Sequence record: PX880101.1
DNA: 64,000 nt
Direction: 5' to 3' (one strand)
Source of the DNA: a phage
Shown here: positions 1-64,000 of the stretch, one piece after another
Position numbering within the stretch: the first letter of the stretch is position 1
Layout of the letters: each line of letters starts with the position of its first letter
Position numbers and translations under genes: made by a program
Notes under the pieces: model-generated
Databases searched by the model: none
The model's input: only the letters and a program-made list of their open reading frames with translations
What the model was told of the DNA's origin: nothing

Positions 1-3
1 AAG

Positions 4-1503
4 ATGATTATGACTGTAGACCTTGTTGATGGCACAATCATCTATGTTCCTTTAGCTCAATATGCTGTCAGCATCTCAGAGGACAAGAATGTTGCAGAAA
101 TTCATATTGATTTTGAGGACTGCGTCGGGATGGACCAGAACAACAACATGATGGGTGTTGATCCTCGGCAGGTGAGAAGGATTTTAATACCGCTCATGCC
201 TAAAGACTGGGTAAGTAATAGCACAGACCCGAGAACGGAAAATGTAGAGTGTGAGTTGCGCCTAGATCTGCTCCAGCCAGACACAGGCTGGAAAATGATG
301 CAACTTAACAATATTCAGGTGAAAGAGCACGACGTTGGGATCTGCACAGCATATGACGATATGTGGAACGTATCCCCTTTAAGGGTGTTGAACAATATCA
401 AACGTCTGGGCTATACCGGAACCATAAACCATTATGTTGGTATGAGCCATTATTATGACTACACATGGTCAGGAACCCAATGGTCTATAAACAGAACAGG
501 GGCGCTAAACGCTGCAGCTTATAAATGGCATGATGATTTTATGTACAATGCCAAACGACATAACTTCGACGTTATGCAGTCTGTAAGTTTTGAGCTTTAC
601 AGCGATGCCTGTCCGTTGGAATGGACCCAAAGAGACTGGAACGATAACTACGCTAAAACAGGGTATACACCTTGTAGCTACCTCCTGTCTCCAACCATTG
701 AAGAGGGTATGAATTTCCTTACTGCAGTATTTAAGAATTTTGCATCAGCCGCTATGAGAAACAACCTGCCAGTGATTATGCAGGTTGGTGAACCGTGGTG
801 GTGGTACAATACCGATACTCGTAGACCTTGTATTTATGATTACCCTACAAAACAGGCGTTTTATGATGAGACAGGCGAGTATGCATTAGATATTGGGACT
901 ATTGACGATCCTAAAACTGGCGGTGTTTACGACAAGTATGTAGCATTTTGTCGTGGTAAGCTTGGCGCTCGTATTGCGGCTATTTCAAAGGCGATAAAAG
1001 CACACGCTGCATCAGCTCAGATGACAGCTTTGCTGTTTTTCCCAACCATTATGGAAACCGAGCTTACGCAAAAGCTGAACCTTGCTGACCAATATAAAAA
1101 GGAAGCAGGTGCTCTTGATTTCTTCTGCACTGAGTGTTACGATTGGGTGATGCAGGGAGGTATTGAAAAGGCAAAAGAGTCTGTAAACATACCTATCGTT
1201 AAGTTAGGTTGGCAACCGTCTGAAATACAATACCTTGCAGGGTTCGTTCCTAGTAAAGAGCTTGCTCCGGTATATGGCTACGACCCAACTAGGAATTACC
1301 AAGAATTTTTATGGAGATGTATTTGCGGAAACATGGCAACTATAGAATATAGATACCCTGAGGTAAAACAGTATGTGTGGGCATACCCGCAAGTAATGTC
1401 TGACAGCATCACTGTTACCGCTAGAGATTCTACCGTGCTTCATATGGGGCAGGTTGCTCTGAAAGGGTATGTAGAAGATGTTGTCCCGCCAAACTTCTCA
1501 TAA
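4..1503 (+). CDS. virion structural protein, tail/baseplate-associated (possibly 5'-truncated at window edge)
   Basis: 499-aa ORF; frame is open to the window start; sits directly upstream of the tail-fibre cluster; no catalytic motif recognised. Confidence 0.45.
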   Translation: MIMTVDLVDGTIIYVPLAQYAVSISEDKNVAEIHIDFEDCVGMDQNNNMMGVDPRQVRRILIPLMPKDWVSNSTDPRTENVECELRLDLLQPDTGWKMMQLNNIQVKEHDVGICTAYDDMWNVSPLRVLNNIKRLGYTGTINHYVGMSHYYDYTWSGTQWSINRTGALNAAAYKWHDDFMYNAKRHNFDVMQSVSFELYSDACPLEWTQRDWNDNYAKTGYTPCSYLLSPTIEEGMNFLTAVFKNFASAAMRNNLPVIMQVGEPWWWYNTDTRRPCIYDYPTKQAFYDETGEYALDIGTIDDPKTGGVYDKYVAFCRGKLGARIAAISKAIKAHAASAQMTALLFFPTIMETELTQKLNLADQYKKEAGALDFFCTECYDWVMQGGIEKAKESVNIPIVKLGWQPSEIQYLAGFVPSKELAPVYGYDPTRNYQEFLWRCICGNMATIEYRYPEVKQYVWAYPQVMSDSITVTARDSTVLHMGQVALKGYVEDVVPPNFS

Positions 1504-1515
1504 TCAGGAGATAAA

Positions 1516-2556
1516 ATGTCAAAACCTAGTTTTCCATTAGAGATTTGGGCAGAGGAGGATCAGGTTCTGCCTAACACCCACAGACAGAACAGGCTACGCC
1601 CGATTGATGATTTGTGGAGAAAAGGTTGGGATCTTGGTCAAAAGCCCTCATGTGAAGAACTTAACTATATTTTCAATATGCTCGGAACTTGGGCAAAATA
1701 CATTGCTGACGAGCAGATCCCCGCTCAAGAAGGCCGTTATCTGGTACGTGATAATAACTTGAGTGATCTTTTGAACATCCCTGTTGCCCGTAGAAACCTT
1801 GGGATTATTACTAAGGAAGAGGCAGACGCCAGGTATGTAAAAGTTACAGGTGATACAATGACAGGCCCCTTGGGGTTGCAACGTATCAACTTTAAAGCTG
1901 CCGAGACAGATAAGGCTTGGATAGAGACAACTATTGGCCCAGATAAGACAACCCTCGACTTTGGGTTAAGTGATAATACCGGGTCGTTTGATGATGGTGG
2001 TACATCTACAGTAGATGCGTTTCGTTGGAGATTCCAGCCAACTCAGCCGGATATTAATCCAGAGTTCACTTTGATGTACCTTAACGCGATCACGGCTAAT
2101 CGTGCGCTGTTGAAAGTGGTAGGCAATGTTGAAGTTGTCGATAACATGAGGTGCAATAACCTTACTATCAGCAATACAGCAACATTCACCAACTGTAATG
2201 TGGCTAGTCAGTTGACGGCTGGGTCAGTATATGTTAATGGTGGTGCAAGTTGTGACAGTATAGTTGTAAGAAGCCAGCACTGTGTTGTCGGTAACAGAAA
2301 TGTGGTGCGCTCTGTGAACGGGGTGACGGCTAACGGTAACGGTGATGTAACGATCACTATCCCGCAGACAGGTGTGCAAGACATCAGAATCGGTGCAAGA
2401 CTTGTGGACGGAGTTTCTGAATCTCCAATCCGCAACGGCTACGTTGTCACAGGCTGGCATTTCGGTGACAAAAAAGAGATGCGTGGTTCAACCTACTGGG
2501 CAGGACCTTTACAAAAACTTGTAAATGGTCAATGGATCACTGTTAATTATGCATAG
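1516..2556 (+). CDS. tail fibre protein (paralog A)
   Basis: RBS aggaga; ARRNLG and GDTMTGPL motifs typical of phage tail fibres; N- and C-termini (…FVNGQWITVNYA) shared with the 3569-4615 product. Confidence 0.6.
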   Translation: MSKPSFPLEIWAEEDQVLPNTHRQNRLRPIDDLWRKGWDLGQKPSCEELNYIFNMLGTWAKYIADEQIPAQEGRYLVRDNNLSDLLNIPVARRNLGIITKEEADARYVKVTGDTMTGPLGLQRINFKAAETDKAWIETTIGPDKTTLDFGLSDNTGSFDDGGTSTVDAFRWRFQPTQPDINPEFTLMYLNAITANRALLKVVGNVEVVDNMRCNNLTISNTATFTNCNVASQLTAGSVYVNGGASCDSIVVRSQHCVVGNRNVVRSVNGVTANGNGDVTITIPQTGVQDIRIGARLVDGVSESPIRNGYVVTGWHFGDKKEMRGSTYWAGPLQKLVNGQWITVNYA

Positions 2557-2570
2557 ATCGGAGGACTAGC

Positions 2571-3155
2571 ATGAAAATACTTCAAGAGTTTAAACTTTAC
2601 CAACCGGGATCTGGCGAATACCACGCCAACAAGGAAACCAAGGAGCTGACCCCTCAAGAGGTTGAGGACTACACCGCATACACTGGGTATTTTTTACGTA
2701 ATGATGATGGCGATTGGTATGTGCAGTCACGAACATTACGACAAGAAAATCCGGGTTGTATCTTCCTACTTGTTGACGAGAAGGGAATTCTTAAGACATC
2801 TACAGAAGAACCTGATGCCTTATGGCCTGCTCCAGGTCTTCGTGTGGTTATCGCCAAAAAAGAAGAGGTACCAGAAAACATTATGCTTCACCACGACGCT
2901 TTGCGTTTAGTTGGTGATGAATTTGTCACAGACAATGAATTCTTTGTTCAACAGGCAGAGGGTGTCATAGAGACAGAACTTGCTTGGGCTACTGCTAGAA
3001 TTGGTGCCTATCAAGACATGATTGACCTTGAATATGATCTTACTGATGACCAGAAACGCAACATCAGAGATTTGAAAATGTACAGGGTAAAACTTCTTGA
3101 AATAGATACATCTAAAGCCCCTGACATTTTCTTCCCGGAGCGACCTACCCTCTAA
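2571..3155 (+). CDS. putative tail fibre assembly/chaperone protein
   Basis: 194-aa ORF directly after a fibre gene, strong RBS; size and position fit Tfa-like chaperones; assignment is positional. Confidence 0.35.
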   Translation: MKILQEFKLYQPGSGEYHANKETKELTPQEVEDYTAYTGYFLRNDDGDWYVQSRTLRQENPGCIFLLVDEKGILKTSTEEPDALWPAPGLRVVIAKKEEVPENIMLHHDALRLVGDEFVTDNEFFVQQAEGVIETELAWATARIGAYQDMIDLEYDLTDDQKRNIRDLKMYRVKLLEIDTSKAPDIFFPERPTL

Positions 3156-3166
3156 GAGGAGGTGTT

Positions 3167-3481
3167 GTGGAGTTGGATTTGGCGGCATTGTACGGTATCT
3201 GCATGGGTACCGTTGTCCCGATCTGTGTATGGGCTTTCAACCAGTGGCACACCAAATGGAAAGGCATTTCCAAGAGGTTAGATGAGCTGGAGAAAGACCT
3301 CATTTTAGTGAAAAATAGCATGGTTACAAAAGATAGACTTGATTCCATTATCGAGACCCGGTTAAGTAAGCTAGAGGCCGATATTAACGACCTTAAGCAA
3401 GATGTCAGGACAGATGTCTCCGGTATCAGAGCTGATGTGCAAAAGATTTTACACATGCTTGTAGAGCATAGTAAAAGGTAA
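3167..3481 (+). CDS. membrane-anchored coiled-coil protein
   Basis: GTG start after RBS aagaggagg; hydrophobic N-terminus (ICMGTVVPICVWAF) followed by heptad-like charged region. Confidence 0.45.
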   Translation: MELDLAALYGICMGTVVPICVWAFNQWHTKWKGISKRLDELEKDLILVKNSMVTKDRLDSIIETRLSKLEADINDLKQDVRTDVSGIRADVQKILHMLVEHSKR

Positions 3482-3568
3482 ACAAAGGTCAGAACGGCAA
3501 GGATGCCGTTCTTGCATTTTGTTCTCTAAAGTGTTAAAATAGTCCTTAAGGAATTTTCTCAGGAGAAC

Positions 3569-4615
3569 GTGATGACTAAACCAGTTATCCCTCTTGATAT
3601 TTGGGCCAATCAGGATGTTGTGCTTGAAAATACAGGAGAGTTGAACAAATCTCAACCGAGCAAAGAAGAGAGATTGAAAGGTTGGGATATGACACAAAGG
3701 ATAGCATGTGAAGTTGTTAACTTTGAACTCCATATGCTCTCTGCGTGGCTAAAGCATTTAACAGAAGATGTTGTCCCTGGATGGGATAATAGATTCTTAA
3801 GGGTCACTAATAATCTGGCAGACGTTCCAGACAAAGCTGCTGCACGTAAAGTTCTCAATGTATACTCGCCTGAAGAAATGGATGACCTTTATGTTGACAA
3901 GACTGGAGACACAATGATCCAGACTCAAACTTTAGGTCTTCAAAGAATTGAGTTTGCATCTGCGTCAACAGACAATGCGGCGATATACACCACCATAACT
4001 CCAGACAAGACGATGATGGATTTCTGGATTATGGACAACATCGGTGGCGCTGACGGCACAGACCTTGATGATCCTTCTCACCAAATAGATGGTTTCCGTT
4101 GGAGATTTCAACCTTCTGGTGGGCAGCCTGTGTTTTCGGCTATGAAGCTCAATGCTATAACTGCCAACCGTGCAAGACTGGCTATCCAAGGAAATCTTGA
4201 ATGCAATGATGCAAAAAGCTCCTCTGCAAATGCCAATGCGGTAACGATACCAAGAGCCACTGTTAATGGACAACAATCCTGCGGCAGCGCTCAAATAGGT
4301 GGAAGAGTAGATTGTAACGATAAAACCGCCAGGGGTCAATATGCAACAGTTGGTGGGAGAAACGTGGTCCGCAGGGTAAATGGTAGTAGCGCAGATAGCA
4401 GTGGTAACCTTACTATCCCTATGCCTAGTAGAGGTGTTGAAGATGTAAGGATAGCAAACCGCTTCAGAACCACCTACAGAGAATCAAGAGTATACCCTGG
4501 GCATGTAATGTGCTCCGGCAATTACGCCTATAAACACCCGTATCAAGGCGACTATTGGACTGGTGCCATTCAAAAATTTGTAAACGGTCAATGGATCACG
4601 ATATCTTATGCTTAA
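3569..4615 (+). CDS. tail fibre protein (paralog B)
   Basis: RBS aggaga; shares N-terminal PLxIWAxxD, AARKVLNV, GDTM, FRWRFQP, LNAITANRA and C-terminal FVNGQWITISYA with the 1516-2556 product. Confidence 0.6.
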   Translation: MMTKPVIPLDIWANQDVVLENTGELNKSQPSKEERLKGWDMTQRIACEVVNFELHMLSAWLKHLTEDVVPGWDNRFLRVTNNLADVPDKAAARKVLNVYSPEEMDDLYVDKTGDTMIQTQTLGLQRIEFASASTDNAAIYTTITPDKTMMDFWIMDNIGGADGTDLDDPSHQIDGFRWRFQPSGGQPVFSAMKLNAITANRARLAIQGNLECNDAKSSSANANAVTIPRATVNGQQSCGSAQIGGRVDCNDKTARGQYATVGGRNVVRRVNGSSADSSGNLTIPMPSRGVEDVRIANRFRTTYRESRVYPGHVMCSGNYAYKHPYQGDYWTGAIQKFVNGQWITISYA

Positions 4616-4624
4616 AGAGGGTAA

Positions 4625-4891
4625 ATGAAATTAACTCAGTTTTTATGGGGGTTGGTTGCGGCATCTGATGACCCTACGAAAGTGTCCCAATCTAAGCTAT
4701 GGTCAAACATAGGCATGGCAGTGATGACTGGGGTGTTTATTCATATGGGGTATAATGATACGCTTCCTGAATGGTATGCGTGGATATACGCACCTTCGGT
4801 AGCTTGCCCCCAGCTTATTAGCAAATTCATCTCGCTCCGGTGGGGTTGCCAGCACCCTGACCACGTTAAAAACGAAGAGCAAAAAGCTTAA
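4625..4891 (+). CDS. small protein with one hydrophobic segment, tail-fibre module
   Basis: 88-aa ORF, RBS agaggg; hydrophobic stretch NIGMAVMTGVFIHMGY. Confidence 0.4.
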   Translation: MKLTQFLWGLVAASDDPTKVSQSKLWSNIGMAVMTGVFIHMGYNDTLPEWYAWIYAPSVACPQLISKFISLRWGCQHPDHVKNEEQKA

Positions 4892-4900
4892 GGAGAAATC

Positions 4901-6646
4901 ATGGCGCAAGACATGACAAGCTTCGAGCAGGCGGTAGATCAAGTAATTGTTGATTCTGAACGTTTGCACTTGATTGTCAACGGTAACGCTGTGGATGAAG
5001 TTGTCGTAGAGGATGGGACCACTATCCCTACGGTACGAAAAGCCATGCTTGACACCCTTTATTTTAAAACGCCACCAATCCCTTGGGCGTATGGTGCATC
5101 CACAACAGTTTTTAACCAGTTGTATGAGTTTAAAGGGGATACAGGCACTCAGTGGTGGTACGCCCCAGCAGCATCAAAATCTAACCCGGTTAGGATGCCA
5201 GCAGATCCTTCACAATCTCCGAACTGGAGATTATATACCGATTCTGCAGTAATGGCAAAATACTACGCAAAACTTAACAGTCCAAGGTTCGAAGGTGACC
5301 CGAGAGTACCTACACCTCCAATGGACGATAAGTCCGAATCTATAGCAAACACAGAGTTTGTTGTTGACTATGTGGATAGCATATTTAAAGCCATGGAGGG
5401 GATGAAAGTTACTGTAGGATCTTTGGTGGTAAAAGGTCTTACAGAACTTGCCAACACCATAGTTGGGGGCACCCTTACCTTACACGGACCTGTTAATGGA
5501 GCAGATTCTACTGCACGCTTCAGGAACCTAATCCTTACGGCAAATACTTCTACACTAACTTTTGCGTGGAGCGATCCTAAGCATGCAGACTGGAGAAGCA
5601 CAGAGCTGCAACCTCATGAAGTATCAACTCACAGAGTTATAGCTGACACTATAACTTCTGGGAAACCAGTGGCTAATAACAACGATGTGCATTTTGATGG
5701 TCTAGGTAATAACTTTTTTGACTACGTGTACATTCGTGGTAATGCCATGAAGGCAGCCACCGAACCGACATTGCAGGTTGATGGGACCACCAGGGTTAAG
5801 AACCTTGAGGTGACAGGCACCGTTACAGGGATAACCTACTCTGTAGATGGCACCATGATCTACCCTAGCTATATTGAAAGCACGGGAGATGCACTGATCA
5901 ATGGAGATTTAGAGGTTGGTGGATCTATAGTCATTCGTGGCACAGCATCTGTCCAGAACATATCTTTAAATACTCTGAGGGTGAATGAGCGTGCCACTTT
6001 TGAAGGAGAGGGGCTTACAGCCAACAAAGGTGTAATTACCGAGCTGACAACCACCACTCTAACTGCAACAACTGCAAACTCTGAAAACTGCAACGTTACC
6101 AGAAACTTGCAGGTAAATGGAGATGTTAGTTTAAACGCAGCAGGGACGGGCACCACCTACCTTCACAACCTTGAAATATCAGGTACAGTGACTGGGTGGC
6201 TGCCAGACTTCTCTAATGTCAACTTTGTCTGTAATGGCATTAACTCCAGTGGCAAGATAACCACCTCTCAAGAAATTGAAGCTGGTAAAACTATTACTGC
6301 CCCTGCTTTCCATGCAGGGAAGGTGGAGTTTGACTTAGAGGAGGCTGACGCATCTAGTGGGACATGGACACCTAACGGGCAGGCCAATATGTATGTTGTC
6401 CACGCGAAAGGGGATTTTACAATAGGGCAATGGCCTGGAACATCGGCTGAAGATAAACCTTACCCGTTCACTGCAATCATCTATGTCATTCAAGATGCTG
6501 TAGGCCACAACGTGACTTTACACGATAAATATGCCATACTGTCGGCTACTCCTGTTATTAACAACAAAGCCAACAGTGTCACCTTGCTACAATTGACATA
6601 TTGTGGTGTTGGTGATATTGTGGATGTGGTTATTGCACAACGTTAA
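4901..6646 (+). CDS. tail fibre protein
   Basis: RBS aaggag; N-terminal SPRFEGDPRVPTPP…SESIANTEFV resembles the conserved tail-fibre N-terminal attachment motif (PTAPT…TQIATTAFV); repetitive Thr/Gly/Asn-rich shaft. Confidence 0.6.
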   Translation: MAQDMTSFEQAVDQVIVDSERLHLIVNGNAVDEVVVEDGTTIPTVRKAMLDTLYFKTPPIPWAYGASTTVFNQLYEFKGDTGTQWWYAPAASKSNPVRMPADPSQSPNWRLYTDSAVMAKYYAKLNSPRFEGDPRVPTPPMDDKSESIANTEFVVDYVDSIFKAMEGMKVTVGSLVVKGLTELANTIVGGTLTLHGPVNGADSTARFRNLILTANTSTLTFAWSDPKHADWRSTELQPHEVSTHRVIADTITSGKPVANNNDVHFDGLGNNFFDYVYIRGNAMKAATEPTLQVDGTTRVKNLEVTGTVTGITYSVDGTMIYPSYIESTGDALINGDLEVGGSIVIRGTASVQNISLNTLRVNERATFEGEGLTANKGVITELTTTTLTATTANSENCNVTRNLQVNGDVSLNAAGTGTTYLHNLEISGTVTGWLPDFSNVNFVCNGINSSGKITTSQEIEAGKTITAPAFHAGKVEFDLEEADASSGTWTPNGQANMYVVHAKGDFTIGQWPGTSAEDKPYPFTAIIYVIQDAVGHNVTLHDKYAILSATPVINNKANSVTLLQLTYCGVGDIVDVVIAQR

Positions 6647-6655
6647 TATATCTGA

Positions 6656-6680
6656 CCGCTCCTGACGGGGCGGTTTTCTT
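6656..6680 (+). terminator. intrinsic terminator-like hairpin between fibre gene and giant gene
   Basis: ccgctcc-tgac-ggggcgg stem-loop followed by ttttctt. Confidence 0.45.
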
Positions 6681-6694
6681 ATCTGGAGAACACA

Positions 6695-9600
6695 ATGCTT
6701 CCAATCCCTTTGCTAAAACTTGGTCGTCATTTCCTCGATAAGAGGGGTGGAGTTAAGGAACTTGCTGTTCTGTCATACCCAATAGACAACAGTGACGGTA
6801 CAAGCACTACAGTAGCTTATGTAAATAGCTTAGCTATACTTTTTGACGACGGTCAGCTTAATATTACTGGCTATAACAAGTTCGGGGAGTGTCGCACTGG
6901 GGATCGTAACCCTATAAACTACCCGAGCGAGACGGCCTGGAATGTTGATCATGTGTGGAGAGCAGACCGTGCGTTTGTGATCCGGACTTTTGATAACCAG
7001 TTTTTCTACATCGGCTGCACTGCAGGTCTTATCGGATCCACTGCGGCAGGTGGTAACGATGTTTGCGTAAACGAGTGGACACCTCTTCCGGAACAGATTG
7101 TTAAAGGGTTACACCTTGACACGCACCCAGAGCGCCTTGTTGAGGTGATGGGGGGTATTAACAACACTGTTTGGGTTATTGCAGAGGCAGAAGGCACTGG
7201 CATACTGAACCTGTATGGATCTGGTAACAACACCTACGGATCTTTGCATGTAGATAAAAACCAGCATGCAACTCCTGTAAAGATTGGTGAAACATCGGAA
7301 AATCCTGAAACAGGTCCTTGGAAAAACCCAAGCATTAACTGTGAGGTGCATGATAACTCTGTTATTTTCGGTGGTCCTAGAGGTTTCTGGATTGCTGGGT
7401 ACGACTTTCTGAGAAACAATAGTAGAAACACTCTCGTTTGGCCTCCTGCTCAGATTACCCGTGACGATTTGAGAGGAATTCCTGCAGATGAGGAGTGGAA
7501 AGGGTTCATGTGCGGTCCGAATGGGGCAGTGGTTGCAACACAAAGAATGCACAGACCTGATGACCAACAACTTGTTAACGTATTTTATGGTCAAAACGTT
7601 TGGGGAGATGATACCTGGCGTGCTTTGAATATAACCTACACCCATGAGGTGATAATGGCTCGTGGGTACGGCACAAGTGGCATTTTCTTCAACAATGGTA
7701 CTAAGCAGTATCGTGGCTTCTCTCGAAACCTGTGCAACGATATTGGCGCACAATCTGCAAACAATAACCCCCGTGCCGATTTTGTTCATTACCAGGCCCT
7801 TGCTACGGCTAAATATGTTGAGCAACGTTTGCCAGTTAGCTGGACAGAGAGTGTTTATTTCCAAGGCATCCATAGAGAAGGTTTTTTAGGGACCTTTACT
7901 GTTGTTAATGGTAAACTTTGGTGGTCAGGTATCCCAAGGGGAAGTTTTGCAGGCTCTAATAACCTGTTTGGCGGCAGACTTAATAGTCAAGGGTTCACAG
8001 AGGTTCCTGAGAATTGGTATAAAAATGTCCCAGTAGATAGTTGGGGTGTTGATGATATTTTTGACGTTAACGGTGTTAGCAGCGTTAGCAATATTTACAT
8101 TGGTGACACGGTCAAGATGAAATTGAAGCCTCAGCCAGAGGGGGCTACGTTCATTATTGACAAGATTGAGCTGGTAAATGCTGCGGGTACGGTTGTTACA
8201 GATGCAAATTACCAATTCTCCACCAACTGGAACCACGGCGGGGCCAACGAAGTTGTTGTTACTCAGTATAACAGGAATGTTAACAGACGTGGCCTGTACT
8301 CTGTAAAAATAACCTATCATGACAAGCATGGCACAGGAAGAACTCACACGACAAGGACTTTGAACTGGAACACCATAGTTCCTGCGTATCCTTCTGACGG
8401 TAAGTGGCATACCGTTGGTAGAAACAAGCAGTTCCATGTTAACGATACTGTATACTTCGGGCTGAATGGGACTCAGCCTGCGGTAGAAGGAGATACATCG
8501 TATATGGTCCGACTCCACAGAATGGATGCTGGATCAGTCACCTATGATGTTACCCAAGAGATTTATGATCAGAGACGAAATACCTACAACAACTTAGTGC
8601 AGACACAGGCCGTATGGGAGTTCAACCCTAACGGCAGAGGCGGTAAAATGTTGCAGGTTAACGAGCAAAACGGAACGTCGTTGACTGTCCACGAACACCC
8701 AGACCCTTGGCCTGATCCTGGAAAACCTCACCCAGGTGCTCGTACACTGAAAATTGTCAGCCATGATGCAGGATATTTCGGAATACGCTGGGAAGCCACA
8801 GTAAGATATGCCGACGGGACAACAAACAACATAGGGATTACACTTGGAGGCACTAGTGAAGATAGCTCTCTGAAAATTGCCTACACTCCTAGAGGTATTT
8901 CTATTGATAATATGGATGTTGTTCGCAACGGTTACGGGGATGTGAACATCAAAGTTACTCTTGGTGAACATCTTGGCGGGGAAAGGATCATCATGTACGC
9001 CTTTGATCACGACCCACGCACTGACGGAACCTATGCAGACCAAGCGTGGAGCTACCTGATAAGCGCACCTGAGCCAAATACCAAAGAATTCTACTACGGT
9101 ATGAAACGGGATGTGTGCAAGAAAACAGGGACACATGACTGGATTGCAATCTGCGTTAAAGATGAACGTACCGCTTGGGACGAGCCTGTTAACAGATGGT
9201 TCATAGGAATTCCCACTCGAAGTGATAAATACGTTGAAGAATATATTGTATGCATGGGCGGCACCAACCTCAACATGTGTTGGAACGAGGATGCAAACAA
9301 ATACTCTGATTACGATTATATGAGGGATTACTCTTGCAATCAATGGTTTAACCAAACCGGGTATGCTAATCGACAGTCAAGAGTAAACCCTGCAATCTTT
9401 ACAGATACGCAGGTTTTCTTGACAAAACAGGCCAACGAGGTTCAGACCTTCAAGAACAAATACGACCCTAACAAGTGGTTTTATAACTGTTATGGCGCAT
9501 TTTTCTGGGGGCCAGGGGAACTGCCTAACGGGGGATCTTGCTTCGAGGCTGCAACTTACGCCAGTGATTACATCATGGGGCAGGTTAAGAAGTATAAGAT

Positions 9601-12328
9601 AATTCCAGGGCCTGAAACTCTTGGTAATGCCGTTGATCCTTATATCATCATGACTGCGCTGAGATCAAACATGGACGGGACATCTATGTCTATGCAGATC
9701 CCAGTAACAAATGGGTACAAACGTGTCGTGATGATTATTAAGTGTGACTTAATAGGTAAACAAGTCCTTGCAGAAAACGGGACCTCCACACATCCTTTTG
9801 AAATTGCTCTGCACTATCAGTTTGCTGACTCACCTTTTTCAGGAGATAAGCGAATATCTGATACAGATGCGCAGCGTTGTAAGAAGGTATTGTTGGGTGC
9901 AGGTTGGTGGTGGTATGAATTTGATTTAACAGACAAATTCACCGACACGTCAAAAGTTGTAACAGGACTTCGTCTAGACCTTGGCGAGAACATGCACAAA
10001 GCTGTTTGTGATGGCACCTATGGTGACCCTACAGTATATCTGAAGTATGTCTCTTTTGAGCATCCGGAAGATGTTGTTTACGGTCCAAAACTGAGATTGT
10101 TTGGCAGTTGGATTGCAAAAGACAGGGTAGGCATGGGTAAAAAGGTAAGAGGGTTCTTGGTTGATGCAGGAACAGAAGACATGCTGGTTAATGCAGTGTG
10201 GCCTGAATTACCTGGGACTCAGTGGGATAACTCAGCCAAGTCTATAAACTGGTTCAACATTCACAGAGCTATGTGGACCACTAACTGCTATTTGTGGAGA
10301 GAGCTTAACGATCAGGCTTTTGGCTTCAGTAACGGCAGAAGGATGGCGATCATTTGCTGGACAACGCTGCAAAGATGTTATGACCATGACTACGAGATTG
10401 GGGGCAGGGCATGGAAAAACATCAGGGATAGAATCATAACCAATTTTGCAGACGACAACGGCGGTGGAGCACATAACTTCGGCACAAGTAGACTTATTCA
10501 CTTGAATGGGTCATCCGCGTATAAGAAAGAGGGTTACTCCGGATCCATGATCGAGTGGGGTCTGGTGAAAGATGCTCGCGTATTGATGGGTCAACAACTT
10601 GCTGCTGCAATAGGTCCTAACGCAGTGCAGTCTGTTAAGCCAGCGTGGTTCGATATACCAATATGGTCATCTGGAACACCGGGAACTGCGGCAATCAACC
10701 CTACCACGGGGGATTTGGAAATCTCTTGGGAGGACTTAAAGCAGGTTGGTGGCTGGGATAAGACAGGGTACCAGGTACAATGGTGGAGATCTGACGGATC
10801 GTTAGCAGCTGATGAGTTTGTTAAGGACAATTTCTACACTATGTCCTCTGCAAAAGCCCAGCAATTGTTTGGTCAGGCCACTCCGTCAACAATCACCATG
10901 TCTATGTGTTGTAAAGACAACAGAACTGGAGCTTTGGGACCAAGGGTTGCTAAAGTTTTCTCAGGTATTAAATGGAATCTCCCTGTTCAAAGTGTTTCAT
11001 GGAAGCAAATAGGTGATAACAAGCTACTGGTTACTCCCGCCTGCCAGTTCAACGCAACCCTCAACGTTGATCCGGCTGTTGCAGCAAACTCAGCTAAAGC
11101 TTCTGACTTCTCTGTGTCTAACACTGCCATGGCAGATGTGAGAAAGATTGATACACTGAATGCCAGAATTACCTGTAAAAACACTTATGGCACATTCCAG
11201 ATCATCAACAACTTCACAGATTCTGATTCTAAGGTAGTGAGGACAGCAAGCCAGACTATGCAGTTGGGAACTCTGGCATACTCTGCCTTGATCACTGAAC
11301 AATCTCCTACCCTTCAGGGTGGGGGTGTTGGTAAGTTGATCACAACACCTGTGTGGAAGCCAAATGAGTGGGTTGTGTTTGATTTGACTGTAGACTTCTC
11401 CAGTGACAATAACTGGACATGGGTAAGGAATTGCTTGTCACAGTTGATGGGTGGTCCAAGCTCTGTTAGTGATAGCCACGACTCTACTGACCCGAGCGTG
11501 TTCCAGGTGGGTAAAACTCACCCAGAAACTGGGGCACAGTTGCCTGACAGGAAGTATGCTTTGGTTTGCATCTCCAACGGCAAGGCAGATGTAACCTTCT
11601 CAGGGACACACGCATATAACGGCACTTACAACTTCTCTAAAAAGTACAGCCTCAAGGCAGGTAACATTGTAGATGAAGTTGGTGCGTTGTATAATCCAGG
11701 TAACGGCATAGGGATTGTGGGCGGTAAACTGCAGATGCAGGAACCTTCTATTACCCCTTCCAATGTGCCAGGGATTAGAAAGACTTGGGAAAGTAGTAAT
11801 ACTAACATTGCAACAGTGGATGCTACCACAGGATTGGTAACATTTAAAGCCCCTGGTAATGTCACTATAAAGTTTGTAGTTACGGATGATGCAGGCCGCA
11901 AAACGTCTTCAACATCTTTCACTGTCAGACAGATGGCACCTCAGTGGAGAATGTGGATAGGCACAGCAACAAACGGGGCATACCCTAATCCGGCAGGGAC
12001 TTCTGGTATGAAGACTTTCTCTACAAGCAAGCCGATGGAGTACGGCAGCGGTCCTAAGGTAGGGCAGATGGTGTACTTTGGTGCATATATTCCTGAAATT
12101 ATAGGGCTTCCGAGAAGTCAGCTTCAGTTGCTGTTTGGAGCTGGTGTTGACGAGCTTGCCACTTTTGGGTATAGCGACAACATCGAGGCTGCAAGGAGTT
12201 CCGGATGGGTAGGGTTCAGAATGGAGTCTGGAAAGGAAGGCAGGATTCTAGGGACAGCCTCTATAGGTGTTATGTTCCCTGGTGACCAGCAGTATCGTCT
12301 GGGAGCCTACGCGACTTTCTCTCTTTAA
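6695..12328 (+). CDS. giant virion-associated protein (1877 aa) with C-terminal Ig-like (Big_2-type) domain
   Basis: Uninterrupted 5.6-kb ORF, RBS ggag; Trp/Gly/Asn-rich, not coiled-coil biased; C-terminal segment ATVDATTGLVTFKAPGNVTIKFVVTDDAGRKTSSTSFTV resembles bacterial Ig-like domains; last gene of the structural block. Confidence 0.55.
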   Translation: MLPIPLLKLGRHFLDKRGGVKELAVLSYPIDNSDGTSTTVAYVNSLAILFDDGQLNITGYNKFGECRTGDRNPINYPSETAWNVDHVWRADRAFVIRTFDNQFFYIGCTAGLIGSTAAGGNDVCVNEWTPLPEQIVKGLHLDTHPERLVEVMGGINNTVWVIAEAEGTGILNLYGSGNNTYGSLHVDKNQHATPVKIGETSENPETGPWKNPSINCEVHDNSVIFGGPRGFWIAGYDFLRNNSRNTLVWPPAQITRDDLRGIPADEEWKGFMCGPNGAVVATQRMHRPDDQQLVNVFYGQNVWGDDTWRALNITYTHEVIMARGYGTSGIFFNNGTKQYRGFSRNLCNDIGAQSANNNPRADFVHYQALATAKYVEQRLPVSWTESVYFQGIHREGFLGTFTVVNGKLWWSGIPRGSFAGSNNLFGGRLNSQGFTEVPENWYKNVPVDSWGVDDIFDVNGVSSVSNIYIGDTVKMKLKPQPEGATFIIDKIELVNAAGTVVTDANYQFSTNWNHGGANEVVVTQYNRNVNRRGLYSVKITYHDKHGTGRTHTTRTLNWNTIVPAYPSDGKWHTVGRNKQFHVNDTVYFGLNGTQPAVEGDTSYMVRLHRMDAGSVTYDVTQEIYDQRRNTYNNLVQTQAVWEFNPNGRGGKMLQVNEQNGTSLTVHEHPDPWPDPGKPHPGARTLKIVSHDAGYFGIRWEATVRYADGTTNNIGITLGGTSEDSSLKIAYTPRGISIDNMDVVRNGYGDVNIKVTLGEHLGGERIIMYAFDHDPRTDGTYADQAWSYLISAPEPNTKEFYYGMKRDVCKKTGTHDWIAICVKDERTAWDEPVNRWFIGIPTRSDKYVEEYIVCMGGTNLNMCWNEDANKYSDYDYMRDYSCNQWFNQTGYANRQSRVNPAIFTDTQVFLTKQANEVQTFKNKYDPNKWFYNCYGAFFWGPGELPNGGSCFEAATYASDYIMGQVKKYKIIPGPETLGNAVDPYIIMTALRSNMDGTSMSMQIPVTNGYKRVVMIIKCDLIGKQVLAENGTSTHPFEIALHYQFADSPFSGDKRISDTDAQRCKKVLLGAGWWWYEFDLTDKFTDTSKVVTGLRLDLGENMHKAVCDGTYGDPTVYLKYVSFEHPEDVVYGPKLRLFGSWIAKDRVGMGKKVRGFLVDAGTEDMLVNAVWPELPGTQWDNSAKSINWFNIHRAMWTTNCYLWRELNDQAFGFSNGRRMAIICWTTLQRCYDHDYEIGGRAWKNIRDRIITNFADDNGGGAHNFGTSRLIHLNGSSAYKKEGYSGSMIEWGLVKDARVLMGQQLAAAIGPNAVQSVKPAWFDIPIWSSGTPGTAAINPTTGDLEISWEDLKQVGGWDKTGYQVQWWRSDGSLAADEFVKDNFYTMSSAKAQQLFGQATPSTITMSMCCKDNRTGALGPRVAKVFSGIKWNLPVQSVSWKQIGDNKLLVTPACQFNATLNVDPAVAANSAKASDFSVSNTAMADVRKIDTLNARITCKNTYGTFQIINNFTDSDSKVVRTASQTMQLGTLAYSALITEQSPTLQGGGVGKLITTPVWKPNEWVVFDLTVDFSSDNNWTWVRNCLSQLMGGPSSVSDSHDSTDPSVFQVGKTHPETGAQLPDRKYALVCISNGKADVTFSGTHAYNGTYNFSKKYSLKAGNIVDEVGALYNPGNGIGIVGGKLQMQEPSITPSNVPGIRKTWESSNTNIATVDATTGLVTFKAPGNVTIKFVVTDDAGRKTSSTSFTVRQMAPQWRMWIGTATNGAYPNPAGTSGMKTFSTSKPMEYGSGPKVGQMVYFGAYIPEIIGLPRSQLQLLFGAGVDELATFGYSDNIEAARSSGWVGFRMESGKEGRILGTASIGVMFPGDQQYRLGAYATFSL

Positions 12329-12340
12329 CAAGTAGTAGAT

Positions 12341-12371
12341 AAAAAAGGGGCCAAATGGCCCCTTTCTTTTT
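12341..12371. terminator. bidirectional intrinsic terminator
   Basis: aaaaaa-ggggcc-aaat-ggcccc-tttcttttt: perfect GC hairpin flanked by A-run and T-run, between convergent gene blocks. Confidence 0.75.
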
Positions 12372-12375
12372 ATAG

Positions 12376-12576
12376 TTAGTAATACTCCCAACATGCCCCA
12401 TCTTCAGACGGCTTGACGCGCTTACCTTTATGGTCAACATAGGTATAGCCACAACCTTCACAAATAACAGGTGCCGCATAACCTTCCTTCCACTGGTCTT
12501 CTGTGATCAGTCCTTCCAGATCTCTGCAGTCAAAACCAAACAACTCTTCAGAACAATCTTTGCAAAAATCAGCCAT
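12376..12576 (-). CDS. zinc-ribbon protein
   Basis: 66 aa with CKDC…C…CEGC cysteine pairs; RBS gagga. Confidence 0.5.
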   Translation of the reverse strand: MADFCKDCSEELFGFDCRDLEGLITEDQWKEGYAAPVICEGCGYTYVDHKGKRVKPSEDGACWEYY

Positions 12577-12579
12577 TTC

Positions 12580-13062
12580 TCAGTCCTCGCATTTAACAAA
12601 TTTTTCTACAGATCCACCAAGCACAGCTTGTTGTTTGATGGCACTTACTTCATCATAGTGGATAGACTTATGTTCCGTACCTCCGAACTTACCTGTGTGG
12701 AAGGTGTGCACCCAAATCTCTTTGGGAAGGGATTTATTCTCTTCTTCCACCAATTCCCACATACCCCACAAGTGATCTGTGATATCTTTGATGAAATATC
12801 CCTCGCCGAGGTTTGTATTCACACTATAGGCCGATTCGTGATCTCCGCAAATATAACGGAAGGCAGTGTACTCTTTCCCAGGTGTGAAGTGGGTATCCAT
12901 CAGTATAGCTGTTAGAGAATTAGGGTCTCGAAAGCCCAAGAACTTTAGTTTAACAATTTCGACGTTCACACTTGCAAGATTATCCATGACAATCTCCTCT
13001 GCTTGGTTGATGAGATAATCATATATAAATCTGGTGTTGATGTCAAGCTTAATTTTAAGCAA
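12580..13062 (-). CDS. hypothetical protein
   Basis: 160-aa ORF in leftward array, 3-nt spacing to downstream gene. Confidence 0.5.
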   Translation of the reverse strand: MLKIKLDINTRFIYDYLINQAEEIVMDNLASVNVEIVKLKFLGFRDPNSLTAILMDTHFTPGKEYTAFRYICGDHESAYSVNTNLGEGYFIKDITDHLWGMWELVEEENKSLPKEIWVHTFHTGKFGGTEHKSIHYDEVSAIKQQAVLGGSVEKFVKCED

Positions 13063-13150
13063 TTTGAGAGGGTATTTTATTTAGAGAGGTAATCACACAG
13101 AGGTGGGCAGTTTATGAAGGCACAGGCCTCGTTTGAGGCCTTAAAACAGA

Positions 13151-13531
13151 TTATGACGATTTGACGTAGCGCTCTGACAAAGCTGGGAAGCCAAAAGCAG
13201 CACCTACACTACCGTACGCTATCCACCATTGAAGTTCATCGTGACACCATTTTCCGATCAGAAAGGTGCTGGGGTAGCGAGTCAGTATTTTGGCATAAGC
13301 TTTAGGGTCTGCATCCTCTGGGATAATGATGCTTGGAACATCTTTGTTATGACCACAGCAGCAGTTTAGAGTTTTCAATCCTGCCGCCCATAGACTCATG
13401 ATAGGTTTAGCCATGCACTTATCAAGGCACACACGTTTTTTGCCGTCACGGAGCTTTTTAGGCACATCAACGATAACATTTGGATGCTTGGCACCTTTCA
13501 CTTTCCAATTATAAGATTTACACTTGCACAT
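13151..13531 (-). CDS. cysteine-rich hypothetical protein
   Basis: 126 aa, multiple Cys clusters (CKCK, CLDKC, NCCCGHN) suggesting metal binding. Confidence 0.5.
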   Translation of the reverse strand: MCKCKSYNWKVKGAKHPNVIVDVPKKLRDGKKRVCLDKCMAKPIMSLWAAGLKTLNCCCGHNKDVPSIIIPEDADPKAYAKILTRYPSTFLIGKWCHDELQWWIAYGSVGAAFGFPALSERYVKSS

Positions 13532-13561
13532 TTAGTCAGTCTCCATCTAGAAAGCCATACT

Positions 13562-13732
13562 TTACTTAAAGTCTTTGTCACCTATTACGATTGCACGAAT
13601 CCACTCATTGTGATGCTCAATGGATGTAAGGTGTAACATAATGCAGTGATTGTCATTACCAAACACGGCTCGATAAGCCTTAGCAGCACCATGATATAAC
13701 TTCCACATCACGTAATGGTATCTTCGTTTCAT
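13562..13732 (-). CDS. small hypothetical protein (56 aa)
   Basis: Not in ORF track (<60 aa); ATG overlaps the stop of the upstream gene as ATGA, suggesting translational coupling. Confidence 0.3.
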   Translation of the reverse strand: MKRRYHYVMWKLYHGAAKAYRAVFGNDNHCIMLHLTSIEHHNEWIRAIVIGDKDFK

Positions 13733-14208
13733 GGTTCTTTCTCCGGTTCAGGATCTGGGTAATCTTCAATAATAAAGGGCCATCCGTTACGCTTAGCGTC
13801 AGACTTATACTCAATCTCCTTCATTGCAAACTCTAACTGATTCTTAGCCGGAATGCAAGCTGGAGAGTCATCAACCCAGATGTCTGGGTAGATATCAAAC
13901 TGCGCCAGATAAGCGGCCTTCTGAACGCCTCCAGTATAAAACACTCCAACATCGAGCTCCTTGCGCCAGTATTCGATGTCCACGTTGTCTTGAGTGATGA
14001 ATCGGGAAGTCACAAGATAGACTGTCCACCCTTCCTTCTTCAGGTCCTTAATAAGGCGGGAGAAGATGAAAGGGCTCGCATTAAACGTTCCATCAAAGTC
14101 AATAGCAATGATGTGTGTGCCGTGACGAGTCTCATATGGATTACTCGTGGTGAGATTGCTGTAGTTAAAAGGTACTTCTTCTCCGCAGTAGCTGTAGTCC
14201 ATATTCAC
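13729..14208 (-). CDS. HAD-superfamily phosphatase (possible 5'-deoxynucleotidase)
   Basis: HAD motif I IIAIDFDGTF (DxDGT) and motif IV-like IWVDDSP. Confidence 0.55.
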   Translation of the reverse strand: MNMDYSYCGEEVPFNYSNLTTSNPYETRHGTHIIAIDFDGTFNASPFIFSRLIKDLKKEGWTVYLVTSRFITQDNVDIEYWRKELDVGVFYTGGVQKAAYLAQFDIYPDIWVDDSPACIPAKNQLEFAMKEIEYKSDAKRNGWPFIIEDYPDPEPEKEP

Positions 14209-14480
14209 ACCTTCTCGTTGATAAATTTACGGGCGGTTTGGTGAGTTGTTTCTGCTGTCTTCAGAATGATATTAATTTTATTGTCAAGATCATTCATCTC
14301 AGCAGTTAATTCAGGAATCTCTCCCGCATGCATGGTGAAATCATACATAGACATACCCAGGATCTCATTGATGCGGCGGTTGCATTCTGCAGCACGCTGG
14401 TTCATTTTCCAAGCTAACACCAAAGCCTCCTGCGTAGCCTCCAGTGCAAAGTCTAATACGTCAGCTTCTTCTTTCGTCAT
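14205..14480 (-). CDS. hypothetical protein
   Basis: 91-aa ORF, 4-nt overlap with downstream gene. Confidence 0.5.
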   Translation of the reverse strand: MTKEEADVLDFALEATQEALVLAWKMNQRAAECNRRINEILGMSMYDFTMHAGEIPELTAEMNDLDNKINIILKTAETTHQTARKFINEKV

Positions 14481-14536
14481 CTCAGTCTCTCTTGTTGTAT
14501 TGTTGATAGGCGTATGAATGCTTTATAACTCACCTT

Positions 14537-15103
14537 TTATTCAAACTGCAATAGCAAATCCACTACCGCGCTAGGTCTGTCAACAAATTCCCCAGGCCCA
14601 CATGCCCACAGAGGGTATCCGTCTACATACCGCCAAATCCAACCTGCAGTGTGGAGTTCTAGCAGGGCAGTACCGTCCTTACTGTCAACCACTCTTTCCC
14701 ACAGTGTTGGGCAGCGAAGCTTGAGGATCGGATCCCCTCCCTTATACCCATCCATGTAGATACCCATCGCAAAGTTTAACATCATCTTTTTGTGCACTGA
14801 CCTCTTACTGAGGGTGCTCATCACTTCCTCTTTGTGAATGTTTGTAAGCTTCTCCTTGGCTACCCGCAGATCATTGCAGCCATTGTTCAGAAGATCTTCC
14901 AGACACTTGATCCGAAGGTCGTGAATATCTTTGTCGTGCACCGTTGGTACAGGGTCGTAGCGATAAAGCACCGTTGATACAAGGTTGCTCGGGTGTGGGT
15001 CTGACAGCAACCCATAACCCCAATACTCCTCTGTATCTGAAAGGACAAGACACCCAATGTCTCTGTCAAGCTTTCCTGTGTTGTAAGCCACATTGACCGC
15101 CAT
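14537..15103 (-). CDS. hypothetical protein
   Basis: 188-aa ORF in leftward array. Confidence 0.5.
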   Translation of the reverse strand: MAVNVAYNTGKLDRDIGCLVLSDTEEYWGYGLLSDPHPSNLVSTVLYRYDPVPTVHDKDIHDLRIKCLEDLLNNGCNDLRVAKEKLTNIHKEEVMSTLSKRSVHKKMMLNFAMGIYMDGYKGGDPILKLRCPTLWERVVDSKDGTALLELHTAGWIWRYVDGYPLWACGPGEFVDRPSAVVDLLLQFE

Positions 15104-15105
15104 AA

Positions 15106-15351
15106 TTATAGCTCCACTAGCAAAGTGCTCTCAAAATGCCTCTCATGCAGACCGTTATAAGGAACCACTTCCACAACACCGTCGCGGATGTATGGAGTCA
15201 TCATGGTGACATAATCACCGAACGGGTTGACATTATCACTAACCACGACCACATGCTGTCCCTCCTTGGCAGAGTGCCAGATAGATCTGCACTTCATCAT
15301 GTGTTCGAGAGCGCCAGGTAAAATCTTGTTACGTTCTTTACGGGTCTTCAT
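15106..15351 (-). CDS. hypothetical protein
   Basis: 81-aa ORF, tight spacing. Confidence 0.45.
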   Translation of the reverse strand: MKTRKERNKILPGALEHMMKCRSIWHSAKEGQHVVVVSDNVNPFGDYVTMMTPYIRDGVVEVVPYNGLHERHFESTLLVEL

Positions 15352-15797
15352 AACAGATATAGCTCCTTATGAAAGTGGGCTTTCAATTTCTCACCGAGAA
15401 ACTTCTTGATACCTTCCTCTAAAGTGTTTTCGATGTAGTCCAACTTAACTGCTTCGATGGACATATCATAGATCGCCAGCTCTAAGCTGTCAAGTCCCAT
15501 CATAGCATGAACCATAAGATTTTCATCTTCAGATACATTCAGGGGACTTCCTATAACATCTGGAGGCAGAATAGTTTCCCAATTATTCTGGGCGGTAGAT
15601 CTCCCGCCATCCACCTTACGTCTCAGCTCGAATGTATTCTTAGTGTAGAACACTTCATAAGAAACGATACGACTGTCACTCTCATAATAGACGAAGTTCA
15701 AGTAGGAGCCCAGCCGTAGTCGGCAAACTTCTACCCCAAACCATTGTTTCTTATAAGAATTCAGGCTAATGCTGTCGCATTCACGTTTGCTCAACAC
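15348..15797 (-). CDS. hypothetical protein
   Basis: 149-aa ORF, 4-nt overlap with next gene. Confidence 0.5.
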   Translation of the reverse strand: MLSKRECDSISLNSYKKQWFGVEVCRLRLGSYLNFVYYESDSRIVSYEVFYTKNTFELRRKVDGGRSTAQNNWETILPPDVIGSPLNVSEDENLMVHAMMGLDSLELAIYDMSIEAVKLDYIENTLEEGIKKFLGEKLKAHFHKELYLL

Positions 15798-15813
15798 GGC
15801 TCTCTCCTTCTTG

Positions 15814-16047
15814 TTAATCTTCGTAAATAATGATTTCTGCTTTAGGTTTTCGTGCTTTCAGGTCCAGCTCTATCCAGTGCACCATCGCTGTTTCAAGAAA
15901 AACAGCCTGGATGCATCCGTCTTCAGCGTGCCCTACCAGCATAACAAGATCTTCACATTCATCATCTGCATCACGGACATACAAGATCTCTCCAGATTCA
16001 AAGTCTTTCACAACCTGATTGCTGGATAATTTACGAATTTTTGCCAT
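15814..16047 (-). CDS. hypothetical protein
   Basis: 77-aa ORF. Confidence 0.45.
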   Translation of the reverse strand: MAKIRKLSSNQVVKDFESGEILYVRDADDECEDLVMLVGHAEDGCIQAVFLETAMVHWIELDLKARKPKAEIIIYED

Positions 16048-16048
16048 A

Positions 16049-16312
16049 TCAGAAACCCTCTAAAAAGCTCTTGTAGAAAATAATCTCAGTATCCACACCA
16101 GTCACGATCTTGTCGTTCCTGATTTCATCTGTAAGATAGGTGTCAAAACGCAGCACCTGTGTGGTATTGTCACACATCCACTCGGCTGTGACCATGGCAA
16201 AAATCTTGGCATCTTCATTATCTGGTGTGAATGTTACCACCTCACCGCATTTAAACTTTTCGATAGGTTGCGTGTTAGCTTTTGGTTCTGCAATGGTGAT
16301 TTTTGTAGTCAT
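16049..16312 (-). CDS. hypothetical protein
   Basis: 87-aa ORF. Confidence 0.45.
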   Translation of the reverse strand: MTTKITIAEPKANTQPIEKFKCGEVVTFTPDNEDAKIFAMVTAEWMCDNTTQVLRFDTYLTDEIRNDKIVTGVDTEIIFYKSFLEGF

Positions 16313-16578
16313 TACTCTTCCTCCATAGTTTCACCAAATACTTCGATACGAGCGTCAAGCTCTGTTGCTTTCAGCTCCCCGACAAAATCTTTCAGTTCTT
16401 TCTCGTCAAGATCATATGCCCACACACAAGATGAGCATGCAGATTTCACGATTAGCAGTGTAGATACACGGCCTGACTCTGTAATCATGCTCACAATGGT
16501 TCCTACAGGGAACGTGTTGATAGCTTTTTTAACTGGGCGTTCAGCTTTAATTACTACCTCTGTTGCCATAAATACCAT
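16312..16578 (-). CDS. hypothetical protein
   Basis: 88-aa ORF, 1-nt overlap with the adjacent gene. Confidence 0.45.
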   Translation of the reverse strand: MVFMATEVVIKAERPVKKAINTFPVGTIVSMITESGRVSTLLIVKSACSSCVWAYDLDEKELKDFVGELKATELDARIEVFGETMEEE

Positions 16579-16584
16579 CCTCTC

Positions 16585-18066
16585 TTACTTAGCATACTCG
16601 ATTAATTCCACAGTTTTCCCAAAGCTCGGGATATAATTTTTATTATACCCTTCGGTGAGAACCCATAAAGTATCGTACTTTTTCCACTTGTTGTCAACAG
16701 CCTTTTGTTCAAAGTTATGCTCAAAGTATAGGTCGGTAAGGACGATGACATCTTTTGCATTCGGTATGTTAGCATCCAGATACTCGAACACGCAGGCGGC
16801 TGTTGTGCCCCATGTTGAGTGGACCTCATAGTTGATCATCTCATCGATGTTACCGCGAGTGTATACTTTAACCTCTCCAACCTCGGTTGACCAACAGAAC
16901 ATCGTAACCTTAAACTCTTTATACAAATTGCACAACCCGGTGATCTCATTGAACATTTTCTTTAAAGTTCTTTGCGAGATCGATCCAGAAACGTCCAAAG
17001 CCACTACAATATCTATGGTGTTTTCCGGATTACGACCAGGAACAATAACGTGTTGATTCTTGTTTATAGCTCCAACTTTTCGCATTGTGGTGGTCAAAGA
17101 CCCAGATCGGCGACCAGGTTTTCTGTAGGTTAGCTCGGCCTTTCGTTTAGACAACATACGTTGCTTAATAATATCTATATAGTTGATTACAGGCTTGCCT
17201 CTGTTTTTGACAAACTCGCGCACCGCCTCAGGGCAACGACCTCCTGAAGCTTGCATTGCTGCTTCCAACATGTCACCAGAGTCCTGCATGGCCTGATCTT
17301 TATCAGATTGACTGATTACTGGTTGCGGCTGATCATACCCCATAGCCTTTCCAAGATCATCACTAGTGCCACCGTTCCCGCTCATGTGATCATCGGTTTG
17401 TCGTTTATCTCCTTGGGAGTTCTCGCCTTTACCGTTCTTACTTTTACCGCTATTCTGATCTCTTTGTTTATCAAGAACTGCATAGACGTTTTCAGCAATC
17501 CATCCATGAAACTTCATGTCGCAGTAGCAACTAGCTAAGAAGCCAAAAGGCTTACCTTTTACGAACTCAGTGCTTTTCCCCTTCGGGAAGAAAACACAAG
17601 GAGGCTTGCTAAAGTCAACCACAAGACCTGTGTTGATAACGTGATCACAAGCAATATTGAACAGTTCCGGCTCAAAGCTTTTACCACGGACCAGATGATC
17701 ACAGATAATATGCCCCACCTCATGTGACAGAAGAAAGGCCACCTCTTTCACAGATTTTGGGGAATAGAAAACCTCAGCCATCTCAAACTGCTTGTCAGTC
17801 AGAGATGCTTTAAGAATGGTTTTACGCTCATCTGCCAACCCCATAATGAACTCAGGGCTGTAGTAGATGCGTTTATGGTCTGTTGCCATAGTGGAGCACC
17901 ATGTGTGGTTTTCTACGAACTGCAACCCTGACAACAGTGTGCCATAAAACGGCAGCTTTTCAAGAAGGTACATGCGAGCGGCCTGCAGCATTCGCAAGGC
18001 ATCATCTTTTTGTGCGGTAATGATTTCTGAACTTCTGCTATCCATTAAAACTCCAGAAGGGGCCAT
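16585..18066 (-). CDS. VWA-domain protein with N-terminal HExxH metallopeptidase-like domain (DUF2201-like, MoxR-partner type)
   Basis: HEVGHIICDH (HExxH) in N-terminal half; MIDAS-like DVSGSIS (DxSxS) in C-terminal half; annotated ATG lies inside a GC hairpin, an ATG at 18045 with RBS ggag is an alternative start. Confidence 0.6.
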   Translation of the reverse strand: MAPSGVLMDSRSSEIITAQKDDALRMLQAARMYLLEKLPFYGTLLSGLQFVENHTWCSTMATDHKRIYYSPEFIMGLADERKTILKASLTDKQFEMAEVFYSPKSVKEVAFLLSHEVGHIICDHLVRGKSFEPELFNIACDHVINTGLVVDFSKPPCVFFPKGKSTEFVKGKPFGFLASCYCDMKFHGWIAENVYAVLDKQRDQNSGKSKNGKGENSQGDKRQTDDHMSGNGGTSDDLGKAMGYDQPQPVISQSDKDQAMQDSGDMLEAAMQASGGRCPEAVREFVKNRGKPVINYIDIIKQRMLSKRKAELTYRKPGRRSGSLTTTMRKVGAINKNQHVIVPGRNPENTIDIVVALDVSGSISQRTLKKMFNEITGLCNLYKEFKVTMFCWSTEVGEVKVYTRGNIDEMINYEVHSTWGTTAACVFEYLDANIPNAKDVIVLTDLYFEHNFEQKAVDNKWKKYDTLWVLTEGYNKNYIPSFGKTVELIEYAK

Positions 18067-18073
18067 TGGCCCC
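18059..18073. other. intercistronic GC hairpin (ggggcc-att-ggcccc)
   Basis: Near-identical stem to the bidirectional terminator at 12341; lies between two leftward genes. Confidence 0.4.
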
Positions 18074-18078
18074 TGTCA

Positions 18079-19068
18079 TTATTTAACGTGCTTGAAAATA
18101 CCAGCCAACTCGGTCATTGTCATGCGAGTGGTCTTCATAAGGTCTGTCATAGCCTTCTCCATGATTGGAGACACTACCATGAAGTTACCTTTGGTGAAAC
18201 CTTTGTTCCAGTCGGTAACTAATAGGGGTTTAAGTCCGGCACCGAGACGTTCACCAGTTAAAGCACAACATTTTCGAATGTATGTGCTCTTAAACTGGCT
18301 GAATGACAGATCAACTTTCATACCTGCATCGTAGAACGTCTGGCAATAGAAAGTGTAAGCTTTGGCAATCTCAACATCGTCAGGCAGTGCAGGAACCTCT
18401 TCTGTAAGCTCTTCTTCGACTCCTTGAGGCTCTTTTTCCTCTTCGTAAGCCTGTTGCGTCATCTCTTCAATCTCCTCTACTACAGGCTCGTTTACAATGT
18501 CAGAAATGTGCTTGTTGGCTCCACGATTAGCCATGAAGTTTTTAAAATCCTGCATTGGTGACATATCTTCCTCCCATTCTTCGTCAAAGAGTGCTAGTTT
18601 ATCCTCTTCCGTTCCATATTGCAAGATGAAATCTTCAAAAGTGTAATCACCTTTCAATTTCTCCATACGCTCTTCGCTCAGGTGGAGCATCATCTGCTGG
18701 ACAATTTTTCGATCAGTTTTGTCTTTAATCAAGACTGCGGTCTTTTTATCTACCAGACAGTCCTTTAGGGAGTTGCATCTCAATCCCACCACACAACAAT
18801 TATCAACCGCATAAGGACCTTCATCATCTATCCGCTCCAGAGATGGGTAGAAAGGATTTCCCAGTCCGTTTTCATCTGTGTGCATGTCGAAAGGTATAAG
18901 GGTATAGTCGCATACTCCCTCTCCTAAAAGTTTTTTACCAAATAGGAGATATTCTTCCCATGACAGGTTGAACTCTATATCCCGTTTCCGTGCGTTATTC
19001 TGTTTGCGTCTGTATTTTTTGAGCAAGCGCTCTAACTCTTCTGGTGTATAATATTTTTCAAGATTCAT
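18079..19068 (-). CDS. hypothetical protein
   Basis: ORF is open to 19128 (TTG), but ATG at 19068 lies downstream of the leftward promoter at 19100-19129; acidic C-terminal half. Confidence 0.5.
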   Translation of the reverse strand: MNLEKYYTPEELERLLKKYRRKQNNARKRDIEFNLSWEEYLLFGKKLLGEGVCDYTLIPFDMHTDENGLGNPFYPSLERIDDEGPYAVDNCCVVGLRCNSLKDCLVDKKTAVLIKDKTDRKIVQQMMLHLSEERMEKLKGDYTFEDFILQYGTEEDKLALFDEEWEEDMSPMQDFKNFMANRGANKHISDIVNEPVVEEIEEMTQQAYEEEKEPQGVEEELTEEVPALPDDVEIAKAYTFYCQTFYDAGMKVDLSFSQFKSTYIRKCCALTGERLGAGLKPLLVTDWNKGFTKGNFMVVSPIMEKAMTDLMKTTRMTMTELAGIFKHVK

Positions 19069-19099
19069 GAGTTGTCTCTTGTTCTCTGTGGGTGGAGAA

Positions 19100-19129
19100 A
19101 TCTTACCAAGTGCCTGAGAAGATGTCAAC
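19100..19129 (-). promoter_or_regulatory. sigma70-like promoter for the leftward block
   Basis: On the minus strand: TTGACA (19129-19124), 18-nt spacer, TAAGAT (19105-19100). Confidence 0.45.
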
Positions 19130-19141
19130 CTGAAAAACGTG

Positions 19142-19170
19142 TTGACTTTACTCTAAATCCACGATATAGT
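19142..19170 (+). promoter_or_regulatory. sigma70-like promoter for the rightward replication block
   Basis: TTGACT-17 nt-TATAGT, 40 nt upstream of the first rightward gene; back-to-back with the leftward promoter. Confidence 0.5.
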
Positions 19171-19210
19171 GCACCCATTCAAAAGAAAACTAACATAGGA
19201 GCACTTACTC

Positions 19211-20110
19211 ATGGCAAATCTTAACAGTTTTAGCACCAGGTGGAAACAAGATATCACAACCAATCTCTCAGCAGGTGATATCCTTTCTGCAATTTACGAG
19301 GCTTTGGATGATAAAGCTACTTCAAAATCGGTTTGTACTAATCCGCTAATCCCTGTAGTGATGAAGGTAATTGAGCGGAGGTTGGTATCTGGGTCAGATA
19401 AGTGGACATACCTTGATAATGGAGGGCATACTTACTCCAACGGATATGTTGATATAAAAGTGGAACACGCAGTATCATACCGCCGGAGCGGTTCTGTAAC
19501 TTTCAACTTCTCTGGAGGTTTCCGATCTCTGGCAACTTCACCTTTTGTTTCCTCAGAGGAGAAGTATGAGCTGCCATTTCTTTGGATGATGGCTAACGCG
19601 ACAGGAAAAACCCCCGTTAGCATCCGAGTAAAATACAACTACAACGGATCTAGTAAGATCTATGCCGAGAGTGTCTCAGCAAGTTTTTATTTTGTGATGG
19701 GGGATGGAATCCTCAAACATATAAAGATGTGCGATATGCATGATGTTATAAATGAAGTGACTGATAAGAATGTCCTAGTGAAAGACCTCAATAATTTTTA
19801 TACACCTGGAGACTATTACGTCAACCGCCCACTGTGCATCTTTAATGCCGCACACCCTTTAGGTGAGTATTTGATCGCCAATAGCGATATTGCCAATAAT
19901 CGCTTCGAGGTAGCAAGAGTACAGAATGAGGTGTTGACATCTTGCAAGAGCGGTGATAAGTTTACCGAAGAAGAGATGGGTGTTTTAGAGATGATGGGAT
20001 ATAAGTGTAGCCTTTGGGTAGATGAGGTGTTTAATGACGGCATCTATGGACAGGATATTTACCCACTAAAGAAGTATACTGATTCCAGTTTAATTTACGC
20101 GGAGATTTGA
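19211..20110 (+). CDS. hypothetical protein
   Basis: 299-aa ORF, RBS aggag; first gene after the divergent promoters. Confidence 0.55.
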   Translation: MANLNSFSTRWKQDITTNLSAGDILSAIYEALDDKATSKSVCTNPLIPVVMKVIERRLVSGSDKWTYLDNGGHTYSNGYVDIKVEHAVSYRRSGSVTFNFSGGFRSLATSPFVSSEEKYELPFLWMMANATGKTPVSIRVKYNYNGSSKIYAESVSASFYFVMGDGILKHIKMCDMHDVINEVTDKNVLVKDLNNFYTPGDYYVNRPLCIFNAAHPLGEYLIANSDIANNRFEVARVQNEVLTSCKSGDKFTEEEMGVLEMMGYKCSLWVDEVFNDGIYGQDIYPLKKYTDSSLIYAEI

Positions 20111-20385
20111 CTATGATGAAGTCATGTGGTAGTGTATATTATGTTGGTGAGAATGTTCAGGCAGATAGTGTGTGGAAATCCATTAAGTCCACCACCGATG
20201 ATGCCTTCTTGAGCGGGTTATGTTTCCCCAATCCTGGGGACATTCTCCCTCACCCTGGGGATTTTGTTGTCAACAAGACAGACGGTTATACCGTGTGCCT
20301 GATGGTTGAAAAAATCTTTTTAGACACTAGACACAATCACCGTCTTGTGCTAAAATTTCAAGAATGTAAAATGACAGTTGCCTAA
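20107..20385 (+). CDS. hypothetical protein
   Basis: 92-aa ORF, 4-nt overlap with upstream gene. Confidence 0.45.
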   Translation: MTMMKSCGSVYYVGENVQADSVWKSIKSTTDDAFLSGLCFPNPGDILPHPGDFVVNKTDGYTVCLMVEKIFLDTRHNHRLVLKFQECKMTVA

Positions 20386-20397
20386 GGAGGCCTATCA

Positions 20398-20754
20398 ATG
20401 TCTAAAGTTACTTATCGTGCAGCTATTTACTGCAATGAGCAACCAATCAATAGTGATGGTCACTGCTTTTTTAAAGAAAATCAGTTGGGCTGTATTGCCC
20501 TCCCTGATGAAGGGGAAGGTTATATGATTGCATTGACAGGGTTTGAGCCTGAAGCCTTGGAAGCCAATCTGGACTACCTGGTAGAGAAGGGTGCTGCAGA
20601 CTTGGTTGCCAATGGCCTCTCCATAAGCCTTGAAGAAGTGGAGCGCTTCATGGGCAATTACCGTGTAGTGCGTGAGTTTACTGTCGAGGTGGAAACTCCA
20701 GAGTGGGGTGGTACTGAAACTAATGCCGAAGAAAAAGAAGAGGAGGCAGAATAA
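20398..20754 (+). CDS. acidic hypothetical protein
   Basis: 118 aa, RBS aaggagg; strongly acidic C-terminal tail (EEKEEEAE). Confidence 0.5.
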   Translation: MSKVTYRAAIYCNEQPINSDGHCFFKENQLGCIALPDEGEGYMIALTGFEPEALEANLDYLVEKGAADLVANGLSISLEEVERFMGNYRVVREFTVEVETPEWGGTETNAEEKEEEAE

Positions 20755-21011
20755 TGAAAGTGCAAATCTTAACTAATGCCGAGAAGATGTTTATCGAAGA
20801 TACGCCTTTTGAAACTGGTGAGCTACAGTTTGTATATTTTGTTGACTTAGATAAGGTTTTTCCTGCGCTGAATTTGGGTTTGGAGAAAGTACCTTATAAA
20901 ACTCTATGCCAGGTTGTCCGTGCCTTAGCGGCAGATGGAGAGTTCCACACCTTTGAAGATATCCAGACCTATGGGTATCTTGAACTGCAACGAGAAGAAG
21001 AGGTAGACTGA
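20754..21011 (+). CDS. hypothetical protein
   Basis: 85-aa ORF, RBS gaggagg, start overlaps upstream stop. Confidence 0.5.
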   Translation: MKVQILTNAEKMFIEDTPFETGELQFVYFVDLDKVFPALNLGLEKVPYKTLCQVVRALAADGEFHTFEDIQTYGYLELQREEEVD

Positions 21012-21013
21012 TA

Positions 21014-21394
21014 ATGGCCCAGTGGAAGACAACAGTTGACCTTCATGATCAGTGGTTAGGACGCATAACTGAAGACGGGAAACTGGTAGAGTGGGACAAC
21101 AAACATGTTAGCGAGTTGGCAAGTATTGTGGCTGGCAAGTTACGCTCCAAGTTCCCTGAACAGCTGGATCCTGATAGTTCAAAGTTCGATCCTGAGTTGG
21201 AGGATGTTGTATACTACTTCGATACCGTTGATGACTACGACGCGTGGTTTGCAGCACGGGAGCTTTACCCACAAGGCTCTGCTATGCGCAAGATGGAAGA
21301 AGATTATCCTCCGTGTGAGCAATTCAATAGTGCAATGACTTGCCTCTATGATTGGGCAGATAAGAACCTTGTCTGGATTCGGACTGCATTTTAG
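21014..21394 (+). CDS. hypothetical protein
   Basis: 126-aa ORF, RBS agagg. Confidence 0.5.
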   Translation: MAQWKTTVDLHDQWLGRITEDGKLVEWDNKHVSELASIVAGKLRSKFPEQLDPDSSKFDPELEDVVYYFDTVDDYDAWFAARELYPQGSAMRKMEEDYPPCEQFNSAMTCLYDWADKNLVWIRTAF

Positions 21395-21438
21395 TGGGTA
21401 GGGATGGCGGCAAGGATGCTGCTTAAGGAGCAGTAGAG

Positions 21439-21708
21439 ATGTTATACCAGCAGTACGAACTTCGTGCAGAAAAAGAATTAAATTTTGACAAAGATATTCA
21501 CAGATATTATTATGGGAAAGTTAGAGGGCAAGCAAGAAAGTGTACTCCAACACTCTTTTATGCCAGCAGACGACTAGCGCCAGAAGAGGCAACAGCAGAA
21601 AGGGTTGCATATGGCTGGAGAGTTGCGTATGATATTGACAGATCCGATGTGATGTCTGTTTTGGAAAACTTTGAAAACACTTACACACAAGTAGAGGACT
21701 TTTACTAA
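21439..21708 (+). CDS. hypothetical protein
   Basis: 89-aa ORF, RBS aaggag. Confidence 0.5.
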   Translation: MLYQQYELRAEKELNFDKDIHRYYYGKVRGQARKCTPTLFYASRRLAPEEATAERVAYGWRVAYDIDRSDVMSVLENFENTYTQVEDFY

Positions 21709-22892
21709 TGTCAAGAAACGTATTCGAAAGTGGTCAAATCACTGTCCGCGAGTTGCCAGCTATTATTCAATTTGCCCAGCGTCATAACCGATCTGTCCTG
21801 ATTTTAGGACCGATGGGCGTGGGGAAGAGCCAGGTGATGAAGCAGATTGCTGATAATATGTTCGGTGAGCGAGATGACAACCTGGTTGACGTGCGGTTGT
21901 CAGATAAAGATCCTGCTGACTTATCTGGGCTACCTATCCCTGTAGAGTCGGATGGGACTACACGCACAGTGTTTGCAATTCCAGAATTTTGGCCTGCAGA
22001 TCCGGACTGGAGCGGAATTATCTTTCTAGATGAGCTTACTCATGCAGATAACTACCTGCAGAAGGTTGCAATGCAAATTATGCTCGACCACAAGTGCGGC
22101 ACCTATGCATTTCCTAAGGGCTCTGTTTTTGTAGCTGCAGGTAACCGTGCTACAGACGGTGCTGTTCTTTCGGCGCTCGAAGCTCCTCTAGCTAACCGCT
22201 TTATCATTGTAGAAGTTACAAGCAGTGCAGAGGTGTTTATTGAGGACTATGCATTCCTTAATGGGGTGCACTCCTCGGTAATTGGATATCTGAAAAGAGT
22301 CCCATCAGCCATCGATAATTATGAGGCCATGGCTGAGATTAATTGTCCATCTTTTGCTACACCGCGATCTTGGGTTGCTGCATCTGACATCCTGCACGAT
22401 TTTGACAGCGGTATTATTTCTGACGCTATGACCCGTGTCCTTCTACAAGGTGCAATTGGTCACACTGCAGCGGTAGAAATTTGGACCTACCACACCAAGA
22501 AACGAAACTTGCCAGAAATCGGTCGGATTATGGCAGGAGGCTGCAAAGAATATGTAGGTCCTAAGCAGCCAGACATCTTGTGGATTCTGGGGTCTGAAGG
22601 TTGTATCGCTATTCGTAATATGATGGAAAATGCAAGTATCTCCGACGAAGATCTCGTCAGCTGTGTGGCAAACTTCCTTGATTTCCTTTGGGAAAATTTC
22701 AAGGATGAGAACCGAGACTTTGTATTCTCAGTCTTTATGGCGATGATGAAACCTAACGCCTTAGGAAATGCCTTGCTTATTGGTAAAGGCAGGGACAAGA
22801 TCGTTGCTCAGCTGATCAAAGCATACCCAAACCTGATGAAGATTGTAAAAGAGTTTGGTGAAGAGTTTAGCGCCATTTTAGCTAAAGCTTGA
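21708..22892 (+). CDS. MoxR/AAA_5-like AAA+ ATPase
   Basis: Walker A ILGPMGVGKSQ, Walker B IIFLDELTHA, sensor-1-like AAGNRATDG; 394 aa. Confidence 0.65.
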   Translation: MSRNVFESGQITVRELPAIIQFAQRHNRSVLILGPMGVGKSQVMKQIADNMFGERDDNLVDVRLSDKDPADLSGLPIPVESDGTTRTVFAIPEFWPADPDWSGIIFLDELTHADNYLQKVAMQIMLDHKCGTYAFPKGSVFVAAGNRATDGAVLSALEAPLANRFIIVEVTSSAEVFIEDYAFLNGVHSSVIGYLKRVPSAIDNYEAMAEINCPSFATPRSWVAASDILHDFDSGIISDAMTRVLLQGAIGHTAAVEIWTYHTKKRNLPEIGRIMAGGCKEYVGPKQPDILWILGSEGCIAIRNMMENASISDEDLVSCVANFLDFLWENFKDENRDFVFSVFMAMMKPNALGNALLIGKGRDKIVAQLIKAYPNLMKIVKEFGEEFSAILAKA

Positions 22893-22901
22893 GGAGGTTG
22901 T

Positions 22902-23282
22902 ATGGCTAAAGTAGGTAAGCGGGGAAACTACTTGGTGGTATTGACCGAGGAGCCGGAGAAGGAGTACGAATGCAGCTCCACTTGTGTGATCGATATCCGA
23001 GAAAAAGATGTGGATGAAATCTGGTTTAAAATACTGGACGCTTGCGACAGCAGTGACTATTTCTTCATCTATGTCAACGATAAAGCGGGGTTCTTCCATG
23101 ACGATGGGGAATTACCGTATGAAATCTATGAACTTGTAGAGGCTTGCCATCGTGGAGATGCGGAGTTGTTTGGTCTACGGCTGAAAAGCGGTAAATTCTT
23201 CTATCAAGATGAATGCATGAATCTTCACAACTTCGTAGAGGGGACTTGCAACGATGGAGAGATTTTGGCACACTACGATTAA
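22902..23282 (+). CDS. hypothetical protein
   Basis: 126-aa ORF, RBS gaggagg. Confidence 0.5.
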   Translation: MAKVGKRGNYLVVLTEEPEKEYECSSTCVIDIREKDVDEIWFKILDACDSSDYFFIYVNDKAGFFHDDGELPYEIYELVEACHRGDAELFGLRLKSGKFFYQDECMNLHNFVEGTCNDGEILAHYD

Positions 23283-23295
23283 TTTCTAAGACACA

Positions 23296-23322
23296 CCCCG
23301 CTTCGGCGGGGATTTTCTATTT
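23296..23322 (+). terminator. intrinsic terminator
   Basis: ccccg-cttcgg-cgggg hairpin followed by attttctattt. Confidence 0.6.
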
Positions 23323-23331
23323 GGAGCTATT

Positions 23332-23832
23332 GTGAAAATTAAAATCTTTGCTATTATTTTGAGCGCATTTTTATCGCTGCCTGTTGTTGCAGCACCAAAA
23401 CAAAAAGTATATCACACTTGCAAGCCGTCGGATACTAAGGAAAACATTCTAGCATGCAATATCTACAGGGAGGCTAGAGGGGATGGCACGATGGGTATGC
23501 TGGCATCCGGATTTGCCACACTAAACAGGAAATCTCACCCCAAATACCCAGACACTATAAGAAAGATTGTCTACCAACCTAACCAGTTTTCGTGGACAAA
23601 CCACGGCAAAACTTTTAAGGTGACAGAAAAAGATTCATGGGATCACGCTAAAAGTCTTGCAAAGATGCTTCTAAAGGTCTATAATAACAACCATGTTGCA
23701 TACATGGCTATGGATATAACAGGCGGAGCAACACACTACCATACAACAAAAGTACGACCGAAATGGGCAAAAAAGATGCAGAGGACAGCTCAATTCGGGA
23801 GCCATATCTACTACAAGGAGCGCAATAAATGA
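23332..23832 (+). CDS. secreted cell-wall hydrolase (SleB/Hydrolase_2-like)
   Basis: GTG start; N-terminal signal peptide KIKIFAIILSAFLSLPVVAAP; motifs NIYREARGDG, ATLNRK, NQFSWTN, GGATHYH resemble the SleB cell-wall hydrolase family. Confidence 0.6.
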   Translation: MKIKIFAIILSAFLSLPVVAAPKQKVYHTCKPSDTKENILACNIYREARGDGTMGMLASGFATLNRKSHPKYPDTIRKIVYQPNQFSWTNHGKTFKVTEKDSWDHAKSLAKMLLKVYNNNHVAYMAMDITGGATHYHTTKVRPKWAKKMQRTAQFGSHIYYKERNK

Positions 23833-25811
23833 TTGTAAACAGCAATGAAATTAAAGCGGTGCTAACTGGGAACATGGAGGTCACCAGGGGCTCAATTTCT
23901 CTGAACAAAGAGACTTTTGGGCTAATCATTAAAGGGATTTACGAAGATAAGGTGCTGGCAAGCTGCCGTGAACCAATCTTCAATGCTGTGGACTCCCATG
24001 TTGAGTCTGGACGGGGTGATGTACCGATCATCATTCACTCCCCTACAGACCTTGAACCATACTTCTTTGTGCAGGACGTTGGATTGGGTATGTCAGAAGA
24101 GATGGTCCGCAACACTTTCATGAACCTCGGGGAGTCAACCAAGCGCAACAGCAACGCTCTGGTAGGTAATAAAGGTGTAGGTTCAAAGGCCCCGTTCAGC
24201 ATGGTGGACACTTTCGATGTGATTAGTGTGCACAACGGTGTTGAAAGCACATATCTATTGTTCTTGGATCAGGGTATCCCAAACGTTACCAAGATCCGCG
24301 AGCGGAAGACTGAAGAGCACAACGGGGTAAAAGTTCAGTTCCATGTTAAGAAAGAGCATGTTCTGAAATATCGCACTGCTATTGCGTCATGCCTACGCTA
24401 TGCAAAGTTTCCGTTTACCGTTACCGACCCTATGACCAGTAAGATGCTGGAAGGTGACAAGGTTGAGGCGCAGTATTGCTACGAGAAAGATGGTTGGAAA
24501 ATGACTATCCTGAAAGGTTATACCAGCTCTGATGAGAGCCGTGTTGTGATGGGTCACCAACCTTACCGCTCTAAGTTCCTGGAGACATTGACCGATTACC
24601 CTGCAATCTGCGTGGAAATTCCTATTGGGGATTGCAATATTAACCCTGGGCGTGAATGGACCATAGAGGGCCATGACGACGGTGGATTCCAGGATCGCCT
24701 GGAGGCCTTTGTCAAAGAAGGTATACGTCTTCGCGGGGCAGAAGTTGTTGCAGAACTGGAGACGGCAAAAACCTCCGCAGAAGCACGTGAAATGATGAAG
24801 AATAGTGGGGTGTTCGGACACATCTTCGGCAAAAACTTTATGTGGAACCGTTGGGAAGAAACAGGACTTGGAGACTTAGGCGATTGTGAAATTTTCGCTG
24901 GCGGCTTAAATAAAGGCCGCATAGGCTATGCTCGTTATGGAAAGTCAGAGTTCTTACGGGGAGTCTATTTAGTATTTAACGACGGAGACGGCAAATATAA
25001 CCGAAATAAGTGTAACTACTTAAGCGAGATCACCGGACGCAACGTTTTCTATTGCCGTAACACGGATCTGGTGGAAGAGTTTAAAGAAGCGGCACACCAC
25101 CCGTTCTTTGCAGATACGGTCAAATTGTTATCAGAGCTCCCTCGCCGACCTGTCAAGAAAGGTGAAACAAAAACTCGTTATGAGCCAGGCTATTGGGTTA
25201 AAAAACTTGAGAAGGATGGTTACTTCCGCCGTGAGCGTATTACTAAGGCAGAGTTCCGGAAGATTAAACACTGCATCCCTTATGAGGGTGATATCCAACG
25301 TGGAAGTTGTTGGCTGGGGCAGATGAGTAACATCTACCAGCAAGATTATGACCGTGTACGTGCGGCACTTCAGATTCCTGAAGGTGAAGATCTGTATCTG
25401 GTATCTGAATCTCGTCTGCTTTGGACTGATCCTGATTGCCAGTATGTTACAGAGAAGAATGTGGAGCACCTGTTGAAAGAGGATGCTTGGAAATTCTTAC
25501 TGACCCGTGCAGCAAATGAGACTTCTTATGACAACCTGTATAGACAATTAGGGAAAATTATTCCCATGCAAGATTTTGGAAATTATCGGCCACATTTCCA
25601 CAAGTGGGAAGGTAACACCACGTGGAAGCACAGTGAGCTAAATCATCGTGCCAAAATCTTAATCGCCAACCGAGTTAAGTGCGGGAAGGCCTATATTGCA
25701 AGATTGGAAAAGAAATACCCACTTTTGAAGCATGTAGGCTTGAAATATTGGGACACCCCTGCTATGATTGAATACCGTGAGCTGATTGATACAAAGAATA
25801 ACACCAAATAA
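23829..25811 (+). CDS. GHKL (Bergerat-fold) ATPase-domain protein
   Basis: N-box EPIFNAVD (ExxxNxxD), G1 box QDVGLGM (DxGxG), G2 box GNKGVGSKA (GxxGxG) in canonical order and spacing in the N-terminal 120 aa; no Toprim motif seen. Confidence 0.55.
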   Translation: MIVNSNEIKAVLTGNMEVTRGSISLNKETFGLIIKGIYEDKVLASCREPIFNAVDSHVESGRGDVPIIIHSPTDLEPYFFVQDVGLGMSEEMVRNTFMNLGESTKRNSNALVGNKGVGSKAPFSMVDTFDVISVHNGVESTYLLFLDQGIPNVTKIRERKTEEHNGVKVQFHVKKEHVLKYRTAIASCLRYAKFPFTVTDPMTSKMLEGDKVEAQYCYEKDGWKMTILKGYTSSDESRVVMGHQPYRSKFLETLTDYPAICVEIPIGDCNINPGREWTIEGHDDGGFQDRLEAFVKEGIRLRGAEVVAELETAKTSAEAREMMKNSGVFGHIFGKNFMWNRWEETGLGDLGDCEIFAGGLNKGRIGYARYGKSEFLRGVYLVFNDGDGKYNRNKCNYLSEITGRNVFYCRNTDLVEEFKEAAHHPFFADTVKLLSELPRRPVKKGETKTRYEPGYWVKKLEKDGYFRRERITKAEFRKIKHCIPYEGDIQRGSCWLGQMSNIYQQDYDRVRAALQIPEGEDLYLVSESRLLWTDPDCQYVTEKNVEHLLKEDAWKFLLTRAANETSYDNLYRQLGKIIPMQDFGNYRPHFHKWEGNTTWKHSELNHRAKILIANRVKCGKAYIARLEKKYPLLKHVGLKYWDTPAMIEYRELIDTKNNTK

Positions 25812-25821
25812 GGAGACAGTT

Positions 25822-27027
25822 ATGATTTTCATCTACGAACACTTCAAGACTCGTAAAGAAGCACGCGACCGCCGTGCAGAACTTGAGAAGAAGGGTTTCA
25901 CATGTGCCATTGAGAAAGGCGACACAACCTGGACACTGGCAGTTGGTGCCCCAGAGTTGTTCGATCCTGACCGTGACAGCGTCTGCTACACCCGTGAGGA
26001 TTTTGAAACCCGCGAAGAGGCCCGTTTATTTCGATACGGTCTGGAAGATAACGGTAAGTACGCTATGATCTTAGACTTAGGCGAAGGTTCCGTTAAACGT
26101 TGGGGCGTGGTATACCCACTGTGTGTTGTTCACGGTGTGGGGTTCACTGGGGTGGCAATCAAGTCAGAAGAACCTTTAGTAGAAGTCAAAGACCCGGTGC
26201 TGGAGGTGGTGAGCAGTGTGTCTGAGCAACAGACTCGAAGCATCGAGCCTTTAGTAGTTATTTGTGGGGAACTCCTCCAGATCACCTGCAACGAAGGCAT
26301 TTTTGAAATTCGCCGCAGCGAAAGTGAGGAAGTTTACCAGAAAGTCTTCGACCATATCTCTGTTCAGGAATATGATGAGGCAATTGGTGAAATCCTTGTC
26401 TGGCTGGAACGCAAGAATGAGTTCACCACACTTGCAGACAACCTGATCATGAAAGATGGTAAGCTCTACTACTACGGTGTAGAGATGCGATCCACCATCG
26501 CAAAGAAAATTGAGAAAGATTATGCAGACGGAACACTGGATGACCGCTATGTGAAATTCCTCGTTCGCCTGCTACGCAATCCTTCTGCAAAATCTGTAAA
26601 CATGCTCTACGGTTTTATGCAGGCCAATGATATTCAGATTGCAGAAGATGGTCGAATCATTTGCTACAAAGGGGTTCAGTTTAACGGCAGCAAGTGGGTG
26701 GATTGGCACAGTGGTAAAGTCCCACAATACCAAGGTGCTTTTGTATCCATGCCTCGTAACTTTGTAGAGGATGATCCTGAAGCTGCGTGCTCCTATGGCT
26801 TACACTGCGCCAGCAAAGAGTATGCGAAGAGCTACGGCACTGTAATGACTGTTATGGTTGACCCTGCAGATGTGGTTAGTGTGCCATACCAACACAATAG
26901 CGCTAAGTGCCGTGCATGCCGCTATGAGATTGTGGTAGCTCCGGAAGCACGCAAGGACGGAGACCCGATTGAATACGTGGTTGACCGAGACGGTAACACT
27001 ATCGACATTCTTTACGAGGAGGCGTAA
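25822..27027 (+). CDS. hypothetical protein (possible partner of the GHKL ATPase)
   Basis: ORF is open from 25786, but ATG at 25822 follows RBS aaggaga; 401 aa. Confidence 0.5.
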   Translation: MIFIYEHFKTRKEARDRRAELEKKGFTCAIEKGDTTWTLAVGAPELFDPDRDSVCYTREDFETREEARLFRYGLEDNGKYAMILDLGEGSVKRWGVVYPLCVVHGVGFTGVAIKSEEPLVEVKDPVLEVVSSVSEQQTRSIEPLVVICGELLQITCNEGIFEIRRSESEEVYQKVFDHISVQEYDEAIGEILVWLERKNEFTTLADNLIMKDGKLYYYGVEMRSTIAKKIEKDYADGTLDDRYVKFLVRLLRNPSAKSVNMLYGFMQANDIQIAEDGRIICYKGVQFNGSKWVDWHSGKVPQYQGAFVSMPRNFVEDDPEAACSYGLHCASKEYAKSYGTVMTVMVDPADVVSVPYQHNSAKCRACRYEIVVAPEARKDGDPIEYVVDRDGNTIDILYEEA

Positions 27028-28397
27028 TGGAAAAAGGGCAGTATGATGTAGGCACAGATGCTGCCCTTGTTGCAATCATGAGTGGGGAGAATGTCTTCGT
27101 TTCAGGACCCGCAGGTTGTGGGAAGACGTACCTCATCAACATGATCCAGTCAATGTATGGAGACTCTTGCATAACGGTTGCCCCGACAGGGGTAGCCGCT
27201 TTAAACGTTAATGGAGCAACAGCACACCGAACCTTCGATCTTGCAGCAGGTGTGAGCATGGAGTCTGACTGGACTGCAATAAGGGCAAAAACAGCAAAGC
27301 CTTTGAAAAGCAAGGCATTTACCATCCTAATTATCGATGAAATCTCTATGATCCGTGCTGATAAGTTTATAGAGATGGATAGGAAACTCCGCTTCCTTCG
27401 AAAAAATGACAAACCTTTCGGAGGCATACAGGTCATATTGTTTGGCGATTTTTACCAGGCACCTCCTGTTGTCTCTTCTATGGAGAAGGAGGCCTACTTC
27501 AACTTCTACCACACAGACCTATGTTGCTATACCGAATCTTGGAAAGAGTTGGACCTTCACAACATAGCCCTAATAGACCAGTTCCGACAGGAGTCTATTC
27601 GATTTGCCACAATGCTCAACTGTGTTCGTGAGGGTCGTCGCATAAAAGAGGTTGTAGCAGAACTTAATGCTCGCTGTTACAAAGGCGGTGTACCAACAGA
27701 CGCTCTCACAATTTGCGCCACCAACAAACAAGCAGAGGAAGTGAACAGAAGGTTCTATGATGCCATCAACGCCCCAGAGAAGGTATACACTGGTGAAATG
27801 AAGGGTAAGTTTCCCTCCACCCTGCCAGTTGAGCAGGAGATGAAGTTGAAAATTGGCATGAAAGTTATGATAACCGCCAACGATGTTGACCCGACGCACA
27901 AAGTACCTTATTATGTTAACGGAACACGTGCCACAATTGTTAAATTTAAGAACAAGGCGGTGGTGGTAGAGCTTGAAGATGGAACACAGGTTGACATAGA
28001 GCAGAGGTTGTGGGAAAATAACGAGTATAAGCCATCTCAGAGATACAACATTGCAGAAAGGAAGATGGAGAAGTTTATAGAGAGGGTAGTGATTGGATCA
28101 TACAAGCAACTTCCTCTGAAATCTGGGTACGCCGTAACATCTCATAAAAGTCAAGGACTTACGCTAGATTGTTACAACCTAGACCTTGGAAAGAACGGAG
28201 CTTTCTCTCCTGGGATGACGTATGTCGCTTTGAGTAGAGTTAAGACAATACAAGGAATAAACTTGTTGCGTCCACTAAGAGAGGTTGACATTATTGTTGA
28301 CCCGCGAGTCGTAGAGTTTTACAATACAACATTCCCTGACTTAGACAAAATTGTCAGGAAAGATTTTGAAACCAGAGCAGAAGAGGGGGACGTATGA
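27027..28397 (+). CDS. Dda/RecD-like superfamily-1 DNA helicase
   Basis: Walker A GPAGCGKTYL, Walker B ILIIDEISM, conserved AVTSHKSQGLTLD motif. Confidence 0.7.
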   Translation: MEKGQYDVGTDAALVAIMSGENVFVSGPAGCGKTYLINMIQSMYGDSCITVAPTGVAALNVNGATAHRTFDLAAGVSMESDWTAIRAKTAKPLKSKAFTILIIDEISMIRADKFIEMDRKLRFLRKNDKPFGGIQVILFGDFYQAPPVVSSMEKEAYFNFYHTDLCCYTESWKELDLHNIALIDQFRQESIRFATMLNCVREGRRIKEVVAELNARCYKGGVPTDALTICATNKQAEEVNRRFYDAINAPEKVYTGEMKGKFPSTLPVEQEMKLKIGMKVMITANDVDPTHKVPYYVNGTRATIVKFKNKAVVVELEDGTQVDIEQRLWENNEYKPSQRYNIAERKMEKFIERVVIGSYKQLPLKSGYAVTSHKSQGLTLDCYNLDLGKNGAFSPGMTYVALSRVKTIQGINLLRPLREVDIIVDPRVVEFYNTTFPDLDKIVRKDFETRAEEGDV

Positions 28398-28735
28398 GTT
28401 TGTGGAGAAATATCGTTAACTACGTGTGCGGCAATCCAACTCCTGAAGAGAAGGATGTTGTGATTCACGATTTTACTAAAAGATCTCGTGAAAAAGATCT
28501 ACTGCTAACAAAGGTGACTGATAAAGATCCTGCAGTAGGGGACTGGGCAGGTTTTGCGTTTACATCGGACAAATACACCTTTAACAAAGGTGACTACCTT
28601 GTTGTGGATTTTAACGAAGACATTGAGGGTGCTGAACCTTACTATCAAACCCTTATTGTTGCAGGGTGTGTTGATCTCTCTGCAGGCATGCACAGTTTGA
28701 TTCTTTTTGAGCTTGACTCTGAAGACCTTGAGTAG
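28394..28735 (+). CDS. hypothetical protein
   Basis: 113-aa ORF, 4-nt overlap with the helicase gene. Confidence 0.5.
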   Translation: MSLWRNIVNYVCGNPTPEEKDVVIHDFTKRSREKDLLLTKVTDKDPAVGDWAGFAFTSDKYTFNKGDYLVVDFNEDIEGAEPYYQTLIVAGCVDLSAGMHSLILFELDSEDLE

Positions 28736-28795
28736 TAAGATGTGAGTATAAAGGGGAGGCACTCCTCCCCACAAAAACTAAGGAAGCACTAAACG

Positions 28796-29098
28796 ATGAA
28801 ACGTTATAAACCATACACTTTTGAAATCGATTTCGAACTTGACGATATGTTTACTGTGGAAGCTCAGGCAGTTGTCCAGTTGCCAGACTCGGAGTGCCGT
28901 GACTCTGATGTTGACTATTACGGGTTTAGACAAATTACCGATGTGCGTGTTTACCACAACGGTGAAGAGGTGGACTTCCACCAACTGCCAAACGATATGC
29001 GCCACTCAATTTACAAACGTGCAGCCCGTGAACTAGAGTCCTATCTGGATGCAGCGACGACAGCAGCTGCATTTGCTGAAGAAGTGGGAGGTTTCTGA
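28796..29098 (+). CDS. hypothetical protein
   Basis: 100-aa ORF, RBS aagga, preceded by a GC hairpin. Confidence 0.5.
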   Translation: MKRYKPYTFEIDFELDDMFTVEAQAVVQLPDSECRDSDVDYYGFRQITDVRVYHNGEEVDFHQLPNDMRHSIYKRAARELESYLDAATTAAAFAEEVGGF

Positions 29099-29493
29099 TG
29101 ATTACAGGTGTGAAGATTATCCAATACCACTTAACCAAATTGGAAGATGCTGAAAAAGAGCTTGCAGAAGTTCTGAATAGTGGATATACTTTGCTATCAT
29201 GCGCCTGCTCAGACACATACGCTGTGTGGACACTTATCCGGAAGGAAGAGCCTGCGGGGATCTTGGTGCCAAACCCTAAGATCATTAGTGAGGTGGATGA
29301 CTACGCTCAGGACGGCCTGCCAGAAGGCTGGGAAGTATGGGAAGGTGGTGAAAACCCTGCACCAGGTAAGTGGGTAAAATACAAACTGCGTAGTGGCGCA
29401 CAGTACGCTGACTATTCTGATGACCTGGACTGGAGTCATTCTTCACCAGAATCATCTGCAAGTTCCTATGATATCATAGCTTTTAAGGAATAA
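29098..29493 (+). CDS. hypothetical protein
   Basis: 131-aa ORF, start overlaps upstream stop. Confidence 0.5.
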   Translation: MITGVKIIQYHLTKLEDAEKELAEVLNSGYTLLSCACSDTYAVWTLIRKEEPAGILVPNPKIISEVDDYAQDGLPEGWEVWEGGENPAPGKWVKYKLRSGAQYADYSDDLDWSHSSPESSASSYDIIAFKE

Positions 29494-29505
29494 GGAGAAG
29501 GTGGT

Positions 29506-29988
29506 ATGTCAGATTTTATGTGGAAAGTTGGTTATTCCTCCCCTGAAATGTGTAAGGCCTGTTTTGTGAAAATAGGTCGCGAGGATATCGACAAAGTGAT
29601 TCTTAAGTTTCGTGATGTGGCTGTAATCGGCAACCGAGTGCTTAAGCACTTAAAGAATCTGAAGCTCACCAAAAAGAAGTTCTTTGGACTTTTCGAAGAG
29701 AAGGTTGATGCTTGGACCCATTGCATTCAGGAAGCTAAATCTCACTACAGTGCTATCATTACCCCAGAACGGGTAGCCAAGATGGAAGGATTCATCAACA
29801 GCACAGAGTTTGAGTGCCTGAAAGCTGCACTTGATAGTTATCCGAAATGCCTCAAGCACTTGGACAAGTATGTAGAAAAGGATGGGGAAATGTACCTAAC
29901 CCTGGACGCATATTATGAGATGCAAGAAATTTTAAATTTAGATTTGACATTGGTATCCACCGAGTATACAATAGGTATCCGGGTTTAA
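29506..29988 (+). CDS. hypothetical protein
   Basis: 160-aa ORF, RBS aaggaga. Confidence 0.5.
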   Translation: MSDFMWKVGYSSPEMCKACFVKIGREDIDKVILKFRDVAVIGNRVLKHLKNLKLTKKKFFGLFEEKVDAWTHCIQEAKSHYSAIITPERVAKMEGFINSTEFECLKAALDSYPKCLKHLDKYVEKDGEMYLTLDAYYEMQEILNLDLTLVSTEYTIGIRV

Positions 29989-29994
29989 CACTAG

Positions 29995-30021
29995 GCCCTG
30001 CCCGAAAGGGTGGGGCTTTTT
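29995..30021 (+). terminator. intrinsic terminator (repeated element, copy 1)
   Basis: gccctgccc-gaaa-gggtggggc plus T5; the same 22-nt hairpin recurs at 41057. Confidence 0.6.
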
Positions 30022-30039
30022 GCATTAGGAGACAGCAAA

Positions 30040-30804
30040 TTGAAATTCATCTACAAAGAACACTACCACAAAGGTGTTGTGTGGAGTCTATTTGACGGGT
30101 CTGGTGGTGCAGTTATTGACTGGGCAAAAGCTGGGTACCTGTGCCTGTGCTTTAATGCAGAAGGTGCTGACCACGGCAGTTATGCAGAGGTGATAACCGA
30201 TCATCCTAACATTCACTATGTGGATTATTGGATTGACCCATGGTTCCCTCAGGAAACTTTTTGCATGTATCCAGCTCCAGACTTTATTCTTGCATTTCCT
30301 CCGTGCACGCATTTAGCGGTATCAGGTGCTGCACATTTTAAGAAAAAGCTGGCTAAGGATCCTTTGATCCAAATTAATGCTGTAAAGGATGCTCGGGTTG
30401 CGGAAGAGTTGGGAGAGATTTACGATTGCCCGTGGCATGTAGAGAATCCTGTAGGGGTTATGTCCACACTGTGGCGAAAACCTGATTACCGTTTTCATCC
30501 TTCGGATTATGGTGGGTATTTACCGGAGGATGATGTAAACCCCTGGTTTCCTGAATTTATAGCTCCACGTGATGCCTATCCAAAAATAACTTGCGGCTGG
30601 ATAGGCAATGGATTTATAATCCCGGCCACAAAACCTGTCCCGCAAATAGTTGACGCGGTTAGCGGGTATTCCATGCAACACGCCAAGCTGGGTGGAAAGA
30701 GTGCAAGAACGAAGATGATCCGAAGCCTCACGCCACGTGGCTGGGCAAAAGCCGTATTCTTAGCAAACGAGCCTGTAGTAAGGAGCAGAATTAATGGGAA
30801 GTAA
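30040..30804 (+). CDS. divergent DNA (cytosine-5)-methyltransferase-like protein
   Basis: ORF track starts at GTG 30010 inside the terminator hairpin; TTG at 30040 after RBS aggaga is more plausible. Motif I SLFDGSGG, motif IV-like FPPCT (PC-Q with T for Q), motif VI HVENP. Confidence 0.4.
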   Translation: MKFIYKEHYHKGVVWSLFDGSGGAVIDWAKAGYLCLCFNAEGADHGSYAEVITDHPNIHYVDYWIDPWFPQETFCMYPAPDFILAFPPCTHLAVSGAAHFKKKLAKDPLIQINAVKDARVAEELGEIYDCPWHVENPVGVMSTLWRKPDYRFHPSDYGGYLPEDDVNPWFPEFIAPRDAYPKITCGWIGNGFIIPATKPVPQIVDAVSGYSMQHAKLGGKSARTKMIRSLTPRGWAKAVFLANEPVVRSRINGK

Positions 30805-32872
30805 ATTTATGGCATCTGCATACAACCGTTTCGGTGAGCCAAACCCGAAAGCAACTAAGTATAAAAGTGGGGGAAGTGTGAAACGAGACTATCGTGATGA
30901 AAAAGAGGTTGAAACTGTAGAGACTGTTTTAGAAAATACTAAAATTGTCCCTGTCCCACAACAAAATATCGGTCTGATGGCTGCACAATATTTTGGTGTG
31001 CGATCAGCATTGTCACAAGAAGACGGTGTGACAGTCACTGCAACATATTTCCCATATTACGACCGCTACGGAAATCTGTCCGGTTTCAAAAAGCGTGACT
31101 GGGCTATTCCTAAAGAACAAAGGGGCCACTTCTCCGTTGTTGGCATCGTAAAGGCCAACTCCCAGATGTTTGGTCAAAAGCTGTGTGCATCTTCCAACAA
31201 CCGTAAGCAGATTAACGTTTGTGAGGGAGAAGGTGATGTTATTGCAGCATGGCAGGCTGCATATCAGATACAAGTAAAAGGGATTCTCACCAACGCTAAA
31301 GCCCCGGCAAAGGTGAAGCAGTGGGCTAAAGAGGTCCAGGACGGGATCGACGCAGTTATCAACGGTGGTGATCTGGCAGGAAAACCCTGCCTGCCTTTTG
31401 TTGGAATTAACTGTGGATGTGCAAACGCAGTAGATACTTTTGCAAACAATGAGAAGTTTATCCGTAGCTATGGAACAGTTGTGCTGGCAATGGATAACGA
31501 TGCAGCTAACGAGGTAGAGAAGCAAAAACACGTCATTAAAGGTGTTGAGGCCACGCACAATATCGCAGCATTTTTGATGGCTGATAACGTTTACCACGTA
31601 GAATACCCTGGTGAAGTAAATGACCCTGACGGGGTAAAAGATATCCGTGACATGCTGAAGGCTAAAAAGCTGGAAGATATTGTCAACATGTTCCGGCACC
31701 CTGTTAAATATGTGCCTGATGCTGTGTCGGATTTAGAAGACTTCTCTATCGAGTCTTTGCGGAAAAAGACTTCCAACGGGGTAGATATCAGCGCAGAGTT
31801 CCCAAAACTGCAAAAAATGCTAAAAGGCTTGCACAAAGGGACACTCGTAATGCTTACAGGGCCATCAGGGGGCGGTAAAACAACTGTAGCTAAAAAACTG
31901 GAACATTGTATTGCAAGATACCTAATGGACCCGACATGCCCGAAGGCTGATGACTATGAAGAGGATGATCGTCTATGTATGATCCATCTTGAGGAGGACC
32001 CAGAGGAAGCAATTAACTCCTTGTATGCAAACCAGTTAGGGTTTGATGTTAAAGAGTTTGTTGAAGATCCTAGCCAGTTTTTAACTGATCAAGAACACGC
32101 AGAGATTCACCAATCATGGGCAAAAGCTGGAAAAATCAAAGTGTTCAAACATTTCGGATCTATTCCGGTGGACGAGTTGATTACCAAGCTTAAGCAAATG
32201 GTTTGCCTGTACCATTGCCGTTATATTGTGCTGGATCACCTGTCCATGGTAATTTCAGGGCTTAATGTTAAGGATGAGCGAAAAGAACTGGACATGGCTA
32301 TGACTCAGCTGGCTGCGTTTTGTAAGCAGTTTAACGTGTTTATCTTGGTGATCGCTCACCTCAAACGTACAGAGATTGTGCCTCCTAAGGACAAGGATGG
32401 TAACCCGTTACCTTTCTGGTATCCTGTGCGAAAAGAGAATTTGCGAGGATCGGCGGGGCTTGAACAGTTGAGTTGGGTAGTCATAGGTGTCGAGGCCGAA
32501 GAAATGGTGGATCGTTCTCGTGGACGTGTCCGTCTGGTAGGTCTTAAAAACCGTCCAGCAAAAACTCTAGGTATTGCTGACACTTTGGTTATGGACCCGC
32601 ACACAGGTAAGTTCCATGATGCCAGTAATTGGTACTGGGACAAAGAAATGCAAATGTTTACAGACGGAGAAGGTGGGGAGGTTGTTTGGAGACCTCAGGC
32701 TATGTTTGAGGATCAGGAGCATGCAGTTGTAGAAACACCTATGGGCAAGGTTGTGGCTGATAAGGTTGTAACTCCTACTGTTAAGCCTGTTGACACGCAG
32801 GAAGACCTCCAGTACGATGATCCATCCTCTGACCAGGTCCCTGGTTTTGAGGATGATGAAACGCCTTTTTAA
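30794..32872 (+). CDS. primase-helicase (T7 gp4-like: TOPRIM primase plus DnaB-family helicase)
   Basis: TOPRIM-like VCEGEGDVIAAW and AMDNDAANE; helicase Walker A LTGPSGGGKTT and Walker B IVLDHL; acidic C-terminus ending in Phe (FEDDETPF). Confidence 0.65.
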   Translation: MGSKFMASAYNRFGEPNPKATKYKSGGSVKRDYRDEKEVETVETVLENTKIVPVPQQNIGLMAAQYFGVRSALSQEDGVTVTATYFPYYDRYGNLSGFKKRDWAIPKEQRGHFSVVGIVKANSQMFGQKLCASSNNRKQINVCEGEGDVIAAWQAAYQIQVKGILTNAKAPAKVKQWAKEVQDGIDAVINGGDLAGKPCLPFVGINCGCANAVDTFANNEKFIRSYGTVVLAMDNDAANEVEKQKHVIKGVEATHNIAAFLMADNVYHVEYPGEVNDPDGVKDIRDMLKAKKLEDIVNMFRHPVKYVPDAVSDLEDFSIESLRKKTSNGVDISAEFPKLQKMLKGLHKGTLVMLTGPSGGGKTTVAKKLEHCIARYLMDPTCPKADDYEEDDRLCMIHLEEDPEEAINSLYANQLGFDVKEFVEDPSQFLTDQEHAEIHQSWAKAGKIKVFKHFGSIPVDELITKLKQMVCLYHCRYIVLDHLSMVISGLNVKDERKELDMAMTQLAAFCKQFNVFILVIAHLKRTEIVPPKDKDGNPLPFWYPVRKENLRGSAGLEQLSWVVIGVEAEEMVDRSRGRVRLVGLKNRPAKTLGIADTLVMDPHTGKFHDASNWYWDKEMQMFTDGEGGEVVWRPQAMFEDQEHAVVETPMGKVVADKVVTPTVKPVDTQEDLQYDDPSSDQVPGFEDDETPF

Positions 32873-32930
32873 TGTTTAACAAAGAGTGGGAGGGGTAGTA
32901 CAACCGCCTCCCCTTTAAGGAGAACTGTAT

Positions 32931-35360
32931 ATGAGCATGTGGTCGTTCGATTTTGAGTCATCCGGTTTGCTGGAAGACCCAGATCTTTATTATCACTGCG
33001 GTCTGTTTAAAGAGCTGAATAAGAACCGTTTTATGCTGTTCCTTCCTCTAAATGACCGCACACACTACTCCGAGGAGGATATAGAAAAGGCTAAGAACTT
33101 CATTCTGGCAAAGAAAACTCTTTATAAAGATTTTGAAGTTCGCATAGCAGATTTTTCGGAGTTGGAAGGTTGGCTTACAGGCAATTCCGACTGGTCACCA
33201 ACAGCTTTGAACTGCCATAACTGCTACAGTTATGACTTTATGCTGATGGAGAGATTGTCCGGTATTCATTTTGATATGTTCCGTGATCCTAAATGCATGG
33301 GGACTATCAACGACCACCAGGTTAACCTGTTTGATACGTTGGCGATGAGCCGAATTTTGTGGCCTGATCGCCCTCTACCAAAAGGTTGTCCGGACGCTGT
33401 ATTCAACCCGGTTACTAAGAAAATGCAGCCTGTTGGTCCTCACGGCCTTATGGCATGGGGCTACGCCCTTGGTAACCAGAAAGTTCAAATTGATGACTGG
33501 CGCGATCTTCCGTTGTGGAAGTATGTGGATCGTGTATTCGAGGACGTTATCATCCAGGAGCTGCTCTGGAAAGAGCTGGTAGCGGAATCAAAAGGTGTAT
33601 TCTACGGCAAATCTGACATGCAGAACTTTATGTACGATCCTGCCAAAGAGAAGCCGAAAGGGTTCAAGAAGATCACCTGGAAGAACGCATTACGCCGGGG
33701 TATGCTGCAGCACTTCCTGATGGAGCTGCAGGCCCGTCAGGGTGTATATTTCGACATAGATGGAGCTATTGCTTTACGTGACCGTTGTGATGCGTGGATG
33801 AAAGAGATCGCTGATCGTGTTGAACCTCAACTTCCTTTAAAAGAGTTGTCAATGTCTCAGCGGCCCAAGTTCCCTGAAAAGCCGTTTAACCAAGATGGGA
33901 CAATCTCCAATAATGGTTGGAAATGGTTAAAAGATAAGCTTGGCTATCCTGTGGACATGAGCGCTTTAGAGTTCAAAGCCCCACCTAAGCGAGCATTTAC
34001 CTCCACAGGGGATGTCAGTAAGATGGGGATAAAATGGTGTGAAGAGATGGGCTGTAAAGACCCTGATAAGATGGCTGATTTCTTGAGGGGCTATATTAAG
34101 GGCACCTCCACACCACAACCTTTACCTAAAGAGCTAATGGATCAGGCAATAAGTGATCTACAGCAGAAGCGAATGCCTGACTGCAAGATACCTATGAAAA
34201 TCAGCAATCAGGACGACATTAAGCGATACCTGATCAGTGCTGGTTGGCTTCCGACAATGTGGAGAACTAAGGATGTAACTAAAGACAGCAAGAAGAAAGC
34301 TCTACCTGATGCAGATGTTGATGCACGAGTATATGCATATATGGACGAGCTTTTAGAGTCAGAGTATTGTGACCTGATTATCAACTTCTGGAACAAAACT
34401 GATGCTAAGTTCCAGACAACCGTGCACAAGTTCCGAAGCTTTCCTAACTCCGAAAGGATTAAAAAGGAAGTATTCGGGAAAATACGTAGAAAAGCCAGGG
34501 CACTTATTACTTCTCCGCAACTGAAAGATACGTTTGGACACCTATGTCCGAATCTTGAAAAATTGAACGGAGAGATGGCTAAAGATATCGTCTTGTGGTT
34601 ATCCTTGCGAAACCGCAGATCGGTCCTTGATCCAATCAAGGAGGATAAGGTTGATACTGGTCTTCTTAATCACCCACGTTTGAAGATTGACCATAAGCTT
34701 CCTGCTAAAAGTTCTGGATTAACAAACACTTCCCGACAGAAACACAGTATTTGTGCGAACATGCCTAAACCATCTCCTAAAGTGGTTATGGGTAAAGAGA
34801 TGCGTAGTCTGTGGGGTGTTCCTCCAGGATACTTTGAGATTGGTATTGACGGGTCCAACTTAGAGCAGCTTATCGGGGCTTGGGGTGCCTTTGAGTTCGA
34901 CAACGGCTTGTATTATGATGTTGTAAGTAACGGGGACGCACACCAAAACAATGCTGAGGCATATACAAAAGTAGCAGGTAGAGAGGTGTCTCGTAACGAC
35001 GGTAAACCTATCACGTATGGGGTTATGTATGGGGCACAAAAAGATAAAGTTGCAGATATGCTGGACATCTCTCCAGAGTTGGGACAAAGGGTAATCGATG
35101 CACTCTGGGATGCCAACCCAGGTCTTAAGGGGCGCAAAGAGGATCTGGAGAAATTCTGGGAAGCAACAGGTAAGAAGTTTATCTACTCTTTTGATGGTCA
35201 TGCTATCTGGACCCGATCTAAACACTCTTTACTTAATGCATACCAACAAAATGGCGGTGCATCGTTGTGTGACTTAGTTGGAATACTCATGCACCACCAG
35301 ATGGTGAAGCGTGGGTGGTACGATGAAGGTGTTCGTCGTATTATTTATTACCATAAATAA
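32931..35360 (+). CDS. family-A DNA polymerase, 5' exon with 3'-5' exonuclease and polymerase motifs A and B (inferred splice donor after 35354)
   Basis: Exo I FDFESSGL; motif A IGIDGSNLEQL; O-helix region RNDGKPITYGVMYG; the ORF stops at …RRIIYYHK* exactly where motif C (HDE) should follow. Confidence 0.75.
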   Translation: MSMWSFDFESSGLLEDPDLYYHCGLFKELNKNRFMLFLPLNDRTHYSEEDIEKAKNFILAKKTLYKDFEVRIADFSELEGWLTGNSDWSPTALNCHNCYSYDFMLMERLSGIHFDMFRDPKCMGTINDHQVNLFDTLAMSRILWPDRPLPKGCPDAVFNPVTKKMQPVGPHGLMAWGYALGNQKVQIDDWRDLPLWKYVDRVFEDVIIQELLWKELVAESKGVFYGKSDMQNFMYDPAKEKPKGFKKITWKNALRRGMLQHFLMELQARQGVYFDIDGAIALRDRCDAWMKEIADRVEPQLPLKELSMSQRPKFPEKPFNQDGTISNNGWKWLKDKLGYPVDMSALEFKAPPKRAFTSTGDVSKMGIKWCEEMGCKDPDKMADFLRGYIKGTSTPQPLPKELMDQAISDLQQKRMPDCKIPMKISNQDDIKRYLISAGWLPTMWRTKDVTKDSKKKALPDADVDARVYAYMDELLESEYCDLIINFWNKTDAKFQTTVHKFRSFPNSERIKKEVFGKIRRKARALITSPQLKDTFGHLCPNLEKLNGEMAKDIVLWLSLRNRRSVLDPIKEDKVDTGLLNHPRLKIDHKLPAKSSGLTNTSRQKHSICANMPKPSPKVVMGKEMRSLWGVPPGYFEIGIDGSNLEQLIGAWGAFEFDNGLYYDVVSNGDAHQNNAEAYTKVAGREVSRNDGKPITYGVMYGAQKDKVADMLDISPELGQRVIDALWDANPGLKGRKEDLEKFWEATGKKFIYSFDGHAIWTRSKHSLLNAYQQNGGASLCDLVGILMHHQMVKRGWYDEGVRRIIYYHK

Positions 35361-35630
35361 CATTGTGGCTTCATAGAGTAATCTATGTCGAATAACCTCT
35401 TTAACTGCGGGAAGCCTAAACCTTATGGCAAGGTAATCCGCAACGAAGCGCTCAAAAGAGCGAACGCTCAGAGGCCATTCCGAAAGGAAGTAGACCAGCA
35501 AGTGCGGTCGAAATGGGAGGATTCCTGTGGTTGCTTATCATAGGAATATGAGATGGTCCGATCCTACGTGAAAACGTATGGCTATGCACGTAAAGGTGCG
35601 GGGTAGCTTAACGACCTACCTGAACTATTG
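35355..35630 (+). ncRNA. group I self-splicing intron (276 nt, no internal ORF) within the DNA polymerase gene
   Basis: 5' exon ends in U (35354), intron ends in G (35630); guide sequence CAUU|GUGG (35361-35368) pairs with both exon ends; P-like CUGCGGGAAG (35405-14), Q-like AAUCCGCAACG (35435-45), P7 GACCA (35493-97) with UGGUC (35554-58); splicing restores …YYH-DEYQLQV…. Confidence 0.7.
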
Positions 35631-35984
35631 GATGAGTACCAACTTCAAGTCCCTGACACACCGAAGTATAAGACTGTGTACACCTTCGACACAATCGAAG
35701 AACTGGAAGCATTTAAGGCAGAGCAGGAGGCCAAACTTCATGTGTTCGACGGTCATAAGTACAAAAAGGCACGCAAGGATGAGGACGGAAACGAAGTGGT
35801 TGACAGAGACGGAAACACGGTGTACGATCCTATCCTGAATGATGACGGAAAGCTTGAACTTATCTGGAGCCCTGTGGGTGAAATGGTGGTGCATTGCTTC
35901 TGGCAAGCTTCTAAAATGATGGGCGTCCCGTTCCAGATCACAGGTGAATACTTGTGTGGTCGTAATTGGGGTGATTGTCACTAA
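35628..35984 (+). CDS. family-A DNA polymerase, 3' exon with motif C and C-terminus (coding sequence inferred to begin at 35631)
   Basis: Begins DEYQLQV (motif C HDE after joining to exon 1) and ends …GRNWGDCH, resembling the T7 DNA polymerase C-terminus …GPNWAICH. Confidence 0.7.
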   Translation: MDEYQLQVPDTPKYKTVYTFDTIEELEAFKAEQEAKLHVFDGHKYKKARKDEDGNEVVDRDGNTVYDPILNDDGKLELIWSPVGEMVVHCFWQASKMMGVPFQITGEYLCGRNWGDCH

Positions 35985-36033
35985 TGTAAACTATCAACAC
36001 ATGGAAGTGTTGTTGAGCAAAGAGGAGACTTTT

Positions 36034-36318
36034 ATGGTAGTAGAACCAACAAAAACATTTACATCCATGACTATCCCTGTTATTATGCAGGTGGAGTGTG
36101 TTCAGGTATCTCAAGTGTGGCCAGGCACTAAAATCCCAACAGGGCCTGATTTCTTTCAGGTTGGGAAAGTGTACAATGTCTGGAAGGCACCAGATTGTCA
36201 CCCTTTCATTAAAGATGACCGTGGAATGCTGTGGTATCTTGGAAATGATTTGACACTGCACCTTGGGAATGCTATTATTGCAGTATTCAGACTTAACAAG
36301 AAGGAGACCGATCAATGA
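36034..36318 (+). CDS. hypothetical protein
   Basis: ORF is open from 35944 overlapping the polymerase 3' exon; ATG at 36034 follows RBS agaggag. Confidence 0.45.
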   Translation: MVVEPTKTFTSMTIPVIMQVECVQVSQVWPGTKIPTGPDFFQVGKVYNVWKAPDCHPFIKDDRGMLWYLGNDLTLHLGNAIIAVFRLNKKETDQ

Positions 36319-36542
36319 CGACTTTGGTTAAAGCTACCTTTGTAGAAGAAAAGATGACAGACATGTCATTCTTTAAAGAAGGAAAGACCTACGAGGTTTA
36401 TTACGATAAAGCTCGTGCAAACAAAATGATTAAAGACGAGGAAGGGGTTGACTGGTATATCTCTCACCTGGCAAACGGTGAGTATCATATCTACGGAACC
36501 ACTTTGCTTGCCAAGTTTGTAGTTGTTGAAGAGGACCTATGA
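36315..36542 (+). CDS. hypothetical protein
   Basis: 75-aa ORF, RBS aaggaga. Confidence 0.5.
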   Translation: MTTLVKATFVEEKMTDMSFFKEGKTYEVYYDKARANKMIKDEEGVDWYISHLANGEYHIYGTTLLAKFVVVEEDL

Positions 36543-36733
36543 AAGTAAAGTATCTTGCTGAAGGTATGAATAGGTATTTTACCCTTGGTGAAGAATATTG
36601 GCCCTTTACAAACAACGGCGATGTCTACGTGAAAGATAATTTCGGCACGCCGTGGTTTCTGCACTCTAATGGGCTGGGATACTCCATTTACTGCGGTGCA
36701 GTGAACAACACAACTCTTGCAGAGTTCGTTTAG
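36539..36733 (+). CDS. hypothetical protein
   Basis: 64-aa ORF, RBS agagga. Confidence 0.45.
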   Translation: MKVKYLAEGMNRYFTLGEEYWPFTNNGDVYVKDNFGTPWFLHSNGLGYSIYCGAVNNTTLAEFV

Positions 36734-36743
36734 AGGAGGTAGG

Positions 36744-37115
36744 ATGTTAGTAAAAGGTACCCACACAGTCAAACAACGTATTGAAGTTGAGATTGATGAT
36801 TGTGAGCTGAAGCATATTTTACGGTCATGCTCCAACGTTTTGCTCCTTAGTATTCTTCAGGAGCGAGCGGAGAACGAGTTCTTAAATGCATTGGCAGGCC
36901 GTCCCGGTGACTTCTGTGTGCGTAAGCGTGGTGACAACAAGTCGTGGTTGTGGGAGATCGATGCCGACTGGGATTACCACAAAAATGAGGGTATAGATGG
37001 GCCTATTCGTGAACTGACGGACAAAGAGATTCAGATGTACAATGAAGTTTGTCATTGGGCAACACGCCAACAAATTTACCTAGACCCTGTGTGGCTGATT
37101 GAAAATAGTCGTTGA
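36744..37115 (+). CDS. hypothetical protein
   Basis: ATG at 36744 follows RBS agaggagg (ORF open from 36717). Confidence 0.5.
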   Translation: MLVKGTHTVKQRIEVEIDDCELKHILRSCSNVLLLSILQERAENEFLNALAGRPGDFCVRKRGDNKSWLWEIDADWDYHKNEGIDGPIRELTDKEIQMYNEVCHWATRQQIYLDPVWLIENSR

Positions 37116-37191
37116 CAAGAAGTAAGGCTAGATGTAAGATACTCCCCACAAACAGAGTATTGATTGTTAAATAATTAAGGAGACCTCTAAG

Positions 37192-37446
37192 ATGAAAATC
37201 ATGTTGAAACCAGAATGCGTTGCAAACGACCGAGCTTTTAAAGATTGCACACTTGGCGCTACTTATGAAGCAGAGTTTTGTGAGAACCCTTTGGTAAAAG
37301 CCCTTCTGGAAGAAGGGGCCCCTTTATCACAAGAAGAGATTGATGAGCTGGAAAACTCAGCACAGTGCCTTACCTTTAAAGATGATGAAGGAGACTCTGT
37401 CTGGTGCACTGTTAATGAAGTAGTTTTTGTAAAACCTGAACATTAA
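37192..37446 (+). CDS. small hypothetical protein (tandem paralog 1)
   Basis: 84 aa, RBS aaggaga; resembles the next gene (DRAFKDCT…EGDSVWCT versus DSAFRDCT…QGDYVCCT). Confidence 0.5.
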   Translation: MKIMLKPECVANDRAFKDCTLGATYEAEFCENPLVKALLEEGAPLSQEEIDELENSAQCLTFKDDEGDSVWCTVNEVVFVKPEH

Positions 37447-37509
37447 TACTTGACAACAGTGATGGGGCCTAATATAATGGCCCTATCAAAACGAAAGGGG
37501 ACCACAGCA

Positions 37510-37782
37510 ATGACCAAACAATATCAACGAATTAAAGCCAAGGTTAAGCCAGACTATCTGGAGAAGGACTCTGCTTTTCGGGACTGCACAGCTGACAAAG
37601 TTTATACAGGGGCCGTCCTGTTGAACGATGAACTTGAAGTAGATATTCTGGGTAAAGAGGCAACTATTAAGGACGACCAAGGCGATTATGTTTGCTGCAC
37701 CACACGTGAGCTAGAAATCTTAGAATACTTCGGTGAAATCTTCACCTCTCTTGATGATTACTTAGATGATGAGGAAGCGTGA
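37510..37782 (+). CDS. small hypothetical protein (tandem paralog 2)
   Basis: ATG at 37510 after RBS aagggga (ORF open from 37450); paralogous to the 37192-37446 product. Confidence 0.45.
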   Translation: MTKQYQRIKAKVKPDYLEKDSAFRDCTADKVYTGAVLLNDELEVDILGKEATIKDDQGDYVCCTTRELEILEYFGEIFTSLDDYLDDEEA

Positions 37783-38171
37783 TGAAAAATATTTGGGATA
37801 TCGATATCTTTGAAGCCTCTAAGCTTGATGGTGCTGATGGAGTGATTATGGTGTCTGATGGCAAGGCAACACTAACTTCCGGAGATATCATCTATGCCTT
37901 GGACGAGCTGGCGCTTCTGAAATCTACCGGTAACACTTTGGAGGAGCGTCTTCAGGGATTCGCTTTCAAAGAAGGTACAAATACAGCCATGATGTGCACC
38001 ACACGGACAGTTCAGGTTGGTAACGGTGTCTATATGATTATTGCTGTGTGTCCTAAATTCAGCAACGTCAACAAAGATGATGCTGACGCGGTCAACGATG
38101 TGGTTGTTCTCTTCGTGGGTGACGCTATGGCAGATCTGATGAATGCAGGAGAAGCAGCAAATGAAGACTGA
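37779..38171 (+). CDS. hypothetical protein
   Basis: 130-aa ORF, RBS gaggaag. Confidence 0.5.
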   Translation: MMKNIWDIDIFEASKLDGADGVIMVSDGKATLTSGDIIYALDELALLKSTGNTLEERLQGFAFKEGTNTAMMCTTRTVQVGNGVYMIIAVCPKFSNVNKDDADAVNDVVVLFVGDAMADLMNAGEAANED

Positions 38172-38463
38172 AAACATCACCCCAGCAGGGTTCTTAAAAG
38201 TATACCGTGAACTGCTATATACTACAGAGGACAGTGTTCTAGAGTATCCAGAATATCTTTTGCTGTATAAGTATCTGCAGGAGGCTGGTGAAAATCTGCC
38301 AGTTAGTGCAGAAGGTGGTCCAAACTGGATATACAGCGCATGGAGAAAGGTTGACATTCTCCCAGACCCAGGTAAAGATATGGTAGTTTGGCAGCTTATC
38401 AACAACATCGGGATTCCAATCTTTGATGAAGCTGTTAAAATCTATTTTGAACTTGACGATTAA
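38161..38463 (+). CDS. hypothetical protein
   Basis: ORF open from 38143; ATG 38161 preferred by RBS spacing. Confidence 0.45.
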   Translation: MKTENITPAGFLKVYRELLYTTEDSVLEYPEYLLLYKYLQEAGENLPVSAEGGPNWIYSAWRKVDILPDPGKDMVVWQLINNIGIPIFDEAVKIYFELDD

Positions 38464-38480
38464 TATCAGGAGACCTTAAG

Positions 38481-38726
38481 ATGACTGAAGCAGTTGCTCG
38501 CGCAGGACAGAAAGTACGTTGTGTTGAAGTGGGTTTTGGTGGCAAAGGGTGTCAAAACTTGACTCAAGGCAAGGAATATGCTGTTATCTCTGGTGGTGGC
38601 GACGAAAGTATTGTGTTCGAGGGCCACATCCTGGATGCTGAAAACTTTGAAATCTTTGACGACGATGGGGATCCGATCACCTGCCTGCTGGACGGGAATT
38701 GGGGAACTTTCGAAGTGATTGGCTAA
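38481..38726 (+). CDS. hypothetical protein
   Basis: 81-aa ORF, RBS aggaga. Confidence 0.5.
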   Translation: MTEAVARAGQKVRCVEVGFGGKGCQNLTQGKEYAVISGGGDESIVFEGHILDAENFEIFDDDGDPITCLLDGNWGTFEVIG

Positions 38727-38809
38727 CAAATACCTATTGTAATTTACAGAAGGGGATGCTAAAATAGTATCTCCTTCTATGTTGTTCAAATAAAATCGGA
38801 GATTCCATA

Positions 38810-39178
38810 ATGGAACAAATGAACGATCAAGAGTCGGTTGCGATGAACGAGCAAGAACAACCTCAAGAATTTTTCTTAGGGTTAAGTAAAGATCAAGTGT
38901 CTCTTTTGCTAGTGCTTTCTTCTTTCATGGGAAGACTTCAGGAGCTCACACAACAACCGGAGGCTGAACAATTATTTCAGGCTCTGCGTGAAGAAGAAAA
39001 ATATCGTCGTTTGGACTATGCCTTAGGTTGGGTAGCTCAACAACGAGATATGTTGATGGCCCTCTCTGGGACCACAAGTTTTGCAATGGGCCTGTTGGCT
39101 CAAGTTCAGGACAAATTAATTCAAGCAGGGTTTGCACACACGGCAAACACTAACGAAGAACAAGGAGACAAAGAATGA
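38810..39178 (+). CDS. hypothetical protein
   Basis: 122-aa ORF, RBS ggaga; preceded by a hairpin. Confidence 0.5.
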   Translation: MEQMNDQESVAMNEQEQPQEFFLGLSKDQVSLLLVLSSFMGRLQELTQQPEAEQLFQALREEEKYRRLDYALGWVAQQRDMLMALSGTTSFAMGLLAQVQDKLIQAGFAHTANTNEEQGDKE

Positions 39179-40446
39179 GCGTTATTCAACAATTCGCTAA
39201 CCCGATGAATCCGCGTGAAACTGTTTTACTGGCTCACGGCATGATTAAACGCGTCAGCATCAAGCCTATCAAAGGTGCTGATCCTACAACAGGTATTAAA
39301 ACCACTGTGTGGCAAGGTAAGAAAATTGAGTCCAGCCACACCATCTCTTTACTGATTTCTGAACTGGATTCCTCTGATAACCTACTTCAAGGTGGTGAAG
39401 AAGTTTGGATCAGTATGGGCGATAAGCTGCTTAAACCGGGTCATCAAGACTCTGTCTCTGTTAAAATTGATGACAAGTGGGAAACCGTAACGCCAGGATG
39501 GATCGTAAATATCCCTTTGAAGGCAAACGAGCATAACGGTAAGACCTACTACAAAGGCTCACTGGCTAAGATGGTTAAGCTGGGTGCAGGAGAGACTCCA
39601 GCAGCGACTCAGCAGCAAAAACCGCAACAAGGTGCACAATCACAAGGCCAGAAGCAGAAACCTCAGCAGAATGCCAATCAGGACGTTTTACGCATCTATG
39701 GTGATGTGACTCAGATTGTTGGCAACGTGGTTACTGTTAATGACCACAAGATTGGCGAAGGTGCTATGGTTGTAACTGATGAGCAGCTTAAAGACCTGGT
39801 GGTAGGTGGTCGTGTTGCAGCCATTGTTGACAAAGACACCGGAAACATTATCAGTGGTTTCAAAGCCTATCCTCCTAAGGCAGAGAACGGTACTCAAGGC
39901 TCTGGTGGCAAGCGTAAATCCTCTTACGACCCTATCGGTGTGGAAACGGGGCATAGCATCAATGCGTTGCAAATCATCCTGGATCGCGGGTTTAAGGTAG
40001 ACGACCCACTAGGAGTGGCTAAAACACTACACGTAGTCACTATTGAGCTTAAGAAAGAGTATGCTCAAGCCACCAACCGAACTGAAGATGAAGTAGGTGC
40101 CAGTGTCGGTAATGCGGTGTTGAACGCTTGTCGCCGTATTGACAAGAAAACGAAAGTTGATGATTTTGCAGCGGCAATTACTGCAGAAGCAAAAGATGTC
40201 TTGACTAATCTGGCTGAGCCGTTGTACGATTGGATCAAGAACGGTGCTGGGTCAACTGACCATCAAGAACCTCAGGCTGCCAAACAGGAAGCAGCTCCAC
40301 AGCAAAACACTGTAGACGCTCCTCCTGTAAATGATGGGGAAGATGACCCGATGGATCAGAATCCAGCACAGTATGACTTCTGTGATGACATACCTTTCGC
40401 TCCGGTAGGTCTGCAATATGGTAAAAGTAGAATCTACGCATTGTAA
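39175..40446 (+). CDS. putative ssDNA-binding/replisome accessory protein with Gln-rich linker
   Basis: 423 aa; low-complexity [26 protein letters not shown] linker; acidic …DFCDDIPF motif near the C-terminus recalls acidic-Phe tails of T7 replisome proteins; function unproven. Confidence 0.3.
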
Positions 40447-41041
40447 GAGGTGCATCAAGTGCGGAGAGGTGAAAAACCTCTCCGAGTTCTACAAACATCC
40501 AAAGATGGCTGACGGTCATCTTAATAAGTGCAAAGAGTGCTGTAAGAAGGCCAGCAGAGAGGCTGACCAGTTTTCCCACGACTCTTCAGAAAAAGGTGTA
40601 ATACGCGTGCTGTACAAGGCTCAAAAGTGCAACAGCAAGCAAAGAGGTCACCCTCCTCCGACTTACACCAAAAAAGAGTTTAAGGAGTGGCTATACCTGA
40701 ACGGTTACAAAGAGTTGTATGATCAGTGGGTAGCCAGCGGATACGACAAAAGGAAAAAGCCTTCTTGTGACAGGATAGATGATTTCAAAGGGTACTCTTT
40801 TGATAATATCCGTTTAACAACCTGGGGAGAAAATAAAGACAAGCAGACGGAGGATATTCTGTTGCATAGAAGCACCAGCGGTAGACGGTGTAAAAATGTA
40901 AGGAGGCTGGACATGAATGGCAACGTTCTTAAAGAATGGGTATCCCACAATTCTTGTAGAAGAGAAACCGGAATATGTGTTGATTACTACATTCATGAAA
41001 AAATTCCAGCTCCCGATGGATACCTCTATGAATACTTTTAG
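40418..41041 (+). CDS. HNH/zinc-finger homing-endonuclease-like protein
   Basis: N-terminal [19 protein letters not shown]…[11 protein letters not shown] zinc ribbon; later [26 protein letters not shown] resembling HNH-type nuclease motifs; overlaps the upstream gene by 29 nt. Confidence 0.45.
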
Positions 41042-41056
41042 CACCTAACTGACATA

Positions 41057-41085
41057 GCCCTGCCCGAAAGGGTGGGGCATTTTTG
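41057..41085 (+). terminator. intrinsic terminator (repeated element, copy 2)
   Basis: Identical gccctgcccgaaagggtggggc hairpin plus T5, directly after the HNH gene. Confidence 0.6.
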
Positions 41086-41103
41086 TATAAGGAGATCTGA
41101 AAA

Positions 41104-41520
41104 ATGACATTAGAAGATATCATTGTTAAACCTGAGAACTATGACCAATACAACCTGTCAACTCAATCTGTAGACCTTGGATGCGCCACGGTCAGTGCGT
41201 GGATGGTTAACGGAAAAGAGCTGGATAAATGCTTAGAAGCTCACATGTCTATTAACAAGTTTCTGGATGAAAATACTCACTGGCTTGAGGGTGCAGGTGT
41301 ATATGCTTCATGGTTGGAGAGTATGGGATTCGACTACCAATCTGAAGAGGGGTGGTGGAGCTATTTAGCTATCTGCCCAGAGACGCTGCAATGCTTCATG
41401 AAATATTCTGAAGATTTGGAGTACCGGGCGGTGGTTGATAGTGCTATTGCCCGTTATAGCCGTAAACCTTTTTCCCACGACATTAAAACTGTGGAAGAAT
41501 TTGTTGAAGTTTTCTGTTGA
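41104..41520 (+). CDS. hypothetical protein
   Basis: 138-aa ORF, RBS aaggaga. Confidence 0.5.
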   Translation: MTLEDIIVKPENYDQYNLSTQSVDLGCATVSAWMVNGKELDKCLEAHMSINKFLDENTHWLEGAGVYASWLESMGFDYQSEEGWWSYLAICPETLQCFMKYSEDLEYRAVVDSAIARYSRKPFSHDIKTVEEFVEVFC

Positions 41521-41616
41521 CACAAGTTGAAAGGTGTGCAATTATAACTTCATAGAACGGGAGGACGTGATGAACGAAGAAAACTGGGATGTATAACTAA
41601 CAGGAGGCCACTGCCC

Positions 41617-41814
41617 ATGATTTATCGAATCCGTGTAAGAGAAGATGCACCAGGCTGTTACTTTGACTGGCGTGGGTGGTGGTTTCTCCACCCAATGGAT
41701 GGACTCACAGATAGAATGCTGGAGGCTGCCCTTTATACAGATACCGACATAGAATATAATCTTTATCTGAAGGACGGTATAGATAACGGCCTGTTTGAAG
41801 CAATTCCTGTGTAA
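41617..41814 (+). CDS. hypothetical protein
   Basis: 65-aa ORF, RBS aggagg. Confidence 0.45.
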   Translation: MIYRIRVREDAPGCYFDWRGWWFLHPMDGLTDRMLEAALYTDTDIEYNLYLKDGIDNGLFEAIPV

Positions 41815-41882
41815 GAGACTATGATAGCCATGTTTTATGATCTTCCTGTAGCACCACCACCTGTTGAACCCGGAGAACTAAG

Positions 41883-42308
41883 ATGATCTATGAAATGCCA
41901 AAACTGATTCGCGACGATGCCCAAAACGCCCACACCTTTATCATGGGCAAGCGCATGGATATTATTTGTCATAAAGACTTCTGGGAAGGGAGTTACTTCA
42001 CAGAGTATTTTGGTAAACTGGACAATGGTCTGCTGATCCAGTTCTACACCGATGCGGAAAACAACATTCACTGGGAGTTCGAAACTGAAGATATCCATAA
42101 ACTTTTCACCTTCCTCGGTATTAAGGTTGAGGCCAAGTTTGAAGAAGGTGAGTGCGACGATTGTGGATTCTATGAGGTAACAGATTTCTACCTTCCAAGT
42201 GGTAAAAATCTCTACTACGAAAGCCACTTCGGCAACTCAAATATGCCACAGTGTTGGGATGAGTTTTTGGAAATTGCAGAAGAGGAGCTGGAATACCGTG
42301 ATTATTGA
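41883..42308 (+). CDS. hypothetical protein
   Basis: 141-aa ORF, RBS ggaga. Confidence 0.5.
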   Translation: MIYEMPKLIRDDAQNAHTFIMGKRMDIICHKDFWEGSYFTEYFGKLDNGLLIQFYTDAENNIHWEFETEDIHKLFTFLGIKVEAKFEEGECDDCGFYEVTDFYLPSGKNLYYESHFGNSNMPQCWDEFLEIAEEELEYRDY

Positions 42309-42756
42309 TACTGTAGAGGGAGATCTAATCTCCCTTTTCAAGAAAGGGGCAGGACACATGATCCACGGTTGCAACTGCTTTCACACAATGGGTGCAGGCA
42401 TAGCGAAAGATATTGCCCGTGAGTTCCCTCAAGCATTGGCAGCAGACAAAGAGACTGCTTATGGTAATCTAGACAAGCTGGGTATGTTTTCTTGTTGGGA
42501 GCATTTTGCCAAGAACAAGGTTGTATATGGAATCAACCTATATACTCAGTTCTACCCAGGACCTAATGCTGAATACTTCTCAATCATGAAAGGCTTTGAG
42601 CGAGTCAACGAGGTATTCAAAGGTATGTCATTACCGTTCTACATTCCTAAAATCGGATGCGGTATTGGTGGTCTAAAGTGGGAACACGTGGAAGACGTCA
42701 TTAATCTTGCCACCACCGACATCGATGTGATCGTGGTGGAGTACAAAAAGTGTTGA
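42296..42756 (+). CDS. macro-domain protein (ADP-ribose binding/processing)
   Basis: GTG start overlapping the upstream stop; VIIDTVEGDL…MIHGCNCFHTMGAGIAKDIAREFP and later IPKIGCGIGGL match the macro-domain glycine-rich loops; ORF open from 42199 upstream. Confidence 0.5.
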
Positions 42757-42810
42757 CGACCATCTTCTGAGGTGATATAGTTTCCACAACAACTAAGAGA
42801 GGAGAGCACT

Positions 42811-42981
42811 GTGGAGACTAAAATCTTAATTCTTGCTGTGGTAGATACAACCGAAGGAGCTATATTCGAATCTGCAGGAGGGTATTTCTACCTACCATAC
42901 GGAAAAAGAACTTCCGAGCCAAGTAAAGATTCAATCCTCAAAGTGTTCCCGTGTGCTTTCTGGCTGGAGATTTTGGTATAA
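42811..42981 (+). CDS. small hypothetical protein (56 aa)
   Basis: Not in ORF track; GTG start after RBS agaggagag. Confidence 0.25.
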   Translation: METKILILAVVDTTEGAIFESAGGYFYLPYGKRTSEPSKDSILKVFPCAFWLEILV

Positions 42982-43007
42982 GATTGCAGAGGATTTTGGA
43001 GAGAATT

Positions 43008-43202
43008 ATGAGAAACAAGAAAGAGCTTTACTCTGGCGAGTGGATTAACGATCAACAGATCGGAGAGGTAACCTGCTTCCGATGTTTTACCAGGTACAAT
43101 ATTAAAACTGCACCAAAAAGTGTTCCAAAGACTGACGGTTATTACATAAAAGAACCTCATTGCCCAAAATGTAAATGCCGATTGTACTGGAGCAATCTGT
43201 AA
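43008..43202 (+). CDS. small zinc-ribbon protein
   Basis: ATG 43008 after RBS ggagaga; CFRCF…CPKCKC cysteine pairs. Confidence 0.45.
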   Translation: MRNKKELYSGEWINDQQIGEVTCFRCFTRYNIKTAPKSVPKTDGYYIKEPHCPKCKCRLYWSNL

Positions 43203-43265
43203 GAGGTTGACATCTGAAAACTGCAGTGTATAATATACGCATAAACTAACAGAGAGTGATGTATT

Positions 43266-43457
43266 ATGGTAATTTTTAACCGGGATGGTATCATAGTTAG
43301 ACAGCACCCGTTCCTTGAATACTATCAAATTGAGCAATGGTGCTACGGGGATTGCAGTCACTCCTATGGGCAAAGTTGGGGATATCGCACAGTTTTTGAA
43401 TCAACAGACCTTGACAAAGTAAGACAGAAAGTTTTAGAACTTATTAACAACAAGTGA
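43266..43457 (+). CDS. hypothetical protein
   Basis: 63-aa ORF. Confidence 0.4.
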   Translation: MVIFNRDGIIVRQHPFLEYYQIEQWCYGDCSHSYGQSWGYRTVFESTDLDKVRQKVLELINNK

Positions 43458-43466
43458 GTATGATAT

Positions 43467-43799
43467 ATGGTAACATTAGAAAGACGTAAAGCTATCGCCG
43501 CCACACTGGCAGACATCTTTTGGGATTGCAACTTAAAAGATACCAGAAATTGTGGCGCATCTGTAGATGTATTATTCCCACGGCCCACCATTGTTGCAAT
43601 GGGAAACCTGTTAAACGTAGTGTACGGAGCATGGGACAAAGAAGGTGGATTCTATATCTGGCAACCTGACTACAGAGCCTGGAAAGAGGTAAGGGGTGCG
43701 GTTGACTTTGGGCCTGCAAGTGCTAAGATGGATGGCTGGGAAATTTATGTTGGAAACGACATGAAGCTGAAAGGCGAGATTGTTTACTGGTTACCTTAA
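43467..43799 (+). CDS. hypothetical protein
   Basis: 110-aa ORF. Confidence 0.45.
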   Translation: MVTLERRKAIAATLADIFWDCNLKDTRNCGASVDVLFPRPTIVAMGNLLNVVYGAWDKEGGFYIWQPDYRAWKEVRGAVDFGPASAKMDGWEIYVGNDMKLKGEIVYWLP

Positions 43800-43819
43800 G
43801 AAAGTGCAGGAGATAAAGT

Positions 43820-44065
43820 ATGAACAAAGGGTGGACATTTGTAGACGGAGTTAAAAACATGCCTCTAGGAAAGTATATCGTAGCCATGGCTGATGAGGAT
43901 GGCAATGTAGATTTCGGAGCTTGCGAGGTTGTTCTTGCAGGATCTGGTAACTATGTGAGTAAAACCGGGATAATTAACGGTCAGTTCTACTTTGATCACA
44001 ACCCTGTTGTAGCGTATATGGCTATGCCAGAGTTCAAGTTCCCAAAGGAGGGTGCAGATGTTTAA
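43820..44065 (+). CDS. hypothetical protein
   Basis: 81-aa ORF, RBS aggaga. Confidence 0.5.
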   Translation: MNKGWTFVDGVKNMPLGKYIVAMADEDGNVDFGACEVVLAGSGNYVSKTGIINGQFYFDHNPVVAYMAMPEFKFPKEGADV

Positions 44066-44255
44066 GCTTAAATCTGCATGGAACATCGCTGTGGGGGACG
44101 AGATCCGTATCCCAGGTGGAAAGACCATTATGAAGATATCTCGTATTGAGTACGAAGGTGACCGTGTATTCCACATCTTCGCAGAAGATGGTCGAGAAAT
44201 TTATATACAGGCAGGTTCTCACATTTATATCCGTAAGAAAGGGGACGACAAATGA
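44052..44255 (+). CDS. hypothetical protein
   Basis: 67-aa ORF, RBS aaggagg. Confidence 0.45.
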   Translation: MQMFKLKSAWNIAVGDEIRIPGGKTIMKISRIEYEGDRVFHIFAEDGREIYIQAGSHIYIRKKGDDK

Positions 44256-44581
44256 CAGAGATCATCATTTCAACTGCAGGGTATGTGTTCCTGACAATCA
44301 TTGCACTGACTATTTTGGTGACAGTGTATGGGTTTGTTATCCTTCCTATCCTTGAGACATTTAGTTTGTGTCGGTGTTGGAGAAAAGCTTACGGTCCACA
44401 ACCATGGAAGGACTGGCCCCACCTGGTGCGCTTAGCGTTCTCTTATGCTTACGATCACTCCAGTAGTGCATGCATAACCGGATACCACGCCCACAACTGG
44501 AGCTGGGAAGGATTGAGGAAATGGAATGTTACAAAGACCATACCTCTACGCATGTACAAACCTAAAAACAAAGACAGCTGA
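44252..44581 (+). CDS. membrane protein
   Basis: 109 aa; N-terminal TM segment IIISTAGYVFLTIIALTILVTVYGFVILPIL; last gene of the replication block. Confidence 0.5.
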   Translation: MTEIIISTAGYVFLTIIALTILVTVYGFVILPILETFSLCRCWRKAYGPQPWKDWPHLVRLAFSYAYDHSSSACITGYHAHNWSWEGLRKWNVTKTIPLRMYKPKNKDS

Positions 44582-44892
44582 TACTTGAAAATTCCTGGCA
44601 TATCAAGTGTAAGGGGGATTTCTAAAATGGATTTCCTCCTTTTGATATTTCACCGGGCTGGATATTTTAAAATTCTTAGAAAATCAGAAAATGGATCGAA
44701 AACTAAAATGGATTTTTCAGAGTAGGCGCGACAAGCTGAATAACTCATCCTATCGTTTGCACCATATTCCAGGCCACCATTATAGATTTCCCACACATGC
44801 TAACCTCCCTCTACTAGAACTTCCTCCACTTGCCCTTAACCTTCTATGGTAACAATCTAACCACTATCTTGAAGTTGCGGTGCAGCTTTCCA

Positions 44893-45025
44893 AGTACTCG
44901 ATCTACTTTTCATTTCATGGCTTGGATTTTCTGAAAATTTTTCTCGATAAATTTCTCAGTACTCGATCTGTTTTTCGTTTTCTGAATCGGATTTTCTGGA
45001 AATCGTTCCGGATCTCGACCTGAAA
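44893..45025. repeat. imperfect tandem direct repeat, two 65-bp units
   Basis: agtactcgatct…ggattttctg…ttctc occurs at 44893 and 44958 in the same order and spacing. Confidence 0.6.
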
Positions 45026-45130
45026 TTTTTGGGGACGAAATCGATTTTTCGTTTTCAGAAATGGATTTTTAAAATTTCTATATGGGAATATTTTATGGGA
45101 TACTGTTTTATAGGAAATTGTTACGGAGGG

Positions 45131-45148
45131 TAATTAGCATGCTAATTA
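45131..45148. repeat. 18-bp perfect palindrome taattagcatgctaatta
   Basis: Exact inverted symmetry seen directly; possible protein-binding site. Confidence 0.6.
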
Positions 45149-45216
45149 AATTTATTAAATGCGAGGAGTTCTCATTTAGAATTTTGAATGATAATCATTC
45201 TCGTTTGCAGAATAAC

Positions 45217-45258
45217 GGGCAGGCCCGGTGATTGTCTCCCGGCCCCTGTTGCCCCGGC
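45217..45258 (+). repeat. GC-rich repeated element, copy 1
   Basis: gggcaggcccggtgattgtctcccggcccctgttgcc; GC-rich island in AT-rich DNA; near-identical inverted copy at 54969-55013. Confidence 0.55.
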
Positions 45259-45356
45259 TTGTTATTATAGTATCACACAGGACAAAGAAAGCAAGGATTT
45301 TTTGCATAAATTTTTAAATGATAATGATAACCGTTCTCATTTTATGCAGCGCCCAT

Positions 45357-45396
45357 CCCCGGTGGTTGTCTCCCCCGTCACCGGTGCCTGCCGTCC
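45357..45396 (+). repeat. GC-rich repeated element, copy 2 (diverged)
   Basis: ccccggtggttgtctcccccgtcaccggtgcctgccgtcc shares the ggtgRttgtctccc core; the preceding aatgataat…tgcag is also duplicated at 45183 and 45315. Confidence 0.45.
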
Positions 45397-45598
45397 TTTC
45401 GATAGGTATATTTTGCCACCTGGCGGGGCCGCTGTCAACACTTTTCAAAAAAAAATTTCTAACCTGATGCGCTGACCGCTGCAACCTGGCGGGGCCAGCC
45501 TGGCAGGGCCTAACTGACCAGGTAGGAGATAATGAAGGCTTGCAAACCTGGTGGGCCTATGCTATAGGATAGGTAACAATTGAAGAGGAGGTACAAAA

Positions 45599-45775
45599 AT
45601 GGAAGGTAATATGATCCCCCTGGAAAATGTAGCTATTAATGACACTGAGGCTATCGCCCTGGTTGAAAAGGCTATGGCGGGAGCGTTGGAACATAAAGAA
45701 GAGTACGAAAAAATGATGGTTAACCTGGCAGGGGCGGCGGCTGGAGAATTCTACCCAAAAAATAATTTTAACTAA
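45599..45775 (+). CDS. small hypothetical protein (58 aa), first gene of the early array
   Basis: Not in ORF track; ATG follows strong RBS gaagaggagg at 7-nt spacing. Confidence 0.45.
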   Translation: MEGNMIPLENVAINDTEAIALVEKAMAGALEHKEEYEKMMVNLAGAAAGEFYPKNNFN

Positions 45776-45778
45776 TGG

Positions 45779-45807
45779 TTGACAGCTCGGACAGTTCTTG
45801 TTATTCT
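45779..45807 (+). promoter_or_regulatory. sigma70-like early promoter
   Basis: TTGACA-17 nt-TATTCT. Confidence 0.45.
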
Positions 45808-45860
45808 TATCCTCGCAAGGTGAACAACACCACACCAATTAACAGAGAGGATAAAAAATC

Positions 45861-46058
45861 ATGAACGCCTACGGAATTAAAGTACGTCGCAACACTCGCC
45901 AGGTGGTCACCAATCAAGTGATTTGCCGGGTGGATGTAACCATCAACAACGGGCAAGGCCTTTATAAATTTCGTCGCGGTCATAGCTATACCCTGCAGCA
46001 GCTTAACCGTTGCGCCCTGACAAAAGGTCAGATCAACCACTGGTTTAATAAAAAATAA
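45861..46058 (+). CDS. small basic hypothetical protein
   Basis: 65-aa ORF, RBS agagagga. Confidence 0.5.
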   Translation: MNAYGIKVRRNTRQVVTNQVICRVDVTINNGQGLYKFRRGHSYTLQQLNRCALTKGQINHWFNKK

Positions 46059-46061
46059 ATA

Positions 46062-46090
46062 TTGACACGTAGTCTGACACAAAATATACT
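46062..46090 (+). promoter_or_regulatory. sigma70-like early promoter
   Basis: TTGACA-17 nt-TATACT. Confidence 0.55.
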
Positions 46091-46122
46091 TAAATCACAA
46101 AAGACACTAAGAGGATAAAATC

Positions 46123-46521
46123 ATGAAAACTACAACCTTTAATTTTGACAATGCCGACTTCTCTTTTTCTGATGTTAAGAATTGCCGCCGTGATCGTGGA
46201 TTTTACAAGGCTTATAATCTGGTTGGCCTAGACGATGATAATAATTTGCACGAAGTAGCGGAGATCCGGTACTATGCCGCCGCCAGCGGTAACACTAACT
46301 ACTGCGTTTTTTGGATACACGACAACAAGAATAATAAGTACGGTTATACTGGTGGCAAGGCGAGCGGTCACGGTTATGATAAGGCCAATGCAGCACTTGA
46401 GAGCGCGTTAAATGCTATGGGGATCACTGCCAACGGCTGGATCTATGAAGATGAGTTTTTGTCAGCACTTGCTGCCCACCTGGGGTATAAAAAGCACATT
46501 GTGACATGCGCCCACGAATAA
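46123..46521 (+). CDS. hypothetical protein
   Basis: 132-aa ORF, RBS aagagga. Confidence 0.55.
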   Translation: MKTTTFNFDNADFSFSDVKNCRRDRGFYKAYNLVGLDDDNNLHEVAEIRYYAAASGNTNYCVFWIHDNKNNKYGYTGGKASGHGYDKANAALESALNAMGITANGWIYEDEFLSALAAHLGYKKHIVTCAHE

Positions 46522-46531
46522 AAAAAAATTA

Positions 46532-46560
46532 TTGACACGCTGCAAAATTAAAGTAAACTA
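46532..46560 (+). promoter_or_regulatory. sigma70-like early promoter
   Basis: TTGACA-17 nt-TAAACT, followed by leader hairpin ggcggg-aatgttt-cccgcc. Confidence 0.5.
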
Positions 46561-46608
46561 GACACAAAAGGCGGGAATGTTTCCCGCCAACACAAAGGAA
46601 AAAAGATC

Positions 46609-47004
46609 ATGAATAAGAACGTACGCCGCATCATGAACGAACTGGCAAACGATGAAAAAATTATTGATATGCATTTGGTAAACATTTGCCGCCGTTGTGT
46701 AACATATAACAACCGCGCCGCAAAAGCGCGTGAGATGAACGCAAAAGGCACCTTAAAGCCCTTTCAGGTGGTTGTAAAATCTATAACCAGTGCAGCAGAC
46801 CAGGCGCATGACCACAACAACGGGAGCACTAATATTGATCCGTCTTACGTAATGAAACGGATCCGGACTTGCAAGAATAAAGAGCAGGTGTATAACGTCA
46901 TAGATTGGTTGGACTCCCTGGGCGATGTGGTTTATAATAGGTTTTCTGCAGCTATCGAGATCCAGCTTGACAGACTGGACGGGAAAGTACTGAAAACTTA
47001 CTAA
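46609..47004 (+). CDS. hypothetical protein
   Basis: 131-aa ORF, RBS aaggaaaa. Confidence 0.55.
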   Translation: MNKNVRRIMNELANDEKIIDMHLVNICRRCVTYNNRAAKAREMNAKGTLKPFQVVVKSITSAADQAHDHNNGSTNIDPSYVMKRIRTCKNKEQVYNVIDWLDSLGDVVYNRFSAAIEIQLDRLDGKVLKTY

Positions 47005-47052
47005 GTTTATTTTTAGATGGCCTTGACGCCAGGGCCATCAATAAAGTAAACT
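47005..47052 (+). repeat. promoter-stem-loop cassette (PeSL-like), copy A
   Basis: ttatttttagatggccTTGACgccagggccatcaataaagTAAACT: 7-bp stem gatggcc/ggccatc with the -35 hexamer in the loop, -10 18 nt downstream. Confidence 0.6.
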
Positions 47053-47083
47053 AATCCCAGTTAAGCTAAAAGGAGGCTTGAAG

Positions 47084-47203
47084 ATGAGCACTACACGCCA
47101 GCACACAAAGGTAACTATTATCGTTTGCATCATTGGTTATATCCTGGCGCAAATGTTGATGGGTAGCGCCAACGGTGTCGCAAAATTTTTCTTAAACTTT
47201 TAA
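47084..47203 (+). CDS. small membrane peptide (39 aa)
   Basis: Not in ORF track; strong RBS aaaggagg; hydrophobic core IIVCIIGYILAQMLMG. Confidence 0.4.
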   Translation: MSTTRQHTKVTIIVCIIGYILAQMLMGSANGVAKFFLNF

Positions 47204-47231
47204 TTGACAAGCTAACTTAGATCGGTATACT
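47204..47231 (+). promoter_or_regulatory. sigma70-like early promoter
   Basis: TTGACA-16 nt-TATACT, then leader hairpin gggaaaacttccc. Confidence 0.55.
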
Positions 47232-47281
47232 AAACACATCAACGGGAAAACTTCCCAGAACACACAAAAGGAGAAAACACC

Positions 47282-47623
47282 ATGACCACTATGACCGCCG
47301 CAGAAAAAGCTATTCAGATCGCTGCCCTGAAAAAACAGATCGCAGACCTTGAGAATAAGATCGATAACTTTGAAATCGACGAGGACAAGTACGACGAAAA
47401 CTATGATGAATGGTTAGACGAGATCTACGGCGAAATTATGATCGGAAACATTTCTTTTCTTCCGTCGCGTATCCTCAAGGAGCTAGATCCTATCGCTTAC
47501 CGCTGCGGATTTAGCGACTACATCGACAGCCTGGATATTGAGGACGATGAAGAATACCAGGAATTACAGACAGAGTTGGAAGAAGCAAAAGAAGAGCTTG
47601 CGGAGCTGGAAGAAAACGAGTAA
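47282..47623 (+). CDS. highly acidic protein; candidate DNA-mimic/anti-restriction factor
   Basis: 113 aa with very high Asp/Glu content (…DIEDDEEYQELQTELEEAKEELAELEENE); RBS aaaggag. Confidence 0.5.
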   Translation: MTTMTAAEKAIQIAALKKQIADLENKIDNFEIDEDKYDENYDEWLDEIYGEIMIGNISFLPSRILKELDPIAYRCGFSDYIDSLDIEDDEEYQELQTELEEAKEELAELEENE

Positions 47624-47671
47624 GATTATTTTTAGATGGCCTTGACTCCAGGGCCATCAATAAAGTAAACT
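47624..47671 (+). repeat. promoter-stem-loop cassette (PeSL-like), copy B
   Basis: gattatttttagatggccTTGACTccagggccatcaataaagTAAACT; one mismatch to copy A. Confidence 0.6.
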
Positions 47672-47712
47672 TTATACTGTTAACACTGAACTAATGCATA
47701 GGAGTTAAAACC

Positions 47713-47958
47713 ATGGCAGCACTAATCACTAAATATTACGCCCCTACCAACACCAAAAGCGCCCGTATCATGGTAAAAGGCTTCGGACGTAAAAAGGTTT
47801 ACACCTGGGATTATGCCTTAGACACGGAAGACAACTACACCAACGCGATGACAGATTTTATTAATGAGCTGAACACGCGGATCTTGACAAATTATAAAAT
47901 TACCGATATTGCCTATATAGGGGAAGGCGGGATCTGTTTTGTCGGTATCGTCAAATAA
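47713..47958 (+). CDS. hypothetical protein
   Basis: 81-aa ORF, RBS aggag. Confidence 0.5.
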   Translation: MAALITKYYAPTNTKSARIMVKGFGRKKVYTWDYALDTEDNYTNAMTDFINELNTRILTNYKITDIAYIGEGGICFVGIVK

Positions 47959-48016
47959 ACTGTTTTTTCGGTGGTCCTGGTAGCAGGGCCATCTATAAAG
48001 ATAGTTTATCAATACA

Positions 48017-48388
48017 ATGAAAGGAGAAAGTAACATGATCAGTGGGGCAAGTTTTATTATTGGCGCTATTGCTACGGCTTTAATTGTAAACAAGATCCAA
48101 TCTAAAAACGAAAAAGAGAGCAACGCGCTCACAGAATACCCATTTTGGATATTCAACGACAATGAAGACTACATTATCAAGTACAAGAATGAGAAGGGCG
48201 ACCAGGTAACACCGCGACCGATCCCGGCCTACAAGATGCAAGAAACACTATACCGCCTAAAGGCTGGAGGCGCAAAAATCGTAGACTTTTGGGGATATGA
48301 TTGCAAGGATCAGGAGGTTATAAAACGGCGTATCCGGGCTATTCAGGCCAATATTGAAGTTAGCAAGGGGGGAATATATGAAGATTAA
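48017..48388 (+). CDS. hypothetical protein with N-terminal hydrophobic segment
   Basis: 123 aa, RBS aaaggag; preceded by a degenerate PeSL-like hairpin (47971-48000). Confidence 0.5.
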   Translation: MKGESNMISGASFIIGAIATALIVNKIQSKNEKESNALTEYPFWIFNDNEDYIIKYKNEKGDQVTPRPIPAYKMQETLYRLKAGGAKIVDFWGYDCKDQEVIKRRIRAIQANIEVSKGGIYED

Positions 48389-48575
48389 TTTTGAGAAGAT
48401 TGTAAAGCGATCTCATGATTCCGAAGAGCTGCCGGAACGCCGCCAGCGTAACAATAAACTGAATAAGCCAAAAAGATTTGGGAAGATCTGGCGGAATCAT
48501 TATGATCGTAAATTGCCGGGCCTCCTTTTGGAACGTGAACGGCAGGCGGAACGATACCGCCACAAAGGCAACTAA
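48378..48575 (+). CDS. small basic hypothetical protein
   Basis: ATG 48378 after RBS aagggggg (ORF open from 48354). Confidence 0.4.
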   Translation: MKINFEKIVKRSHDSEELPERRQRNNKLNKPKRFGKIWRNHYDRKLPGLLLERERQAERYRHKGN

Positions 48576-48583
48576 CAACCAAC

Positions 48584-48612
48584 GCCCCGCCATCGTGCGG
48601 GGCTTTTTATTT
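48584..48612 (+). terminator. intrinsic terminator
   Basis: gccccgc-catcgt-gcggggc followed by tttttattt. Confidence 0.65.
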
Positions 48613-48755
48613 CTACCCTACGAATAGCGCCCCTGGTTGGCCCTGTAAGCGCCAAAAAGGCCCCACCTATGCAATCGCCCCCTTTAACCTGAAAACATCG
48701 CTTAGGGCCGTTTTATGGCGTTAAAAATATCATTGACAGTGATTTTATTTAAAGC

Positions 48756-48783
48756 TTGACATCTTAAACAGGTTAGCTATACT
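48756..48783 (+). promoter_or_regulatory. sigma70-like early promoter
   Basis: TTGACA-16 nt-TATACT; a second TTGACA lies 23 nt upstream. Confidence 0.55.
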
Positions 48784-48815
48784 AACCACATCAAAGAGAG
48801 AAAGGAGTAAACGCC

Positions 48816-49076
48816 ATGCGTAAATTAAAAAATTTTGATAAAGTTGATGTTGTCCTGAATAATTTTTACTACTGCAACAACAAGGCCATTTGGTGGCGTG
48901 ATAGTTCCACCGATAAAGTCAAGGCGCGCTTTCTCCAGGGGCACTGGCAAGGCCGCCCAGTGATTAAAATCATGGGGCAATTGGTAGCGTTTAAAAATTG
49001 CCGCCGTGTTGATGACGTTGAGGAGATTTTAAACATTTTGCGCCACAATAATTTAAAAAATAGTGTTGACAAGTAA
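48816..49076 (+). CDS. hypothetical protein
   Basis: 86-aa ORF, RBS aaaggag. Confidence 0.5.
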   Translation: MRKLKNFDKVDVVLNNFYYCNNKAIWWRDSSTDKVKARFLQGHWQGRPVIKIMGQLVAFKNCRRVDDVEEILNILRHNNLKNSVDK

Positions 49077-49093
49077 ATCTCAATAAGTATAAT
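49066..49093 (+). promoter_or_regulatory. sigma70-like early promoter
   Basis: TTGACA-16 nt-TATAAT overlapping the stop of the upstream gene; leader hairpin ggcgggaaaacttaccgcc. Confidence 0.55.
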
Positions 49094-49150
49094 TAAACAC
49101 ACAGGCGGGAAAACTTACCGCCACTAACAAAGAAAACAGGAGAAAATATC

Positions 49151-49774
49151 ATGACCACCGTTAACATTACCACAGGTTACAATTTATCTTTCGACGTGCT
49201 GACCGACGAACAAAAAGAAAAAGCCATTGAAATGGTACGCGAAAGAGAAGAACACAGCGGGGATGACTTTTTTGCAGAAAGTGTAATTGAACACTACAAA
49301 GAATATATCTTTCCAGAGTACGGCCTTGAAGATACCGAAGTACATTGGTCCGGCTTTTGGTGCCAGGGTGACGGCGCGTCAATCAGTGCTGAAAACGTGG
49401 ATTTAGAAAAATTTTTGCGTAAAGTAAAGGCCCTGACCAAGTTCCGATCAATTCGTCACTTGTTCGGCACAATGCACGATGGCGAGTTATCAGCCAGTGT
49501 TGAACGCGACAAGTACAGCCATTACAGCCATGAAAACACTGTAAGCGGATACATTGATACCACCTGGCTAGATCTGACCGCCAAACAAGAAAACAAAGTG
49601 GAAGACCTGGAAGAGCTGATCACCGAGACGGTACGGGAGCTATCCCGCAAGGTTTACGTAGACCTGGAGGAGGCCTATCTAGAACAGTTCACTACCGAAA
49701 ACCTGATCGGCCTTATTGAGGCCAATGATTGGCGGTTTGATGTGGATGAATATGGAGAGATGAGTTTTTCATAA
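49151..49774 (+). CDS. acidic hypothetical protein
   Basis: 207-aa ORF, RBS caggaga; net acidic. Confidence 0.55.
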   Translation: MTTVNITTGYNLSFDVLTDEQKEKAIEMVREREEHSGDDFFAESVIEHYKEYIFPEYGLEDTEVHWSGFWCQGDGASISAENVDLEKFLRKVKALTKFRSIRHLFGTMHDGELSASVERDKYSHYSHENTVSGYIDTTWLDLTAKQENKVEDLEELITETVRELSRKVYVDLEEAYLEQFTTENLIGLIEANDWRFDVDEYGEMSFS

Positions 49775-49782
49775 ATAAAGTG

Positions 49783-49810
49783 TTGCAATAATCTAAAAAC
49801 CTGCTATATT
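49783..49810 (+). promoter_or_regulatory. sigma70-like early promoter
   Basis: TTGCAA-16 nt-TATATT, then leader hairpin ggggcaagacgtttgcccc. Confidence 0.45.
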
Positions 49811-49865
49811 AAAACTCAAGGGGGGGCAAGACGTTTGCCCCACACAAAACAAAGAGGAAAACATT

Positions 49866-50246
49866 ATGAAAAACACTACTAAAGCTATTGACACCGTTAT
49901 GTTTAACCTGGTTACCTTTCGCGAGGATATGAAAGATCTTCCACGTGAAACAGTGTGCGATCACATTGAAAACTATCGCAAACTAATCAAAGAGTTGCCT
50001 TTAAAACGTGACCAGTATGCGGCTAACGCTATGCTCAACGCCATGATCAAAAAGATGATTCAGTGTGATTTAACCCTGGCCTATGATTATGCAGGTGGTC
50101 GTTTTGCAGTATACAATCAGCCCGTGCCTGGTATGAGCACCACCGAAGAATTGCACGCGTTAAATCTGAAACAAGATGTATGGGATAACATGCCCCGCGT
50201 GGTGGTGTGGGCAGAAAGCGGAAAGATTTACGGCGATAATTTTTAA
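49866..50246 (+). CDS. hypothetical protein
   Basis: 126-aa ORF, RBS agaggaaaa. Confidence 0.55.
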   Translation: MKNTTKAIDTVMFNLVTFREDMKDLPRETVCDHIENYRKLIKELPLKRDQYAANAMLNAMIKKMIQCDLTLAYDYAGGRFAVYNQPVPGMSTTEELHALNLKQDVWDNMPRVVVWAESGKIYGDNF

Positions 50247-50256
50247 TCAGGTAACA

Positions 50257-50284
50257 GGCGGCATATTTGCCGCCTTATTGTTAA
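50257..50284 (+). terminator. intrinsic terminator/attenuator
   Basis: ggcggc-atattt-gccgcc followed by ttattgtt. Confidence 0.5.
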
Positions 50285-50310
50285 ACAGAACTGCAAAAGA
50301 GGTACATAGA

Positions 50311-50682
50311 ATGGAATTTATTATTTTGGCTGTAGTAGTTGCCTTGTTCAACGCCTGGATCGCTGGCAAGATAGGTAGATCCGCTTTTCTATGGTTTGTT
50401 ATATCTATTTTCCTGGGAGTGGTTGCAACTATTGTATTGGTTATCCTTGCAATTGTTGACAAGGGCGATAATAGAAAGGGTAAAGTGTTTTCCGACCTGT
50501 ATGACGCACAAACGTTTGTCAACGCCTATTATAGTGATCTTCCAGTCTCCCTACGCTGCAGCCTGGCACAACAGGTTTTTGATGAGGCTAAAACCAGAGA
50601 CCAAGCCCATGAGATATGTTTAACTGAAGCGGATCGCCTATTTGAGAGGAATAGAAAATATGTGGACCAGCCGTTTAAATAA
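50311..50682 (+). CDS. membrane protein with two predicted TM helices
   Basis: ATG 50311 after RBS aaagagg (ORF open from 50176); MEFIILAVVVALFNAWIAG and FLWFVISIFLGVVATIVLVILAIV. Confidence 0.5.
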   Translation: MEFIILAVVVALFNAWIAGKIGRSAFLWFVISIFLGVVATIVLVILAIVDKGDNRKGKVFSDLYDAQTFVNAYYSDLPVSLRCSLAQQVFDEAKTRDQAHEICLTEADRLFERNRKYVDQPFK

Positions 50683-50792
50683 CGCCACGTTAATTAATCC
50701 CTTTAGTGAAGATTTGAAGCCAGCCGCCTGGCGTGACGGATTCAATAACGAACGCTTTATTTTCAGGCCTGATCTTGAGGAATTTTATAACA

Positions 50793-50918
50793 ATGGATCG
50801 AACAACAGCGGAGATAATTTTTCTTGTGGTGTGCGTGGTGATAGGACTCCTGGGGGCCATTGTAAACCACGTCACTACTAACAGGAGGGAAGGGGGAGAC
50901 GATGACAACCAAGGATAA
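50793..50918 (+). CDS. small membrane peptide (41 aa)
   Basis: Hydrophobic core IIFLVVCVVIGLLGAIV; an alternative overlapping frame (50660-50881) cannot be excluded. Confidence 0.25.
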   Translation: MDRTTAEIIFLVVCVVIGLLGAIVNHVTTNRREGGDDDNQG

Positions 50919-51021
50919 GCCATGCGCTGATAAGGTGCGCCGTGTTATGGTATGGCTTGAGATTATCGCCCTTGAAATATTGTTAGGCGTAGGGATGTAC
51001 TTTATCGCTGTAAGTAACTAA
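50902..51021 (+). CDS. small membrane peptide (39 aa)
   Basis: Not in ORF track; RBS aggagggaaggggga; hydrophobic core VMVWLEIIALEILLGVGMYFIAV. Confidence 0.3.
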   Translation: MTTKDKPCADKVRRVMVWLEIIALEILLGVGMYFIAVSN

Positions 51022-51025
51022 GAGC

Positions 51026-51053
51026 GGCCCCCGATCATGGGGGCCTATCTTTT
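51026..51053 (+). terminator. intrinsic terminator
   Basis: ggccccc-gatcat-gggggcc followed by tatctttt. Confidence 0.65.
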
Positions 51054-51075
51054 AAAAAATTTTTCTTCCGGGGTG

Positions 51076-51103
51076 TTGCAATCCGGTCCGGAATGTGGAT
51101 AAT
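51076..51103 (+). promoter_or_regulatory. sigma70-like early promoter
   Basis: TTGCAA-16 nt-GATAAT, then leader hairpin ggggagctaatcccc. Confidence 0.45.
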
Positions 51104-51159
51104 AACAATCAACGGGGAGCTAATCCCCACCACCACAAAAACCAGAAAGGAGAAACAAA

Positions 51160-51360
51160 ATGAGCAACAATATCCGCGTTATTAACTTCAAAAAAGAAGA
51201 AAAAATTGCCGTGCTGATTGACGGTCAAGAAATCTTCAAGGGCGACTATGAAGATCATCAAACGGCGATTAGTATCACTCGCGTGATTGGTTATCATAAT
51301 TTCTACCCCCAAGGCGCTGAGGCAGCAGTTAAACGAATCAAAGAGATTGTAGGCCTGTAA
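51160..51360 (+). CDS. hypothetical protein
   Basis: 66-aa ORF, RBS aaaggaga. Confidence 0.5.
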   Translation: MSNNIRVINFKKEEKIAVLIDGQEIFKGDYEDHQTAISITRVIGYHNFYPQGAEAAVKRIKEIVGL

Positions 51361-51362
51361 AA

Positions 51363-51409
51363 TTTATTTTTAGATGGCCTTGACTTCAGGGCCATCGATA
51401 AAGTAAATT
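51363..51409 (+). repeat. promoter-stem-loop cassette (PeSL-like), copy C
   Basis: tttatttttagatggccTTGACTtcagggccatcgataaagTAAATT; same architecture as copies A and B. Confidence 0.6.
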
Positions 51410-51444
51410 TAAACCCTGTTAAAATACCACGCAGTTAACAAGGA

Positions 51445-51753
51445 GTGATAGACATGTTTATCCAGGCTAATAATCTTTATTTCTTTGATGGTCAGATCGT
51501 AGATGGTGTGGAAGTGGAGATCACCGGGTGCCCTGGCGGTCAGGCTATGACTTTTCGGAATAATGCCTTTGATGATTCTCATATCGTTATGAGAATGGAA
51601 GTTACGAAGCTGGACGACAAGAAAACACTTATTGACTATTCTGTGAAAGATCATCCAGACTACCGCATGATCCATGGTGATTTGTGCATTGTTGACCGTG
51701 ACAAGGTGGGCGGCATTGTGATCGCTATTGTGAACGATGTTTTCTCAAACTAA
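51445..51753 (+). CDS. hypothetical protein
   Basis: 102-aa ORF, RBS aaggag. Confidence 0.5.
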   Translation: MIDMFIQANNLYFFDGQIVDGVEVEITGCPGGQAMTFRNNAFDDSHIVMRMEVTKLDDKKTLIDYSVKDHPDYRMIHGDLCIVDRDKVGGIVIAIVNDVFSN

Positions 51754-51930
51754 TTTCAGCAGGCGATTTTATGAAAGTCAAACTATATTACCTTAATGAG
51801 CTTAACCCCCTTGCCCAGGTCCGCGCCCTAGCTAATACCTTGATTTGTGAGAAATCTGTATATTGTGTTGAGCTTAACACGTCTCAAAGGTGGTTACTTT
51901 GACATCCATGCTGCAATCAACGGCCTGAAT

Positions 51931-52110
51931 ATGGAATTTATACGCTTACGTAACAGCCGCCGGAATCTGGCAAGAATGGAACAAGATCCGGCCCACCTTC
52001 GCAAGCTGGTTATTGAAAATCATCTGATGTTTAATGCCGAGGGGGATTATTACCATTTTCACCGCAAACGCTGGTACCGTGGCGGCAATACAGGCAAGAA
52101 TGCAAAATAA
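51931..52110 (+). CDS. small basic hypothetical protein
   Basis: In frame with ORF 51847-52110; start ambiguous (ATG 51847 or 51931); a 43-aa ORF at 51771-51902 is an alternative neighbour. Confidence 0.35.
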   Translation: MEFIRLRNSRRNLARMEQDPAHLRKLVIENHLMFNAEGDYYHFHRKRWYRGGNTGKNAK

Positions 52111-52147
52111 GGCCCCTAGCAGGGCCTGCAGCAATATAATCACATAA

Positions 52148-52179
52148 AGGCCATGCGGTTGCATGGCCTTTATTATTTT
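52148..52179 (+). terminator. intrinsic terminator
   Basis: aggccatgc-ggtt-gcatggcct followed by ttattatttt; preceded by a second hairpin ggcccctagcagggcc. Confidence 0.65.
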
Positions 52180-52227
52180 GGCGTTACAACGGCATACGGG
52201 GCGCTTAAAAAATTTTTAAAGAAGTAC

Positions 52228-52256
52228 TTGCATCATTCCCGACAATATGGATAATA
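52228..52256 (+). promoter_or_regulatory. sigma70-like early promoter
   Basis: TTGCAT-17 nt-ATAATA, then leader hairpin gggggaggccccc. Confidence 0.45.
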
Positions 52257-52312
52257 AGAGTTGTCGAGGGGGAGGCCCCCAATCGTTGACCAGATAGATA
52301 GGAGTTAAAATC

Positions 52313-52597
52313 ATGGCTATTGTTACCGCTGGCGATGTAGTAGAAATGGAAGCAAAATACTTAAAAGCGGGTATGCACATCCTACGGAATGATCAAGAGT
52401 TATTATTAACGATGGTTGACTATAATCACGGCCAGGATTATCCAAGCATCGACTACTTTTTTGAGTATGTTGATGAAGAGTTGAAAGAGGATGAGGCCTA
52501 TTGCGGTGAGTTCTGCAACTTCTTTTGTCCTGATGAGGTTGTAAAGGTTATTTATCAACCTGGCGTAGCTTTCCCGCTGCACGCTATCAATAAATAA
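52313..52597 (+). CDS. hypothetical protein
   Basis: 94-aa ORF, RBS taggag. Confidence 0.5.
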   Translation: MAIVTAGDVVEMEAKYLKAGMHILRNDQELLLTMVDYNHGQDYPSIDYFFEYVDEELKEDEAYCGEFCNFFCPDEVVKVIYQPGVAFPLHAINK

Positions 52598-52652
52598 ACC
52601 TGGCGGGGCCGAAAAGGCCCCCAATTATGAAAATAAAGAGAGGCAAATCATC

Positions 52653-52886
52653 ATGATGGAACAAATTAAACGCGCCGAGGCTATTAATGGCAACGTGATC
52701 TATTTTGTCAGCAAAAACGAAAAAGGCGTACCATATGCGGCAGTAATAGTACAACCTGACGGCGATTATTGGTTTACTGTGTACGGCGCTTATTCTTTTG
52801 GGCGTCCAGTGCATGATAAAATTTTGAAAGTAGCGAACCCTACCGGGAAGAATATCACAGCAGAAAAATTTTTTGAAAATAGTTGA
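52653..52886 (+). CDS. hypothetical protein
   Basis: 77-aa ORF, RBS agagagg; leader hairpin ggggccgaaaaggcccc. Confidence 0.5.
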   Translation: MMEQIKRAEAINGNVIYFVSKNEKGVPYAAVIVQPDGDYWFTVYGAYSFGRPVHDKILKVANPTGKNITAEKFFENS

Positions 52887-52910
52887 CATGACCATATAAG
52901 ACTGTAATAT
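52883..52910 (+). promoter_or_regulatory. sigma70-like early promoter
   Basis: TTGACA-16 nt-TAATAT; the -35 overlaps the stop codon of the upstream gene. Confidence 0.5.
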
Positions 52911-52961
52911 ATAAATCAAAGGGGGCAACGAACCCCACCAACTACAAAGAGGATAAAAATC

Positions 52962-53141
52962 ATGGCTATTATTGCAAAGACTGAGATCGTAGGCTTAGAT
53001 TCTATTCTCCTCGCATATGAGGAAGCTATAGAAATGTATGTGGTTTCCTATGGTGAGTATATCCGTGAATATAAATCTATTGATCTGGCTTTTGAATGTT
53101 ATATCCGCCAGGTTAATAAAGCGTACGATGATTATCGTTAA
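52962..53141 (+). CDS. small hypothetical protein (59 aa)
   Basis: Not in ORF track; RBS aagagga; downstream of promoter and leader hairpin gggggcaacgaacccc. Confidence 0.45.
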   Translation: MAIIAKTEIVGLDSILLAYEEAIEMYVVSYGEYIREYKSIDLAFECYIRQVNKAYDDYR

Positions 53142-53147
53142 AATAGT

Positions 53148-53177
53148 TTGACAACAGCCATCTTACAAAGCATAATA
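53148..53177 (+). promoter_or_regulatory. sigma70-like early promoter
   Basis: TTGACA-18 nt-ATAATA, then leader hairpin ggcggtggaatggtccgcc. Confidence 0.5.
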
Positions 53178-53228
53178 CATAAGGCGGTGGAATGGTCCGC
53201 CACCTGGAACAAAGAAGAGGTAAACACC

Positions 53229-53474
53229 ATGAAAAGCAATAAAGGTTATAACGGTTACAAAAACAAAACTCATTGGAATGTAAGCCTTTGGATTAATAAC
53301 GATGAGTCATTGTACCGGTTGGCCCAAGGCTTTATTAACGCCAATGCTAATCGTAATGATGCGGCGCGGGATATGATGCTTTTTCTGGAGCTAACCGGAC
53401 AAGATAAGACCCCGGACGGCTTCAAGTACAGCACTACGGCGATCCGTGCCGCGATGGTTGGAATGAAACACTAA
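53229..53474 (+). CDS. hypothetical protein
   Basis: ATG 53229 after RBS aagaggtaa (ORF open from 53148, which would overlap the promoter). Confidence 0.5.
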   Translation: MKSNKGYNGYKNKTHWNVSLWINNDESLYRLAQGFINANANRNDAARDMMLFLELTGQDKTPDGFKYSTTAIRAAMVGMKH

Positions 53475-53665
53475 AAGCACATAGCTGCCTTACCCTGGGG
53501 CTGTGGTAGCGGCCCCATGAATAAGGTTACTAACAGAAGAGAATAAACACCGTGAAACAGAAATTAATCGATGCAGTGATCTTGGTTATTGCCCTGGGTA
53601 TTGGCCTGATTGCAACCATGTCTAATATGATCTTGTCTTCCAACGGTATCTGGTGAGGTTGGCAA

Positions 53666-53881
53666 ATGATCACTAACAAAACAGGCAAAACGGAATTTTT
53701 ACGCAACTTACAGATCGGCAAGCCTGAGATCTGGTACTGCACTAAAACACCGCGTGACGAAATGAAAGACTTCACCGCCACGCTGCAACGGGTAAAGATA
53801 TCTATCACGCAGAAAAAGGCCTTACTAGTGGTGGAAGGGGAGATCCCCCAAACCGTTGTTATAGTTGAGCGTACAGCATAG
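53666..53881 (+). CDS. hypothetical protein
   Basis: 71-aa ORF, RBS gaggttgg; a 34-aa hydrophobic peptide ORF (53551-53655, GTG start) may precede it. Confidence 0.45.
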   Translation: MITNKTGKTEFLRNLQIGKPEIWYCTKTPRDEMKDFTATLQRVKISITQKKALLVVEGEIPQTVVIVERTA

Positions 53882-53972
53882 TTTAATTTATACAGATACC
53901 TGAAAATTAACCAACAAAGCATAAACAGGCGGTTACCGCCGCCTTAAACGTAGCAGAAAGAGGATAGACACA

Positions 53973-54257
53973 ATGAAAAAGATGATCGCAGTGGTTACCC
54001 TGGTTGTTGGACTTAATGCGCCTGTAATGGCTAAAGAGCTGGCAAAAGAGGTTAATCTAACGGATATTCATGCCGTCAATCAAATCGGGGTTACTTATCG
54101 CTTATGCCTTGCCGCTAAAACTTTTAAGGACGGCACAACAGAGTACTACGGATTCGAGGGTATCCGGTGCGGTGAGCTTGCTCGCGACCTTAAGGAAGAT
54201 CCAGACCTGGAGGAACTGCCCATAACCGTGAACGGGAAAACTTACGTGAACCGTTAA
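53973..54257 (+). CDS. secreted/periplasmic small protein
   Basis: 94 aa; signal-peptide-like N-terminus MKKMIAVVTLVVGLNAPVMA; RBS aagagga. Confidence 0.5.
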   Translation: MKKMIAVVTLVVGLNAPVMAKELAKEVNLTDIHAVNQIGVTYRLCLAAKTFKDGTTEYYGFEGIRCGELARDLKEDPDLEELPITVNGKTYVNR

Positions 54258-54259
54258 CC

Positions 54260-54394
54260 ATGAGAAAGATAATTATTACCATGGGGATCGTGGCGGCAAT
54301 GTTGGCGATCTTTCCCTTTATGGTTAGGTATGTGCTGATTAATGTTGTCCTGGTAGTCAGCGATCTGGTGTTATATATTAACTCATTGTTTTAG
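54260..54394 (+). CDS. small membrane peptide (44 aa)
   Basis: Not in ORF track; hydrophobic MGIVAAMLAIFPFMVRYVLINVVLVVSDLVLYI; 2 nt after the upstream stop. Confidence 0.3.
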   Translation: MRKIIITMGIVAAMLAIFPFMVRYVLINVVLVVSDLVLYINSLF

Positions 54395-54402
54395 GCGCGA
54401 TA

Positions 54403-54594
54403 ATGACAGCGGAAGAAGTTAAAAAAGTACTGGCGGTACTGCGTTATCATAATCATTGCAAGGTGAAGAATGATCCTGATTATCTTGATTCATCCCTTGA
54501 AGAGGATACACTACAAGCCATAAGCAACATGCAAGAATTGCTTAAGCGTATGACAGAGAAAAACCGACCGGACTACATAGGGGGTAAAATATGA
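54403..54594 (+). CDS. hypothetical protein
   Basis: 63-aa ORF. Confidence 0.4.
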   Translation: MTAEEVKKVLAVLRYHNHCKVKNDPDYLDSSLEEDTLQAISNMQELLKRMTEKNRPDYIGGKI

Positions 54595-54902
54595 TCGCTA
54601 TTACGCCAACCGTTTTAGATTGGTATCGGCAACGCATAGCGCCTCCGCTGGCTATCTTCAAAGATGCGGAAGCAAAACAACGCCGGATCTCAATACATGA
54701 GATCATCAACCTTAACGCTGGAGGCACACCATACCGCCCAGGACCTGGCCGTGAGATGGACAATACATTGGCGATCCTGAAGATACGCCGTAAACGGTCC
54801 TCCCTTACGCTGGATTCATTACACACAATGCAGTCTCCGTTCCAGGTGACTGGGAAACGGATCGCCAGGTCCTGGACAAAGGCCAATGACCGGACCGTAT
54901 AA
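54591..54902 (+). CDS. basic hypothetical protein
   Basis: 103-aa ORF, 4-nt overlap with upstream gene. Confidence 0.45.
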   Translation: MIAITPTVLDWYRQRIAPPLAIFKDAEAKQRRISIHEIINLNAGGTPYRPGPGREMDNTLAILKIRRKRSSLTLDSLHTMQSPFQVTGKRIARSWTKANDRTV

Positions 54903-54968
54903 ATAAAAAGTGTTTTGGTACTGATTTTGGGGTTGACTTGTTCGGCCCCTTTTGCTATTCTTATTAAA

Positions 54969-55013
54969 CGGGCGGCACTTGGGAACAGGGGGAGACAATC
55001 ACCAGGCCTGCCT
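54969..55013 (-). repeat. GC-rich repeated element, copy 3 (inverted relative to copy 1)
   Basis: Reverse complement reads caggcaggcctggtgattgtctccccctgttcccaag, about 30 of 34 identical to copy 1 at 45217. Confidence 0.55.
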
Positions 55014-55037
55014 GTCATATAAGAACTATAAAAACCG

Positions 55038-55067
55038 TTGACATCTGCCAGGGGGGTGGGGTAACAT
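55038..55067 (+). promoter_or_regulatory. sigma70-like early promoter
   Basis: TTGACA-18 nt-TAACAT, then leader hairpin gggcaaaggtgccc. Confidence 0.4.
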
Positions 55068-55121
55068 TTATCTTGAAGGGGCAAAGGTGCCCACACAACA
55101 ACCAGAAGAGAGGAAAACACT

Positions 55122-55394
55122 ATGTCAAGCTGGATTAATCAAGAAGTCGAATCACGTTTTAATGCTATTTGGGATCTCATCGAAAAAGAAGACGGCACAT
55201 CAAGCCCCTACCTCAACAATTTGGAATTCCATTTTGTGGAAGCGATGAACGCAGAACATGATCACGAAGGTGGTGCGGACGAGTTCGCTAAAGGGTATGG
55301 CTTCAATAATGCCAACGAAATGATCGAGGCGGTTGTACTCCAGGCTGAGGAAGATTATCAATTAAAAACGCTTGAATTCTGCCGCCGTAAGTAA
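55122..55394 (+). CDS. acidic hypothetical protein
   Basis: 90-aa ORF, RBS agagagga. Confidence 0.5.
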   Translation: MSSWINQEVESRFNAIWDLIEKEDGTSSPYLNNLEFHFVEAMNAEHDHEGGADEFAKGYGFNNANEMIEAVVLQAEEDYQLKTLEFCRRK

Positions 55395-55454
55395 TAGGAT
55401 AATGACACGGGCCGGGAGGCCCACTAATCAGAACCACACAAAGAGGTAAACATC

Positions 55455-55718
55455 ATGAAACGTCTTGATCAGCTTAAACTAGTTCAGTACATGGCCTACA
55501 AAGTTCTTGAAGTCCAAAAAGGTAGCAAAAAAGAGGTTTGCGAGAAAGCATATAAGATCTTTACCCGTAAAAAAGATGATTGGATGTTACGCCAGACCAA
55601 AAAAGCCGATATCCTGGGATACCTGGAAGAAGAGATCCGACTTGAAGAACAAGAAGAGATCCGCCGTAGTGAGGCAGATTATCAGGCAGCTTGGGAAAAC
55701 TGGATGAGTAACAAATAA
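55455..55718 (+). CDS. hypothetical protein
   Basis: 87-aa ORF, RBS aagaggtaa; leader hairpin gggccgggaggccc. Confidence 0.5.
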   Translation: MKRLDQLKLVQYMAYKVLEVQKGSKKEVCEKAYKIFTRKKDDWMLRQTKKADILGYLEEEIRLEEQEEIRRSEADYQAAWENWMSNK

Positions 55719-55785
55719 TACAACAAGTTACATGGTCAGGGGCAATAAAGCCCCTTGATCGCATAAAAAATTATGCTATCCTTGG

Positions 55786-55814
55786 TTGACAAGGATCGTC
55801 AGTTTTGCTATATT
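55786..55814 (+). promoter_or_regulatory. sigma70-like early promoter
   Basis: TTGACA-17 nt-TATATT. Confidence 0.55.
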
Positions 55815-55862
55815 CTTTTTGAAGGGAAGTTGTAAGAAAATTAACTAAGAGGTAAAAACACC

Positions 55863-56282
55863 ATGAACATTAAATCTAATAATCCGGCATATAGCTTTGA
55901 TAACGCTTTTTGTCACGGTCCGGCGGCGAAAGGATTCGAAATCGATGGTAAACTAATTATTGTCAATGTTGACGGGGAAGAGGTTGCAGTATATCCGGTG
56001 GCAGACGTAAAAAGCCGTTTACAATGCCGCATTGATGTTACCGCCTATCAGCTTGATCCGGTCCGCATAGTTGCCCTGGTCCTGGAAGAAGAAATTAAAG
56101 CCATGCACCATAGCAACAGATTTATTGGTGACGCGCAGGATAATATGAAAGTATGCCGCCATAAAGTTAATGAAGTGCTTAAAGAGTACGGCTATAAAGA
56201 TCTTATGATCAAACGTGAGGAAAAATTCCGCTACCGTAACGACCTGGCAAATCGAATCTATGAAATATACGAATCATTATAA
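55863..56282 (+). CDS. hypothetical protein, last gene of the rightward early array
   Basis: 139-aa ORF, RBS aagaggtaa; followed by a terminator. Confidence 0.55.
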   Translation: MNIKSNNPAYSFDNAFCHGPAAKGFEIDGKLIIVNVDGEEVAVYPVADVKSRLQCRIDVTAYQLDPVRIVALVLEEEIKAMHHSNRFIGDAQDNMKVCRHKVNEVLKEYGYKDLMIKREEKFRYRNDLANRIYEIYESL

Positions 56283-56300
56283 TTTCTTAACTAAACTATC

Positions 56301-56328
56301 AGGGGCTTTAAAAGGCCCCTTTCTTTTT
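56301..56328 (+). terminator. intrinsic terminator closing the early array
   Basis: aggggc-tttaaaag-gcccct followed by ttcttttt. Confidence 0.65.
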
Positions 56329-58805
56329 GTCTGTATTTCTCCTACCACAAACGGCCCAGCCTGGCAAGTGGAATAATTGACTAGCCATCAATCCCACACA
56401 CTGTACAAATATACATGGAAAATAACTATTGCATAATTTTTCATTGTGTGGTAGCAAGTCCATTTTTACCCGTTTTCTCTCTCAAAATTGCACGTAATGC
56501 CGCTATTGCACAAATTTTAACCTGATGCACATCTCCAATATCTTGTCAACAACTAAAAATCTTTATAAGTCATACACTTACACAGCATCGAAAGCGTGTT
56601 CTACGCGAAAAATCGAGTATAACTATAGCCGCCAGATCTCAGAATTCACGTACGCACGCCATTCTATAGCCTGCAAAGTATTTATTCCAACCACAGAATA
56701 ACGGAATAGTCAATACCTGCATAAAATAATTATTCGTGTAAACTGCATAACATAAATCAGCTCAGGTGTCAACATTTTTCGTAAACAGTCCGAAATTATC
56801 ACGATGAGTTATCATAAACAGAGAAATCTTTAGTCGTCTAATGTTTACTGTACATTACTATACTGACTGGAATCATTAGATGACTAAGAGAAAGATAAGA
56901 AATAATTAATAATGTAATTATTTTACCTGTAACAATAAGGCAACTATGCAAACGAATGGCATGGCGCGACGGAGTCGCGACATAATATAAAAGCAGTAAC
57001 CATCACCCCCGTGATAGTTTGTCTGCAATCTATTAATCAGATCATAGTTGCCTTGTATTCAGTTAATCATGACATAATAAGCAAGGCAACTATAGATCTG
57101 CTAATAGTTGCCCTGCTTTTATATTATGTCATAGAAACACCCGAAGGGGTGACCAAAGGTCACCTGGCATGGCCAGTGAAAGATTATTAACTTGTTAATT
57201 GTTAACTTGCTAATTGTTTTCATGCAAACGAATGTCATGGCTTATCCTATCTGTGTAAACAGTTAAGGTGTAAACTATCCAGGCGTAAACAGTCTATGCG
57301 GGAACAATCTATACGTGAACAGTGAAACATGAAATAATAACAATCGTTATTGTGTCGAAAGTGTATAAGGTGTCATAGTATGTCAGACAAGTTTTTCTCC
57401 TCTTTGTCAAGTGCTGCATGAAAATTTACAAACTGGTATGGTAGCATTTTTGCGGCCCTGTTTACATTCAGTTGTGTATGTATAACCCTTGTTGTGTGGG
57501 CGTTTAGACGTCTGGACGGTTGGAAGTCTACAGGTCAATATCTAATCTATTGGCTGCTAACTATATCCCACACAAATAGTAAGAAATACAATTGTTATGT
57601 GAGTAAACGGTAACTCATGTTATCAATCCCTGTATGGATCGCCAGTGGTGCGCATAATGGGTATTATGTTAAATTGCCCGTAATGATAACTATTCTCACA
57701 ATGATAGGTATTCTCATTCACTCCCACAAGATAGGTTGCAAATGTTGTGCCACTGTGTGAACGGCCTCACCTATTAATTTGCCTCACTGCCTCGATATTT
57801 GAGAATTGTTATAAGAATGAGAAGTATTCCCATTTCGTCCGCCTGGCAGCACTCCAGTCGCTACCGCTCATGACAGGGCAGAACTGGGTCCATTCAGATA
57901 TTTCTGGCTGACTCTTCAGGTCTGTGTGGGAAAAGCCAACCTCTCCGGCGGGGCAGGGGTAGGTCAATTAAAAAATTTACGTGGTGTATGAAGAGCCCTT
58001 CAGGTAAGGCATGTATTATGGGATGAAACACCCTTCAGGCAATGATATTTGTGGGTGGGATATTTGCTGGAAAGCCAGATATGACGGGACTCCTGGCGGG
58101 GCAGGGGTAGTACAGACAGGGGAAATATGGTGGATGTAGTTGGGTGGATTGATCAGGCAGGTAGAGTATGGAATATGTTACAAGTATGTTAAATATGGAG
58201 GATGAATATCTGTAGGATTTGTGTGTAAAATCAAAGACTTAAGTGGTGTTGTGGTATTTTCTATAAATAATTCAAGTTTAATAGGTAATATTTGTCTCTA
58301 TCCGCTTTGTGTGGTAAACAAATTCAGATGGTGTTGGTTTACAAGTGTATACATAATATACAAATTAAAGATACAAGAAACCCCCCTCCCCCTTCGGCTA
58401 CCATTCACCTTTTCCTCTGACTGGTACTTAAACACTTATTCAGACTCTTCAGGTTATCACCCATATATCATATGGCAGTGACTGGTGTCCTCCGGCCCCT
58501 CTTTCGTCACCCGTCCGCTTCGCCATGCTAATGCCATAGCCAACGGTTCGGTTGTTCACCCTGTTCACTCAGGTGTATCTCCATACCCCTTCAAACCGAA
58601 GAGAACAGAAAACCCGAATTACTCGGTAAAAGAAAAGAGAAGAACTTAATTTTATCAGGATAGGCAAGAATGTCAAGGCATGACTGCTCACTAAACAAGC
58701 AAACAGTCATGTGTGGAAGGTAAGTGATTGTGGTGGTAGGAAATTTAGTTGAAAGATGTGTTATAGGTGCGCTTCCAGCACTTTAGCCGGGCAGCTAATT
58801 GTGTG
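56329..58805. other. 2.5-kb ORF-free, repeat-dense region between convergent gene blocks
   Basis: No ORF with an RBS. 18-bp inverted repeat gacataatataaaagcag (56979-56996 and 57113-57130); hairpins cgcgac-gga-gtcgcg (56965) and ggtgacc-aaa-ggtcacc (57148); direct repeats atgcaaacgaatgNcatggc (56946, 57231); gtaaacagt-like iterons (57252-57325); ctggcggggcaggggtag twice (57935, 58093). Confidence 0.5.
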
Positions 58806-59021
58806 TCAGTCCAGCGGTTCATCCTCTACTTCACTGAAATCAATGTTCATGGTCTCTTCCCAACCATCGATCTCAGCACAAGAGTGGAGTTCTTTAGGGT
58901 TTACTCCCAAAGCCTCAGCAACAGAGTCTATATTTAACACCTCTGGCAGGTATGATTCATCGAATTCAAGGTAAATCAGGCCACGAGTGTTGTCAGCTCC
59001 ACCAAATATTTCTATCTTCAT
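58806..59021 (-). CDS. small acidic hypothetical protein
   Basis: 71-aa ORF; last gene of the leftward array. Confidence 0.45.
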   Translation of the reverse strand: MKIEIFGGADNTRGLIYLEFDESYLPEVLNIDSVAEALGVNPKELHSCAEIDGWEETMNIDFSEVEDEPLD

Positions 59022-59142
59022 AAAATCTCCTCTGGAAATGAGAGTGTGAACAGGGTTTTATACGTTCTAATGCACAGGAATTATACACGTTTTCCTCTTC
59101 AGGCCATGCTTTAGCATGAGGAACCTGTGTGGGCTCGGTGCT

Positions 59143-59355
59143 TCATAGTCTACCACCCCTGAACTCTTCGTGCTCAGGCATAATAGAGAACCAGATATCT
59201 ACGATGTCTTCCCACGTTAGGTCATCAGCCTCAGGATCTACCTGGAGCGAAGATGGAGAATCTTCAGAATCGAAGTTTTCCTCTTTCACTGGCTCAGCCA
59301 AGGGACATATAGTCACTCCTTTGGATGTCTCTTCAGATGCATGTGTGTTTATCAT
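59143..59355 (-). CDS. small acidic hypothetical protein
   Basis: 70-aa ORF. Confidence 0.45.
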   Translation of the reverse strand: MINTHASEETSKGVTICPLAEPVKEENFDSEDSPSSLQVDPEADDLTWEDIVDIWFSIMPEHEEFRGGRL

Positions 59356-59453
59356 GTTCCACCCGTGAGTATTCCGGCAACAGCCGCTATGGACGTAATG
59401 ATCATCAGGATCACCACTAAAACTTCGGACAATGTTCTCATTGTGTACCTCAT
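59352..59453 (-). CDS. small membrane peptide (33 aa)
   Basis: Not in ORF track; RBS ggaga; hydrophobic LVVILMIITSIAAVAGIL; stop overlaps the next ATG as ATGA. Confidence 0.25.
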   Translation of the reverse strand: MRYTMRTLSEVLVVILMIITSIAAVAGILTGGT

Positions 59454-59660
59454 ATTCTCCAAACTATGTGTGGATACTATCACGAGAGTGGCAATGTGTC
59501 AACAGAAACGCCGCGAGGGTTTGGTTAAAATCCGAGCGTATGGTGATTTGGGTCAAAACGGACGTGCGTTCTCGCTACGCTCGAAATATGGAGTTGTTTG
59601 TAGGAAGCTCTTAAACGCTCTGTAATGAGATTATCTGTCCAAGGTATGCAATCGTGCACC

Positions 59661-59690
59661 AGATAAAGAAAAGGACGCCACAGAGCGTCC
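59661..59690 (-). terminator. intrinsic terminator (minus strand)
   Basis: On the minus strand: ggacgc-tctgtg-gcgtcc followed by ttttctttat. Confidence 0.55.
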
Positions 59691-59715
59691 TAGGTGTCTT
59701 AAATTTGATATTTTG

Positions 59716-60027
59716 CTATACCCATGAGGGCTTATCAAGGTTGGAGTAGCTGAAAGGTGTCAAAAGGTGACTGTCAAAATCCCTCAAACTATCCAAATCT
59801 TTTTCCTCGTCCTGACACCATCTGTGCCTACATTTATTGTTGTAGTGCATGGAATGCATGGCGTTCTGCAACTTAACAGGCACAAGTGATTCAGGAGTAG
59901 ATAGTATTGTTGGGTATGCCAGAACCACCTCAAACAGTGGAAACACATCGAAACTAAAGTCTACCTCTGCAGAGGTTGATGGCATATAGGAGTATTTAGC
60001 CGCCTTTGTAGACATAATCCACCTCAC
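59716..60027 (-). CDS. hypothetical protein
   Basis: 103-aa ORF, 4-nt overlap with upstream gene. Confidence 0.45.
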   Translation of the reverse strand: MRWIMSTKAAKYSYMPSTSAEVDFSFDVFPLFEVVLAYPTILSTPESLVPVKLQNAMHSMHYNNKCRHRWCQDEEKDLDSLRDFDSHLLTPFSYSNLDKPSWV

Positions 60028-60356
60028 ACAGGTTTGATAATACCTTTACCGAATAACTCTTCGTATCTAATCTTGTCCGGATCCCACTCCTGGATAATTT
60101 CGAAGACAATATCCAACCCAGGAACAATCACTTCTCCAGTGTCAAGCTTAGCAAGAACAAAACCGGAAGGTTGAATGGTTTCCCAGTTACGGCGATCAGA
60201 ATAAAATACTTCGAAAATATCACCAACCTCAATCCGTTTCTGTTGCTCAAGATGCTCAAGGTTCTCTTTCATACGGATGCAACGGATTTTTCGTACAGGC
60301 CATAGACCACCTGCATCACGTTCATTCAATTCTTTTACAGTGATCGGCATACCCAT
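60024..60356 (-). CDS. hypothetical protein
   Basis: 110-aa ORF, RBS aaggaga. Confidence 0.5.
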   Translation of the reverse strand: MGMPITVKELNERDAGGLWPVRKIRCIRMKENLEHLEQQKRIEVGDIFEVFYSDRRNWETIQPSGFVLAKLDTGEVIVPGLDIVFEIIQEWDPDKIRYEELFGKGIIKPV

Positions 60357-60375
60357 CTCAAATCTCCTTCATAGA

Positions 60376-60405
60376 TAGTAAAAAGAGGGGCCTAAGCCCC
60401 CCTCT
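60376..60405 (-). terminator. intrinsic terminator/attenuator (minus strand)
   Basis: On the minus strand: agagggggg-cttagg-cccctct followed by ttttt, then the RBS of the next gene. Confidence 0.55.
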
Positions 60406-60411
60406 TTGTCA

Positions 60412-60717
60412 TTATTCTACAGAGCGTTTGAACAGAATGTCTGCCTCAGACATGTGCTCAACCTCTTCTTCGATTTTAGCTCGACGTTTTTCAGCCTCAT
60501 ATCGAATATCGAACTCGGTAGCCACCAAAGATTTGATGAATTTAGGAGAATACAGATGATCCTGCTTCTCAACAAGAATGATATCCTTGATGGCATCTTT
60601 CAGATCTTTAATCTGAAGCTGGAGTTCCACCAGTTCTTCGATTGTTTTGCGAAGGCGATCACGTTCTGCAGTGTCAGAAGGAAGAGAGGTGAACAGTTCA
60701 ACTTTAGATTTAGCCAT
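60412..60717 (-). CDS. coiled-coil hypothetical protein
   Basis: 101 aa, charged heptad-like sequence (ELVELQLQIKDLKDAIKD). Confidence 0.5.
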   Translation of the reverse strand: MAKSKVELFTSLPSDTAERDRLRKTIEELVELQLQIKDLKDAIKDIILVEKQDHLYSPKFIKSLVATEFDIRYEAEKRRAKIEEEVEHMSEADILFKRSVE

Positions 60718-60745
60718 AGTAAGAGTCTCCTTATGTTGTTTTAAA

Positions 60746-61063
60746 TTAACGTTCTACAAAAATACCGTTCAGTTCAATAACCAGGAATTTCTGGTCTTCA
60801 CTATCGTCTCGTGCCAGCACCTCACAGACGTATCGGTCATCCCCATCATCATCGCAGTCAAATACAAGACTGAGGACTTTATCATGATAAACCTTCGCCA
60901 CTACCGCCTCATAAGTATTGCCGATTGTGAATCCAAGATAATCTCCGATGCATTTGACAACAACATGGTCGCCAGCATTCAAGTCAATCTTCGTCATTAC
61001 TGCGCTCCTTGGGTAATAATACTGTATGTAAAACTTTAACCAGAGATGTGAATAACGCCCCAA
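60746..61063 (-). CDS. hypothetical protein
   Basis: 105-aa ORF. Confidence 0.5.
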   Translation of the reverse strand: MGRYSHLWLKFYIQYYYPRSAVMTKIDLNAGDHVVVKCIGDYLGFTIGNTYEAVVAKVYHDKVLSLVFDCDDDGDDRYVCEVLARDDSEDQKFLVIELNGIFVER

Positions 61064-61152
61064 AACACACCGATAGCGCTAAAACAGACAAGGCCATCAT
61101 TAAAGCTTCAGTAAAATCAGTCACTCCTCACCTCTTGTTAGTCACTATACTG

Positions 61153-61416
61153 TCATTTATCCTTGCCGTCAAGAACTTTTTTAAATCTTTCAGGAATATC
61201 ACCTGTTCTTAGATAGTTCATGACCTCACAAGGTTCCCACTTGAATTTCTTACAAAGCAGGGCGGCTGAGATTGTTTCATTGCGAAAAGAAAGGATATTA
61301 ATATCCCATTCTGAGAACCCCAACTTCCGAAGGGTAGCTACAGAAATCCTCACCGCAACCCAGCAGCAAAAACATGCAACAAACGCCACTGCTATAACCC
61401 ACATCAGGATGTTCAT
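61153..61416 (-). CDS. membrane-anchored hypothetical protein
   Basis: 87 aa; N-terminal TM segment ILMWVIAVAFVACFCCWVAV. Confidence 0.5.
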   Translation of the reverse strand: MNILMWVIAVAFVACFCCWVAVRISVATLRKLGFSEWDINILSFRNETISAALLCKKFKWEPCEVMNYLRTGDIPERFKKVLDGKDK

Positions 61417-61505
61417 ACAAGCACCTCACTGAAATACAAGACACAGTGTTAAGGTTACTGACCAGCAAATAATTAACAGTACCGTTGCAACCTTGGCAAG
61501 ATTTA

Positions 61506-61793
61506 TCATAGTGCCTCTAAGATTTCATATCCTTCGGGTCGGAATACAAGCCACTCCGTGGCTCCGTTTGGTCGATACGCTTTATACAGAACAACCTGGT
61601 CTCGGCACATGCACATGGCTACATAGTTTTCATCCACACCTGCAGCCTGCATTGCATCTTCTTCTCCGGCAACTGCTTTGCTTACAACTTCCTTGGTAGG
61701 CAGGTGTGCGATCAGCTCGTCACCATCATTAATTCCAAAATGGCTGAGTTCGCCGTTGGTATCTTTAATCTTAATCTTAACCAGATCTTTCAT
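61506..61793 (-). CDS. hypothetical protein
   Basis: 95-aa ORF. Confidence 0.5.
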   Translation of the reverse strand: MKDLVKIKIKDTNGELSHFGINDGDELIAHLPTKEVVSKAVAGEEDAMQAAGVDENYVAMCMCRDQVVLYKAYRPNGATEWLVFRPEGYEILEAL

Positions 61794-62122
61794 TAGTCTT
61801 CCCCCAGGTTCAAAGGTCCTAAGATTTCATATGCCAGATTAGAAGTTACAAGAGGGTCTTCTGCGTCTTTAGTATTATACCACCCGTGAATAACCAGAGT
61901 CCCACTTTGTTTCATGTCCAACTGGAACTCTTCTGCCGTTTCCTCATCCAGCTCCAAGATTTCCATAAGGTATTTGATGTTAGGGAGGTATGCAGCTGTT
62001 ACAGTCCCCTCTACCAGACCTTCAGGCCAACCTACATCTGGATGACAAGTAGGAACCAGGTTGGTCAGCTTAATGGTGTACGCTTTTTCTGCACGAGCCT
62101 TCAGTAACGGGTCAATCTTCAT
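61793..62122 (-). CDS. hypothetical protein
   Basis: 109-aa ORF, 1-nt overlap. Confidence 0.5.
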   Translation of the reverse strand: MKIDPLLKARAEKAYTIKLTNLVPTCHPDVGWPEGLVEGTVTAAYLPNIKYLMEILELDEETAEEFQLDMKQSGTLVIHGWYNTKDAEDPLVTSNLAYEILGPLNLGED

Positions 62123-62472
62123 TATTCGTCCTCCTCTTCGGTACCTGCTTCCAGTAATAAGTTAAGAATATCTTCTGCACAAGGCTCATAGAACTCTTGG
62201 CCTTCATTATCGATGATTTTATAGTCATCTCCACGAATAATCAGGGGATCACTCTCAAAATTATCGAGACCTTTAACAACGACAACACGATCGATTGCCA
62301 TCATTGTAAGAACTTTATCGACATCTTCCTCTGCTACACCATACTGCAGCAGAATGTCTTTGGTAGGAGGAACAGCATCCACCACAACACCGTTACCAAA
62401 ACCTTCCGGGAGTTTAGCTAAAATATCTTCCGGAACCACATTCACATCAAAACCAGTAATTTCTACTTTCAT
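62122..62472 (-). CDS. acidic hypothetical protein
   Basis: 116-aa ORF. Confidence 0.5.
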   Translation of the reverse strand: MKVEITGFDVNVVPEDILAKLPEGFGNGVVVDAVPPTKDILLQYGVAEEDVDKVLTMMAIDRVVVVKGLDNFESDPLIIRGDDYKIIDNEGQEFYEPCAEDILNLLLEAGTEEEDE

Positions 62473-62733
62473 TTACAGCACCTCTTCGTCAACTACTTCA
62501 TAAAAATGGCTTGGGATTGCAATAGCGTTCTCACCTTCACCCAAGAACACTGTCCCACTAACGATTAACATTAGAAGAACGTCTGCGATACCTTCCTCGG
62601 GGACGTTGCCAAAACCTTTGATCAGCTCGTAGGTTGGAATATTTACCTCTAAGATGTCACCATCTTTAGAACGGAAATCAACACCGTCCTGAATCTCTGC
62701 CGTTTCAAGGTTTTTCAATTTAATCTTCATCAA
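62473..62733 (-). CDS. hypothetical protein
   Basis: 86-aa ORF, RBS aggaga. Confidence 0.5.
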   Translation of the reverse strand: MMKIKLKNLETAEIQDGVDFRSKDGDILEVNIPTYELIKGFGNVPEEGIADVLLMLIVSGTVFLGEGENAIAIPSHFYEVVDEEVL

Positions 62734-62761
62734 TCGGTCTCCTGTCTTGTTAAGATGAAGG

Positions 62762-62792
62762 TATTATTTCACACAGGGTTGGCGTTGTCAAC
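62762..62792 (-). promoter_or_regulatory. sigma70-like promoter (minus strand) with overlapping imperfect palindrome
   Basis: On the minus strand: TTGACA-18/19 nt-ATAATA/AATAAT, about 25 nt upstream of the gene starting at 62733; -35 sits in the near-palindrome cacaggtgttgacaacgccaaccctgtgtg. Confidence 0.4.
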
Positions 62793-62809
62793 ACCTGTGT
62801 GCAAGAAAA

Positions 62810-63205
62810 TTACTGAAACAGTGCAGATAAATTACCTTCTGGTGGGAACTTATCTGCCAAAAACGGTGTTAGCACAGTAGCCTTCTGAAGATCTGGGGTC
62901 CACTCGTTGTTCAGAACATCCCAGTAGTACGCAATATTGCTGTGTGGGTGCCGCATTACGAACTTTTTCCCTTCGTAGTCATCTGAAACCTCTACAGAAG
63001 AAATAACAACAGAATCTTCAAGGGTTTCTTCATAGAAAGATCCACCTTCAAATTTCCAACGAGATGCAAGAGCCCCTGCCTTGAACGCTGCAGATAACGG
63101 ACTGTCGGCAAGAACATACATTTCTTGCACTCTGTCGCTGCGATCTTTGCTTCTTACGTTGTATACAGTATCTGAGCTATACTCAACACGGTATAGGCTT
63201 ACCAT
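62810..63205 (-). CDS. hypothetical protein
   Basis: 131-aa ORF. Confidence 0.5.
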   Translation of the reverse strand: MVSLYRVEYSSDTVYNVRSKDRSDRVQEMYVLADSPLSAAFKAGALASRWKFEGGSFYEETLEDSVVISSVEVSDDYEGKKFVMRHPHSNIAYYWDVLNNEWTPDLQKATVLTPFLADKFPPEGNLSALFQ

Positions 63206-63564
63206 TACCGCACCTCCTCAATAACTTCCACATCTGAACCTACCACAAATGCAAAAGGACAGGTTTCATGAAAGATATCCGGATCGCCGCCAAGCTTGCT
63301 AACAATTTCTCCACCACTAATAAACACAAGCTCACCGATATTCATCAGATTGCTGAAATAGTACCCATAATGATTAAAGAATGCAGCAGGGTCAGGTAGA
63401 CTAGTAGCCTCAAGCACTACATCGGTTGAGGTTACTTTCTTATCATAACCTCTCGCCTTTTGAGATGCAAGATCTGCAGAATCCTCAGGAGACCGGAGAT
63501 GCACAGGAATTGTTTCACCAATAAAGCGTACTTTCATATTATCACCCAACAACCATAGCTTCAA
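63205..63564 (-). CDS. hypothetical protein
   Basis: 119-aa ORF, 1-nt overlap. Confidence 0.5.
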   Translation of the reverse strand: MKLWLLGDNMKVRFIGETIPVHLRSPEDSADLASQKARGYDKKVTSTDVVLEATSLPDPAAFFNHYGYYFSNLMNIGELVFISGGEIVSKLGGDPDIFHETCPFAFVVGSDVEVIEEVR

Positions 63565-63805
63565 AAGGAGTCATGAACGAATAAACGGCATCATCATCTG
63601 CTTCAGGGAATGCTCCCAAAGACTTCATGTCTGAGCCCTTGACAAATACAAGGTTTTGATCAAAAGCTTCTTGGGGGTCAATCCGATACATATTTCGTAG
63701 AATATCGCTTACCTCCTCATCAAGAGGTGAGTATGCTGTGCACGTTTTTCCGATCAAGCTTTGAGAATCAGGGTAGCCACCTGAAGTTTTAAAATAAACA
63801 ATCAT
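63542..63805 (-). CDS. hypothetical protein
   Basis: 87-aa ORF overlapping the downstream gene by 23 nt. Confidence 0.45.
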   Translation of the reverse strand: MIVYFKTSGGYPDSQSLIGKTCTAYSPLDEEVSDILRNMYRIDPQEAFDQNLVFVKGSDMKSLGAFPEADDDAVYSFMTPFEAMVVG

Positions 63806-63896
63806 ATAGTATCACCTCTGGTAAGAGATTGGGATTCCTTTCCCATAAATAATTACAAATCTTCCTTAGCGAGGAAGTATGCTAATCCAAGCAGGA

Positions 63897-64000
63897 TTAT
63901 TCCTCTACAATCTCATACACATCAGGAGTTACAATCAACTCTTCTCCATTACCAGGTGCAACAAACACCACCAAACCCTCAGGTGTGTGCTTTTTAGCCA
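63897..64000 (-). CDS. hypothetical protein (3' end only; gene starts beyond the window)
   Basis: Minus-strand frame open from the window edge to a stop at 63897-63899. Confidence 0.3.
   Translation of the reverse strand, partial: AKKHTPEGLVVFVAPGNGEELIVTPDVYEIVEE

Follow-up and report, generated by a model that had tools for sequence, protein, structure and literature searches.

Fur Boxes, Injection-Stop Sites, and Origins as Points of Comparison

Fur-repressed sigma-70 promoters of enterobacteria, such as those of the aerobactin gene iucA, fhuA, and ryhB, share a 19-bp inverted repeat of the 9-1-9 type, close to AATGATAATnATTATCATT, which lies between or over the promoter hexamers. A box between −35 and −10 is the usual layout in such promoters, and extra boxes may adjoin or overlap the first. 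Host Fur boxes on phage DNA were also known before, for cargo genes of temperate phages, where they control an accessory iron or virulence gene in the lysogen. One such gene is stx1. The sitABCD genes found on lambdoid phages are likewise Fur-regulated cargo (PMC6969025). The injection-stop site (iss) of T5 and its relatives, which forms Repeat Region 3 of the left terminal repeat, is a non-coding stretch of at least 1 kb in which direct repeats and palindromes keep a conserved order; it is at least as conserved as the neighboring genes, carries boxes for host DNA-binding proteins, lies several kb from the genome end, and is adjoined by small early genes. Direct repeats, an AT-rich tract, and nearby promoters also characterize iteron origins (lambda ori, P1 oriR, and those of plasmids) and promoter/AT-tract origins (the T7 primary origin, T4 oriF and oriG).

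The locus described here lies in a window of 64 kb, the whole stretch of DNA that was analyzed, from a Vequintavirus (rV5-like E. coli phage) with 99.6% identity to A6-1 and MaxTheCat. We put at roughly 0.5 the probability that rV5-like phages conserve here an intergenic hub for transcription control which uses the host iron sensor Fur. It resembles the enterobacterial promoters in its 9-1-9 repeat between promoter-like hexamers and in a further pair of predicted boxes shifted by 6 bp (45317/45323), the classical overlapping arrangement. Unlike them, it belongs to a virulent phage, is non-coding, and has no iron gene downstream; in its relatives the predicted boxes are arrayed with a period that is mostly 29 bp, and a constant distance separates them from a phage-specific element. 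With the temperate cargo genes it shares a host Fur box on phage DNA, but the predicted boxes of the hub belong to the core non-coding architecture of strictly lytic phages, and this architecture is kept across the sampled genera of two subfamilies, Vequintavirinae and Stephanstirmvirinae. With T5 iss it shares the size, the ordered repeats and palindromes, the degree of conservation, and the small early genes nearby, along with predicted boxes for a host protein, a possible position several kb from a genome end and, as in the T5-like phage DT571/2, Fur-like repeats; however, T5 has paired DnaA boxes where the hub has none, as well as terminal repeats of 8–10 kb and a proven two-step injection, whereas fixed ends are disputed for rV5-like phages. 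Compared with the iteron and promoter/AT-tract origins, the repeats of the hub are irregular and have neither an adjacent or overlapping initiator gene nor a DnaA box.

A limited literature search found no description of Fur boxes in rV5-like phages. If Fur binds, these phages, which are widely considered for therapy, would read the iron state of their host and, since the gut and infected tissue are iron-limited, the outcome of infection could depend on iron. The predicted boxes offer a concrete and testable handle on the hub region and on the long-standing puzzle of the T5 iss repeats.

A Conserved Region Without Coding Signature

Judged from its sequence, the 1-kb region is a conserved non-coding control region (Table 1). 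Its core (44896–45215), in which nearly every base is fixed, is 95% identical across eight Vequintavirus sequences, compared with 91% in the flanking genes. The view that its conservation far exceeds that of coding DNA was tempered, as measured identity reached only 0.95 and 0.92 against 0.91. The first-pass annotation called the region ORF-free, which is right in function, although mechanical ORFs of up to 95 aa are present and GenBank records annotate between zero and four of them, inconsistently. These ORFs show no third-codon-position bias and are broken by stops or frameshifts in relatives, and a protein-coding reading was rejected on this basis after a scan of nine internal ORFs. Two of the nine match phrog_14993 and phrog_35702, which we read as a by-product of annotation in deposited genomes; counts by codon position are 12/15/14 and 16/16/19 in these two ORFs vs. 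6/8/17 in the real upstream gene.

The same annotation placed the region directly downstream of the replication module, and this proved wrong. The helicase, primase-helicase, and polymerase genes occupy 27027–35360, so that the end of the DNA polymerase gene lies 9.2 kb and about 25 small genes upstream. Ten flanking genes were tested; nine matched PHROGs without known function and the tenth a phosphatase family, and none of those downstream of the hub is iron-related. The first downstream gene matches phrog_21957. Genes further downstream have strong sigma-70 promoters of their own in a promoter scan (45779–45807 and 46062–46090), which fits an early-type gene block.

Table 1. Sites and repeats of the 1-kb region, with related sites elsewhere in the window
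Feature	Position	Strand	Remarks
GGATTTY / AAATGGATY direct-repeat cluster ("iterons")	44616..44716	+	co-oriented; beside two GATATTT motifs
Hypervariable spacer	44723..44895		C-rich on + strand; no conserved ORF
Three tandem units, 65–74 bp (AGTACTCGATCT ... GGATTTTCTG ... A/T-tract)	44884..45100	+	local alignment
Terminator-like hairpin, then T-run	45025..45072	+	pattern scan; inside third tandem unit
Perfect 18-bp palindrome taattagcatgctaatta	45131..45148		inside AT-rich tract
Candidate promoter P1: TTGAAT (45184–45189), 18-nt spacer, CAGAAT (45208–45213)	45184..45213	+	read from sequence
Fur box 1 (predicted), AATGATAATCATTCTCGTT	45187..45205		one mismatch to 9-1-9 consensus
Conserved element GGCAGGCCCGGTGATTGTCTCC	45218..45239	+	aligns across 17 phages
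Candidate promoter P2, extended −10-like site TGtTATTATAGT	45260..45271	+	read from sequence
Fur box pair 2 (predicted)	45317..45341		overlapping sites 45317 (3 mismatches) / 45323 (2), shifted 6 bp
Second element copy CGGTGGTTGTCTCC	45360..45373	+	repeat family D12; then −10-like TATATT at 45407–45412
Sigma-70-like promoter TTGACA-17-CAAAAT with TG	45410..45438	−	promoter scan; facing P1 and P2
Four CCTGGyrGGSC boxes (45419, 45485, 45499, 45547)	45419..45558	+	two inside promoter spacers
Candidate rightward promoter TTGCAA-17-TATAGG, ribosome site GAGGAGG, ATG at 45599	45540..45601	+	read from sequence
Third, inverted element copy with ATAAGAAT	54960..55020	−	no Fur box; outside region
Second Fur-box cluster (57682, 57700, 57816)	57682..57834		second non-coding stretch, outside region

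Fur Boxes and Promoter-Like Sites in the Right Half

aatgataatcattctc is a Fur box, an identity shown by its match to the 9-1-9 consensus and by the genes that the palindrome adjoins in bacteria; Fur binding there, promoter activity, and the direction of control are predictions. Fur box 1 differs at one position from AATGAKAATNATTMTCATT, and GATAATGATAACCGTTCTC matches the classical E. coli Fur consensus at 16 of 19 positions. Seven boxes with at most three mismatches occur in the window against 0.12 expected, three of them in the 1-kb region and three clustered at 57.7 kb. The perfect palindrome AATGAGAATCATTCTCATT is present in at least 120 bacterial contigs, where we estimate about two by chance, and the same motif marks bacterial iron- and metal-uptake genes: the ORFs that directly flank it in bacterial genomes (n = 97) include those for TonB-receptor plug domains (16), FUR (6), FTR1 (4), and ZnuA (4), together with the ferrous-iron transporter FeoB, siderophore-type periplasmic binding proteins, and esterases. 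It is also common in unrelated viral contigs, T5 relatives included.

In ten phages of six other named genera, one to five Fur boxes stand upstream of one conserved element, which has 70–88% DNA identity to phages of other genera and no annotated feature under most of the matches. In 10/10 of these phages the nearest box begins 31 bp ahead of the element, and further boxes follow mostly at 29-bp steps (offsets −60 and −89, with −118 in one phage); SD2 has up to five good boxes with less regular spacing. The element recurs within the window. A duplicated unit of ~130 bp had been described, and the duplication is real; its length is not, as the repeated module spans ~55 nt (45187–45240 and 45323–45374; alignment score 36 vs. 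a shuffle maximum of 26), with Fur box pair 2 as its first part. The letters aatgataat... had been taken only as the start of this duplicated unit, and their identity as a Fur box was overlooked. No Fur box accompanies the third, inverted copy at 55 kb, and the role of the element is therefore not tied to Fur. Mydovirus loci have a similar weaker copy (three mismatches) at 9–11 kb from the hub.

Fur box 1 lies in the spacer of candidate promoter P1, exactly between TTGAAT and CAGAAT, as in Fur-repressed promoters. The GAAT of the second hexamer is invariant in the 17 aligned phages and TTGAAT is kept in most. P1 is weak by consensus, with four of six matches in each hexamer and an 18-nt spacer, and fell under the cut-off of the promoter scan and was not called; CAGAAT could also be a further Fur hexamer instead of a −10. 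The counterpart of P2 is TGTGTATAAT in Mydovirus and Certrevirus and ATAAGAAT in Phapecoctavirus. The minus-strand candidate that faces them is kept as hexamers in every genus, with TTGACA or TTGCAA, 17–18 nt, and TAnnnT at the equivalent position and a spacer of diverging sequence. In the rightward candidate, TATAGG lacks the usual final T of a −10.

The arrangement of terminator-like hairpin, Fur boxes, and promoter-like sites for both strands is kept across two phage subfamilies. The region had been proposed as a replication origin or regulatory hub, and the second half of this proposal is supported; positive evidence for the first goes no further than direct repeats beside an AT-rich tract and does not show an origin. 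In the transcription hub that we favor, the left half (44616–45100) would end the upstream operon at the hairpin of the third tandem unit. The right half (45184–45600) would act through two module copies, each reading from a Fur box to a CGGTGrTTGTCTCC element and a −10-like site, and through the convergent minus-strand promoter and the candidate promoter for the rightward block of small genes. We infer that in iron-replete cells Fur-Fe2+ would bind the box in the P1 spacer and the double box 130 bp downstream, and that this occupancy would shut off or block rightward transcription, which iron starvation would release. The identity and excess of the Fur boxes, their constant distance from the element in other genera, the position of box 1, and a core that is as conserved as coding DNA or more (0.95 vs. 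0.91) with no coding signature argue for this reading, as do the minus-strand promoter candidate, the hairpin, and the promoters of the downstream genes. Against it stand the weakness of P1, the imperfect −10 of the rightward candidate, the missing iron gene, the element copy at 55 kb, and the lack of an obvious gain for a lytic phage in holding back part of its programme when iron is replete, and it leaves the iteron-like repeats and the near-total fixity of 44896–45215 without explanation.

A different role for the boxes would be that of decoys. Multicopy Fur boxes derepress the Fur regulon, as in the Fur titration assay, and the near-consensus boxes of an amplifying phage genome could likewise titrate Fur, turning on host iron-uptake genes for iron-dependent steps such as nucleotide synthesis. 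The hubs of relatives, with up to five good tandem boxes of zero or one mismatch, would suit such titration, and so would the second box cluster of this genome and the perfect boxes that many unrelated viral contigs carry in tandem arrays (e.g., L084, L076, and L051). However, the Vequintavirus hub has only one good box and a weaker pair, Fur is abundant in E. coli, and local control fits better than bulk titration with a fixed 31 bp to the element and with a box set between promoter-like hexamers. We consider a decoy quite improbable.

We judge it equally doubtful that P1 or P2 drives a Fur-controlled small RNA gene, a counterpart of RyhB with the conserved single-stranded CGGUGAUUGUCUC as its seed. 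The Fur box does sit in a promoter-like context, followed by 45 highly conserved nt without an ORF. In other genera the block downstream forms a hairpin with a U-rich tail, conserved G:U pairs that are workable only on the + strand, and one compensatory pair (C:G to A:U in 3/13 sequences), but this block is absent from Vequintavirus. Fold z-scores here range from −1.4 to +0.6 over both strands, RNAalifold gives essentially no conserved fold for the element (−3.3 kcal/mol), no clear terminator follows unit 1, and an Rfam search at a permissive threshold returned chance-level matches only (best 22.8 bits against a gathering score of 126). Stable folds of unit 1, unit 2, the tandem repeats, and the antisense strands were considered and none was significant. 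The first-pass suggestion that the 65-bp repeat encodes a small RNA fared no better, with z-scores of +0.2 on both strands and no Rfam match.

Repeats of the Left Half and the Origin Reading

Only the left half looks origin-like. In this reading, to which we assign a low but not negligible likelihood, a phage or host initiator would bind the GGATTTY/AAATGGAT repeats and the tandem units, the AT-rich tract (45050–45200; 27–28% GC vs. ~44% in the window) would melt, and transcription from the flanking promoters would activate or prime initiation. Co-oriented direct repeats are indeed clustered. The four iterons reported earlier are all present, as AAATGGATY at 44625, 44689, 44706, and 45059, and are the 4 copies of the window, a count not above chance (2.2 expected); all lie within 443 bp, for which a post hoc chance estimate is ~1e-6. 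GGATTTY has 7 of its 27 window copies in 44616–45301, all on the + strand, where ~0.3 would be expected. Nine Vequintavirus sequences are identical over nearly all of 44612–44722, and similar GATATTT and GAAATGGwTTT repeats occur at the equivalent position in PVP-SE1, BIS47, and Hena1.

The tandem repeat was described as 2 × 65 bp and consists of three units instead, starting at 44884/44893, 44949/44958, and 45023 with a spacing of 65 and 74 bp. Local alignment scores are 47, 35, and 24 vs. a shuffle mean of ~14; TRF did not report the three-unit repeat. The units are near-invariant within Vequintavirus, and three tandem repeats of ~65–75 bp occupy the equivalent position in Seunavirus, Mydovirus, Serratia phage Kashira, and Henunavirus, mostly with a CTCGATCG core and GAAAAAATTTTT; the Certrevirus repeats keep the core. 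These conserved units, followed by the AT-rich tract, favor an origin, and GATC in the repeat cores of relatives can be set beside the DNA methyltransferase that the phage encodes. Convergent promoter candidates adjoin, with a minus-strand transcript that, read from sequence, would be G-rich across 45220–45400. There is also room for an origin here, in that the authors of the rV5 study could not place one by skew analysis (PMC3606486). In other phage contigs, Fur palindromes adjoin DnaA-box clusters (7.5-fold within 300 bp, p ~2.5e-12, over loci that are not independent).

Several observations weigh the other way. No DnaA box (TTATCCACA at ≤1 mismatch) was found in 38404–49741, AAATGGATY spacing is irregular (64, 17, and 353 bp), and no initiator gene is adjacent, the replication genes being 9.2 kb off. 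GC skew drops to ~0 at 44–45 kb, a change no larger than a non-coding gap among + strand genes would produce. The best-studied look-alike, the similar repeat-rich non-coding region of T5, has been argued to be an unlikely origin because T5 origins map near the genome center (Davison preprint, 10.1101/866236).

The hairpin (45025–45062; 16 pairs, only three of them G-C) is followed by GGATTTTTAA, has the form of a predicted intrinsic terminator, and is the sole significantly stable fold in the region (z = −2.6). The 18-bp palindrome is exact and unique, as first reported; one-sided changes in relatives (GCGTGC, CTAACTA) break its symmetry and the dyad is therefore weakly constrained. The spacer at 44723–44895 has a mean pairwise identity of 0.73 vs. 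0.91 in flanking genes and a GC skew of ~−0.5. A minus-strand mini-gene within it was rejected for want of a conserved frame, its mini-ORFs being broken by stops in relatives.

Genome Ends and the Likeness to T5 iss

The likeness to T5 iss suggests that Fur might assemble on the ordered repeat array as a cis-acting nucleoprotein site which, ~12 kb from a genome end, would mark off a terminal block of small early genes while the DNA enters or in the early takeover. The T5 region is described as under stricter conservation than coding DNA, its repeats standing in a fixed order (10.1101/866236). In DT571/2 the left terminal repeat carries, in its untranslated part, an array of some ten Fur-like repeats together with DnaA boxes. 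A 514-bp terminal repeat is described for the Klebsiella phage KPP-1 (PMC9862379). It lies 8.3–8.9 kb from the hub, with 12.5 kb to the matching site in the window, and all annotated KPP-1 genes between the hub's own minus-strand ORF and this repeat run toward it. Fur-like boxes occur both in the KPP-1 repeat and in its positional counterpart at 57.7 kb of the window, and copies of the element stand close to either border of the block. However, the KPP-1 repeat matches window DNA only weakly (37 nt at 81%, E = 0.006), and paired DnaA boxes were not found in the hub. Furthermore, rV5, PVP-SE1, and phiTE are reported as circularly permuted and a 2026 Vequintavirus paper infers headful packaging, and fixed ends are therefore disputed for rV5-like phages. 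An iss-like site is very unlikely in our estimation. In tBLASTn searches of KPP-1 small proteins against the window, nothing matched at E ≤1e-3.

A broader proposal, a long shot to which we give barely more credence, is that host Fur is built, as a structural or regulatory part, into a cis-acting hub which large virulent phages conserve. Its box clusters would bracket the terminal ~12-kb early block in rV5-like phages and occupy the injection-stop region in T5, and iron status, through Fur, would act as a gate on DNA entry, on early takeover, or on the start of replication in phage families that are unrelated to one another.

Two other placements were rejected. The region is not a physical genome end, the KPP-1 terminal repeat being 8–9 kb away, and a link to the pseudo-ToxI locus of phiTE, which would call for a shared intergenic position and ToxI-like 36-nt repeats, was set aside because that locus differs in position: in phiTE it is flanked by tRNA genes and phiTE_203, with the terminase gene a few genes further on.

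GC-Rich Boxes

No enrichment of GATATTTG or GGATATTT was seen across the window. Three CCTGGCGGGGCC-type boxes had been reported in the rightmost part of the region; they are present at 45419, 45485, and 45547, 1–2 nt from the coordinates first given, and a fourth at 45499 had been left unlisted. The motif is enriched across the window (8 copies vs. 0.36 expected, all on the + strand). A 48-bp indel lies between the boxes in FV3, JEP1, slur12, and phita32, and Certrevirus has a different GC-rich box, CCAGGCCAGCCGGGCC, in both equivalent promoter spacers.

Position, conservation and coding potential of the region

The 1.6 kb around the gene-free region (44582-45598) shares 99.6% identity with Escherichia phages A6-1 and MaxTheCat and matches 122 phage records, nearly all from Vequintavirus (rV5-like myoviruses). 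Sixteen to seventeen "Campylobacter phage" records without annotation (MG0656xx, host C. jejuni; hits H8, H9, H22-H27) are 90-97% identical to the region, and their host labels look doubtful. The first-pass annotation had placed the region directly downstream of the replication module; the replication genes lie at 27027-35360, and the region is therefore 9.2 kb downstream rather than adjoining; the intervening DNA carries genes for endonuclease VII and a phosphatase-like protein along with many small genes. The genes on either side fall in PHROG families of unknown function.

Mechanically called ORFs reach 95 aa, and deposited genomes annotate from none to four ORFs here with inconsistent coordinates. 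When nine Vequintavirus sequences were aligned, the variable sites were distributed over the codon positions as 12/15/14 in the 95-aa ORF and 16/16/19 in a 48-aa minus-strand ORF, compared with 6/8/17 in the real upstream gene, and stops or frameshifts interrupt both ORFs in some phages. The region is non-coding.

Its conservation within the genus is segmented (Table), the low identity at the right end being due to a 48-bp indel between CCTGG boxes. The 48 bp, bounded by CCTGG boxes on both sides, are missing in FV3, JEP1, slur12 and phita32, and their deletion leaves the candidate rightward promoter without its TTGCAA hexamer. Two dinucleotide polymorphisms, GG/CC (45223-45224) and GT/AC (45249-45250), have alleles that are mutual reverse complements; all four combinations occur among Vequintavirus genomes. 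The flips vary independently of one another and are therefore not compensatory. Certrevirus shows the GG/CC dimorphism at the equivalent position, and Mydovirus loci carry the CC form only.

A sensitive search matched 45146-45303 at 70-88% identity to phages of other genera, including Phapecoctavirus, Justusliebigvirus, Mydovirus, Seunavirus, Certrevirus, Henunavirus and a Serratia phage, most matches having no annotated feature beneath. Read side by side, these loci share one architecture: GATATTT and GAAATGGwTTT repeats directly 3' of the upstream gene; a variable spacer; a run of three tandem repeats of ~65-75 bp, present in most genera, the majority with a CTCGATCG core and frequently with an A/T palindrome; palindromic boxes, one to five in number; the element GGCAGGnnYGGTGwTTGTCTC; an extended -10-like site; a conserved minus-strand promoter; and a rightward promoter for the next genes. 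A solitary small minus-strand gene follows just to the right in several other genera (PVP-SE1 gp201, BIS47_204, Kashira_02290, anhysbys_79) and is absent in Vequintavirus, Certrevirus and Henunavirus.

Features of the region and of related sites (window coordinates unless a locus is named; identity is the mean pairwise value for eight Vequintavirus sequences)
Feature	Position	Detail
Dda-like helicase gene	27027-28397
DNA methyltransferase gene	30010-30804
Primase-helicase gene	30794-32872
DNA polymerase gene	32931-35360
Flanking genes	44252-44581; 45599-45775	identity 0.91
Segment	44612-44722	identity 0.92
Variable spacer	44723-44895	identity 0.73
Segment	44896-45215	identity 0.95
Segment	45216-45514	identity 0.92
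Segment	45515-45598	identity 0.60
GGATTTY copies	44616-45301	+ strand
AAATGGATY iterons	44625-45067	four
Perfect palindrome	45131-45148	18 bp
Hexamers of candidate promoter P1	45184-45189; 45208-45213	TTGAAT; CAGAAT
Fur-like site (box 1)	45187	1 mismatch
TGtTATTATAGT	45260-45271
Fur-like sites	45317; 45323	overlapping pair
Minus-strand promoter	45438-45410	TTGACA-17-CAAAAT
CCTGGCGGGGCC-type boxes	45419-45558	four
Indel	45515-45562	48 bp
Candidate rightward promoter	45540-45568	TTGCAA-17-TATAGG
Promoters of next two genes	45779-45807; 46062-46090	TTGACA-17-TATTCT; TTGACA-17-TATACT
CCTGGCrGGGCC-type boxes	52115; 52599; 57163; 58092	+ strand
Fur-like site	54265	weak
Third element copy	54960-55020	minus strand
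Fur-like sites	57682; 57700; 57816	second cluster
Lone minus-strand genes, other genera	L004 2794-2976; L005 2826-3011; L006 2780-3046; L003 3314-3580

Repeats, RNA folds and the question of an origin

The repeats described in the first-pass annotation are real, with corrections. All window copies of the AAATGGATY iteron fall in the region, and the 18-bp palindrome is exact and unique. The 65-bp tandem repeat, given as two units, has three; the duplication of a ~130-bp unit holds for a ~55-nt module only (a Fur-like box, TGCAG, then CCCGGTGrTTGTCTCCC); and the CCTGGCGGGGCC-type boxes number four rather than three. Window-wide, eight such boxes occur against 0.36 expected, on the + strand in every case; 7/27 window copies of GGATTTY lie in the region. 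CCTGGCrGGGCC-type boxes also occur beyond the region, the one at 52599 being half of a hairpin (GGGGCCgaaaaGGCCCC) just 5' of a gene start.

A replication origin, which would concern the left half only, is an unsupported possibility: the direct repeats are clustered, an AT-rich tract reaches 27-28% GC and promoters are nearby, as in origins, but the repeat spacing is irregular, there are no DnaA boxes and no adjoining initiator gene, and the local GC-skew drop is no bigger than expected for a non-coding gap. The rV5 paper likewise could not place an origin by skew analysis (PMC3606486). Where "origin or regulatory hub" had been proposed, it is the second term that Fur boxes, conservation and promoter-like sites favor.

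The suggestion that the 65-bp repeat encodes a small RNA was not borne out, as the tandem repeats fold no better than shuffled sequence and an Rfam search of the region gave no match. The same lack of folding was seen for both copies of the ~55-nt module and for the antisense strands, and RNAalifold found no conserved fold of the element. The sole significantly stable fold in the region is a 16-pair hairpin with a T-run formed by the third tandem unit (z = -2.6). Downstream, other genera carry an extra block of ~100 nt with a hairpin whose stem includes + strand G:U pairs as well as a single compensatory pair; this block is absent from Vequintavirus, where the second module takes its place.

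Fur boxes and promoter-like sites

The palindromic box, AATGAkAATCATTCTCrTT, resembles the 9-1-9 Fur consensus. At least 120 viral contigs of widely differing kinds carry its pattern, in many cases as a perfect palindrome, as tandem copies, or directly after a TTGACA-17-TATAAT promoter. Among IMG/VR loci L008-L127, tandem palindromes are found in L084, L076 and L026, and palindromes after TTGACA-17-TATAAT plus atcggcgcc in L023, L048, L050, L058, L090 and L096. The perfect 19-mer is present in at least 120 bacterial contigs, against an estimated ~2 by chance. We collected every ORF of at least 100 aa starting within 250 bp of the bacterial copies and removed contig-end-cut ORFs and near-duplicates by hand, leaving 97. 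A TonB-receptor plug domain was found in 16 and the matching barrel in 13, followed by FUR (6/97), FTR1 (4/97), ZnuA (4/97) and siderophore-type periplasmic binding proteins (3/97); FeoB and esterases also occur. With TonB receptors, FUR, FTR1 and ZnuA as neighbors, this gene set is the signature expected of a Fur-family operator.

Scanning the window for the Fur consensus with up to three mismatches returned seven sites against 0.12 expected (Table). In every relative read, the nearest box starts 31 bp 5' of the element, and further boxes follow mostly in 29-bp steps (-60, -89; -118 in one phage); PBES02 has four good boxes and SD2 five, with less regular spacing in the latter. Box 1 sits between two hexamers kept across genera; with only 4/6 matches in each hexamer, P1 ranks as a candidate and not as a called promoter. 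A promoter scan identified the minus-strand promoter, whose counterpart in every genus has good hexamers and a divergent spacer. TGtTATTATAGT is the counterpart of TGTGTATAAT in Mydovirus and Certrevirus. The candidate rightward promoter lies 5' of the downstream gene's ribosome site. The next two small genes each carry a strong, near-consensus sigma-70 promoter of their own, which suggests a block of early genes with individual promoters.

Judged from its sequence, the best description of the region is that of a conserved transcription-control hub bearing Fur boxes, and these boxes are the part of the finding most worth testing. They might also act as a Fur decoy. A role like that of the T5 injection-stop region (iss) is another possibility: T5-like phage DT571/2 is one of the viral contigs with Fur-like arrays, and its array adjoins DnaA boxes within the untranslated portion of its left terminal repeat. 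There (L051 6560-7260; record 7160-7860), two DnaA boxes come first, next about ten Fur-like repeats, each 22-24 bp long, and finally five gtgcaaatccgac repeats; these may correspond to some of the direct repeats that the T5 literature names, e.g., the nine DRD copies. Davison's preprint (10.1101/866236) identifies this terminal-repeat stretch as the injection-stop region, describes it as conserved more strictly than the genes and argues that an origin is unlikely there; word searches of the preprint returned no mention of Fur. Across the 120 viral loci listed, which are not independent, the density of perfect DnaA boxes is 7.5-fold higher within 300 bp of the Fur palindrome, in what is largely a comparison of non-coding with coding DNA.

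A second Fur-box cluster and a possible genome end

A 514-bp direct terminal repeat has been reported for the Mydovirus KPP-1 (PMC9862379). It lies at a gene-orientation convergence 8.3-8.9 kb from the hub, and contains Fur-like boxes. The annotated genes that separate it from the hub's own minus-strand ORF run toward it. Its positional counterpart in the window is a second long non-coding stretch at ~56.7-58.2 kb with the second Fur cluster, whose distance from the hub fits the convergence point described between rV5 genes 163 and 164 (PMC3606486). A genome end may lie within 56700-58200, but circular permutation has been described for rV5, PVP-SE1 and phiTE, and headful packaging was inferred in a recent Vequintavirus study, so fixed ends are disputed. 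GC is 0.38 at 56-57 kb, and the stretch holds repeated gtaaacag and aactatag...ctaatagttgcc motifs, together with GATATTTG in three copies and a single CCTGGCGGGGCA box.

The third copy of the element is inverted and accompanied by ATAAGAAT, without a Fur box. It (GGCAGGCCTGGTGATTGTCTCC ... ATAAGAATAGCA) sits in a 219-bp gap between + strand genes, and a comparable but weaker copy, with 3 mismatches, is found in Mydovirus loci at 9-11 kb from the hub.

Follow-up and report, generated by a model that had tools for sequence, protein, structure and literature searches.

Organization of the locus

The DNA analysed here (the window, a stretch of 64,000 nucleotides from sequence record PX880101.1) is from a Vequintavirus, an rV5-like phage of E. 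coli. Three copies of a GC-rich element, designated A, B, and C, are present in it (Table 1). Copies A and C have opposite orientations; A and the reverse complement of C are identical in 34 of 42 aligned columns with one 4-nt gap, and their ungapped arms (29 nt, 90% identity) are 9749 nt apart. Copy B is a diverged paralogue sharing a 17-nt core with A (16/17 identical). The GC content of the copies is 0.67–0.73, compared with 0.35 for the left flank and 0.43 for the gene array between them. A preliminary description of this DNA had reported two near-identical inverted copies and a diverged direct copy as GC-rich islands in AT-rich DNA, and the sequences, coordinates, and composition agree with it. 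The core CCNGGTGRTTGTCTCCC occurs exactly three times in the 64 kb. With up to three mismatches, at least three matches were found in 5 of 100 shuffled sequences, and the real support for the elements is their conservation rather than the core count.

Two ORFs that overlap the elements (45188–45475 and 54542–55120) share the peptide TGRPGDCLP and are spurious, as had been suspected; the former is not a gene because stop codons break it in the relative L026. The placement of the elements at the edges of the early-gene array stands in part. The copies themselves are real, but sigma-70-like promoters and small genes extend further left, and a perfect TTGACA-16-TATAAT is found at 43207, to the left of the elements.

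Copies A and B are located in a 1-kb AT-rich region, probably non-coding, downstream of a block of DNA polymerase and primase/helicase genes. Copy C is preceded by a terminator-like hairpin and followed by a second predicted promoter (P2), which starts 18 nt 3′ of the copy and serves the same genes without the RNA domain described below. Three small genes lie between copy C and a strong terminator 1.3 kb further on, beyond which a repeat-rich non-coding region extends for 2.5 kb.

Table 1. Elements, predicted promoters, and neighbouring features in the window
Feature	Position	Strand	Remarks
AT-rich region with copies A and B, palindromes, and iterons (1 kb)	44582..45598		Unannotated in phage isim
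Three 47-nt direct repeats	44884..45069	-	Two with iteron GAAAA(N)GAAAA-N4-TCGAGTAC
Fur-box-like palindrome directly 3′ of copy A	45184..45202		15/19 matches to GATAATGATAATCATTATC
Copy A, putative structured RNA domain	45210..45265	-	Conserved loop GAGACAAUCACC at 45238-45227
Copy A, predicted sigma-70-type promoter	45264..45294	-	TTGCTT, 19-nt spacer, TATAAT
Fur-box-like palindrome directly 3′ of copy B	45320..45338		16/19 matches, best in the window
Copy B, diverged paralogue	45344..45403	-	Loop GAGACAACCACC, core 45358-45374
Copy B, predicted sigma-70-type promoter	45410..45438	-	TTGACA, 17-nt spacer, CAAAAT
Terminator-like hairpin and T-run closing the upstream gene array	54929..54959	+	
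Copy C, predicted promoter P1	54933..54961	+	TTGACT, 17-nt spacer, TATTCT, TG preceding the -10
Copy C, putative structured RNA domain	54965..55020	+	Additional small hairpin (CUUG-GGAA-CAGG)
Predicted second promoter P2 after copy C	55038..55067	+	TTGACA, 18-nt spacer, TAACAT

Predicted promoters

On the strand carrying GAGACAAnCACC, all three copies are located 25–37 nt 3′ of a predicted sigma-70-type −10 hexamer. In copy A, 25 nt separate the end of the −10 hexamer from GAGACAA, and transcription would start near 45258–45260. This promoter was overlooked by a simple scan because its spacer is 19 nt long. The −35 hexamer of P1 sits inside the stem of the terminator-like hairpin that precedes copy C; likewise, the uncultivated contig L012 has a promoter −35 within a terminator-like hairpin. 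Among the phage copies, 24 of 34 have a promoter with at least 9/12 matches to the sigma-70 consensus, the −10 of which ends 25–40 nt upstream. As a negative control, bacterial sequences with the same 15-nt pattern were inspected, and none of 119 has such a promoter. The pattern matches in bacterial genomes (120) were taken as chance because they lack promoters and because the best-scoring ones inspected lie in apparently coding sequence. Promoter activity at the copies and the positions of the RNA ends are thus far read from the sequence.

Secondary structure and covariation

Each copy would form a small structured RNA motif of ~55–60 nt. In the proposed fold, the 5′ end pairs with a conserved 3′ strand, CCUGCC(C/U)G, to form an outer helix, which would surround a short helix whose cap is the conserved loop (G)AGACAAnCA(C). 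An extra small GNRA-capped hairpin may form in copy C and some relatives. The conserved loop of 10–12 nt is nearly constant, and the stems vary with pairing kept. Covariance model R1 matches copy A with 71.4 bits (E = 7e-19) and copy C with 21.3 bits (E = 0.002–0.004). In copy B, the loop alone was matched (11.6 bits); an apparent counterpart of copy B in L037, a relative with equal layout, scored 23.5 bits (E = 4e-4 to 7e-4). The further copies envisaged elsewhere in the genome were not found by the covariance model in the rest of the ~135-kb genome, searched in phage A6-1 (99.7% identical).

In an unbiased MAFFT alignment, 88% of the cells pair, compared with 36–45% when the partners are slid. 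An alignment of 23 sequences gave 81.5% pairing against 25–45% (slid) and compensatory changes at six pairs; these pair counts lean toward structure because the alignment was fitted to the model, and much of the variation falls between close relatives. Its covariation score was reached by none of 500 shuffles. G–U is the commonest pair at two positions and becomes A·C on the opposite strand, so that these pairs suit only the GAGACAAnCACC-carrying strand. The strand previously quoted for A and B is thus the reverse of the functional one. Folding energies are just modestly better than those of shuffles, with z values of −1.6 to −1.7 for the sense strand and −0.5 to −1.4 for the opposite strand. 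RNAalifold, applied to a naive alignment covering all types, returned no structure since the architecture of the 5′ halves is not uniform, and type-specific alignments were needed. As judged from the aligned sequences, conservation follows an RNA-type pattern, with compensatory pairs, one-strand G–U pairs, and a fixed promoter distance. Short structured RNAs, the last alternative offered in the preliminary description, are consequently the reading favoured here.

Two other properties were considered and rejected. A G-quadruplex in copy A was discarded on inspection by eye since the G-runs are unconserved in relatives, and purine-rich RNA favouring R-loops is inconsistent across lineages.

Palindromes and iterons downstream of A and B

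The palindromes directly 3′ of copies A and B are the two best matches in the window to the E. coli Fur box. Matches of at least 15/19 occur at ~0.6 sites per window in shuffles; four such matches at three sites were observed. The palindrome is kept across genera as TGAGAAT-N-ATTCTCA with 7-1-7 symmetry. However, its half-site has G where Fur has T, these predicted sites lie at approximately +55 to +75, 3′ of the promoters and not over them, and PAK_P3-like phages are without Fur-box-like palindromes.

The iterons within the 47-nt direct repeats are located 270–340 nt downstream of copy A. Iterons of the form AAAA-N(3-7)-TCGAG[ATC][AC]C are found 170–350 nt downstream of the RNA motif, in the same orientation, in Vequintavirus, Seunavirus GAP31, L009, L014, L037, the PAK_P3-like phage Ab03, and L012, and the pattern is nearly absent elsewhere in these sequences. 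The pattern used gave no match at the Phapecoctavirus loci. Iterons are also missing downstream of copy C and of several copies from other phages, which makes the RNA separable from the iterons. The DNA downstream of the element is AT-rich (GC 0.23–0.36 in the enterobacterial phages), and the cluster of direct repeats beside an AT-rich stretch, an arrangement characteristic of iteron origins, is kept in relatives. Along the path of transcripts from A and B, the only terminator-like sites detected by a scan are weak and lie several kb downstream. The region from 44582 to 45598 is a candidate origin or regulatory region.

Distribution among phages

The unit of promoter and motif is conserved in several groups of large lytic phages, often next to a candidate replication origin. 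Beyond Vequintavirus, it is present in Phapecoctavirus, Seunavirus, and PAK_P3-like Pseudomonas phages, as well as in uncultivated viral contigs. Cross-genus BLAST matches are centred on the element in Phapecoctavirus and in phages of Klebsiella, Proteus, Cronobacter, Pectobacterium, and Serratia. In PAK_P3, the unit is located immediately left of the early region and is directed away from it. Conservation continues for ~80 nt past the structured domain and extends into the palindromes. In all lineages the outer helix is succeeded by an AU-rich segment, and in PAK_P3-like phages and L008 the helix leads into a U-tract. FelixO1 has neither the RNA nor the iterons; therefore, the label "Felix-like" was discarded for contigs L012, L030, and L038.

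Of the related genomes, 67 cover a 10.5-kb segment spanning the locus in one place, and all of these are collinear across it. In 8 of 8 relatives compared, and likewise in two genomes of the Phapecoctavirus group, A and C have an unchanged order and relative strand. Among the annotated genes in the parts of A6-1 outside the window and in the MaxTheCat region read, there is none for an invertase, resolvase, or integrase; this check was of annotation and, for the genes of the window, covered those at 32–64 kb.

The RNA motif looks undescribed. At the gathering threshold, Rfam 15 matched only a group I intron in the window and no family at the elements, and a search of 44500–45700 up to E = 10 gave only chance-level hits elsewhere. 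ARAGORN gave no tRNA or tmRNA for the window, and no homologue of the copy A unit was found in E. coli genomes. The sRNA1 and sRNA2 of PAK_P3 (Chevallereau 2016) differ from the motif in sequence and locus. A full-text literature search with a 12-mer and searches on rV5 transcriptomes, Felix O1 origins, and antiterminator RNAs of lytic phages retrieved nothing relevant.

Proposed function

We propose, with a probability of roughly 0.4, that the motif acts in cis as a 5′ RNA domain of early non-coding transcripts entering origin-like DNA. The host sigma-70 RNA polymerase would transcribe each motif first, from its own strong promoter, and the motif would exert its effect in cis, either on its own transcript or on the polymerase bearing it. 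Copies A and B would head leftward non-coding transcripts, which would run past the operator-like palindrome and then enter the AT-rich iteron DNA, a candidate replication origin that may be activated or primed by transcription. Copy C would head rightward transcripts, away from the preceding gene array, through the three small genes and the strong terminator to the repeat-rich non-coding region. The RNA domain may sustain untranslated transcription, either by termination resistance similar to that of put or by protection of the 5′ end. Both the cis action and the origin function are what we infer from this arrangement.

The closest likeness is to putL and putR of phage HK022. In both cases a cis-encoded RNA of ~60–70 nt is placed just 3′ of early sigma-70 promoters (here predicted), several similar copies per genome are oriented by diverging promoters, and no dedicated protein gene is obvious. 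The put RNA causes read-through of downstream terminators by RNA polymerase, an effect that depends on the β′ zinc-binding domain. The put sites and the present copies are each inverted to one another because orientation follows the diverging promoters. However, the put RNA consists of two long stem-loops with a triplex (PMC9378689), whereas the present motif would have an outer helix around one or two short hairpins. The phages here are virulent myoviruses, while HK022 is lambdoid. The putL sequence was recovered and R1 was run with filters off on the HK022 region; the best match in the immunity region scored 13 bits and was not at put. Since there is no sequence or model similarity, the analogy is one of position.

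Phage origins offer a second comparison. The primary origin of T7 has the tandem promoters 1.1A and 1.1B and an AT-rich stretch, and T4 oriE combines an early transcript with iterons. The predicted tandem promoters at the present locus (B, then A) similarly lead into AT-rich non-coding iteron DNA. The T7 and T4 origins are, however, not known to have a conserved structured 5′ RNA domain, the origin function here is putative, and copy C has no iterons. For end protection, the parallel is the 5′-terminal stabiliser hairpin, such as that of the ompA 5′ UTR, in that the helix would use the first nucleotides of the transcript. Such hairpins are not known to need a conserved loop sequence.

Alternative explanations

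The main rival to the cis reading is a stand-alone, abundant, stable RNA of ~60 nt produced from the three promoters and acting in trans, which we regard as possible although rather doubtful. Its release would depend on weak termination or on RNase E cleavage within the AU-rich stretch that follows the outer helix, and its loop would bind a host or phage protein, as a sponge or decoy, or pair with a host mRNA. Three near-identical copies behind strong promoters and a highly conserved loop of 10–12 nt on variable stems are consistent with such a product, as are the AU-rich segment of all lineages and the U-tract of PAK_P3-like phages and L008. Copy c of L012 is followed by ~250 nt of non-coding DNA and then a new promoter, and the element of L038 by more than 1 kb of non-coding DNA, as would suit a short independent transcript. 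However, no consistent intrinsic terminator is found 3′ of the element, no E. coli homologue that it could mimic was found, and the phage genome shows no enrichment of loop-complementary sites (34, the three copies included, against 17–38 in shuffles). The extension of the conserved block ~80 nt beyond the structured domain also speaks against a free RNA, and the linkage with downstream iterons suggests a role in cis.

It is improbable that hairpins on the opposite strand serve as outward-facing terminators or insulators, with A and B halting rightward transcription from the left, C halting leftward transcription from the right, and the genes between them shielded. This would neatly account for the inverted arrangement, and a moderately T-rich stretch follows each hairpin (TTGTTATTAT after A and TTTAATAA after C). 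However, a scan for intrinsic terminators (GC-rich hairpin and U-run) flagged none of the three copies on either strand, that strand folds worse, and the two predominant G–U pairs turn into A·C mismatches on it. A plain terminator, moreover, has no need of a conserved 12-nt loop or of an opposite-strand promoter at constant spacing.

Least probable, and hardly to be expected, are the two other proposals of the preliminary description, regulator-binding DNA sites bracketing the early region or crossover sites inverting the 9.7-kb segment, since, although the inverted repeat is real, protein-binding-like palindromes adjoin A and B, and the Hin, Gin, Cin, and Pin systems also have short inverted repeats around a several-kb segment, no inverted isomer exists among the 67 full-length relatives or the eight checked coordinate pairs, no recombinase is annotated in the records read, and RNA-type covariation, with compensatory changes, G–U pairs, and stems that vary with pairing kept, is unexpected of such DNA.

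Implications

Returning to the cis-acting domain, a broader version of it is speculative, and we would not expect it to hold in full: the motif may represent a class of promoter-proximal RNAs, shared by rV5-like, phAPEC8-like, and PAK_P3-like phages, that reprogram the host polymerase with a put-like function and an unrelated fold, so that long untranslated transcription switches on or primes an origin, entry to which would be gated by the Fur-box-like operator.

CDSs annotated over the elements, such as bas57_0099 in MaxTheCat, are spurious, and the motif would lend itself to submission as a new RNA family. Phages of these groups have been isolated widely and proposed for therapy, and neither their early regulation nor their replication origins are described in the literature searched. 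Both could be approached by experiment through the conserved RNA unit, which sits at early promoters and is physically linked to conserved iterons. As a decoy or sponge, the RNA would be a new agent of early host takeover. As a modifier of RNA polymerase, it would mean that RNA-only antitermination has been invented a second time, independently.

Three GC-rich elements in the early-gene region

The GC-rich repeats claimed in the preliminary description were found at their reported positions as three copies, here A, B, and C. Aligned over 42 columns with a single 4-nt gap, copy A and the reverse complement of copy C agree in 34, and their gap-free inverted arm spans 29 nt with 90% identity. Copies A and B have a 17-nt core in common (16/17 identical), and a search of the window for the core CCNGGTGRTTGTCTCCC gave exactly three matches. 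The copies have a GC content of 0.67–0.73; the gene array between them has 0.43, and the flank to the left 0.35. A covariance model gave no additional match in the remaining 71 kb of the genome of A6-1, an rV5-like relative; therefore, the phage has three copies.

Across the 10.5 kb around the elements, identity is 99.7% with Escherichia phage A6-1 and 92–98% with the other rV5-like phages listed (genus Vequintavirus). From ~19 kb to 56.3 kb, genes are encoded on the plus strand: primase/helicase, a DNA polymerase interrupted by a group I intron, and then dozens of small genes. The intron matches Rfam RF00028 with 64.7 bits, and the annotation of phage MaxTheCat joins the DNA polymerase CDS from two pieces.

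The peptide TGRPGDCLP is encoded across the element in both of the ORFs that had been distrusted. One of these, ORF 45188–45475, is given as a CDS in the BASEL annotation of MaxTheCat. Stop codons break it in a relative, and it is therefore not a gene, in line with the preliminary description; for the same reason, at least bas57_0099 is spurious.

On the strand bearing GAGACAAnCACC (minus for A and B, plus for C), a predicted sigma-70-type promoter precedes every copy, and its −10 hexamer ends 25 (A), 37 (B), or 30 nt (C) before the conserved loop. Predicted promoters at that distance, agreeing with the consensus at 9 or more of 12 positions, were present in 24 of 34 phage copies and in 0 of 119 bacterial sequences with the same 15-nt pattern.

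Several predicted early promoters in this region have GC-rich spacers containing CCWGG. The GC-rich spacer of the copy B promoter, read on the other strand, is one of the copies of the motif CCTGGCGGGGCC. The −35 hexamer of the copy C promoter is held in the stem or loop of a terminator hairpin, a design also seen in the unrelated contig L012. Each member of a 51-nt intergenic repeat family has a hairpin (GATGGCC..GGCCATC) whose loop contains a −35-like TTGAC, and a −10-like TAAACT comes next. These repeats resemble units that combine a terminator with a promoter, placed between early genes.

Positions of the elements and of associated features (window numbering unless another record is named)
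Feature	Position	Strand	Remarks
Copy A	45210–45265	−	Predicted promoter TTGCTT, 19-nt spacer, TATAAT
Copy B	45344–45403	−	Predicted promoter TTGACA, 17-nt spacer, CAAAAT
Copy C	54965–55020	+	Predicted promoter TTGACT, 17-nt spacer, TATTCT
PAK_P3 unit	~50,818–50,873 (PAK_P3)	−	Just left of plus-strand early genes, directed away from them
Fur-box-like palindromes	45184–45202, 45320–45338		Immediately downstream of A and B; 15/19 and 16/19 matches, the two best in the window
Iterons GAAAA(N)GAAAA-N4-TCGAG(T/A)ACC	170–350 nt downstream of A-type/B-type copies		Two or three, same orientation
Iteron GAAAA..TCGAGTAC(C)	44884–45069; L007 3693–3740; L012 1491–1565		
bas57_0097 to bas57_0099	MaxTheCat MZ501094 78660–79243 (window ~44880–45463)		Three small CDSs of the BASEL record, over iterons and copies A and B
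30-codon ORF	45139–45231	+	Strong GGAGG Shine-Dalgarno
Inverted twin of this ORF	~44799	−	GGAGG + ATG, 17 codons; 340 nt leftward
30-nt inverted repeat	44796–44825 / 45112–45141		
Terminator hairpin before copy C	54929–54961		
Same design in L012	3286–3330 (L012)		
CCTGGCGGGGCC	45414–45430, 45480–45496, 52594–52610		
51-nt repeats	47002–47052, 47621–47671, 47956–48006, 51359–51409		
Group I intron	35345–35580		Within DNA polymerase gene
Strong terminator	56301–56320		Past the genes of copy C
Stretch without annotated gene	56330–58780		2.5 kb, between convergent gene blocks
GTAAACAG-like repeat units	57250–57330		
GGCGGGGCAGGGGTAG repeats	~57944, 58094		
Fur-box-like AATGATA...ATTCTCA	57679–57720, 57800–57837		
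FelixO1 gap	12305–13928 (FelixO1)		1.6 kb

Proposed RNA structure

The proposed structure has 15 pairs. In its outer helix, the 5′ end of the transcript pairs with CCUGCC(C/U)G. Inside this helix lies a shorter one, closed by the conserved loop (G)AGACAAnCA(C). An extra small hairpin, often with a GNRA loop, is present in copy C and in some other lineages. In an unbiased MAFFT alignment of 11 A-type sequences (counterparts of copy A), 88% of cells were paired, compared with 36–45% when the partners were slid, and two pairs showed changes on both sides. RNAalifold alone retrieved the inner helices, including a covarying pair (CG/UA/GC). A model built from this alignment scored 58–80 bits for A-type, 41 bits for PAK_P3-like, and 20–31 bits for C-type sequences. 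In the 23-sequence alignment that this model yielded, 81.5% of cells were paired (25–45% slid), compensatory changes occurred at six pairs, and the covariation score was reached by 0 of 500 shuffles, but these figures lean towards the structure because the alignment was fitted to the model. The folding energy z-scores were −1.6 to −1.7 for the sense and −0.5 to −1.4 for the antisense strand, a modest gain over shuffles. We consider it probable (roughly 80%) that the three elements represent one conserved motif of structured RNA, located at early promoters of the host type. The preliminary description had named small structured RNAs as its last alternative.

The main rival to a cis-acting role is a small RNA that stands alone and acts in trans. 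We regard this as less likely; complementary targets are not enriched in the phage genome, and the element is not consistently followed by a terminator. Hairpins of the opposite strand could also serve as outward-facing terminators. This neat alternative is weakened by the conserved loop, by the predicted promoters on the other strand, and by the G-U pair, which is the commonest pair at two positions, so that only RNA from the GAGACAAnCACC-bearing strand fits.

Conservation among phages

The preliminary description had proposed a search for copies in related phages. BLAST of short intergenic pieces revealed conservation well past Vequintavirus, in groups including Phapecoctavirus and phages of Klebsiella, Proteus, Raoultella, Cronobacter, Pectobacterium, Serratia, Enterobacter, and Salmonella, and the cross-genus matches are centred on the element. 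The spacing of ~10 kb between A-type and C-type copies and their relative orientation are also retained in genomes of the Phapecoctavirus group. IMG/VR was scanned with an exact pattern for the promoter-plus-motif unit, which was found in relatives of the window phage, PAK_P3/KPP10-like Pseudomonas phages (Nankokuvirus), and uncultivated contigs of 42–91 kb. Two of these contigs were checked against isolated phages: L012 had no nucleotide match, and L038 matched only in two ~70-nt fragments. FelixO1 has no copy, and no homologue was found in E. coli genomes. The bacterial pattern matches inspected fall within apparently coding sequence, have no promoters, and score at most 27 bits. The main earlier reading, recombination or inversion sites, is unsupported, since every relative is collinear and the A6-1 parts and the MaxTheCat region examined carry no annotated recombinase.

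DNA downstream of the elements

The Fur-box-like palindrome is kept across genera as TGAGAAT-N-ATTCTCA. Its halves (TGAGAAT or TGATAAT) vary independently, without covariation by eye, and it thus resembles a protein-binding DNA site and not an RNA hairpin. The matches and their position next to copies A and B suggest that Fur or iron may gate the putative A and B transcripts, or that a phage regulator binds a similar sequence. A 30-codon ORF overlaps the Fur-like box and terminates within copy A; its inverted twin belongs to a 30-nt inverted repeat.

Iterons are present farther downstream in Vequintavirus, Seunavirus GAP31, the sequences L009, L014, and L037, PAK_P3-like Ab03, and contig L012. 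Across the complete A6-1 genome, the pattern GAAAA(N)GAAAA-N4-TCGAG(T/A)ACC is confined to this region except for one stray site. The iteron GAAAA..TCGAGTAC(C) is conserved in an uncultivated contig and in phages of E. coli, Cronobacter, and Pseudomonas. Its enterobacterial versions contain GATC (Dam) sites, and in enterobacterial phages the region is AT-rich (GC 0.23–0.36).

A second predicted promoter lies 18 nt past copy C, for the same three small genes. These genes are followed by a strong terminator and a 2.5-kb repeat-rich non-coding region, where GC falls to 0.377 at 56–57 kb. The stretch is comparable to a gap in FelixO1; possible functions are a second origin, a packaging site, and regulation.

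Relation to known systems and possible function

The motif is absent from Rfam 15 in covariance-model scans, and our literature search found no description of it. The putL/putR antiterminator RNAs of HK022 appear to be its closest functional analogue, with a similar position, copy number, and orientation logic. Homology to HK022 put, the defining test of that family, was not found, and the motif is therefore not a member. Pending further work, we would classify it as a new RNA motif of the kind "promoter-proximal phage RNA element".

As to function, our preferred but tentative reading is a 5′ domain that acts in cis on early non-coding transcripts directed away from the genes between the copies. 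The RNA domain would sustain untranslated transcription, by put-like termination resistance or 5′-end protection. Transcription would then enter the iteron-bearing AT-rich DNA, a candidate transcription-activated or RNA-primed origin, and the palindrome directly 3′ of the RNA may act as a gate. In the T7 primary origin, tandem promoters feed AT-rich DNA, and in T4 oriE an early transcript lies beside iterons. The two tandem predicted promoters (B and A) directed into AT-rich DNA recall the former, and the putative early transcript adjoining iterons recalls the latter.

Follow-up and report, generated by a model that had tools for sequence, protein, structure and literature searches.

A repeated promoter-hairpin-leader cassette upstream of putative early ORFans in an rV5-like phage

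Why a short GC-rich hairpin should recur between the promoter and the ribosome-binding site of one small phage gene after another is the question raised by the sequence record PX880101.1. The window analysed here, a stretch of 64,000 nucleotides from this record, comes from an E. coli phage, a Vequintavirus of the rV5-like kind (99.8% to phage A6-1). The original prediction held that at least 12 early genes within positions 45,779 to 56,282 share a promoter, a GC hairpin, an A/C-rich tract and a purine-rich Shine-Dalgarno sequence (SD), the hairpin serving either to stabilise the mRNA or as a recognition site. Function is unassigned for all of the cassette genes, which are presumed to be expressed early.

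Layout of the units and their surroundings

Of the 12 genes listed, 10 show the hairpin-bearing layout (Table 1). Nine of them (46609, 47282, 49151, 49866, 51160, 52313, 52962, 53229 and 55122) are preceded by a clear sigma-70 promoter and then a GC hairpin, and the tenth, 55455, by a weak promoter, whose -10 is TAGGAT in the window vs TAAGAT in relatives. At 52653 and 53973, hairpin, tract and SD are present without a recognisable promoter; upstream of the 53927 hairpin only a decayed promoter-like remnant (CATAAA) is left. In the nine clear units the predicted spacer of 16-18 nt was found, 16 nt being commonest, the -10 has the form TAnnnT, and the -35 is mostly TTGACA or TTGCAA as proposed, with TTGCAT at 52313. 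The hairpins are short and GC-rich as foreseen (-4 to -13 kcal/mol), but more variable in stem (4-8 bp instead of 5-7 bp) and loop (3-9 nt instead of 3-7 nt), and they start within a tighter range downstream of the -10, 6-13 nt instead of 5-25 nt. With +1 assumed at the usual start, 7 nt downstream of the -10, the hairpin would begin 0-6 nt (median about 4) after the transcription start; it adjoins the predicted start, and these 0-6 nt would stay unpaired.

From the end of the hairpin to the ATG there are 20-32 nt. The expected tract and SD were borne out: the sequence between hairpin and SD is 56% A, 28% C, 9% G and 7% T (84% A+C), compared with 32% A, 20% C, 23% G and 25% T in the whole region, and a strong SD lies downstream of it; Unit 6 has a less A/C-rich leader than the other units. 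Each predicted 5' UTR folds as a single 5' hairpin with the remainder open (z-scores against shuffles, -0.2 to -4.3). No T-run was found after the cassette (class A) hairpins, so they do not qualify as canonical terminators of the transcripts that carry them.

Tandem promoters are numerous in the array, and every hairpin sits in a short intergenic gap, following a stop codon plus promoter. Four promoters within the range (45779, 46062, 48756 and 55786) have no convincing hairpin, that at 45779 having only a marginal one of 4 bp, and the hairpin-less cassettes carry the identical leader type, shorter by the length of the hairpin. Canonical terminator-like hairpins with T-runs punctuate the array, several of which carry a terminator annotation in phage Murica. 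The suggestion that the whole array is co-regulated goes too far, given two listed genes without a promoter, four promoters without a hairpin, and terminators that interrupt the array. Neither minus-strand genes nor strong minus-strand promoters were found within the region.

Table 1. Coordinates of the cassette units and related elements in the window
Feature	Coordinates	Strand	Promoter	Hairpin	Leader	ATG	Remark
Unit 1	46532..46611	+	-35 TTGACA 46532-46537; -10 TAAACT 46554-46559	GGCGGGAAtgtTTCCCGCC 46570-46588	A/C tract, SD aagga	46609	
Unit 2	47204..47284	+	-35 TTGACA 47204; -10 TATACT 47226-47231	GGGAAaacTTCCC 47244-47256	agaacacacaaaa, SD ggag	47282	
Unit 3	49066..49153	+	TTGACA-16-TATAAT 49066-49093	49104-49122		49151	consensus promoter
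Unit 4	49783..49868	+	TTGCAA-16-TATATT 49783-49810	GGGGCAAGacgTTTGCCCC 49823-49841	acacaaaacaa	49866	
Unit 5	51076..51162	+	TTGCAA-16-GATAAT 51076-51103	GGGGAgctaaTCCCC 51114-51128	accaccacaaaaacc	51160	
Unit 6	52228..52315	+	TTGCAT-16-GATAAT 52228-52255	GGGGGaggCCCCC 52268-52280		52313	
Unit 7	52883..52964	+	TTGACA-16-TAATAT 52883-52910	52921-52936		52962	
Unit 8	53148..53231	+	TTGACA-17-CATAAT 53148-53176	GGCGGTGGaatggtCCGCCACC 53183-53204		53229	
Unit 9	55038..55124	+	TTGACA-18-TAACAT 55038-55067	GGGCAaaggTGCCC 55079-55092	acacaacaacc	55122	
Unit 10	55372..55457	+	TTGAAT-17-TAGGAT 55372-55400	GGGCCgggaGGCCC 55409-55422	A/C tract	55455	weak promoter
Promoterless hairpin	52605..52655	+		GGGGCCgaaaaGGCCCC 52605-52621	SD	52653	
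Promoterless hairpin	53927..53975	+		AGGCGGTtaccGCCGCCT 53927-53944	SD	53973	
Extra unit outside the range	28713..28798	+	TTGACT-17-TAAGAT	GGGGAGGcactCCTCCCC 28753-28770	acaaaaac	28796	100-aa ORF
45779 cassette	45779..45863	+	TTGACA-17-TATTCT	not convincing	A/C-rich, SD	45861	
Composite motif (class C)	47016..47039	+	-35-like TTGAC in loop; TAAACT 18 nt downstream	10 bp, gatggccTTGACgccagggccatc			
Composite motif (class C), further copies	47635-47658, 51373-51396	+					composite hairpin/-35 motif
Composite motif (class C), degenerate copies	47970-47993, 53496-53517	+					composite hairpin/-35 motif
T-run terminator-like hairpins	48584-48603, 50256-50275, 51026-51045	+					canonical
T-run terminator-like hairpins	52144-52173, 54929-54949, 56301-56320	+					canonical; 54929-54949 overlaps promoter

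Enrichment and conservation of the hairpin

A hairpin at an offset of 6-13 nt was present at 11 of 18 intergenic promoters, compared with 0.89 ± 0.92 in dinucleotide shuffles, and none of 2000 shuffles reached 11; under strict criteria the counts were 8 vs 0.15 ± 0.39. In the rest of the window, only one of 22 promoter-like sites had such a hairpin. The enrichment over shuffled intergenic sequence that had been anticipated is evident, and a chance origin of the promoter-hairpin layout is excluded.

Across 12 rV5-like genomes each hairpin is retained through structure-preserving changes, with 88% of cells paired vs 38-58% when the 3' partner was slid. The Unit 4 alleles differ by A-T/G.T/G-C exchanges, and at one stem position of Unit 6 the window has G-C, Phage 206 has G.T and MiataMamis has A-T. 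The Unit 3 copy in the window is weakened by a single C-to-A change (relatives have GGCGGGAAaacTTCCCGCC), Unit 7 has a 4-bp stem where relatives have GGGGCaacaaGCCCC, and Unit 5 occurs in a second allele family, GGGGAGacaCTCCCC. Loops are variable, one being inverted, and one stem is wholly replaced: Phage 206 carries the 52605 hairpin in exact inversion (loop ttttc), and MiataMamis has a different 9-bp stem in place of the Unit 1 hairpin, which is retained in 12 genomes.

When 69 distinct copies were aligned with a covariance model, 61 cells had two-sided changes, compared with 22 ± 3.5 after shuffling, and the covariation score, 0.318 vs 0.144, was reached by none of 500 shuffles. The model matched Unit 1 (E 6e-07), recovered Unit 7 although this unit was absent from the seed alignment, and placed all of its 108 matches in the 303 kb searched on the early-gene strand. 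Mismatches of the G.T type outnumbered A.C by 20 to 11 in an automated count and by about 9 to 2 in a hand count of orthologous alleles; the modest size of this excess is a point against the explanation that we prefer below. The alignment of unit copies contains no invariant column, while the hairpin context is partly conserved (a CATCAA-like motif before it, GGGAA...TTCCC in many stems). The structure is conserved, in short, and sequence and loop are not. The evidence supports the view that selection maintains the hairpin as a strand-specific structure, transcribed and adjoining the predicted transcription start.

Cassette mobility and known counterparts

Where genes are gained, lost or changed, the hairpin travels with the promoter and not with the gene downstream or upstream. 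In rV5, S127 and Phage 206, the gene fused to the Unit 8 leader is the homologue of 53552, the gene that follows, and an inserted ORF captures the Unit 10 leader in rV5, ime and magaca, where the 55455 homologue is then without a hairpin. ESCO32 has an orthologue of the Unit 4 gene (71% aa identity), and the hairpin at the corresponding position there is unrelated. The unit is also found upstream of early ORFans in Justusliebigvirus (phi92-like) and Asteriusvirus (121Q-like), with a -10 to hairpin offset of 8-14 nt and a predicted unpaired 5' segment of 4-7 nt, giving an offset of 6-14 nt across three phage lineages.

The closest known counterparts are the promoter-early stem-loop (PeSL) elements, mobile regulatory cassettes of the T4-type phages RB49/phi1, PST and nt-1 (Arbiol et al., 2010, PMC2839356; Comeau et al., 2014, PMC4122927), and the present cassette is a variant of them. 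Both combine an AT-rich stretch, a strong sigma-70 early promoter, a GC-rich (polyG/polyC) stem-loop, an A/C-rich leader, an SD and an ATG, both are repeated among small ORFans of a hyperplastic region, and in both the indel junctions between close relatives lie within repeated regulatory motifs, here the -35, the repeated leader or the terminator motifs. However, PeSLs belong to Straboviridae, whereas the present units occur in Vequintavirinae as well as Stephanstirmvirinae and Asteriusvirus; the RB49 hairpin lies inside the promoter spacer, and ours in the 5' UTR downstream of the -10 and without a T-run; and the hairpin sequences here are mutually unlike within the genome and are not recombination joints. 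The RB49 PeSL gave no match to our covariance model.

Other systems resemble single parts of the cassette. The unstructured A/C-rich tract immediately 5' of the SD is reminiscent of the C/A-rich translational enhancers that Sharma et al. reportedly described in 2007 in enterobacterial 5' UTRs, for example at GcvB target sites. Small promoter-proximal hairpins are also known from lambda nut boxB and the N4 virion-RNAP promoters, and the GAAAA loop at 52605 resembles that of boxB; but the loops here are not conserved, one being inverted in a relative, boxA is missing, an N-like or vRNAP gene is not known in rV5-like phages, and host sigma-70 promoters drive transcription. A structured element directly past a phage promoter recalls the premature terminators in 5' UTRs of Pseudomonas phages (ONT-cappable-seq), which have mapped 3' ends, are mostly hairpins followed by a U-tract and produce RNAs 70-250 nt long (PMC10914365), whereas our hairpins lack a U-tract and would give RNAs of about 25-30 nt.

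What the hairpin may do

We tentatively regard the region as a hyperplastic early-ORFan array assembled from modular expression cassettes, whose transcribed hairpin would act at the mRNA 5' end and probably hinder RppH and RNase E; this is the best explanation as a whole. Each cassette runs from an AT-rich, UP-like stretch through a strong host sigma-70 promoter and a short A-rich initial transcribed segment to the GC-rich hairpin, about 0-6 nt past the predicted +1, and then through a U-poor A/C tract to SD and ATG. Transcribed from its own promoter, the hairpin would act as a 5'-proximal structure in the RNA itself and would most probably prolong early mRNA life by making the 5' end less accessible to RppH and to the 5' sensor of RNase E, while the unstructured, U-poor tract would leave the ribosome site open and offer few RNase E sites. 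RppH and RNase E require single-stranded 5' termini, which accounts for stabilisation by 5' structures such as the 5'-terminal stem-loops of ompA and papA (reviewed in PMC3997798); there too an efficiently translated leader comes next, but a single host gene is involved instead of serial use on about ten phage cassettes. The window phage encodes an Srd-like protein (rV5 gp11), and since Srd of T4 makes RNase E more active on host mRNA (PMC4980113), there is a rationale for shielding phage mRNAs.

Several considerations count against this proposal. A stabilising hairpin is said, after Emory, Bouvet and Belasco in 1992, to need a position no more than about 2-4 nt from the 5' end, and our predicted unpaired segment of 0-6 nt reaches or exceeds the reported ompA limit, at the edge of tolerance of known 5' stabilisers; we found no mapped transcription starts for these phages in the literature. 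The conserved promoterless hairpins at 52605 and 53927 imply that a position adjoining the transcription start is not obligatory, and several strong early promoters do without a hairpin. RppH dependence is limited to about 10% of E. coli mRNAs (PMC3997798), and a non-terminal simple stem-loop orthogonal to the scanning path is readily bypassed by RNase E (PMC9943677).

The stem-loops of RB49 PeSLs depress expression downstream of them as a strong terminator would (PMC2839356), and terminators within 5' UTRs are frequent in Pseudomonas phages (PMC10914365), so the hairpins could stop or damp upstream read-through and prevent the output of the many tandem promoters from building up along the array. 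Some related hairpins are indeed annotated as terminators, but we consider this role unlikely, since the class A hairpins have A/C-rich tails (7% T) without a T-run, genuine T-run terminators are present separately, and an efficient terminator downstream of its own promoter would abort the cassette's own mRNA. Stable GC stems stall 3' exonucleases, and a hairpin left after cleavage in the downstream leader might thereby stabilise the upstream read-through cistron. Location in intergenic gaps and the conservation of two hairpins without promoters agree with such protection, which is rendered unlikely as well by the tight offset from the -10 in three phage lineages, by the hairpin remaining with the promoter and not with the upstream gene upon gene insertion or deletion, and by its presence in the first unit past a terminator (e.g., 49066, 51076).

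That a phage or host RNA-binding factor recognises the 5' hairpin, marking early mRNAs for protection, enhanced translation or timed shut-off, appears improbable. Uniform placement in three lineages, the partly conserved flanking motif and the known modulation of RNA decay by phages speak for it; yet stem sequence, stem length and loop vary freely between cassettes and alleles, up to inversion and replacement, without one invariant column, which makes a sequence-specific recognition site unlikely, and among the cassette genes, all without assigned function, no candidate binding protein was identified. We find it quite improbable that the nascent hairpin aids promoter escape or prevents backtracking at very strong promoters, or shields the ribosome site from the RNA context upstream: its distance from the -10 is fixed, the leader is otherwise predicted to be unstructured and hairpin-less cassettes have the same leader minus the hairpin length, but equally strong nearby promoters (37450, 43207, 46062 and 48756) lack it. 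Highly improbable is a function as minus-strand terminators, in which the A-rich segment before the hairpin would supply a T-rich tail on the complement and stop antisense transcription; a terminator scan did list 46588-46570, 53944-53927, 51132-51110 and 52936-52922 on the minus strand, but the tails are mostly poor (GTTGATG, TGTGTGTT, CTTCAAG), the region has no minus-strand genes or strong minus-strand promoters, and the covariance model is plus-strand specific.

The unit is real, under selection and common to two further coliphage groups, and its structure conservation, strand specificity and promoter linkage fit a role at the mRNA 5' end, e.g., the stabilisation preferred here. Beyond what had been predicted, the analysis brings in an evolutionary side, that of modular cassettes with parts as recombination joints, comparable to PeSLs: the repeated -35 hexamer, the leader plus SD and the terminators would double as such joints, through which ORFan cassettes would be gained, lost and swapped much as in T4-type phages.

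Architecture and enrichment of the early expression unit

The original prediction assigned at least twelve early genes of the window a common layout of sigma-70 promoter, 5' hairpin, A/C-rich tract and SD. Sequence reading and scans recover this full layout with a good promoter at nine of them (46609, 47282, 49151, 49866, 51160, 52313, 52962, 53229, and 55122), while 55455 has it with a weak promoter, and 52653 and 53973 lack a promoter. The nine clear promoters carry TTGACA, TTGCAA or TTGCAT as the -35 and a -10 of the form TAnnnT, separated by spacers of 16-18 nt (16 being the commonest), with 9-12 of 12 positions agreeing with the consensus, and the 20 nt 5' of the -35 are 78% A+T, compared with 56% for the window. 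The GC-rich hairpin downstream of the -10, hereafter class A, was expected 5-25 nt past this element and is indeed found there, with an observed start of 6-13 nt. It is followed on its 3' side by the A/C-rich tract (A 56%, C 28%, G 9%, T 7%; regional values A 32%, C 20%, G 23%, T 25%) and then by the purine-rich SD, the distance from the hairpin end to the ATG being 20-32 nt. Folding of the predicted 5' UTRs yields one 5' hairpin each, at -4 to -13 kcal/mol, and leaves the rest, including the SD, unpaired. The hairpin-free leaders of the same range (see the table) are shortened by approximately one hairpin length.

The expected enrichment over shuffled sequence was borne out: a hairpin lies 6-13 nt past the -10 at 11 of the 18 intergenic promoters of the region, compared with 0.89 ± 0.92 in dinucleotide shuffles of the 50 nt downstream, none of which (0/2000) reached 11. 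Under strict hairpin criteria, 8 promoters remain vs 0.15 ± 0.39 in the shuffles. Random window positions have a hairpin in 7.4% of cases by the loose and 1.6% by the strict criteria, and strong promoter-like sites elsewhere in the window have one at only 1 of 22. Promoter-like sites are themselves enriched (40 vs 23.7 ± 5.6). At 29944-30030, a strong terminator-like hairpin, AGGCCCTGCCCgaaaGGGTGGGGCTTTTTG, lies 20 nt past a near-consensus promoter (TTGACA-17-TACAAT); the pair may represent a terminator placed close to a promoter or else a promoter-like site at a gene end.

The 45.7-53.6 kb region, which is the counterpart of rV5 ORFs 198-164 and carries its small genes in a plus-strand series, is 99.8% identical to Escherichia phage A6-1 and shares 90-97% identity with some 120 rV5-like phages (Vequintavirus). 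All ten cassette genes tested fall into PHROGs of unknown function, and the sole assignment from PHROGs and Pfam is DUF7249, for the 53229 gene. The rV5 genome paper reported 33 sigma-70-type promoters and 20 terminators and proposed the stretch as part of transcription unit 10-1-238-164; hairpins 3' of promoters are not mentioned in it. Besides, about 20 GenBank records (MG0656xx) named 'Campylobacter phage', with C. jejuni as host, match E. coli rV5-like or phi92-like (Justusliebigvirus/Stephanstirmvirinae) phages at 94-100% identity; these host labels are probably wrong.

Features of the window and of the rV5 comparison, with positions in the window (genes are named by start coordinate)
Feature	Position	Strand	Description
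55455 unit			Weak promoter TTGAAT-17-TAGGAT; relatives read TAAGAT
52653 and 53973			Hairpin, tract and SD, no promoter; 5' of 53973 only a decayed CATAAA remnant
Hairpin-free leaders	45779, 46062, 48756, 55786		Promoters followed by an A/C-rich leader, no convincing hairpin
Additional complete unit	28713-28798
Class B hairpins (T-run terminators)	48584, 50256, 51026, 52144, 54929, 56301	plus	Only hits of the plus-strand terminator scan
Class C repeat	47016-47039, 47635-47658, 51373-51396		Family sequence ttatttttaGATGGCCTTGACnCCAGGGCCATCaataaagtaaac
Class C repeat, degenerate	47970-47993, 53496-53517
291-nt cassette	53244-53534		Flanked by a 32-nt repeat of leader and SD
rV5 extra ORF166			Flanked by a 36-nt leader repeat
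Tandem TTGACA (deletion scar)	48733 and 48756 (48733-48783)		Hexamers 23 nt apart; extra ORFs separate them in S127 BCL3 (260 nt) and MiataMamis (542 nt)
349-aa protein (= rV5 gp11)	18082-19128	minus	Best match HNH endonuclease PHROG; also 'decoy of host sigma70' (8e-13) and 'Srd anti-sigma factor' (5.8e-10)

Conservation and relocation of the hairpin leaders

The twelve hairpins of the window were compared with their counterparts in eleven other rV5-like genomes, where nearly every allele retains the hairpin in place despite sequence change. The 46609 stem is replaced by GGCGGTTGAtacTCAGCCGCC in MiataMamis, the window has G-C at one position of the 52313 stem where Phage 206 has G.T and MiataMamis has A-T, the 49866 stem alleles show A-T/G.T/G-C exchanges, and the 51160 hairpin falls into two allele families, while class A loop sequences vary freely between alleles. 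In Phage 206, the exact reverse complement, with the loop ttttc, stands in place of the hairpin at 52605-52621, GGGGCCgaaaaGGCCCC, a small palindrome having been inverted with its structure retained. On homology-based alignments 88% of the cells are paired, compared with 38-58% after sliding the 3' partner by 1-3 columns. It thus appears to be the structure rather than the sequence of the hairpin that matters, as is characteristic of 5' stabilisers. As a test of RNA- versus DNA-level structure, G.T and A.C mismatches were counted, giving 20 vs 11 in an automated count contaminated by non-genuine helices and about 9 vs 2 in a hand count of orthologous alleles by the author; this modest excess of G.T is only suggestive of structure at the RNA level.

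The hairpin moves with the promoter rather than with the gene. An ORF inserted in rV5, ime and magaca captures the 55455 leader and leaves the displaced gene without a hairpin, and S127, Phage 206 and rV5 have the 53229 leader joined to the homologue of 53552. The same unit occurs outside the rV5-like phages, as most small early ORFs of Justusliebigvirus (ESCO32, alia) and of the jumbo Asteriusvirus BF17 are preceded by a sigma-70 promoter (spacer usually 16 nt), 8-14 nt, a GC hairpin such as GGCGGGAAatggTTTCCCGCC, some 20-25 A-rich nt, SD and ATG. In single-unit BLAST searches each Stephanstirmvirinae genome yielded 2-5 copies, and Asteriusvirus genomes, 121Q and PBECO4 among them, yielded 8-22 each. 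In ESCO32, the gene orthologous to 49866 (71% amino acid identity) has an unrelated hairpin at the equivalent position. Moreover, the leader at 53183-53228 (hairpin GGCGGTGGAAT..., tract and SD aagaggnaaacacc) resembles that of a non-homologous ESCO32 gene (L007:9497-9542), suggesting that leaders relocate independently of coding sequences.

A covariance model seeded with 37 units scored 108 sites at E <= 0.05 across 303 kb, every one on the early-gene strand, and recovered the 52912 unit of the window, which was absent from the seed. In the model alignment of 69 distinct rows, which is fitted to the model's own structure, 80% of the cells are paired (67.1 ± 1.0 in shuffles), changes on both sides affect 61 cells (22 ± 3.5), and the covariation score is 0.318 (0.144 ± 0.013), a value reached by 0/500 shuffles and set against 0.05-0.21 in slid controls. 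The sole minus-strand match, 42309-42344 (E 0.013), was rejected as an unrelated hairpin, AGGGAGATctaATCTCCCT plus TTTC at 42318-42337, which is terminator-like on the plus strand and lies within or between plus-strand genes.

Comparison with the PeSL cassettes of T4-type phages

Hyperplastic regions of T4-type phages contain repeats that combine a strong sigma-70 promoter with a stem-loop, the promoter-early stem-loop (PeSL) cassettes (Arbiol et al., PMC2839356; Comeau et al., PMC4122927), in which the stem-loops act as terminators and ORFans are shuffled via recombination between copies (PMC2839356, PMC4122927). A further trait of PeSLs is the generation of encapsidated mini-circles when flanking motifs recombine. 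The window units share with PeSLs a promoter close to the sigma-70 consensus with an A+T-rich 5' flank, an adjoining GC-rich stem-loop (often polyG then polyC), and an SD and start codon closing the motif on its 3' side. Repeats likewise flank ORFans in a hyperplastic region, with the indels of close relatives joined at the motifs, and the RB49 cassette leaders, in a region we read directly, are also A/C-rich. In contrast, the RB49 hairpins fill the promoter spacer, whereas class A hairpins begin past the -10 and have no T-run. None of the RB49 PeSLs was matched by the covariance model, and RB49 was not retrieved by tblastn with the 55122 protein, which is labelled RB49-like in the rV5 record.

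Comparison of the window with six relatives mapped about ten distinct indels or replacements, and at least five of these are joined within repeats of the leader, -35 or terminator motifs. Two replacements begin immediately past a -35, and in SYGMH1 a 540-nt deletion fuses two terminator hairpins. Since S127 BCL3 and MiataMamis hold additional sequence between the two TTGACA hexamers, the tandem arrangement in the window is a deletion scar between two promoters. In these junctions the evolutionary behaviour of the window cassettes matches that of PeSLs.

The RB49-like placement of the -35 inside a hairpin is found in the window in class C, not in class A. The class C hairpin, gatggccTTGACnccagggccatc, has 10 bp with a -35-like TTGAC in the loop and TAAACT 18 nt downstream, and it lies directly past stop codons. 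This family is confined to Vequintavirus, where 121 records have 3 copies each; the Murica annotation calls it a terminator and that of Gotham a promoter, and the degenerate copies retain the hairpin and have lost TTGAC. A terminator-like hairpin at 54929-54961, GGGGTTGACTTGTTCGGCCCC plus TTTTGC, has a -35 (TTGACT) in its loop and a T-run entering the -10 (TATTCT), an overlap of terminator and promoter like that of the RB49 PeSLs.

Possible roles of the hairpin and significance

The hairpin combines a conserved structure with strand specificity, is transcribed from its own promoter and stays linked to it; the best-supported site of its putative action is therefore the 5' end of early mRNAs. 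There it would shield the predicted 5' end from RppH and the 5' sensor of RNase E. Such shielding of phage mRNA would make sense, since both require single-stranded 5' termini, the accepted basis of stabilisation by 5' structures (PMC3997798), since RNase E cleaves AU-rich single-stranded RNA (PMC9943677) and the window leader is U-poor, and since the phage encodes a protein (rV5 gp11) resembling T4 Srd, an RNase E stimulator acting against host mRNA (PMC4980113). With the start predicted at the usual 7 nt past the -10 (purine after pyrimidine), 0-6 nt (median about 4) would be unpaired in the window; for the phi92-like and 121Q-like (Asteriusvirus) units the figure would be 4-7 nt. These predicted values are at the edge of the limit of 2-4 unpaired nt that Emory et al. 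reportedly found in 1992. Known 5' stabilisers have their hairpin a few nt at most from the start of the transcript, and loss of the stem reduces mRNA half-life in a manner that depends on RppH and RNase E. The stems, of 4-9 bp, are below the length requirement of RNase III. Blocking of RNase E scanning by a non-terminal hairpin was dropped as an explanation, as the enzyme bypasses orthogonal, non-terminal simple stem-loops (Richards and Belasco, PMC9943677). This bypass, a start that is only predicted, the two conserved promoterless hairpins, and the modest excess of G.T over A.C weigh against 5'-end stabilisation, and we therefore hold it tentatively, at a little under an even chance. A broader version, in which the hairpin would serve several unrelated large coliphages (rV5-like, phi92-like and 121Q-like) as a common 'self' mark on their early mRNAs, sparing these phage-induced decay, for instance by Srd-like-stimulated RNase E, and spreading horizontally in a mobile leader cassette attachable to unrelated genes, is quite unlikely in our estimate.

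Other roles can be envisaged. Attenuation of read-through transcription is unlikely: intrinsic terminators combine a GC hairpin with a U-rich tract, whereas no class A hairpin has a plus-strand T-run, the tails being 7% T, and the plus-strand terminator scan returned class B hairpins and no class A. We similarly find it quite unlikely that the hairpin protects the 3' end of the upstream cistron. That it is a recognition tag for a binding factor seems improbable, as the unconserved loops argue against boxB-like or other sequence-specific sites; the boxB/nut-like and N4-promoter-like readings were ruled out by the variable loops, one of which is inverted, and an Rfam scan of 44-57.5 kb gave only two sub-threshold, chance-level matches. 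Little credence is given to assistance in promoter escape or insulation of the ribosome site, and hardly any to a minus-strand terminator, for which the tails are weak and the motif is plus-strand-specific.

No prior description of the unit, and no transcriptomes, for rV5-like, phi92-like or 121Q-like phages were found in the searchable literature by a search that was in part poorly aimed; conceptually the unit lies close to both PeSLs and classical 5' stabilisers. Existing annotations are corrected, since several such hairpins have been deposited as terminators. Whatever the mechanism, the analysis extends the idea of the mobile regulatory cassette beyond T4-type phages and shows where ORFans are gained and lost in rV5-like genomes. 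If the hairpin is protective, it would constitute a simple, portable 5' module by which three lineages of large coliphages express takeover genes during the destruction of host mRNA, and it would be useful in phage engineering and early-gene prediction.
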